This document shows, in pieces, positions 1-17,777 of a DNA stretch of 17,777 bases. Source of the DNA: Candidatus Bathyarchaeia archaeon (GTDB lineage: Archaea; Thermoproteota; Bathyarchaeia; TCS64). The translations under genes were made by a program, and so were the position numbers. The notes beneath the pieces are model-generated. The model was not told where the DNA came from. It did not search any database and was given only the letters and a program-made list of their open reading frames with translations. Location of the stretch: assembly GCA_050014495.1 (NCBI GenBank), contig JBEKDF010000048.1, positions 1 through 17,777 of the forward strand. The letters are read 5' to 3'. Within the stretch, counting starts at the first letter, position 1. Every line of letters begins with the position of its first letter.

Positions 1-102
1 GTTCATCTTGTCCTAAGTGAACTCACCTCCTAGGGTTAGGCAGACCATTGGGGGACGAGACCCCAACTATCAAAATAAGCTTATATTAGCCCTGATGAAT
101 TT

Positions 103-123
103 CGGGACAAGCCAGCGCGCGCA
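103..123 (-). repeat. Element-end-like motif: (RY)n tract + CTGGCTTGTCCCG
   Basis: Minus strand reads TGCGCGCG-CT-GGCTTGTCCCG. 12/13 identical to CTGCCTTGTCCCG at 7090-7102 and similar to the reverse complement of 7546-7558. Confidence 0.55.
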
Positions 124-208
124 AAAGATAATTGGAATCAACTGCGCGCGCCTGTTCGAACATGCTTTAATCGCCTAGGCTTCAATGCCTTATAAACGAT
201 GAACCCCA

Positions 209-1018
209 TTACTTGTCAACGGTCTTTTTTTGTGATCGCATATAGAAGACTATCGCAACGACAACTACAACAACGCCAACTATTGCTAATAACGGGGTAA
301 AGTTTTGCTGTGCACTTTGACTGTTTGAATTATTATCGCTACTTCCTAGAACACTAGTGTAGCTGCTCCCTGATGATTGTGGCCTAGAGTCGGCAATTGT
401 CTGCGCGCTTCTGGCTTGATCATAGTAGTTACTGGCTTGTTGAAGTTTGTTAACGGCATCGTACCATTGACCCTGCTGCGCTGACGAACTAGCTAAGGAA
501 TAAGCGGTGTTTGCCTGCTGTAGATACGATTGTGCGGTTGGATCACTGAATCCCGAATAAGAATCACGCTTGTCCGATACAGTGTTTATTAAATTATTGT
601 AGCTTTTTTCGTAGGCGTCGCCGACGTAAAGAGAACTGGATATCACTGTCTGTGAACCGAGTAGCAGCCCGTTGTCAACCCAGACAACTTTGTAGGTGTG
701 ATAACCCACAGCAACATTGCTGGGTATTGAGAAGTCGAAGGTGAATGTCCCCGTGTACTTTGATGCGATAGTCGGCGTCTGCGGTGCTATAAATGCAACT
801 TTTTGATCGGTTTGCCAGTCGAATTGCAGGTAGCACTGTTTAGTCGTAATCTGATAGCTTGTGTGGTCATTATAAAGAACTACAGTGAGTCGTCCATTAT
901 CTCCCTGGTAGTACCTCGATTGATCAAAGTCGGAGGAATTAGCTTGTTGTGCCTTAGCAATGGGGATCATCATTAAAACTAAGATACCTACAATAATCAT
1001 TTTCTTTGAGTTTAACAT
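209..1018 (-). CDS. Secreted, C-terminally membrane-anchored hypothetical protein
   Basis: N-terminal signal peptide (KKMIIVGILVLMMIPIAKA), beta-rich Ig-like region, helical region, Ser/Asn linker, C-terminal TM helix followed by a basic tail. Confidence 0.8.
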   Translation of the reverse strand: MLNSKKMIIVGILVLMMIPIAKAQQANSSDFDQSRYYQGDNGRLTVVLYNDHTSYQITTKQCYLQFDWQTDQKVAFIAPQTPTIASKYTGTFTFDFSIPSNVAVGYHTYKVVWVDNGLLLGSQTVISSSLYVGDAYEKSYNNLINTVSDKRDSYSGFSDPTAQSYLQQANTAYSLASSSAQQGQWYDAVNKLQQASNYYDQARSAQTIADSRPQSSGSSYTSVLGSSDNNSNSQSAQQNFTPLLAIVGVVVVVVAIVFYMRSQKKTVDK

Positions 1019-1140
1019 TGCAGTTTCATCGTTGAACTCATTTCTTATTTAACCTTTATAGATTCTGAAACAATCAATTCGCTTTCAAATCCTGATAGTA
1101 AGCGCGAACTTCCCGCCAAACAAGGTAGTTAATTCAGGTT

Positions 1141-1263
1141 TCAACTGAGGGCGCGTCCATTCTTCAGTAGGTTTGCTAGAGTAACTAGGTCTATCTCGAC
1201 ATCGTCGTGCAGCTTGGCTCTGGCATCCTCTTTGTATGCATCCTTGTCGAATGAGAAGGCTAC
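1141..1263 (-). pseudogene. C-terminal remnant of an Mrr-like restriction endonuclease domain (as in methyltransferase-endonuclease fusions)
   Basis: Manual translation VAFSFDKDAYKEDARAKLHDDVEIDLVTLANLLKNGRALS* resembles, from recall, the 'VAFSF..GAY.E.ARAK....EI.L.TV..LL' tail. No start codon; it begins inside the RY tract at 1261-1274. Confidence 0.55.
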
Positions 1264-1403
1264 GCGTGCGCATAAAACAAGTCGAAGTACAATTGAAAAC
1301 TAGCGCACATAGCAATTATAGATTTTTAAAAATAGTAGTAATATATATTTAGTATTCTTAAACTTTATATTATTTATTACTTTTAGAAGGTTCTGCGACT
1401 ACT

Positions 1404-1574
1404 ATGGTAAGAGGATTTTGCGGTGTATGTGGTAAAGAAGTTGGCTCAATTTTAAAGCCTAAAGCATGGATCTGCCCATCTTGTAGAAAGGTCTTCTGTC
1501 AGGATTGTTGCCCCAAAGTTGGCCTAGTGTTCAAGAAACCAGCCTGTCCAAACTGTGGGGTCGAATGCAGATAA
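1404..1574 (+). CDS. Small Cys-rich zinc-finger protein (56 aa, four CxxC, RING-like spacing); absent from the ORF track
   Basis: MVRGFCGVCGKEVGSILKPKAWICPSCRKVFCQDCCPKVGLVFKKPACPNCGVECR*. AT-rich TATA-like region upstream. Confidence 0.8.
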   Translation: MVRGFCGVCGKEVGSILKPKAWICPSCRKVFCQDCCPKVGLVFKKPACPNCGVECR

Positions 1575-1583
1575 GTGAGCTAA

Positions 1584-1880
1584 TTGTTACTCCTTGACAA
1601 TAAAGAAAGCTTGGTGCTTCAAAGTCCAGCGAGGTACGAGGGAAAAGCTGGTAATCTATACCTCACCAATGCTAGGTTAATTTTCGAGTATATCGCTGGT
1701 CTTTTATCAAAAAAAACGTATAGAGCTTTAGACCTAAAACTAACGGATATATTATCTATACAAAATGATGAACGAGTTCAAAAACTCACTATTAAATCTA
1801 GTAGGAGAGCAGGCTTAATTTCTTTAACCGTTGAAAAACCTAATTATTGGGAATATCAAATCGGGCTAATGCTCGTTTAA
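1584..1880 (+). CDS. PH-like/GRAM-like domain protein
   Basis: GNLYLTNARLIFE motif typical of GRAM and bacterial PH-like folds. Starts 9 nt after the zinc-finger gene; T-rich tract follows the stop. Confidence 0.65.
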   Translation: MLLLDNKESLVLQSPARYEGKAGNLYLTNARLIFEYIAGLLSKKTYRALDLKLTDILSIQNDERVQKLTIKSSRRAGLISLTVEKPNYWEYQIGLMLV

Positions 1881-2013
1881 TTTTCCTTTCCTTAAATGCG
1901 TGCGCGTGTACGAAAGCTTAGACCAAAATCGACCGTTAAACTACCACTAGTGGTAGCATGTTAAACATTTAAGTTGCCCAGAGAGGAATATACATAGGAG
2001 CTTTGATACATTG

Positions 2014-2520
2014 ATGACCGTGAGCGACGAAACCCTATATGGAATCGCCAACGTACTAGGCGGCGAGCCGGGCATTGAGGTCATCAAGATTCTTAAGGAC
2101 AGGCAGGACATCACCGTCGAGGACATAAGCGCCGCGACTAACATCCAGATAAACGATGTACGAAAGCTCCTCTACAAATTCTACAACCACAGCCTCGTGA
2201 CTTCGAAGAGGTTCAGGGACAAGGAAACTGGGTGGTTCATTTTCCAGTGGCGACTCCAGCCGGAGCTAGTTGAGTCGTACATCCACGGGATGAAGCAGAA
2301 GATATTGAAGAAGCTTGAAACGAGGCTGGAGTTCGAGAGGCTTCATGAGTTCTACCACTGCGGCAACCCAACATGCCCAAAGACAACTTTTGAGGTCGCC
2401 ATGGAGACAGTCTTCAGATGCCCAACATGTGGCGAGCCCCTCCACCGACTCGACAACGCGGAAATCGTAGAATTCCTCGAGAAGAAGGTATCAGAGATCA
2501 AGGAGGAGTTAGAGGCCTGA
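2014..2520 (+). CDS. tfe: Transcription factor E (TFE alpha)
   Basis: Winged helix (VRKLLYKFYNHSLV...RDKETGWFIFQW) plus zinc ribbon (CGNPTC...FRCPTCG). Start ATG 2014 or TTG 2011. Confidence 0.95.
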   Translation: MTVSDETLYGIANVLGGEPGIEVIKILKDRQDITVEDISAATNIQINDVRKLLYKFYNHSLVTSKRFRDKETGWFIFQWRLQPELVESYIHGMKQKILKKLETRLEFERLHEFYHCGNPTCPKTTFEVAMETVFRCPTCGEPLHRLDNAEIVEFLEKKVSEIKEELEA

Positions 2521-3047
2521 GTCTCCCATCGCGGGAAGAATGCATCCATATCCTAAGGAAGGCTGGCTGCAGTAATGGAGTCATCGAGCACTGTATAAAT
2601 GTAACAAGAGTGGCAATGAGGATAGCGAACATCTACAGGAGCAAGGGGTATAGGGTGGACCTTAGGCTCGTCGAGTCCGGTGCTCTTCTCCACGACTTGG
2701 GGCGAGGGAAGACACATGGTATAGAGCATGGCGCTGTCGGTGGCCAAATGGCGAGACAACTTGGTATGCCGATGGAGCTCGCTCAGATTATAGAGCGCCA
2801 TGTGGGAGCCGGTCTAACCCCCCAAGAGGCTCGAAGGAATAATCTCCCAAAGGGAAGCTTCATCCCGGAGACCCTCGAGGAGAAGATAGTTTGTTACGCT
2901 GACAAACTCATCGAGGGTTCCCACGAGGTGGGGATCGACTCGACGATTGATAATTTCGCCCAGGAGCTCGGGAGTGATCACCCAGCTATCAAGAGGCTTC
3001 AAGATCTTCACAAAGAGATGACTGCTGTTCTCGGTGACAAATTCTAG
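2517..3047 (+). CDS. HD-domain (HDIG/TIGR00295-like) metal-dependent phosphohydrolase
   Basis: EHC, ALLHDLG, HGAVG, ERHVGAG and EEKIVCYADKL motifs. Commonly found next to tfe in archaea. Homology starts at LPSREECI, so the ORF-track start at 2418 is probably spurious. Confidence 0.88.
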   Translation: MSLPSREECIHILRKAGCSNGVIEHCINVTRVAMRIANIYRSKGYRVDLRLVESGALLHDLGRGKTHGIEHGAVGGQMARQLGMPMELAQIIERHVGAGLTPQEARRNNLPKGSFIPETLEEKIVCYADKLIEGSHEVGIDSTIDNFAQELGSDHPAIKRLQDLHKEMTAVLGDKF

Positions 3048-3089
3048 GCTGGGGTAGTTTCATATCTCCTAGACCCTACTCCACAACTA

Positions 3090-4256
3090 ATGGTCAACTT
3101 AAGTTTTGATAGTTGTCACGTCGTGGACGCCCACTGCCATCCATTCCTCCCTGGAAAAGAGAGTAGACCTTTTGAGGCCTACCTAACTCTCAGCGATCTT
3201 CCACAGAGGCGTGAGGACCTCACATCGACCATGCTCTACCGGTTGGTCATGCGGGATCTTGGCCGAGTCCTTCGTGTGAGTGGTGAAGATAGGATAATTG
3301 AGGAGAGACAGATGAGGGTGAAATCGGATCCAGCAAAGTACATTAGAATGCTCTTCGACGAGGCGAAGTTAGAGACTCTCCTCGTGGACTCAGGGTATCC
3401 CTTCAAGGAGTTCGTTGGTTATGAGATCGACCTAAAAGACTTCTCCGAGATGGTTGGTAGAGAGGTCCGAGAGATATTCAGGCTCGAGGTTGCTGTCCAC
3501 CTTTTACTGAAGGGCATCGTCCCCTATGATGAAGCCCTCGAGGAGTTTCGAATCCAGATAAGAAAGGCGGTTTCAAGTGGATGCATCGCATTGAAGACAA
3601 TAATCGCCTACCGGACCGGCCTTGCAGTAAAAATCTGGGATGCTGGATTCACAAAGCGATCATGGGAAGGGATGACTTCCTTGATGAGGGATGGTAAGAA
3701 GCCCGGTGCCGTTCTATCAGAGAGAAACGACAGAAACAAGTCTGTTTACGATACCTTCCTGAGGGTGGGTCTGGAAGAGGCGAAGCGTCTCGGCGTCCCG
3801 CTCCAGATACACACGGGCATGGGGGACAGCCCATCTATGGACCTTAGGAATGCTAAACCATCATTACTATATGATCTGCTCCAAGACCCCGTGGCCCGAG
3901 AGACGAACATCGTCCTCACACACGGGGGATATCCCTACATGGAGGAAGCGGCCTTCCTCGCGAACGCGTACCCAAACGTGTACATTGATCTCAGCGAGAC
4001 GATCCCCTTCACCTCTGTCGGGCTCAGTAATAGACTTCTCAGCCTCCTCGAGTTAGCTCCAACAACAAAAATAATGTACGGCTCCGATGGCTTCAACATC
4101 CCGGAACTCTATTGGTTCTCAGCCATTCACACGAAGAGAGTTTTAGCACAGACATTGAACGAACTGATAAAGCACGAGGGACTCGGAGAGGAGGAAGCTA
4201 TCCTCATTGCGAATAACTTCCTAGCTGGTAACGCTAGAAGATTATACCGACTCTAG
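3090..4256 (+). CDS. Amidohydrolase family protein (Amidohydro_2, FluG N-terminal-like)
   Basis: VDAHCH, LKTIIAYRTGL, QIHTGMGD, LTHGGYP and YGSDG motifs. Confidence 0.88.
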   Translation: MVNLSFDSCHVVDAHCHPFLPGKESRPFEAYLTLSDLPQRREDLTSTMLYRLVMRDLGRVLRVSGEDRIIEERQMRVKSDPAKYIRMLFDEAKLETLLVDSGYPFKEFVGYEIDLKDFSEMVGREVREIFRLEVAVHLLLKGIVPYDEALEEFRIQIRKAVSSGCIALKTIIAYRTGLAVKIWDAGFTKRSWEGMTSLMRDGKKPGAVLSERNDRNKSVYDTFLRVGLEEAKRLGVPLQIHTGMGDSPSMDLRNAKPSLLYDLLQDPVARETNIVLTHGGYPYMEEAAFLANAYPNVYIDLSETIPFTSVGLSNRLLSLLELAPTTKIMYGSDGFNIPELYWFSAIHTKRVLAQTLNELIKHEGLGEEEAILIANNFLAGNARRLYRL

Positions 4257-4262
4257 CCTAAC

Positions 4263-4273
4263 GGTTTTAAATA
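4263..4273 (+). promoter_or_regulatory. TATA box of tRNA-Val
   Basis: GGTTTTAAATA about 25-30 nt upstream of the tRNA 5' end. Confidence 0.65.
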
Positions 4274-4297
4274 TGCTACAACTCTCTTCACCGGATG

Positions 4298-4371
4298 GGG
4301 CCGGTCGTCCAGCATGGTAGGACGCCGCCCTTACGCGGCGGAAGTCGCCGGTTCAAGTCCGGCCCGGCCCA
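4298..4371 (+). tRNA. tRNA-Val(TAC), no intron, CCA not encoded
   Basis: Acceptor GGGCCGG/CCGGCCC+A; D stem GTCC/GGAC; anticodon stem CCGCC/GGCGG with loop CT-TAC-GC; T arm GCCGG-TTCAAGT-CCGGC. Confidence 0.97.
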
Positions 4372-4423
4372 TCATCATTACGGTTCAGAACCCTTATAAG
4401 GGCGATGGAACAAATTCTCGCTT

Positions 4424-5705
4424 ATGAAGGGACGCCTCTACGCCCCGCTACTCGAAGACCCAAAAATTAAGCGCTGGCACCAAAACTTAGCCCGTGGATC
4501 ACAAGTAACAGCCGACGTCTACCTCAGAAGACTAGGAAACTTCTGCGAGTCAACCAAAACCACACCACAACAACTCGCAGCAATGAACGAAGAAGAACTC
4601 TACAACCTACTACTAGACACAGTCACCAGCATGGAGAAGAACTACACCGGCAGCTACACACAATCCATAATAAAAGCCATCAAATCATGGCTAAAACACA
4701 ACGGAATCCAAGTCACGAAAGAGATCAAAATCAGGGGAGCCGAAGACGCCCCCACCCTCAAAGACGAGAAAGTACCCACACAGACTGAGCTCAAGAAAAT
4801 ATTCTTATCAACTGACTTGAAGGGTCGGACCGCTTCAGTCCTTGTAGCCCACAGTGGATTGAGACTTGAGACAGTTGGCAACTATTTGGGAGATGACGGG
4901 CTTAGGATCAGGGATCTACCTGAGCTCAAGGTTGAGGGCGAATCTATTGAGTTTGAGCAGATACCCACACTAGTAATCGTCAGAAAGGAAATCAGTAAAG
5001 CCGGCCACCAATACTTCTCATTCCTGTCTGAGGAGGGGTGCGGATACCTCAAAGACTACCTCGAAGCCAGAATGAGAGACGACGAAAAACTCGGAGCAGA
5101 TTCCCCGATTGTGACTCCTAAACAGAGGATGAAACCATTCATCAGATCCACCAACGTCGGCGACGTGATCAGAGACGGTATCCGTAAGGCTGGTTTCCCG
5201 TGGAGGCCCTACGTGCTCCGGTCATACTTTGACACTGAGATGATGCTCGCTGAGTCTAAGGGGCTTGTGCTTCGTGACTATCGTCAGTTCTGGATGGGTC
5301 ACAAGGGTGACATTGAGCATCGCTATACCTTGAATAAGGGTAGGTTGCCTGGTGAGGTTGTGGAGGATCTTCGTGGAGCGTATCGTCGGAGTCAGGAGTA
5401 TCTTGAGACGGGTAGATCTGAGTCTGATAGTGAGGAAAGGCTGAGGGATTCCTTCAGGAAGCAGCTTCTACTGGTAGCTGGGTTTACGTCTGAGGAGGTG
5501 GATGGGATGGATCTGTCTATGGATGATGCCTCCTTCCAGGAGATGGTTAGGAGGAGGCTTGGGGGTCAGTCTGGGGATGGGGGCGGTTCTCAGAGAGTTG
5601 TATCTGTTGGGGACGTGGATGGGTTCCTCTCCCGCGCGCGCGCGTCTGCCGGGGGATAGGATCATTCTGAGGGGACCTGGAGAGTTTTCGCCGTCAAAGA
5701 GTTAG
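4424..5705 (+). CDS. Tyrosine recombinase/integrase next to tRNA-Val; extreme C-terminus frameshifted at a (CG)n tract
   Basis: HSGLR, YVLRSYF, WMGH and RY catalytic motifs; TTATAA about 25-30 nt upstream. The main frame stops at 5659, but the likely true tail LPGDRIILRGP...* continues in another frame to 5705. Confidence 0.85.
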
Positions 5706-5786
5706 TGGTTATCTGTTTGCTGAGAACCAACAGGGCTATTTTTCACATGTATTTATCGAATATTCCTTTCGCGCATGCGCGCTTCT

Positions 5787-5806
5787 ATGAGAACGTTTTC
5801 AGGAGA
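5787..5806 (+). repeat. IS110 sub-terminal inverted repeat (downstream end)
   Basis: ATGAGAACGTTTTCAGGAGA versus the reverse complement of 7064-7084, ATGAGAAACGTTTTCAGGAGA (one indel). Confidence 0.85.
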
Positions 5807-5830
5807 CCCGATGTCCGGGCGGCGTCCCAG

Positions 5831-6907
5831 TTAGTTCCGCAGGCCATCTAACGCTTTCTTACCCATGTTCTTAAGTTTTCTCTCCGTCAACCCCCTATTC
5901 TCGCCCCTGTAAGGCTCCTCCCTCACCAGCATGAAGTACATTATCCTCGCCATCTCATGGGCCACAGCCACCACTGCGCACCCAGCGCCCCTCCGCCGCG
6001 AAACCCGCTCATACATCCCTCCGAGCCTAGAATCATGCCGGACAGCAGTCTGAGCCGACTCCACCAACGCCCACCTCAACCTCTTATTACACGGACCCGA
6101 GACCCCACCGATCTTGGTCCGCTCCCCGGACTGGTGGACGCTTGGCACAAGCCCCATCCACGACGCGAACTCCTTGTCGCCGCGGAACCGGCCGACGTCG
6201 CCGACCTCCGACACAACGAGCATCGCGGTGAAGTACCCGACGCCCGTCATAGTCATCAACAGCCGCACACGCCGGTCCTCCGCCGCGAGTACCGCGATCT
6301 TCTCCTCAATAAGCGTAACCTGGGCGTCCACCGCCTCCAGGACCGCCAGGTCGCTTCTGAGTATGGCGTCGTCCATGAAGCCGAGGCTCAGCCCTCTCAG
6401 CCACTCGATGTTGTCCCTGCTGAAGGGCGTCGCTCCGGGCATGCGGAGCCCATGTTTGTCGAGGAGACCGTGGACCCGGTTCTTCACCTCTGTCCTGTTC
6501 TTCACCAGGTTCAGGCGGTGGCGGAGGAGTTCCCGGCGGCTCCTCAGCTCCTCTCCCGGCACGTAGCAGGTGAAGAGCATGTCGGCTCGGAGTAGCCCGG
6601 CTAGGGTTCTGGCGTCGACCTTGTCGGTCTTAACCTTCGCCTCCGCAATCAGCCTCGTCTTGGATGGGTTTGATAGGGCTACGTCGACTCCGCGTTCCTC
6701 GAGCCTGTCATGGATCGGGATCCACAGGTTCCCAGTGGACTCGACAACGGCCTTCACCTCGTCGTGGAGGGTTGTTAGCTTCACCGCGAACTCCTCGATT
6801 CCATCGGTGTCATTCGGGAAGCGCAGTTCATCAAGTAGGGTTCCATCCTCATCTAGGATGGCGGCTTGACACATCTTTTTATGGACGTCTATTCCCACGT
6901 ACTTCAC
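5831..6907 (-). CDS. IS110-family DEDD recombinase/transposase
   Basis: YVGIDVHK, VVESTG and KTDKVDA (DEDD), and GLVPSVHQSG (catalytic Ser). Likely start GTG 6907 after the RBS GAGGTGA; the ORF track uses 6916. Confidence 0.95.
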   Translation of the reverse strand: MKYVGIDVHKKMCQAAILDEDGTLLDELRFPNDTDGIEEFAVKLTTLHDEVKAVVESTGNLWIPIHDRLEERGVDVALSNPSKTRLIAEAKVKTDKVDARTLAGLLRADMLFTCYVPGEELRSRRELLRHRLNLVKNRTEVKNRVHGLLDKHGLRMPGATPFSRDNIEWLRGLSLGFMDDAILRSDLAVLEAVDAQVTLIEEKIAVLAAEDRRVRLLMTMTGVGYFTAMLVVSEVGDVGRFRGDKEFASWMGLVPSVHQSGERTKIGGVSGPCNKRLRWALVESAQTAVRHDSRLGGMYERVSRRRGAGCAVVAVAHEMARIMYFMLVREEPYRGENRGLTERKLKNMGKKALDGLRN

Positions 6908-7055
6908 GGGTGTCACCTCGGGTGGCCTGCGGGCGGCACGCTCCTATCGGGTCTCTCCACGGACCAGTCGGGTAGCCGCTCGGATCTGGCCCAGTCTGCC
7001 TTAAGGGTCTCACGTGGACCAAGCGCGCGGCGGGCCTAGGCCACCCGCGACACCC
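6908..7055 (-). ncRNA. Bridge/seek RNA of the IS110 element
   Basis: Outer stem 7038-7055/6908-6928 encloses two arms (6988-7036, 6930-6982). Each arm has a large internal loop capped by a GGUC..GACC hairpin. Loop strands match the insertion flanks and the element ends. Confidence 0.85.
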
Positions 7056-7063
7056 TCGGAGTC

Positions 7064-7084
7064 TCTCCTGAAAACGTTTCTCAT
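7064..7084 (-). repeat. IS110 sub-terminal inverted repeat (upstream end)
   Basis: Partner of 5787-5806, located 5 bp inside the CT core at 7090-7091. Confidence 0.85.
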
Positions 7085-7089
7085 ACCGT

Positions 7090-7558
7090 CTGCCTTGTCC
7101 CGTTATTGGTGTAAAATGGTTTTAAATACTCTTTATCCAAACAAGTCATCGAATGGACCCCATCGACGACCAGATCATCAACACCCTTAGAAACGGCAAA
7201 CTCATGAGTTTCGAAGATCTCCTCAATAAGCTGGGTGTTTCACACAACACACTCAGACTCCACCTCGACGCGATGGCCGAGAAAGGAGAGATCAAGAAGG
7301 AAAAACGACCCTCGAAGGGGCGTGGGAGGCCTAGCTATGCCTACTCCGCGGATTCGGTAACCGTAAGGCGGTCTGCTGCTCGCCTTAACCGGGTATCGGG
7401 TGTGGTTTCTCTGAGTTTTGAGAGGCTGAGTCAGGTCTGCAGGTTCGAGAAGGGCGGCTACTGTAAGAGGTTAAGAGGTAGGTGTTACGCCTCGGATTGC
7501 CCCCAAATTCGGTGAGGGGGATTATAACCATTTAAAACCATTTTAGGGAACAGGGCAG
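7090..7558. mobile_element. Putative non-autonomous inverted-repeat-bounded cassette carrying one HTH gene
   Basis: Perfect 16-bp inverted repeat TAAAATGGTTTTAAAT (7112-7127) / ATTTAAAACCATTTTA (7530-7545), plus an outer imperfect inverted repeat CTGCCTTGTCCCG (7090-7102) / GGGAACAGGGCAG (7546-7558). Confidence 0.55.
7153..7515 (+). CDS. Winged-HTH transcriptional regulator with a C-terminal four-Cys motif
   Basis: LGVSHNTLRLHLDAM...GRGRPSYAY HTH and wing; tail C-x7-C-x6-C-x4-C. TATA TTTTAAATA about 25-30 nt upstream. Confidence 0.85.
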   Translation: MDPIDDQIINTLRNGKLMSFEDLLNKLGVSHNTLRLHLDAMAEKGEIKKEKRPSKGRGRPSYAYSADSVTVRRSAARLNRVSGVVSLSFERLSQVCRFEKGGYCKRLRGRCYASDCPQIR

Positions 7559-8264
7559 TGCGCACTTGGAAAACACATGAAGCAGATCTCGGAATACCAT
7601 TTCCTCTTGTTCCGCCTTCGATATGAACAAGTCTAACGGGAGCCTCCTTTTTCAAATCCAATAAAAATATACCAAGTAGTTTGTTAGCGTTAGCTCGAGG
7701 TAGATGAATATCTACACCCGAATGACCACCGAGTAGACCAGAAATATCCAGTCTAAATTCAAGCCAATCTATGGTAGACTCGTAGGAATAAGGTATTTTA
7801 TATTGGGTTCCACTACCTCTAGCTGAGCCAATTATTATTACACCTGCTTCTTCACTATCTAAATTAATCATGTACTTCCCGGTGAAGAAACCAGCCTTCA
7901 TACTAAGTGCGCCTTTTAGACCAGTTTCCTCCTCAACCGTCATTAAGGCTTCAATTTTACCATATTTTGTTAATTTTTGATCACAAAGTAAACCCATCGA
8001 AACTGCTAAGCCAATTCCGTTGTCTGCGACCAGACTTGTACCATCGGACTTTACTATATTTCCTTCGACTCTTACAGGTATTGGGTCCTTATCGAAGTTG
8101 TGCGCGTACGCGCGCTTTCTTGAAGCTAATGTTATTTACACTAGCCCAATTTTCCAACCAATTCTGAAGATCTTTTTCTTTACCTGAACAACGTGGAATC
8201 TTGGAGATTTTTTTTTAAATATTGACCAAGCTAATTCTGGTTCGAGCCCATCGAGTGTTGACAT
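7558..8264 (-). pseudogene. pepD: Aminoacyl-histidine dipeptidase (M20C) pseudogene
   Basis: N-terminus from ATG 8264 (MSTLDGLEPELAWSIF../ISKIPRCSGKEK) with an A9 frameshift. Internal deletion at 8099-8115. Then HNFDKDPI, ADNGIG, TVEEETG, NLDSEE, GGHSGVDI and RANANK. 3' truncated at about 7560. Confidence 0.88.
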
Positions 8265-8394
8265 TATTTTTCACTGCCTCTATAATCTTTTATAAAATAT
8301 TTACAATTTTCTATAGTAACAAAATTTATTCCAAATTAGATTCTAAACTTTCATAATAAAATTTTTTTACTAAATGCATACCTATTTATTTGGT

Positions 8395-9534
8395 ATGTCT
8401 GAAAAGAAATTAAATGATAGAGATCTTGACGACTTCCTCTCCGGCGCTTTAATTCTCGGAACAGGAGGAGGTGGAGGAATCGATTGGGGAAAAAACATGC
8501 TCAATTGGATAAAAGAACATGATAAAATTATTTCAATTATTGATCCTCAAAAAATACCTCAGGATGCTCTTATTGTGGGGGCTGCAGGGGTAGGAGGAGG
8601 AATTACTAAAGAAGAGAGAGAGAAGATTGAGAAAAAATTCGGACCACTCCCAGGGACGAGTGCATACCTTACCACCTCCATTATGGCTGATAAAATGATG
8701 GTTGGACACTTCGGGGAAGATATATCTGCCTATCTAGCCTTTGAACTAGGTTGTGGCAACACAGTTCTGCCCGCTTGTATCGCCGCTATGAATAACAAGC
8801 CACTTGTAGATGGAGACTGTAATGGAAGAGCTGTCCCAGAAATAGAATTATGCACCCTGAACGTTTGTGGGTTTCCATTTACACCAATTGCGATAGTCAC
8901 TCCATATTCAGAAACGATGCTAGTCACACATGTATATGACTATAGCAGAGCTGAGGACATCTGCAGAGCAATGGCCGTTGTCTCAGGAGGAGGATGTATG
9001 ACGATGGGTTCTCCCATAAGGGGAAAGGACCTATCAAAATCAATCGTGAAAAATAGTGTCTCGGGATCAATCAAGTTGGGTCAGTCAATAAGAGAGTCAA
9101 ATGATAAGGGAAAAGACCCTGTAGAAGCCGCTGTGAAAGCATTAGGTGGTAATCTTCTATTTAGAGGAAAAATAAAGCAATTCCAAAGAGAAGAGAGGGG
9201 AGGATTTATGTGGGGAGAACACAACTACGAGGGTACAGGAGATTTTTCAAACCATAAATTTAGGGTTGTGTATAAAAATGAGAACCTCTTATCATGGCTC
9301 GATGGTTTGCCTTATGTGACTTGCCCTGATCTAATTTGTGTCTTAGATGCTAAAGATGGAAAAGGGCTATCGAACTGGGGAAATGACTTTATTACTGGTA
9401 GAGAAGTTGCTGTAATAGGATACAAGATAGATCCCATTTGGCGCACAAAGAGAGGACTTGAGATATTTAGTCCAGCTCACTTTGGATATGATATAAAATA
9501 TAGACCAATCGAGAATGTCGTAACTAAGCCTTAA
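8395..9534 (+). CDS. DUF917 family protein
   Basis: GALILGTGGGG, ELGCGN, DGDCNGRAVPE and YKNENL...VTCPDLI motifs. Start 8395 or 8374. Confidence 0.9.
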   Translation: MSEKKLNDRDLDDFLSGALILGTGGGGGIDWGKNMLNWIKEHDKIISIIDPQKIPQDALIVGAAGVGGGITKEEREKIEKKFGPLPGTSAYLTTSIMADKMMVGHFGEDISAYLAFELGCGNTVLPACIAAMNNKPLVDGDCNGRAVPEIELCTLNVCGFPFTPIAIVTPYSETMLVTHVYDYSRAEDICRAMAVVSGGGCMTMGSPIRGKDLSKSIVKNSVSGSIKLGQSIRESNDKGKDPVEAAVKALGGNLLFRGKIKQFQREERGGFMWGEHNYEGTGDFSNHKFRVVYKNENLLSWLDGLPYVTCPDLICVLDAKDGKGLSNWGNDFITGREVAVIGYKIDPIWRTKRGLEIFSPAHFGYDIKYRPIENVVTKP

Positions 9535-9594
9535 ACCCGATTCCCCTTTTAAATAGTGATAATTGAGGTTCTGAAAAAATCGATTAAAAATTAA

Positions 9595-10632
9595 TTAATC
9601 TTTGTCCCTTGTGAAAACGTATGCAACATTTGCTCCTGTTTGTACACACTGCAGAGCCCCTGAAGTTCCCAAAGATTCTCCACACGAATATGCCCACGTA
9701 TATCCGTCAACTGGCATTCTAATCTTTTCAATGACATCTCCATATAGATCAAATATTTCCGCGAAGACCTCGTCTTTGTTAATCAACTCACCGGGCTTCT
9801 TGAAGAAGCGAATGAGACCACCTTTGTTAGCTCGGATAGGGCCATATCCTCTGCACTTGCCTTCAATAATCGTGAATCCTCCCTGAGGTTCTATGGCTCC
9901 CTCAATCATATTGAAGGTTTTCATTGTGTTGAGGACTCCCTTTACTCCAGCGGTTGTGGATGGTTCAGAGATCCATCTTCCATCAATAAGCTCTATAAGC
10001 AATACAGGTACCCCCTTTTTCCCGGCAAGATTTCCTAATGTCGGCGGAGCATCTTCGTTTAAAGGAGTATCTGACCACATCGTTGTTATTCCGAAAGATT
10101 TAGCCATTTTTATTAGGGCTTCCTTGGTTTTTGGGTTACCTATATTGATTCCCTGCCAGATGAGGGAGTCAGGACGTGTATTGCAGTGAATATTTATTAC
10201 CAAGTCAGCTTTACTCCATGCCTCTTTCCAGAGGGCATAAGCAAGCCGCTCCGTGGAATTTCCATTAGGTCTATCAGCGGTTAGCAAGCTTCCGCTTCCA
10301 CCACCACCGAGATCAAGATTGTCTATCCACGAGAGATACTGATAATGCATGTATGCAAGAGGATTCTCAACGGGAATTCCTATAATTGCCCCTCTCAATT
10401 TGGTGGGATCAATCTTTTCCCTAATCACTTTTTGAATTACTTCAATTCCCTGAATCTCAATTCCATGCTGTGTCGACACCATTAAGAGTGTAGGGCCCTC
10501 AAATGCACCATTTAAAACCAACACAGGTATATCGATACGGGTATTATTGTTAAGTTCAATCCCTTTAATTATCCCTTTTTTCAATTCGCCTCTGCTAGCT
10601 GACACGTTTCCAACTTCGATTTTTTCAGACAT
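9595..10632 (-). CDS. Succinylglutamate desuccinylase/aspartoacylase-like (M14 AstE/AspA) protein
   Basis: GPTLLMVSTQHGIE, ENP, TERLA, INIH and IEL motifs, plus a C-terminal biotinyl/lipoyl-like domain. Confidence 0.85.
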   Translation of the reverse strand: MSEKIEVGNVSASRGELKKGIIKGIELNNNTRIDIPVLVLNGAFEGPTLLMVSTQHGIEIQGIEVIQKVIREKIDPTKLRGAIIGIPVENPLAYMHYQYLSWIDNLDLGGGGSGSLLTADRPNGNSTERLAYALWKEAWSKADLVINIHCNTRPDSLIWQGINIGNPKTKEALIKMAKSFGITTMWSDTPLNEDAPPTLGNLAGKKGVPVLLIELIDGRWISEPSTTAGVKGVLNTMKTFNMIEGAIEPQGGFTIIEGKCRGYGPIRANKGGLIRFFKKPGELINKDEVFAEIFDLYGDVIEKIRMPVDGYTWAYSCGESLGTSGALQCVQTGANVAYVFTRDKD

Positions 10633-10745
10633 ACAACCACAAGAAAAATCTTCAAATTAATATTTAAAACATTTTAATGAAATATTTAGCAGGTTAATTA
10701 TTTATTATCAAGGATACTTGCGTACATTTGAATACATTGAGTACG

Positions 10746-11786
10746 ATGGAGGAACGAACTCTAGGTAGGACAGGCCTCAGAGTGAAAAGGTTAGGCTTTG
10801 GTGGTATTCCCATACAGAGAGTGACTGAAAATGAAGCTATCGACGTTGTTCGAGGCTGTTATGAGATTGGCATAAATTTCTTCGATACCGCAAGGGCTTA
10901 TACTACCAGCGAAAAAAGAATCGGCAAAGCTTTAAAAGATGTTAGAGAAAAGGTGATTATTGCTACTAAAACCGTTAAACGTACAAAATTAGAGTTACTA
11001 AAGGATTTAGAAACTAGTCTAAATGAACTACAGACAGAATGGATCGATTTATATCAGTTACATATGGTATCTAAAGCTGATGAATGGAAACAGATATCTA
11101 GTGATGGTGGAGCTTTAGACGGCTTATACGAAGCAAAAGATTTAGGAAAAATAAATCATATAGGGATAACTAGTCACAATCCAGAATTAATGATTGAGGT
11201 CTTGAAGGAGAATATATTTGAAACGGTTATGGTGCAGTTCAATTATCTTACACCAAGTCCTGCCGAAGAATTACTTCCATGGTGTAAAAGAAATAAAATA
11301 GGGACTATCGCAATGAAGCCTATGGGAGGGGGTGCTTTAAGCGATAAGAATACCGCATTAAAATATGCAGTTAATAATAATGATCTAGATATCATAATAC
11401 CGGGAATGATGAGTTTAAACGAAGTTAAACAAAATTTTGAAGTAACTTCCGAGAATACACTCATCGATAAAAATGATTTAGATATCATTGAAAAAGATAA
11501 GAAAGAATTAGGTAACGAGTTTTGTAGAGCCTGTGATTATTGTAAGCCTTGTCCACAAGGTATCTCAATATCTTTCGTATTAAGAGCTGAAAAACAATTA
11601 ATACGACTTTCAGGGTGGAACCCTCGATTCGAAAAACAAATCCCCGAAGAAAACAAGAAGGTAGCAACATGCCTACAGTGCGGCGAATGTGAAATGAGGT
11701 GTCCCTATCAATTACCTATACATGAGCTATTGCCTAAAAAAATGGAGGCTCTAATGCGACGTTACAAATTAGAGACCGGCTTATGA
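10746..11786 (+). CDS. Aldo/keto reductase with a C-terminal 4Fe-4S dicluster domain
   Basis: LGRTG, GINFFDTARAY, ATK, IDLYQLH and AMKPMGGG; CRACDYCKPCP and CLQCGECEMRCP. Start 10746 or 10728. Confidence 0.92.
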   Translation: MEERTLGRTGLRVKRLGFGGIPIQRVTENEAIDVVRGCYEIGINFFDTARAYTTSEKRIGKALKDVREKVIIATKTVKRTKLELLKDLETSLNELQTEWIDLYQLHMVSKADEWKQISSDGGALDGLYEAKDLGKINHIGITSHNPELMIEVLKENIFETVMVQFNYLTPSPAEELLPWCKRNKIGTIAMKPMGGGALSDKNTALKYAVNNNDLDIIIPGMMSLNEVKQNFEVTSENTLIDKNDLDIIEKDKKELGNEFCRACDYCKPCPQGISISFVLRAEKQLIRLSGWNPRFEKQIPEENKKVATCLQCGECEMRCPYQLPIHELLPKKMEALMRRYKLETGL

Positions 11787-11862
11787 CAAATTGAGTCTAA
11801 AATCATAGAATACCATGAATCTTAAACTCATGAACAGTATAGTAATATACGGGGTAAACAAA

Positions 11863-13047
11863 ATGAAAAGCTTAACAAAGAGAGACCTTTGGTACTCGGT
11901 CATAGGCGGAGCAGCCTTATCTACAGGTGGGGGAGGAGCCCCGGTTTCTTATGAACAGTTTAGTGAAGCGATTGATCCCGTTATCCAATCTGAATGCAAA
12001 CTCAATTTGATAGATGCGGCCTCAGTCCCTGATGAAGAATTGGTATTTATCAGTGCAGGCGTAGGTGGGGGGCTTGAAAGGGAATTATCTGAAAAATATA
12101 TGCGGCGTTTTACGAGCGTTCAAGATTGGATAAAGGAGATGGATAGAATTTATCCACTTCCCTCATGGGCCGAGAAACCTGATGATGATTGGTTGATGAT
12201 GCCACACAAGAAAATGGTCGAATTGAAGGAAAAAGAAGCGTTTGCATATATGCCCTTCGAAATTGGTCCAAATAATTATCGAGAGTTCATAAGGGCAGGT
12301 ATGCTGGGAATACCAGTGATTGACGCCGACAATGCTGGCTGCAGAGCGGTCCCAGAGATATCATTAGCCACCTTAAATGTTGTAAATGCCCCTATTGCAC
12401 CTGCGGTAACTTGCACATCCTGGGGAGATATGGCAATCTTTGAAAAGTTCCTTAGTTGGCAGAGAGCTGAGGATCTGATAAGGCACATGGCCATTATCTC
12501 TGGTGGTGGATGTTCAGGGATGTTGTGCTTCTCTGGACAATGGATAAAGAAAGGTGTTGTGGATGGCACTCTATCTCTTTCAATGAGATTGGGCGAAGCT
12601 ATAAGTAATGCAAGAGAGAAGAAACATGATCCTGTAGAGGCCATAATCAATACAACTAAAGGCTATGTTTTATTCAAGGGAGAAATAGCTGCCTACACTA
12701 ATGAAGGAAAAAGCGCATTTACTTGGGGAAATGCTTGGATTAAGGGTAAAGATGCTTATGAAGGAAAGACATATCGACTTTGGTATAAAAATGAGAACCA
12801 GATAAGTTGGATAAACGATGTACCATATGTAACATGCCCAGACCCATTCACAGTTGTTGACAGCGATAGCGGGGAAGGTCTATCTAATTTTACACCAACA
12901 AGTTGGAATCAAGGAAGGAAAGTAACGGTGTGGGGAATGAAGTCAGCGTCTCTCTGGAGAACACCTCGAGGTCTGAAAATTTATAATCCCAAACACTTTG
13001 GCTTCGACATCGGATATAAACCAATAGAGGATATTACTAAAAATTAA
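11863..13047 (+). CDS. DUF917 family protein (second, divergent paralog)
   Basis: GGAALSTGGGG, EIGP, DADNAGCRAVPE, YKNENQ...VTCPD and PKHFG. Start 11863 (GGGGT RBS) or 11815. Confidence 0.88.
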   Translation: MKSLTKRDLWYSVIGGAALSTGGGGAPVSYEQFSEAIDPVIQSECKLNLIDAASVPDEELVFISAGVGGGLERELSEKYMRRFTSVQDWIKEMDRIYPLPSWAEKPDDDWLMMPHKKMVELKEKEAFAYMPFEIGPNNYREFIRAGMLGIPVIDADNAGCRAVPEISLATLNVVNAPIAPAVTCTSWGDMAIFEKFLSWQRAEDLIRHMAIISGGGCSGMLCFSGQWIKKGVVDGTLSLSMRLGEAISNAREKKHDPVEAIINTTKGYVLFKGEIAAYTNEGKSAFTWGNAWIKGKDAYEGKTYRLWYKNENQISWINDVPYVTCPDPFTVVDSDSGEGLSNFTPTSWNQGRKVTVWGMKSASLWRTPRGLKIYNPKHFGFDIGYKPIEDITKN

Positions 13048-13069
13048 CCTAGTCCAGGTATCTCCTCTC

Positions 13070-13860
13070 GATTTTTTAAATTCTTTCTTGAAAGAAATAG
13101 AATAAAGAGAGGGTCTCCTGACTTGATCATTAAACCTTGTATGTATTAGCTTTCGTATTTGATGATATAGATCTGTCTTTATTCCATACTCGAGCTTCGG
13201 GTGGTCTTAGTATGTGTCAAGAAGCCCGAGGTAATCGTCAGCATTATATGTTATACTCCATGGGTACTCCTTTGTAGTCACCTCGCTAAAGAGACCAGAT
13301 TCCTCGATCTGACGCCTCGTCTACTGTACCCACATAGCTGTTGACGGTTTGTCCCGTAGAGAAGACCAATCTAGGACTAATTTTTTATATATTTCCTGTA
13401 CATCCAGGAAGAAACCGGTGTATGGTGAGGGATGGAGGTTCCAAAAGAGTGCAATGACCCCGTTGTCCTTCAAGACCTCATCAGCCTTTTTAAAACCAAT
13501 ACCCTGTTTTATCCAGTGCCATGAAGTTGCAGCAATTAAGAGATCGAAGTTTCTATTCGTTTTCCAATTTTCGAAATACGTAGTAATGAAATCTACGTCT
13601 AATCCTTTACATCTTACTTTAGCAACCTCGACAAGGTTTAAACCAAGTTCGATGGCAGTAACCTTGTATCCTCGTAAAGCGAATGGAAGCGTAGCCTGTC
13701 CGGTGCCGCAGCCAATCTCTAAAATACTGCCTCCTGGAGGTATCTGCGAGTAATCGAATATGTCTTCAATAAGTTCCTTAGGGTATCCGGGACGAACACT
13801 ATTATAAGCTTGAGCATCCTCATTAAATGATTCTGAATACTCCCTGGGAAACCTGAACAT
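13070..13860 (-). pseudogene. Class I SAM-dependent methyltransferase pseudogene
   Basis: RPGYP, LEIGCGTG and SWHW motifs. Homology continues past the TAG at 13321 (IEESGLFSEV..YPWS), through a frameshift near 13250 (YNADDYLGLLDTY*DH), a second stop at 13207-13209 and a further frameshift near 13113. The 3' end is approximate. Confidence 0.82.
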
Positions 13861-13936
13861 ACACTACATATTGGTTTTTCCTTTAAAAAATTATTTTATT
13901 TTACATTAATTTCGCCAGTGCATAGAGGAAAGGGGA

Positions 13937-14605
13937 TCATTCTACTATTTCCATAAGCACTCTCCCAACTAGGGTACTGCTTTGTATTACAGGCTTCTTA
14001 GTGATTTCTTTCACAATCAATTTCATCTTATGTGTGAACCCCATACAATTTAAGAAAACTAGATCAACGTTCTCCTTAGAGACCCTCTTAGCCATATTCT
14101 CTACTTCATTTATTGAACCGTAAGGTGAAGCAGAGTCATAATATACTTTCAACTCTAAACCGTATAAATCCGATGCCATTTTCGGTATCTGCTCTTTTGC
14201 GGGGAGAATAACCGCCAATTTTCCTCGTCTAAGAGAAGCAGCGATGGTGCCTCTAACGATCTCTGAAGGTTGAATGATTAAGTGCTTAGAGTTAAAATCA
14301 GGAAATTTACCTGTGCAAAGAAGTAATATTATCTCAATATTCTTTTCCTCAAGATAATCTACGCAGTTCTGGATTTTTGACACAATGAACTCATGAGAAA
14401 CCTTCATTTCTTGACCGTTTCTGAGCCTTGTAACTAGTAAGCGTTCCCCAGGCTGTAGCTTTATCTTTCCTAACTCTTCGGGTAAGTAATCATCAAGTGC
14501 CCCCTTCTCAACAATCTCGTACTCTCCTCCAATGACTCTTTGGATTTCTTCTATGACATCCGGTCTGGGGGATTGTCCTATTGTGATTATTCCGATTCGT
14601 TTCAT
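13937..14605 (-). CDS. aroM: AroM family protein
   Basis: GIITIGQSPRPD, LVTRLRNG, LLCTGKFP, ASPY and LNCMGF motifs. Confidence 0.88.
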   Translation of the reverse strand: MKRIGIITIGQSPRPDVIEEIQRVIGGEYEIVEKGALDDYLPEELGKIKLQPGERLLVTRLRNGQEMKVSHEFIVSKIQNCVDYLEEKNIEIILLLCTGKFPDFNSKHLIIQPSEIVRGTIAASLRRGKLAVILPAKEQIPKMASDLYGLELKVYYDSASPYGSINEVENMAKRVSKENVDLVFLNCMGFTHKMKLIVKEITKKPVIQSSTLVGRVLMEIVE

Positions 14606-14694
14606 GGCAAATTAATAATTCACCATATTATAAATATCTTTTTTAACAAAAAATATAATAACTTAAAAAAATGGTATTTAATTTCGAGTTAAAC

Positions 14695-15408
14695 ATGAAG
14701 CTTAGAATAATTACCCCTGTACTTGGTGTTAAAAGAACAAACCCTGAAGAGTATATCTCGAAGCTGAGAAAATACTCAGGCATTGATGAAAAAACTGAAC
14801 TTGATGTGGTTAGGGTTGAAAAAGGTCCTGCCTCGATAGAATCAAGATATGATGAGACTTTTGCCATTCCCTCAGTGTTATCAATTATAAAAAACTCTCT
14901 CGAAATTGACGGAATCGTAGTAAATTGTTTCGCAGATCCTGGAGTCAATGCAGGAAGGGAAATATCAGATATTCCAATCTTAGGTCCTGGTCAATCCTCG
15001 ATGCTCATTGCTTCCGCGTTATGTGATAAGTTTTCCATCATTACTATTCTTAAAAATATTGTACCTGAGCTAAATGAACACGCTAGACAATATGGACTTC
15101 AAGGGAAGCTTTCGTCGATTAGAGCCATCGATGTTCCTGTTCTTGATCTTCACAATAGCGAGGAAATAACCATCAAGAAACTGATTGAAGAAGGCAAAAA
15201 AGCAATTACGGAGGATGGTGCTGAGGTGCTTATACTGGGATGTACAGGATTTACTGGTATGGCGGATACAATATCTCAAAAACTTGGAGTATACGTTATC
15301 GATCCATTGCCAACGGCATTAAAACTTGCTGAAACCCTAGCTTGTCTAAAATTATCTCATAGCAAAATCACATATCCTCAGCCGCCAAAGAAAATAATTG
15401 TGACATAA
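14695..15408 (+). CDS. Asp/Glu/hydantoin racemase family (hydantoin-racemase-like)
   Basis: GPASIES, NCFADPG and ILGCTG with both catalytic Cys; divergent from aroM. Start 14695 or 14671. Confidence 0.9.
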   Translation: MKLRIITPVLGVKRTNPEEYISKLRKYSGIDEKTELDVVRVEKGPASIESRYDETFAIPSVLSIIKNSLEIDGIVVNCFADPGVNAGREISDIPILGPGQSSMLIASALCDKFSIITILKNIVPELNEHARQYGLQGKLSSIRAIDVPVLDLHNSEEITIKKLIEEGKKAITEDGAEVLILGCTGFTGMADTISQKLGVYVIDPLPTALKLAETLACLKLSHSKITYPQPPKKIIVT

Positions 15409-15420
15409 AATTTGAGGAAC

Positions 15421-16581
15421 TTATTCCTCAATTATCTCAACGTTTGCCCTGGGAACAACTACATTTCTGTTTCCTAGCCTTATTTCGACAACCCTTACAA
15501 GGGCACCCGTCTCCACTTTAACAAGGTCTACTGGAAGGTGTGACACAATTCCGATCTCACCGAAGTAGGGATCCGCGATAATTCTTATTGGCGTTCCAGG
15601 TCTCATGCCTTTCACTGTTTCATTGGACACCTCTGTCTTTTTTATCACAGTTCCTTTCCGGATTGGTATAATTATTTCAGGTCTGAGTACACCCGCCCTA
15701 ATCTGAGTAGCCCCGTTAATCGCAGCTTTTTCACCAGCAAATTTGGATAACAATTTGAAGGTCTTATCAGACATACGCATCTCCCCGAACCCCTCTGTAG
15801 CAATTAGCGAGAGGGGAATATTTTCTTCTCCTGTTATAGCTACTCCAATTTCGTAACCCAAGTATTGAGTTATATCAACGCTTCTTATTCCACCTACGAC
15901 AATGCCTTTAACTCCCACTTCAGTTGCTTTTTTTAATACTTCGAGGGTAGCCAAGCTTCCGCCAATCAATATTTTTCCTTTATGTTCTGTAGTTATCATC
16001 TCTGGAGTTATTATCTCATCGGGGGATTTTGCTATAATTGCGATCTCACCGTTTCTTTCTCCTCCAATTCCGAAAATTCCCTGAATATAGGCAGCTTCAT
16101 TTTCAATGATGACCCCCTCGTTAGGTAATATTTTCTTAATTTTTCCTTTCATATATGCAACTAAATCAACAGGGATCGGTTCACATCTCAGAACGCATTG
16201 ACCCGTTGCGGATGAGTAGTTTTCTAATGTGCAAGTTTCAGAGGTCTTAATTTCCTTTTTAAAAAGTCCCCAAAAAGGTGAGTATTTCGCTATTATTTCG
16301 TCTTTTTGTAATTTATCGCCAATTTTTTTTGTAAGGAATTTCGGAACGTCATTTGTTGATACACCTAGGAGGTCAGCAACTCTTAGCATAATTGGGGCGC
16401 CAGGTATCTTGGTTCTGGCGACAATTGTATCAAAATCAACTTCTTGCCCTTGTTTAACAAGTACCTCTCCTATAAGAGGCAATCTTCTTGTTTTAGTTAC
16501 AACCTCAAATTCTTTTACTTTCAAACCGGGAGTATAAGCGTACGCTTCTTCAGAATTTGGCTCAGTCGTGTTCTTCGGCAT
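15421..16581 (-). CDS. Conserved hypothetical protein of GlmL-like operons (C-terminal KOW/SH3-like region)
   Basis: AYTPGLKV, IQGIFGIGGE, TEGFG and GATQIRAGVLRPE. Directly coupled to the upstream gene (TAA-ATG, RBS GGAGGTG). Confidence 0.75.
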   Translation of the reverse strand: MPKNTTEPNSEEAYAYTPGLKVKEFEVVTKTRRLPLIGEVLVKQGQEVDFDTIVARTKIPGAPIMLRVADLLGVSTNDVPKFLTKKIGDKLQKDEIIAKYSPFWGLFKKEIKTSETCTLENYSSATGQCVLRCEPIPVDLVAYMKGKIKKILPNEGVIIENEAAYIQGIFGIGGERNGEIAIIAKSPDEIITPEMITTEHKGKILIGGSLATLEVLKKATEVGVKGIVVGGIRSVDITQYLGYEIGVAITGEENIPLSLIATEGFGEMRMSDKTFKLLSKFAGEKAAINGATQIRAGVLRPEIIIPIRKGTVIKKTEVSNETVKGMRPGTPIRIIADPYFGEIGIVSHLPVDLVKVETGALVRVVEIRLGNRNVVVPRANVEIIEE

Positions 16582-17777
16582 TTAAACACCTCCTTCACCT
16601 GAATCGAGAAAATCAAGGGGGTATAGGTCAAGTGCGCTGTACCATTTTCTTAATATTTTCTTTCTATCCGCTTCACTTTCTGGTAAGGTTAAAGGTCTGC
16701 CTCTAGCGTCGATCACTATTCCTACCACCCCGCCCTCTATGATTTTTTCAAGAGATTTGCCAGATCCTGCACCAATGTCGAAGTCGTGAGTGGGGGTAAT
16801 TACAGCTTTGGCTTTTACCCTCTCCGCAAGCGGGATCGAGATAATTTCTCCATATTTGATCTCCTTTTCGATCTTACTTCCATCAGGTACCTCAATCGAA
16901 ATATTGACTACAGCAGAACCCTCTTTTCCGAGTCCTACAGGTGCAATTACTGTTCCAAGACGTATTAAGCAATCTTTATCAAAAACGTTCCACGCCACGT
17001 CAGGATATGCTGTAGATAGTACCCCAAGATGAGGCATCATGAAGACGCTATCTTGATAAAATTTGGTTACTCCTTCTGGTTGCCATGAATCCATTAATAT
17101 TTGGAGGGTTTGCGCTCTCTTCGGTGCGTGTGATAATAGTCCTCCAGTACCTGTAATTATATCAATATTCATCATATTTATATAGGTTTCTTGTAATCGA
17201 TTCTCCATTACTTCTCCAACCATTCTTTCAGCTTGTTTTGTTCCCTTTAATCTTACAGCAATTGTTTTGTGATGTTTCATTCCAAGTCTTAGTGCCTCTC
17301 TTGCTACAGCATGCTCTATTATGAGCATTTTTAATGTCTGAGGAATAGTTGTTGGTCTAATCATTTTATTTCTTAATATATTCTCTAATTTATTTTTCTC
17401 TAATTCGAACGGGATCCATCTTAGTATATTTTCAATCCCTGTCTCTTTCAATACATTACAAATACTGTAGCTCATTCCTAAATTAGCGCTAACGCTTCTC
17501 ACAAACCGGCCCTCAAAAATAGAATAAACATTTGTAGTCGCGCCTCCAAGGCCTACACCCATCACGTTAGCATTTTCAGCTCGGGCGATAAGTTGCATAC
17601 CTAAACCTTCCCCAGCGGGAGTTGGCATTATGTCTAAGTCGGTCCATTGCATAAGTTGAGTGTATCCAGGGGCATGAGACATTACATGTTCCATGAATAG
17701 TTCGTGAATCGCCCTTCGTGCAGGTTCAGTGTTTTCCACTTCTAGAACCGGTCTAAGGTTATCAACAATTTCTATTT
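16582..17777 (-). CDS. Glutamate mutase L (GlmL/MutL-like, ASKHA fold) protein, 5' partial
   Basis: The frame stays open to the window edge (IVDNLRPVLEVEN). MPTP, GGATT, VSANLGMSYS and GTGGLLSHAP motifs. Confidence 0.82.
   Translation of the reverse strand, partial: IEIVDNLRPVLEVENTEPARRAIHELFMEHVMSHAPGYTQLMQWTDLDIMPTPAGEGLGMQLIARAENANVMGVGLGGATTNVYSIFEGRFVRSVSANLGMSYSICNVLKETGIENILRWIPFELEKNKLENILRNKMIRPTTIPQTLKMLIIEHAVAREALRLGMKHHKTIAVRLKGTKQAERMVGEVMENRLQETYINMMNIDIITGTGGLLSHAPKRAQTLQILMDSWQPEGVTKFYQDSVFMMPHLGVLSTAYPDVAWNVFDKDCLIRLGTVIAPVGLGKEGSAVVNISIEVPDGSKIEKEIKYGEIISIPLAERVKAKAVITPTHDFDIGAGSGKSLEKIIEGGVVGIVIDARGRPLTLPESEADRKKILRKWYSALDLYPLDFLDSGEGGV

Follow-up and report, generated by a model that had tools for sequence, protein, structure and literature searches.

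What placed the short, GC-rich tracts of alternating purines and pyrimidines (RY tracts) at the broken genes of this locus, and were they ever part of the parental sequence? The window, a 17,777-nt stretch of DNA from a Bathyarchaeia genome from peat, had been described in an initial annotation as holding eight such tracts, and direct checking of its sequence confirmed the coordinates and letters of all of them. The eight tracts are real. The source genome (G000; other G numbers denote compared genomes) is a metagenome bin of 92 contigs, 96% complete and with 7.5% contamination. In the independent assemblies that the annotation had called for, contigs X2, X3, and X4 from other public runs spanned seven of the eight tracts with no differing letter; the tract at 115 to 123 was covered by other-run contigs whose sequence reached less than 31 letters to its left. 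Eight runs showed no strain without a filler.

The tracts were far more abundant than expected from base composition. Five GC-rich RY runs of at least 13 nt were present in the window, against a local order-2 Markov mean of 0.16, and none of 300 simulations reached five. A scan of the whole genome, also proposed earlier, found 100 RY runs of at least 16 nt, compared with 13 to 14 in order-3 and 22 to 35 in order-5 simulations, and over both strands GCGCGCGC was counted 1024 times where 60.5 were expected. Among the 186 runs of at least 12 nt with a GC fraction of at least 0.75, only 23% lay inside open reading frames (ORFs), whereas 83% of the genome is coding, and the tracts were clustered, their number per 10 kb having a mean of 2.0 and a variance of 5.4.

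Two properties noted at the outset do not define the tracts. Palindromy in A/T pairs did not exceed that in shuffles of the tracts' own letters (0.492 versus 0.490, tract interiors), and RY alternation is not essential to the signature, because related loci hold (TAGC)n scars, which do not alternate. CpG or GpC methylation decay was rejected as an origin, TA steps being not depleted and AT enriched. A T-left/A-right polarity in the tracts was inconsistent between cut-offs (P values of 0.002, 0.27, and 0.15).

Tracts at gene breakpoints

The left end of the window (1 to 115, plus strand) is the terminal inverted repeat of an IS5/IS1182-like element cut by the contig end; positions 1 to 123 match 12 other places in the genome at 83 to 100%. 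The GC tract at 115 to 123 is the insertion-site flank of this element: 12 of the 13 listed copies of the element end are followed by GCGCG, and the 13th abuts an IS110. A second GC tract, at 143 to 151, lies between this flank and the 3' end of the ORF at 209 to 1018 and is a probable scar; its parents were not found, and neither the genome nor the fetched loci contained a homologue spanning it. On the minus strand, 1144 to 1263 holds a remnant of a DNA methylase-Mrr fusion gene, about the last 35 to 40 codons, with 44% identity over 34 amino acids to the C terminus of a 456-amino-acid N6_N4_Mtase plus Mrr_cat protein in G123. Homology starts at 1263, and the RY scar at 1261 to 1274 marks the 5' break. 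Upstream of the TFE gene, an AT-rich island has the scar at 1896 to 1912 as its right border. Relatives can be aligned starting only at 1954-2011, seven of nine having a conserved gene end there instead, and 1920 to 1974 matches contig C55.

Further along, a tyrosine integrase gene (4424 to 5659, plus strand) beside tRNA-Val (4298 to 4371) is frameshifted near its 3' end, where a (CG)6T filler (5633 to 5645) replaces 8 codons (24 nt) of the paralogue on contig C71 and homology resumes directly afterward. At 5770 to 5782, an RY scar lies where homology to contig C92 (5724 to 5771) stops; this scar later became the left flank of a miniature element (MITE) and the target of an IS110. The MITE's right flank, the RY tract at 7558 to 7565, lies at the truncated 3' end of a pepD (M20 dipeptidase) pseudogene (7563 to 8264, minus strand), whose homology stops at 7563. 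Within pepD, an RY filler at 8099 to 8115 marks an internal deletion in which 39 homologue codons gave way to about 13 nt, as judged against P0002 to P0005 and a paralogue on contig C65. Among 17 relatives, 2 gave pepD matches, which were distant or trivial, and none provided a close, intact orthologue. Homology comparisons thus bore out the four breakpoints named in the annotation, namely, the Mrr-like remnant, the integrase tail, the pepD internal deletion, and the pepD 3' end.

The association extended to the genome. In a protein-level test, a tract was present at 34 of 64 gene-truncation points but at only 1 to 5 of 64 at six shifted control positions. Among open ends the count was 1 of 27, and among natural ends it was 23 of 325. 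Furthermore, GCGCGC was present in none of 34 intact homologues at the matching site. These two results show that the tracts were written at joints, and homology comparison supports their reading as added filler rather than parental sequence; 120 of 402 tract letters agreed with the homologue, mostly the first few. The protein-level test was relied on because ends of DNA self-alignments discriminated weakly (161 of 1549 ends, against 3.7 to 6.1% at outward shifts and 8.6% at random non-ORF positions).

A stand-alone primase and its partner RNA

The candidate writer is a stand-alone PriS-like primase of about 270 amino acids (268 in G000; contig C53, 7058 to 7864), without conserved neighbors and distinct from the replicative PriS of G000 (419 amino acids, contig C1). 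Among its 91 homologues, 47 aligned rows all retained D99, D101, H154, and D205, the catalytic motifs DxD and SxxxGxH and the third Asp being invariant. PF01896 scored above cut-off and the nearest solved relatives were PriS proteins (PDB hits, E value of 3e-13); by these profile and structure-database matches the protein is an archaeo-eukaryotic primase of the PriS type. Neither a reverse transcriptase (PF00078) nor Prim-Pol families were found in G000, and a 439-amino-acid PriS paralogue on contig C20 was set aside as the writer, being present in few relatives only and not seen in G021. The primase profile matched only 24 of 401 genomes of the class, and some of these matches were to partial sequences or to different PriS paralogues. 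In G021 and G106, both tract-rich and both single contigs, it found the replicative PriS only; G116, G161, G164, G265, and G176 had primase matches yet only 1 to 7 tracts. Four distant primase matches, with no RNA, were found in viral contigs, and PADLOC assigned none of five proteins to an antiphage defense family.

The primase is paired with a conserved pseudoknotted RNA of about 100 nt, which adjoins the primase gene end in 72 of 110 loci. Helix P1 was paired in 100% of cells, with both-side changes in 48 cells against 18.5 after shuffling (none of 500 shuffles as high), and a second helix crosses P1; RNAalifold on a mixed alignment returned one helix only. A CUGA/GAUGA motif in the RNA is presumably a k-turn. 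Rfam gave no match at an E value of ≤1 in eight RNA loci. G000 has eight copies of the RNA, of which two lie downstream of the primase at distances of 2.4 and 2.7 kb; the RNA that would directly adjoin the 3' end of this primase has been lost. The best match in tract-rich G021 (E value of 0.27) was not credible, G363, G206, and G342 had none, and weak matches in G013 and G262 (E values of 0.14 to 0.17) were disregarded as apparent chance hits to coding DNA. None of five tract-poor genomes matched in a search run without a positive control. Immediately past the end of the RNA, scars showed no enrichment (5 of 71 versus 10 of 199).

The loop of the RNA predicted the ends of nearby scars. Across 71 loci, 58 scar ends matched the reverse complement of the local loop, against 27.4 ± 5.5 expected, and the excess survived merging of primases at 90, 75, and 65% identity (P values of 0.0001, 0.0015, and 0.0018); only 18 to 20% of scar ends agreed with the loop, compared with 8 to 10% by chance. 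Loci with the loop AGCUAGCU contained (TAGC)n arrays, seven in the 15.5 kb of four AGCU-loop loci versus two in the remaining 67 loci (253 kb). On the primase tree, loop types are clustered, the AGCU loops forming one clade of four. In G000 (loop GCGCAU), the commonest core flank was AT/GC (159 of 918); in G113 (loop ACGCGCUAA), it was TA/GC (21 of 92); and in G119 (loop GCGCGUA), TA/CG accounted for 13 of 72, TA/GC ends (14) being as many as the 13 TA/CG ends predicted by its one known RNA. Counts of TAGCGCGCG versus its reversed control were 253/25 in G113, 388/31 in G106, and 51/60 in G000. In G000, T before ATGCGCGC was not in excess (72 of 273), read-through past the core was not found, and internal AC/GT steps in tracts are unexplained by the one full-length RNA type. 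G155 has both primase and RNA, with no repeat excess in the 411 kb read of about 1.5 Mb.

As far as sequence comparison can tell, intact homologues lack the tracts, which lie where genes are broken; the catalytic residues are kept, the RNA pairing is conserved, and the loop predicts scar ends. Because the runs change across relatives when the RNA loop changes, the primase-RNA module is the likely writer: we put the probability at roughly 0.6 that a mobile, free-standing PriS-like primase wrote the tracts as joint filler by copying its own short RNA loop onto broken 3' ends. A broken end would pair with one to four loop bases and be extended, and the extended end would realign on the core, a self-complementary GC (AGCU in one clade), adding repeats. 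Two such self-complementary tails would anneal and host enzymes would fill and seal them, so that any two ends would become joinable. This process would leave filler-bearing deletions and captured pieces of genes bordered by tracts on both sides, and it would also spread the RNA; a scarred genome without the module would once have had it. The end-joining proposal of the initial annotation keeps its addition of filler at joints and its primase-family enzyme, which is the best candidate. Its "non-templated or snap-back" synthesis is not supported, because mirrored A/T pairs show no excess and tract end letters follow the loop of the associated RNA.

Alternative sources of the tracts

A host enzyme, either replicative PriSL-type end joining or a lineage-specific polymerase, might instead write the repeats, with the RNA loop mirroring them as a recognizing guide or as a scar derivative. 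The single-contig, tract-rich genomes without a stand-alone primase speak for this, as does Saccharolobus PriSL, which is reported to repair breaks via microhomology and to anneal ends through 2 to 4 GC pairs (PMC12019639), and loop type is confounded with host kinship. We nevertheless regard this explanation as unlikely: the replicative PriS is present in 38 of 41 genomes, tract-free ones included, the indels ascribed to PriSL are mostly 1 to 2 bp, (TAGC)n arrays occur beside AGCU-loop RNAs, and the loop occupies one fixed place of a conserved fold beside a polymerase whose active site is intact. Bacterial-type nonhomologous end joining is quite improbable as the filler source, even though its operon is intact in G000 (contig C3, 64206 to 67463), with Ku, LigD PolDom, ligase, and phosphoesterase all present, and, within the genus, Ku occurs in 14 of 17 further genomes. 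Ku is also present in G001, G010, and G018, which have tract counts of 0, 1, and 4; searches did not find it in G021 (a single contig with 113 tracts), G022, G023, or G039, scars persisting in Ku-less lineages. The co-occurrence of Ku and LigD with the signature suggested earlier was thus not borne out, although the operon may seal joints where present.

That the tracts are target sites, duplications, or excision footprints of the IS5/IS1182-like family is improbable and largely refuted. Of 144 loose matches to the terminal repeat, 43 follow GCGCG, whole elements are bracketed by CGCG, and three of the eight window tracts (115 to 123, 5770 to 5782, and 7558 to 7565) now flank insertion sequences that use them as targets. 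However, only 24 of 945 tracts abut a terminal repeat, none of the 64 truncation points lies near one, and intact homologues are without the GCGCGC target. Among tract-rich genomes, searches for the transposase found nothing in G013, G015, or G003 and only a distant match in G021, and the (TAGC)n arrays would be left unexplained. It is very improbable that breaks are drawn, for example through a Z-DNA form, to tracts that were already there or had expanded through slippage in DNA not under selection: this would suit the clustering of the tracts mostly outside ORFs, but tracts replace coding sequence at joints with both sides known, TA steps are not depleted, unlike in CpG decay, and such patterns are reported to be generally suppressed in prokaryotes (PMC4060949). 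An assembly or amplification artefact, for which the contaminated bin might be cited, was refuted at the contig level by the identical tracts in other-run contigs; with the signature also present in single-contig genomes, its probability is negligible.

Known systems and reuse of tracts by insertion sequences

We consider it reasonably likely that archaea have a mobile telomerase-like ribonucleoprotein on a primase fold, a PriS paralogue with a pseudoknotted template RNA, which would add self-complementary repeats onto breaks, make any two ends joinable, reshape accessory genomes, and open niches for two further tiers of insertion sequences. Like telomerase and DRT10 (bioRxiv 10.1101/2025.10.16.682844), the module is predicted to add repeats from a short template loop of a structured RNA by extension and realignment, with the template 3' of a stem-loop and beside a pseudoknot. 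Unlike them, the candidate is an archaeo-eukaryotic primase in which no reverse transcriptase fold was found, and its products would be short, self-complementary, and at internal joints; DRT10 is reported to be protein-primed and antiviral. Saccharolobus PriSL shares a PriS-family core acting at double-strand breaks with GC-pair annealing, but it is a replicative enzyme with PriL, and the main text of the paper on it lacks the term "RNA template" (PMC12019639), whereas here a separate paralogue with its own RNA would leave fillers of 8 to 24 nt. The isolated PriS-like domain of PolpTN2, without its PriL part, reverse-transcribes in vitro and has terminal transferase activity; PolpTN2 differs in being a PriS-PriL fusion for plasmid replication, with no dedicated RNA mentioned in the portions drawn on here (PMC3973330). 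Archaeo-prokaryotic end joining by Ku and LigD (PMC4538821 and PMC4797286) likewise places a primase-family polymerase at breaks, but its distribution does not follow the scars.

If the reading is correct, RNA-templated repeat synthesis arose not only on the reverse transcriptase fold but also on that of primases, which would bear on the origin of telomerase-like chemistry and on end joining in archaea without Ku. Each earlier deletion or gene capture in these genomes would also be marked by scars. Natural loop variants of a ~100-nt RNA with a 270-amino-acid protein predict different products, and such a programmable end-tailing enzyme could serve as a tool. Even with another writer, a genome-wide, lineage-flavored joint signature exploited by IS5-like and IS110 elements would remain; no comparable case was found in the literature searched.

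IS5/IS1182-like elements and an IS110 reuse the tracts as targets and do not account for them. In the proposed sequence of events, the former would target existing scars, and the IS110 would target the scar-IS joint. The transposase of the GCGCGC-targeting element contains DDE_Tnp_1 and DUF772 and scored 94.9 of 270 bits for NF033551 and 93.6 of 140 bits for NF033581. The window IS110 (5782 to 7089, minus strand; transposase at 5831 to 6916) is inserted with core CT at the joint between the GC tract and the IS terminal repeat and is followed by a nonautonomous element with IS terminal repeats and an HTH gene (7090 to 7557, plus strand; gene at 7153 to 7515). Its DEDD transposase matched NF033542 above cut-off, and its target is fixed with a dinucleotide core; all five IS110 left ends follow GCGC, and both right ends abut the IS repeat. 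Sequence-specific target choice is common to these elements and the IS110 bridge-RNA elements (PMC11208160 and PMC11187229), the elements here being users of scars and not their source. The leader of the window IS110 folded no better than shuffles (z score of -0.8); the element carries a CT core and guide-like words.

Alternating tracts in the window and across the class

All eight CG-rich alternating purine-pyrimidine (RY) tracts described in the initial annotation were confirmed in their places, and they are real rather than an assembly product, with the same letters recurring in contigs from other runs. The window contained five GC-rich RY runs of at least 13 nt, versus 0.16 expected, and none of 300 simulations reached five. 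The gene breaks attributed to tracts were likewise borne out: about 13 nt stand in place of 39 codons inside pepD, (CG)6T replaces 8 codons of the integrase tail with homology picking up immediately afterward, and the start of the Mrr-like remnant coincides with its tract. At the 5770 tract, homology to another contig, C92, stops two letters inside. The stretch at 8374-17777, an AT-rich catabolic island with two S-Me-THD-like genes, AroM, a racemase, and a glutamate-mutase MutL-like gene, had no GC-rich tract of at least 9 nt, versus six across the first 8.4 kb.

The window is a contig of G000, a 3.1-Mb peat metagenome bin, in which GCGCGCGC was 17-fold above an order-3 model and GC-rich runs avoided ORFs genome-wide. 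Tract interiors were 81% G+C, and 62 of 73 one-letter changes inside GC runs were transitions. Mirrored A/T pairs showed no excess in tracts, which speaks against the snap-back (palindromic) filler proposed earlier. Strongly over-represented 10-mers around GTGAGGATAAG belonged to a separate dispersed repeat with >100 copies in G000, and this repeat also occurred upstream of some primase loci. The signature was patchy across the class: raw YGCGCGCGCR counts, taken irrespective of GC content, spanned 0 to 292 inside the genus and came to 113 in the single-contig genome G021, and, among 401 genomes, several other families also had some members with high counts.

Tracts at joints and candidate writers

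A total of 2,671 ORFs were searched against the genome, and sharp-ended matches with at least 60% identity were retained. Of 64 truncating ends, 34 bore a tract, versus 1 to 5 of 64 shifted positions, in line with the enrichment at breakpoints that had been anticipated; in the same search, the figures were 1 of 27 for open ends and 23 of 325 for natural ends. At the 34 tract-bearing truncation sites, the homologues, which are paralogues rather than exact parents, contained GCGCGC in no case and GCGC or CGCG in two (background, 4.5%). Several gene fragments were flanked by a tract on both sides. That the tracts are filler written at joints is well supported.

Tracts are also used by insertion sequences. 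An element of approximately 1,280 bp with a DDE_Tnp_1 and DUF772 transposase is bracketed by CGCG within GC runs, as is its HTH-bearing miniature (7090-7557), and IS110 (5782-7089) inserted between a GC run and a terminal repeat of this element. The element was largely discounted as the origin of the tracts: just 24 of 945 tracts adjoined a terminal repeat, the repeat lay near no truncation point in the ORF search, and searches of several tract-rich genomes did not turn up its transposase. The minus-strand leader of IS110 carries CGCGCGCU and AAGGCAG (6996-7002 and 7022-7029), words that correspond, in the manner of a bridge-RNA target loop, to the GC run with its core and to the IS terminal repeat in complement; the IS110 copy on contig C17 keeps both. 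In the non-autonomous derivatives (window, 7090-7557; contig C79, 7079-7544), the transposase is replaced by an HTH gene of about 120 aa that ends in a C-terminal Cys cluster.

G000 encodes a complete, intact bacterial-type NHEJ operon (PolDom, Ku, and a ligase fused to a phosphoesterase; contig C3, 64206-67463). The suggested co-occurrence of Ku/LigD with the signature failed, however: Ku, present in 16 of 41 genomes searched and in one family only, is carried by genomes that have 0, 1, and 4 tracts, and the search of G021 did not find it. Searches of G000 for reverse transcriptase and Prim-Pol families were negative. A 439-aa PriS paralogue whose C-terminal half carries no assignment (contig C20, 26047-27366) also occurs in G005, G007, G013, and G017; its neighbour on C20 is presumably an oligosaccharyltransferase-like gene.

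A stand-alone primase and its paired RNA

A primase-polymerase had been suggested as a possible writer. A 268-aa protein on contig C53 belongs to a stand-alone PriS-like family whose catalytic residues are invariant in the alignment. The family numbered 91 homologues, along with 231 metagenome stretches and 30 genome loci; Bathyarchaeia, Brockarchaeota, and Nitrososphaerota are named in the titles, and no conserved gene neighbours were found. Within a subset of loci (from L155-L206), about 14 share a downstream ORF family and about nine carry, upstream of the primase, a RadA-like gene; G138 (contig C46, L248) has another short PriS-like gene (232-aa frame) beside a tRNA-like sequence.

Among 110 loci, fragments and contig-cut ones included, 72 had a conserved element of approximately 90 to 130 nt at the 3' end of the primase gene. 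For 27 sequences from a single subtype, helix 1 of this element is paired in all cells and shows compensatory changes; a helix that crosses it, roughly placed in register and 64% paired, gives a pseudoknot. The RNA had no Rfam match. Its loop, unpaired between the helices, has a core that is self-complementary and then As. G000 carries eight copies of the RNA, none at the end of its own primase gene, and seven other genomes of the genus (19 to 216 tracts) carry it; it was not found in G001 (0 tracts), in G010 (1 tract), or in several tract-rich members, e.g., G013. The G000 copies (contigs C56, C21, C53, C16, C40, C62, and C15; L226, L234, L238, L240, and L242-L245) are found at the 3' termini of ORFs that are unrelated, in many cases providing the stop codon, and have fairly precise ends; the RNA may be independently mobile in the way a SINE is.

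Loop sequence, scar sequence, and a proposed mechanism

Loops were classed at 71 loci (83 with an RNA match, 79 loops parsed, 5 unclassed, and 3 duplicates). After masking of the RNA, the loop reverse complement was matched by 58 ends of GC runs, versus 27.4 +/- 5.5 by permutation, and the match persisted when primases were collapsed into 16 clusters at 65% identity (p 0.002). On a quick primase tree the loop types cluster, and related loci are not independent of one another; the locus set takes in genome-collection loci and is therefore only partly independent of the genomes. The four loci with AGCU loops form one clade, and three read AGCUAGCU; their 15.5 kb contained seven (TAGC)n arrays, versus two in 253 kb elsewhere. 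In G106, whose RNA remnant resembles by eye the 3' half of the AGCU-clade RNA, such arrays numbered 5 per 100 kb, versus 0 to 0.33 in five other genomes. The commonest core flanks were AT|GC in G000 (loop GCGCAU) and TA|GC in G113 and G106 (loop GCGCU); G119 (loop GCGCGUA) had TA|CG flanks, plus TA|GC left unexplained by its loop. Judged from these sequences, the RNA loop predicts the scar. (CATG)n words were enriched in G106 (L312-L321; 22 observed, 4.4 expected), an enrichment that would be consistent with the CAUGCAU loop type of L138.

We infer that the RNA would be held by the primase, that one to four loop bases would pair with a broken 3' end, and that repeats would be added through copying and then realignment; tract starts that overlap the homologue fit, by eye, a broken end pairing with the loop and being copied. 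Self-complementary tails could then anneal and be sealed by host enzymes. The module would be mobile and frequently lost, with scars, fragments of genes, and RNA remnants staying behind. The main rival holds that a host enzyme writes the repeats and the loop merely mirrors its products. Templating is weakened by the majority of scar ends, which mismatch the local loop, and by the G000 tracts, in which neither extended template letters nor read-through was seen. The primase as writer is further disfavoured by its detection in just 24 of 401 genomes, by the failure to find it in two single-contig tract-rich genomes, and by G155, in which the module is present but no scars were visible across the 411 kb that were read. 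Weighing the sequence evidence, we consider the candidate RNA-templated primase the most likely writer of the tracts, with a probability of about 0.62.

In the literature covered, chiefly the main texts of open-access papers, no description was found of the scars or of any primase that has a template RNA of its own. The main text of a survey of mobile-element primases, in the portion consulted, included neither Bathyarchaeota nor non-coding partners (PMC5862659). Replicative PriSL is reported to join ends via microhomology with small indels (PMC12019639), and reverse transcription in vitro is possible for a PriS-like domain (PMC3973330). The primase-RNA pair would work like telomerase or DRT10 (10.1101/2025.10.16.682844), but the candidate writer differs from both in not being a reverse transcriptase.

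Follow-up and report, generated by a model that had tools for sequence, protein, structure and literature searches.

What places an insertion sequence exactly at the end of another transposon? The window analysed here, a stretch of 17,777 nucleotides that forms contig C48 of a 3.1-Mb genome (G000), contains an intact IS110-family element flanked by a CG run and by the terminal repeat of a second mobile element, which we call the host, and a preliminary description proposed that the IS110 is aimed at junctions of an RY tract with an element end. We consider it very probable that the IS110 is matched, through its predicted bridge RNA, to the boundary of an IS5/IS1182-like element, composed of CG run, CT core and the opening bases of the terminal repeat, and that this RNA likely guides insertion there. 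The element ends, the repeated core, the occupied sites, the single orientation and the covariation between guides and flanks are directly supported. Named genome records with close relatives of the IS110 transposase belong to Candidatus Bathyarchaeia, and the sequencing runs that match the window are mostly peat metagenomes, with no RNA run among those listed. The insertion comprises the following features.

5770-5781, no strand: CG/RY run lying outside the host element, with GCGCG, its inner 5-6 nt, forming the outer target half.
5782-5783, plus strand: core dinucleotide CT, outer copy, placed from empty sibling ends.
5784-5830, minus strand: IS110 right end, 47 nt, with a sub-terminal inverted repeat at 5787-5805.
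5831-6916, minus strand: IS110 transposase of the DEDD type, 361 aa, identified by PF01548 and PF02371, by NF033542 and by its catalytic residues.
7065-7089, minus strand: IS110 left end, a 20-nt sub-terminal inverted repeat (7065-7084) plus a 5-nt extension.
7090-7091, plus strand: core dinucleotide CT, inner copy; as drawn here, the conserved part of the host repeat opens with these two bases.
7090-7558, plus strand: host, a 469-bp non-autonomous derivative of an IS5/IS1182-like element with inverted repeats at both ends and a 120-aa winged-helix gene at 7153-7515.

The body of the IS110 (5784-7089) lies between two copies of CT. Unoccupied ends in the same genome (C3, C5 and C67) read GCGCG-CT-GCCTTGTCCCG, also written GCGCG-CT-GCCTTGTCCCGTTATTGG, with the right side identical to the window from 7090 onwards, and they thus identify the core as the CT at 5782-5783, repeated at 7090-7091. 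Only this short core is doubled across the two junctions, with no longer duplication, and the empty siblings have a single CT. The left core had previously been put at 5785-5786, which is 3 nt off: the window copy reads CT-TCTATG and the other four copies with the same end read CT-CCTATG, a single changed base, so the extra TT-CT belongs to the IS end. The transposase matches PF01548 (E 1.5e-30), PF02371 (E 4.3e-22) and NF033542 (259 bits, cut-off 140), and the catalytic residues D10, E59, D98, D101 and S263 (GLVPSVHQSG) are all there. It has the GL-P----SG motif, and its 361 aa compare with the 330-350 typical of the IS1111 group. The sub-terminal repeats, of 20 and 19 nt, differ by one indel and are followed by extensions of 7 nt on the left (core included) and 3 nt on the right. 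Non-coding DNA amounts to 173 nt upstream of the transposase gene versus 47 nt downstream. Three further IS110 copies in the genome have a right end only (C9, C20 and C79), each adjoined by a CG run. Neither a circle junction nor an empty allele of the window copy was present in four DNA runs compared over 4300-8400 as contigs, which drop rare forms.

The host was identified from the larger elements that share its ends. These are 1.26-1.30 kb long and encode a 330-aa transposase with DUF772 and DDE_Tnp_1 domains, which scores 94.9 bits against the IS1182 profile (cut-off 270) and 93.6 bits against IS5_4 (cut-off 140); since both scores fall under the curated cut-offs, we call the host IS5/IS1182-like only. 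An assignment to the IS6 family, guessed from the GGC..TGT end, was dropped in view of these domains and profile scores. Two types of host end occur, type A with CTG(G/C)CTTGTCCC and type B with CTAGG.TGTTTAGAA, and the type B transposase is 34% identical to that of type A. A pattern census of the genome, counting only ends with an RY flank or next to an IS110 end, yielded 73 host-type ends, and IS110 occupies two of them (C48 and C17). The window holds two further stretches that bear on the host.

1-122, minus strand: left end of an autonomous-type host element with a CG run, an unoccupied target.
7559-7565, no strand: RY run beyond the far host end, where an M20 peptidase gene is broken.

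Two empty look-alikes of the occupied site had been pointed out, at 7546-7565 and 103-123. Both are present; that at 7546-7565 is not independent, being the far end of the same 469-bp element. Of 36 genomes of the family, 23 contain a match to the host transposase, as do 2 of 24 genomes outside it. The flanks of complete hosts are mostly unrelated, and reading frames gave no duplication length; for the complete host on C43, no empty allele was found in four other DNA runs. At C61, the left host flank resembles the beginning of a DUF262-type motif and the right flank an HNH-type tail, with the middle missing. Similar non-autonomous winged-helix elements of ~470 bp, with a cysteine-rich tail and type A or type B repeats, include the window copy at 7090-7558, G000 C79 7079-7544, L058, L084, L091 and L103.

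The long non-coding region upstream of the transposase gene contains a predicted guide RNA. We aligned and folded 44 of the 62 upstream regions in which all fields were readable, and the consensus places an outer stem around two hairpins with one internal loop apiece.

6920-7046, minus strand: predicted bridge/seek RNA from the consensus fold of 44 sequences, with an outer stem, a target-binding loop (6988-7036) and a donor-binding loop (6933-6979).
7022-7029, minus strand: target guide 1, CGCGCGCU, matching the CG run and core.
6996-7002, minus strand: target guide 2, AAGGCAG, matching the core and the first 5 nt of the host repeat.
6966-6974, minus strand: donor guide 1, a partial match to the IS left end.
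6941-6947, minus strand: donor guide 2, AUAGGAG, matching the right end and core in 54 of 56 elements.

Both target guides fall on the two unpaired sides of one internal loop in this consensus, so the earlier proposal that the target loop encodes both strings held at these coordinates. Guide 1 complements the gene-sense strand and guide 2 repeats it. Within the CG run, guide 1 spans the inner 5-6 nt, a near-constant stretch at host ends, and leaves the variable outer part uncovered. The idea that a variable CG scar serves as half of the target was therefore right in that the CG run is the outer half and wrong in that the part read is the fixed inner 5-6 nt. The stems are mostly invariant, with a double change in 5 of 29 pairs and a covariation term of -0.44 kcal/mol; the single-sequence fold is modest (z -1.8), and Rfam gave no match for the predicted RNA at E up to 1. 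The modelled RNA structure is thus plausible, with weak covariation support. The 54 donor guide 2 matches include 8 elements with a changed right end, and the window copy is one of the two exceptions. Base 5784 is T in the window copy and C in 46 relatives with the same donor guide; it mismatches the element's own donor guide, and by this mismatch the window copy may be less mobile. In L013/L122, L052 and L071, part of the RNA loop has been lost by a deletion between repeated GAGACC/GGTCC words, and L013 is still at a type B end. By eye, an AT-rich, TATA-like stretch lies within the host end at 7100-7135, ~30 nt from the core and on the strand reading into the RNA; it could be a source of read-through transcription into it.

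If the guides direct insertion, related elements should show it in their flanks. We collected 113 loci, comprising 80 kept of 240 metagenome matches, all 24 genome-collection loci and 9 of 30 further loci, the other 21 of which were repeats of genome-collection loci, distant relatives or fragments and were dropped. Merging duplicates left 90 distinct insertions, although insertion counts overstate independence because many contigs and loci come from related samples. The first guide could be read in 68 insertions and is of the CG type in 49. Altogether, 45 of these 49 CG-guide insertions adjoin a host terminal repeat (30 of type A and 15 of type B), as the preliminary description had proposed. 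An outer flank could be read in 40 of the 49, and it begins YRYR in 39; the exception is L133, which has no CG run. Repeat and CG run occur together in 36 of these 40 two-flank insertions. The remaining 4 of 49 are neither type by pattern: L046 has an A repeat with a 4-nt duplication, and L039, L071 and L093 have no recognisable host end. The orientation is single, with the left (RNA) end of the IS always at the host repeat. Copies carrying the same guide as the window element bear this out, since each of the 4 distinct insertions is flanked by a CG run and, opposite it, by a host-type repeat, one of these repeats being degenerate. Of the 49 insertions, 14 are at a transposase-bearing host (9 at its 5′ end and 5 at its 3′ end), 11 are at a helix-gene derivative and 24 are unassignable. 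In L044 a host has an IS110 at both ends, and in L080 an IS110 lies between two host ends that share a single CG run.

The guides also vary together with the flanks. Scored at five non-core positions over 25 distinct guide pairs, guide 2 matches its own flank at 4.2 of 5 positions versus 1.68 after shuffling and guide 1 at 4.16 of 5 versus 2.40; none of 20,000 shuffles reached the match of either guide, which, given the relatedness of the loci, is not a true probability. Relatives that are 61-64% identical have other guides with correspondingly other flanks. Within the CG clade, elements whose guides end in CAG are found at 26 A sites, 2 B sites and 2 others, and those whose guides end in TAG at 12 B sites, 4 A sites and 1 other. 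The two guide types are interleaved on the transposase tree (FastTree, 50 proteins), so the switch between them was not a single event. In L086 both guides have changed and the element sits at the second CT of a type B repeat, 5 nt deeper (L086 1-24, 1330-1345). L077 and L079, nested within the CG clade, are no longer at a host at all. The correspondence is imperfect: the guide ending of the other family occurs in 6 of 44 A or B insertions, and positions 4 and 5 of guide 2 match in only 28 of 48 and 31 of 48. Loose pairing, or mobilisation in trans by the complex of a sister element, would explain the mismatched guides; for IS621, action in trans is likewise left open (PMC13626964).

CG runs are a general property of this genome, occurring ~18-24 times above the first-order expectation (CGCGCGCG has 367 occurrences versus 21 expected and GCGCGCGC 512 versus 22). 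A run of 10 nt occurs in 23 of 36 genomes of the family and in 1 of 24 other genomes. Where alignments of IS copies end internally, 23 of 75 ends have a run versus a background of 0-4%; this set counts some ends repeatedly over four queries and takes in others caused by divergence. Within the window, (CG)n runs lie at 5633-5644, 8099-8114, 143-150, 1261-1274 and 1896-1911, and such runs often exceed the parent sequence. Several are at gene breaks, namely in the integrase tail at 5633-5644 and at both ends of the M20 peptidase fragment. A tyrosine-recombinase-like gene at 4424-5659, which scores under the cut-off of NF040815, has paralogues on C71 and C8. On C92 there is a paralogue of the 48 nt that precede the CG run (5724-5771), and it continues without a run.

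This abundance, together with the association with gene breaks and the three insertions that lie off host ends, could mean that the target is simply a CG repair scar followed by CT, host ends being struck merely through sharing such scars. That explanation is very improbable and largely refuted. There are 418 GCGCGCT sites in this genome and just 52 of them (12%) are at a host repeat, versus 45 of 49 insertions with a CG-type guide, and the pattern therefore needs more than a CG run followed by CT. Longer target strings are far more confined (GCGCGCTGCCTT is at host ends in 10 of 12 occurrences and GCGCGCTGGCTT in 16 of 16), guide 2 tracks the host repeat variant, and L086 has shifted deeper into the repeat. 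It is conceivable that the order of events was reversed, with hosts inserting beside resident IS110 ends, or that one ancestral composite was copied. Host ends do occur inside IS110 genes (L139 and L142), so the host does land on IS110 DNA. The host, however, needs CGCG beside its end, yet the occupied junction reads ACCGT-CT, and the other end of the IS has the CG run and a second CT core, as site-specific insertion predicts. Occupied hosts moreover span many subfamilies, both ends and both types, with differing outer flanks. The geometry in which run and repeat are split apart, seen in the 36 of 40 two-flank insertions, refutes reversed order or common inheritance, to which we attach almost no credence.

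The alternative that deserves most weight concerns the host boundary itself. If CGCG were the real tip of a host that makes no target duplication, the IS110 would land 2-4 nt inside the repeat, clip it and likely immobilise the host; it would then be a plain analogue of IS4321/IS5075 with the last one or two guide bases reaching the flank. At free type A ends (n=102, of which about seven rows look like chance hits), CGCG is near-fixed, and positions -4 to -1 are nearly invariant. The CGCG in the L142 flank extends past the parent sequence, and homology ends short of the run at L139, C14 and C30. The host insertion at L057 has an empty form (L014, L092, L036 and C63) that already carries GCGCGCG; by sequence comparison this allele can be read as a 4-bp duplication of CGCG, the repeat then starting at CT, or as the absence of a duplication, CG then being part of the element. 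IS1272 of the IS1182 family is reported to make no duplication (PMC5678879), and movement of IS5/IS1182 elements at deletion joints without duplication has been described in a preprint (bioRxiv 2024.06.02.596822). On the other side, conservation fades outwards from there as a target preference does (G at -5 in 89, C at -6 in 68 and G at -7 in 61 of the free type A ends), and -1 varies between copies that are identical inside (C29 vs C13 and C58). CG runs are also plentiful away from elements, with 48 of the 645 runs of at least 7 nt touching an element end. Among 45 ends in 13 groups identical at +13 to +40, we counted 1 deviation at -4 to -1, 4 at -5 and 15 at -6. Positions -5 and -6, which the guide also spells, vary among ends identical inside and are thus flank, so even a clipped repeat would leave the guide reaching variable positions. 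As judged from their constancy, -4 to -1 may nonetheless belong to the host, being as invariant as the repeat. A clipped repeat is in our view possible but doubtful, and a host repeat that starts at CT is the probable arrangement. With that start, insertion alters the flank alone and the host end remains whole; otherwise the end is clipped. Occupied ends have G at -5 in 36 of 40 and C at -6 in 25 of 40, and are no richer in CG than the free host ends, giving no sign that guide 1 selects among host ends or that the variable part of the run is read.

Insertion at a boundary that the RNA reads across could proceed as follows, by analogy with the work on IS621, ISEc21 and ISEc11. The IS110 would excise as a circle, and the recombinase would bind the RNA, with the donor loop holding the circle junction and the target loop holding GCGCG-CT-G(G/C)CTT or GCGCG-CT-AGG. 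Pairing guided by the RNA on both strands and exchange at CT would then leave the IS between run and repeat with its RNA end facing the host. Because the full 12-mer is found almost only where a host end meets a CG run, the host would in effect make the landing sites, and the IS110 would follow it to places that are already disrupted, where landing would cost the cell little. The suggestion that the IS110 parasitises the ends of another element would hold in the sense of dependence on the host to make sites, and the element may use those ends as a safe harbour. We are evenly divided on a broader reading, in which the boundary-spanning guide reads a joint that no single molecule encodes beforehand and that is made when the second transposon lands in a (CG)n scar. 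Such a guide would sense an occupied site and leave the host repeat whole, its inner guide having been repeatedly re-tuned to two host families, and the system would have three tiers, the scar, the DDE element and the RNA-guided follower.

The element is an IS110-family member working like a bridge recombinase, with IS1111-like ends and guide order and an IS110-like RNA position. IS4321 and IS5075, reportedly the subject of work by Partridge and Hall in 2003, insert well inside a 38-bp repeat. Interruption of the repeat in that manner is seen here for L086, and for the other insertions it hinges on CGCG being the host's. These two members of the IS1111 group share with the window element the sub-terminal repeats, insertion at the terminal repeat of another mobile element and a single orientation, but they use a Tn21-type transposon (PMC8269217) where the window element and its relatives use archaeal DDE elements of IS5/IS1182-like type or derivatives of these. 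For IS5075, targeting of Tn21 repeats has been termed a 'safe harbor' (PMC8269217). Unlike either of them, the window element has a guide that extends past the host into the flank. The IS1111 group is defined by sub-terminal repeats of at least 11-13 bp, 7+3 bp extensions and a top-strand complement that precedes the bottom-strand match (PMC11187229). Its seekRNA elements ISEc11, ISKpn4 and ISPa11 share with the window element the long sub-terminal repeats, the 7+3 extensions, GL-P----SG and the guide order (PMC11187229). In that group, however, the long non-coding region is downstream of the gene; here it is upstream, and we therefore do not file the element in the group, although ISMtsp17 (upstream) and ISHvo10 (both sides) are described as exceptions to the RNA position (PMC11187229).

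The bridge recombinases IS621 and ISCro4 are alike in having an upstream two-loop RNA, a CT core and donor and target loops built alike (PMC11208160; PDB 8wt6, 9t56), with a left guide identical to one strand and a right guide complementary to it (PMC11208160). Their proteins are distant from the window transposase (E 5e-14 and 1e-11). Unlike both, the window element has its CT strand opposite the gene-sense strand, so that the guides come in the reverse order with respect to the gene, and its sub-terminal repeat is 19-20 nt long. ISEc21 likewise has an upstream RNA and targets another IS family, at IS3 transposase codons, and a relative of it is naturally reprogrammed; its target is inside the gene of the host and its guide order is of the IS110 type, and the window element differs in both (PMC11187229). 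The nearest named protein that we found is that of ISHvo9 (39.6% identity), and the best plasmid matches are 37-44% identical. ISHvo9 and haloarchaeal IS110 elements have long non-coding DNA on both sides, as in the window element. Titles and abstract openings yielded nothing on this Bathyarchaeia lineage or on a guide that spans an element boundary; ISFinder, subscription journals and supplements may hold such cases. A 2026 preprint clusters bridge RNAs at scale.

The mechanism and the safe-harbour idea are already known, and targeting the repeat of another element has a precedent in IS4321/IS5075. The targeting described here is well supported, and landing on already disrupted DNA is likely. 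What the archaeal elements provide is a natural series of 90 distinct insertions, 25 distinct guide pairs having both flanks, that shows a bridge RNA tracking a moving target: the series spans two families of host repeat, a register shift of 5 nt and cases of escape to unrelated sites. These natural variants make mismatch tolerance and mobilisation in trans testable. The recombinases on offer to genome engineering are also extended by an archaeal one whose ends are IS1111-like and whose RNA lies upstream. Should the host repeat truly stay whole, the hitch-hiking is cleaner than that of IS4321/IS5075. A second IS110-family lineage, ~37-43% identical, is present as well (G000 C33 274-759, C63, L018, L019 and L036), with its long non-coding region seemingly downstream, and this downstream region contains the GCGCGCG that serves as the host insertion site in L057.

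Follow-up and report, generated by a model that had tools for sequence, protein, structure and literature searches.

Bridge RNAs have been predicted for most insertion sequences of the IS110 family, namely for 85.7% of the catalogued IS110 elements and 93.0% of the catalogued IS1111 elements (PMC11208160, which like the other papers below is cited for the accessible parts of its text). The protein table of the same paper includes the archaeal elements ISH18, ISHvo9 and ISHvo10, its Supplementary Table 5, in which each catalogued element is given with the position of its RNA, may extend to ISH18 and ISHvo9 as well, and archaeal IS110s are described as several lineages mixed with bacterial ones (10.1101/2024.06.21.599552). 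A larger set of 32,190 predicted RNAs makes no mention of Bathyarchaeia in its accessible text and may include the clade discussed here (10.64898/2026.10.21.760802). In the literature we searched, in which subscription journals are thinly covered, no description of an archaeal bridge RNA or of this clade was found among the matches listed, nor a paper describing the RNAs of ISH18, ISHvo9 and ISHvo10. The locus had earlier been read from its sequence alone as a new archaeal variant, and this novelty was overstated given that archaeal IS110s of the branch are catalogued and bridge RNAs are predicted for most of the family. We regard the element as a layout and target variant of a known mechanism and not as a new system.

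The window, by which we mean the whole stretch of 17,777 nucleotides that was analysed, comes from a Bathyarchaeia-type archaeon and carries an intact IS110-family element with a predicted bridge RNA. The element is inserted at the end of another mobile element, and the letters in the loops of the RNA match its own ends and that end. The recombinase gene (5831 to 6916, minus strand) is an intact DEDD frame that scores above the cut-offs of both PF01548 and PF02371 and reaches 259 bits with NF033542 (cut-off 140). With residues numbered by a hand count, D10, E59, D98, D101 and S263 correspond in the alignment to the catalytic motifs of IS621, that is the DEDD RuvC-like residues and the Tnp serine, and the likely start is the GTG at 6907, which lies 3' of a GAGGTG ribosome site. 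The closest relatives come from genomes that bear the title Bathyarchaeota and reach 77-97% in their best segments. Besides the copy in the window there are a second full one (C17, 90% protein identity) and three partial ones in the source genome, and the RNA is kept in only two copies of the element within that genome. The ends carry sub-terminal inverted repeats of 20-21 bp, where the left one (5787-5806, plus strand) begins 3 nt inside the core and pairs with the right one (7064-7084, plus strand), which is 5 nt plus the core away from the element end. Outside of the repeats there are 7 bp with one core (7085-7091) and 3 bp (5784-5786), and the spacing from repeat to core differs by one base between elements. 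The downstream end of the element is about 47 nt long and the RNA lies in the long left end, upstream of the gene. An Rfam search of the window returned tRNA only and no other match.

The element resembles each of the closest described systems in part. It has in common with IS621 and ISCro4 (IS622) a DEDD and serine recombinase with the RNA upstream of its gene, a target loop followed by a donor loop, simple internal loops with left and right guides, a CT core, and two-base handshakes that fit the partner DNA (PMC11208160, PMC11208158 and PMC13626964; the fit to partner DNA is the definition given in PMC11208158). However, the recombinase is distant from both (E 5e-14 and 1e-11), the sub-terminal repeats are 20-21 bp long instead of the 2-3 bp described there, the interior is inverted relative to the core, which appears as AG on the RNA strand, a stem closes the two arms in an RNA of 127 nt rather than the reported 177 nt, and the left donor guide appears to be unpaired beside the core. 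The number of handshake pairs would go from 0 to 4 here, as compared to 1 to 3 in IS621 (PMC13626964). A sigma-70 junction promoter of the kind known from these elements was not found either: a scan of 5700-7200 gave no site, and no TATA-like motif was seen at the computed circle junction. In the end of the host element a palindromic, TATA-like TTTAAA at 7121-7126 precedes the start of a helix-turn-helix (HTH) gene by about 27 nt on one strand and the IS110 junction by about 30 nt on the opposite one, and might drive the RNA from the inserted copy.

With the IS1111 group (ISEc11, ISPa11 and ISKpn4; IS4321 and IS5075; IS1383) the element shares the 7-bp and 3-bp extensions and an RNA in which the top-strand complement comes first, as that group is described in PMC11187229, and IS4321, IS5075 and IS1383 are likewise described as targeting the terminal repeats of other mobile elements. 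The RNA is however upstream here and not downstream, a position given as a rare exception among IS1111 elements (ISMtsp17, for example; PMC11187229), the donor guides sit in a simple loop and not in a multi-loop, and the recombinase is only 24-28% identical to those of IS4321, ISKpn2 and ISShdy1 and, in the tree described below, falls outside their branch. The narrow IS110 group has the RNA in a long left end as well, but it has no repeats or very short ones where ours are long, and the guide order here is not bottom-strand first. With its IS1111-type ends and guide order on one side and its upstream RNA and simple donor loop on the other, the element thus mixes features that separate IS110 from IS1111, and on these sequence features we assign it to the IS110 family as a carrier of a bridge-type RNA, and to neither of the two groups in their narrow sense. 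In a tree of 37 proteins, which leaves out IS621, IS110 and IS1111 and has long branches and no true root, the recombinase groups with relatives of ISHvo9, other Bathyarchaeia elements and three bacterial proteins (a 29-row branch, 99/96). The nearest named relatives are the haloarchaeal ISH18/ISHvo9/ISHvo10 group of ISfinder, and ISHvo9 is 40% identical. ISHvo9 (our locus L148, Haloferax volcanii pHV4) has the same layout of end spacing and repeat extensions, seen upstream of 598 and downstream of 1596, and by eye its upstream letters match the flanks, a CA core and the element end. It differs in this CA core, in its target, in having long non-coding stretches at each of its ends and in a more elaborate upstream RNA.

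The core of the predicted bridge RNA covers 6920-7046 on the minus strand (127 nt, 71% GC) as delimited by homolog alignments and a covariance model, and it is composed of a closing stem (7046-7038 with 6928-6920), a target arm (7036-6988) and a donor arm (6979-6933). The sequence-only reading had placed the RNA at 6930 to 7036, which takes in both arms but leaves out the closing stem beyond them; its general picture of a bridge-type RNA with a target loop, a donor loop, handshakes and a three-way junction is borne out by the homolog alignments, and the strings it quoted at 5777-5784, 5785-5788, 7084-7087 and 7088-7096 and for both arms within 6930-7036 on the minus strand are all present. In the target loop the left guide with the core, CCGCGCG-CU (7022-7030, minus strand), matches 5777-5783, an assignment that also draws on covariation, and the right guide with core and handshake, AAGGC-AG-AC (6994-7002, minus strand), is the exact complement of 7088-7096 (9/9), as had been claimed. 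The left donor guide (6966-6974, minus strand) opens with UACC (6974-6971), and the proposed match of UACC to the TACC at 7084-7087 holds. The letters that follow do not match, and the CU at the end of this guide may reach over a bulge to pair with the core. The right donor guide with core and handshake, AUAGG-AG-CG (6939-6947, minus strand), agrees with 5780-5788 at 8/9 positions plus one wobble. On the DNA, all on the plus strand, positions 1-7 of the left target are at 5775-5781, where 32-34 of 36 elements agree with the guide at positions 3-7, and 11/36 and 22/36 at positions 1 and 2. The right donor arm is at 5784-5788, with T5784 as a variant of this copy that makes one G-T wobble with the guide, the left donor arm is at 7083-7089, with the GT at 7088-7089 as the partner of the target-loop handshake, and the right target at 7092-7096 is the terminal repeat of the host element, as the genome copies of that repeat show. 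The donor-loop handshake CG pairs perfectly with 5780-5781 of the target. Both handshakes of the window therefore fit the partner DNA, with no Watson-Crick pair before strand exchange and four after it.

This arrangement depends on the register of the crossover, which we place at a CT core at 5782-5783 on the left and 7090-7091 on the right (both plus strand). The uninterrupted target GCGCG-CT-GCCTT has 12 exact copies in the same genome, and therefore the left core is 5782-5783 and the element end starts at 5784. A looser form of the motif gave 62 matches in one genome scan, and 46 in a second scan as compared to none in the reversed genome. CT-CCTAT, preceded by GCGCG or GTGCG, stands at all four of the genome's other left junctions, and the letter after the core is C in 35 of the 36 distinct elements whose guide ends in CUU, with T only in the copy of the window. 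The right core is placed by contigs of other runs that align from 7090; two of these in X3 and two in X6, which are two other runs, are preceded by GCGCG-type letters and are other uninterrupted host ends, not an empty allele of the window locus. The presence of the short core at both junctions and once in the empty target is thus seen by way of comparable empty sites elsewhere in the genome. None of the sequencing runs listed as carrying the sequence was an RNA run, which has no bearing on expression. The contigs of eight DNA runs showed no circle joint and no empty allele of the window locus, where two joints in X13 with sides of less than 30 nt were left out of the circle and empty-site evidence.

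The earlier reading had put the left core at 5785-5786 with a donor-loop handshake of GA and one wobble. This is 3 nt too far to the right and is ruled out by the empty sites, the other left junctions and the C after the core in 35/36 elements. Its match to the left flank (5777-5784) is good through the core at 5783, but the eighth letter, T5784, is a coincidence of the window copy. With T5784 specific to this copy, it follows that the left guide includes the core, that the right donor guide is AUAGG-AG and that the donor-loop handshake is CG. The pairing of AUAG with the CTAT at 5785-5788 is real, but the guide is longer and spans the core, and the recombination substrates that had been suggested are out of register by the same 3 nt.

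A check that had been called for is whether the guides change with the DNA across homologous elements. We gathered 24 genome loci, 30 more from a search of the class (401 genomes, 47 of them with a match at E 1e-40 or better) and, out of 240 metagenome loci, the best 80, and skipped loci without both ends as well as 8 from the second set whose places were represented before. Of 81 loci tried, 63 were parsed and 18 dropped (8 with an RNA that did not parse, 5 without a downstream junction, 5 in which a shared core or the upstream junction was missing). Since the parser worked with a set spacing of 3 and 5-6 nt and required a shared dinucleotide, this set is no test of spacing. With L097 left out because of a parsing error and duplicates merged there were 56 distinct two-ended elements in 13 guide groups, which were defined by the RNA alone, and one row was drawn per group in 5000 draws. 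The cognate pairing was above the shuffled one for all four guides: 5.59/7 vs 2.51 for the left target guide (0 of 5000 draws, both taken as the best of two registers), 4.72/5 vs 1.55 for the right target guide (0 of 5000), 4.40/5 vs 2.92 for the left donor guide (0 of 5000) and 5.00/5 vs 4.14 for the right donor guide (1 of 5000). The guide groups are kin, and thus the shuffles overstate the significance. Across these 56 elements all four guides vary along with the flanks and the element ends.

The donor loop had been called the weaker of the two assignments. This does not apply to the right donor guide, which matches 5/5 in 55 of 56 elements over five different donor arms, but it remains fair for the left one, which is real and short. 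In the 50 near elements (at least 60% identity, 8 groups) the successive positions of the left donor guide match in 46, 50, 50 and 48 and then in 14, 4 and 0 elements, its final CU equals the core in 35/50 near and 1/6 distant elements, and a reading of this guide anchored on the core also lies above the shuffles (4.49/7 vs 3.06), which favours neither reading over the other. The target-loop handshake goes with the donor (1.77 vs 1.37 shuffled, 0.004) and not with the target of its own loop. In the donor loop, the first handshake base tracks the target across the 8 near groups (0.87 vs 0.31, 0.004), matching as C/C, T/T or G/G in 48 of the 50 near elements. In these elements there are 3-4 handshake pairs after exchange in 47/50 and none before it in 40/50. 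Within the 8 near groups alone the covariation of the handshake with the donor and of the right donor guide is not significant (0.13 and 0.12). None of the six elements of less than 60% identity has a donor-loop handshake that fits the target, and each of them has one pair before exchange; these elements (L039, L040, L046, L047, L034 and L036) keep an A at the first base of this handshake, which pairs with their own donor. A handshake paired with its own DNA before exchange is the state that inhibits IS621.

The suggestion that the RNA should be reprogrammable has its counterpart in nature, where both target guides and the handshake have changed along with the target in L088, L090, L092 and L094 (77-81% protein identity). 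Five further targets are seen in L101, L112, L116, L124 and L132, and in distant clades the core is changed to CA in the DNA and in both right guides. The guides are not strict. In the GCGCG group, positions 4-5 of the right target match in 21-22/36 elements and position 1 is discordant in 5/36, and the matches are poor in L064 (1/5 on the right) and in L121, L126 and L131 (2-3/7 on the left).

The folding of the single sequence, which had been proposed as a check, gave no support (z = 0.34; 129 of 200 shuffles fold as well), and three windows together gave z values of 0.34, -1.92 and -0.70, again with no support for a fold. The model fold of the window RNA is at -42.1 kcal/mol, as compared to -58.1 kcal/mol for the minimum-energy fold. 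The window RNA alone disfavours the model fold because its GC-repeat guide pairs elsewhere, and with a gap of 16 kcal/mol a protein or the kinetics of folding would be needed to reach it. The support for the fold comes from comparison. Alignments of 18 and of 16 near homologs show the closing stem, the two arms and two inner hairpins, with few double changes (6/30 pairs) and a consensus fold of -39.6 kcal/mol for the 16 sequences. The covariance model built from these 16, another check that had been named, found 16/16 held-out upstream RNAs (43-51% identity) among 32 loci at E 1.7e-6 or better. In the held-out RNAs 435 of 456 cells are paired, with many double-sided changes, and the hairpins alternate among GGUC/GACC, GACC/GGUC, GGGC/GCCC and GCGC/GCGC. 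Over all 24 matches of the model, of which 8 are weak, double changes occur in 29/30 pairs, and 94% of the positions are paired as compared to 28-38% in slid controls; the alignment of the held-out and 24-match sets was fitted to the model and leans toward it. The two internal loops between stems are thus kept by compensatory change in the homologs. The model search missed ISHvo9 and L150 and found L138 and L149 only weakly.

The same fold occurs downstream of the recombinase gene in two relatives of about 40% identity (L053:307-442 and L054:1384-1504, minus strand; E 0.015 and 2.5e-4), so the RNA is found at either end of the element within one branch. Three mini-elements of roughly 250-450 bp (L165, L166 and L175, the last with the RNA at 1501-1627) have no recombinase, keep both ends and the RNA, and would be candidates for movement in trans.

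From the letters around the junctions, the target is the junction of a GCGC site with the terminal repeat of abundant IS5/IS1182-like elements. The host of our element is a non-autonomous element of about 470 bp (7090-7563, ending at 7559 with GCGC at 7560-7563) that has these terminal repeats and an HTH frame with a C-terminal cysteine cluster (7153-7515). The HTH frame recurs in relatives as cargo between the same repeats. The terminal repeat is common to non-autonomous elements of 430-480 bp and to 1.3-kb elements that encode a DUF772 and DDE_Tnp_1 transposase, IS5/IS1182-like and below all NCBIfam cut-offs. The host duplication is probably the 4-bp GCGC at 5777-5780, with the repeat starting G-CT and 5781 as its first base, and thus the left guide would read the duplication plus one base of the repeat. 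The 4-bp length was read by eye from six two-ended host elements and was preferred to a duplication of 6 bp. The right target guide reads the terminal repeat itself. Of the 12 exact target 12-mers, 10 run on into the terminal repeat. In the clade 31 of 33 elements lie against one or the other of two repeats of this kind, and a gene for a host transposase or an HTH protein is in the flank of 16/26 elements (with at least 400 nt of flank) vs 1/14 elements with other targets.

Partial copies (G000:C9:85960, G000:C20:19448, L176 and L173) often break at GCGC tracts, the source genome has 512 GCGCGCGC sites, many of its contigs end at termini of the GCGC-targeting family, and this family appears to rearrange the genome heavily. 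On the left a tRNA (4298-4371) is followed by a XerA-like tyrosine recombinase gene (4424-5659; NF040815, E 9e-12, below the cut-off) that passes at its 3' end into a GCGCGCGCGCG tract near 5634, and the two are possibly an integrated element cut by rearrangement. On the right, the stretch at 7485-7997 (minus strand) is what we take to be a fragment of a peptidase-like gene; it is cut by the host element and its frame is not resumed on the other side.

Taken together, 6920-7046 on the minus strand is very probably the bridge RNA of the adjacent recombinase, with loops that match the insertion site and the joined element ends. Since the loop letters match the element's own ends and the host end, it likely works like the bacterial bridge recombinases. 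The target loop would pair with GCGCG-CT-GCCTT and the donor loop with the two element ends, brought together in a circle of 1308 bp. By analogy with IS621, a recombinase dimer would sit on each loop, the top strands would be cut at the CT core by the D-E-D-D residues and the serine and then exchanged, and the handshakes would favour insertion over excision. The element would in this way settle on the ends of other mobile elements, and its insertion would likely jam one end of the host element. It is hardly credible that the stretch is a mere structured leader of the recombinase mRNA, or a set of chance matches in GC-rich sequence. It does end right at the ribosome site, its single sequence folds no better than shuffles and its left guide is a low-complexity GC repeat, but the loop letters vary with the flanks in 13 guide groups, AT-rich ones included, and the fold recurs downstream of the gene in L053 and L054 and in the mini-elements without a recombinase. 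The covariation already contradicts this reading.

A larger question is how much of the RNA does the work. As in seekRNAs, the target arm alone could be the working guide, processed as a short RNA, with the protein reading the 20-bp repeats and the donor loop being minor or vestigial. The long repeats and guide order of IS1111 type would agree with this, as would the left donor guide, which pairs well over 4 nt only, and the one-base variation between repeat and core; target-only short RNAs are reported to suffice for ISEc11 and ISEc21 (PMC11187229) and to dominate in CazIS110-1 (10.1101/2025.10.25.684509). Against it, the right donor guide tracks five donor arms in 55/56 elements, the 5-mer of the left donor guide varies with the donor and the core letters of the donor loop with the core, the handshake of this loop follows the target, and circle formation and integration of CazIS110-1 are described as needing the full RNA (10.1101/2025.10.25.684509). 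We therefore consider a target-only guide to be improbable. A different kind of alternative is compatible with the bridge RNA and competes on the chemistry only: the RNA may guide as proposed and the element spread by single-strand copy-out or half-match, and not by clean double-strand exchange. Elements with right or left flank mismatches, in which one guide only is matched, point this way, and both half-match and copy-out are described for IS621 (10.64898/2026.08.31.748434) and CazIS110-1 (10.1101/2025.10.25.684509). However, the mismatches would be explained equally well if copies that are about 85% identical underwent gene conversion or recombination, or if a sister RNA mobilised the element in trans, and we hold this route to be possible but rather unlikely.

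Going beyond the bridge RNA as such, we suggest tentatively, at somewhat less than even chances, that this is an archaeal branch that reads the seam left by the insertion of a transposon (duplication plus terminal repeat), uses the step from 0 to 4 handshake pairs as a ratchet, anchors its left donor guide on the sub-terminal repeat and employs a scaffold of about 125 nt at either end and in mini-elements. If true, a left donor guide that rests on the repeat and not on the core would mean a looser hold on the donor than in IS621. The mechanism and the targeting of the terminal repeats of other elements are already known from bacteria, according to the papers cited above. What the family gains is a compact and naturally diversified archaeal bridge scaffold, with dozens of natural guide-target pairs in which the handshake bases go with the partner DNA. 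That relatives have this fold at one end or the other is relevant to a proposed move of the RNA from end to end, and ISHvo9 of Haloferax volcanii offers a testable case of bridge recombination in a laboratory archaeon.
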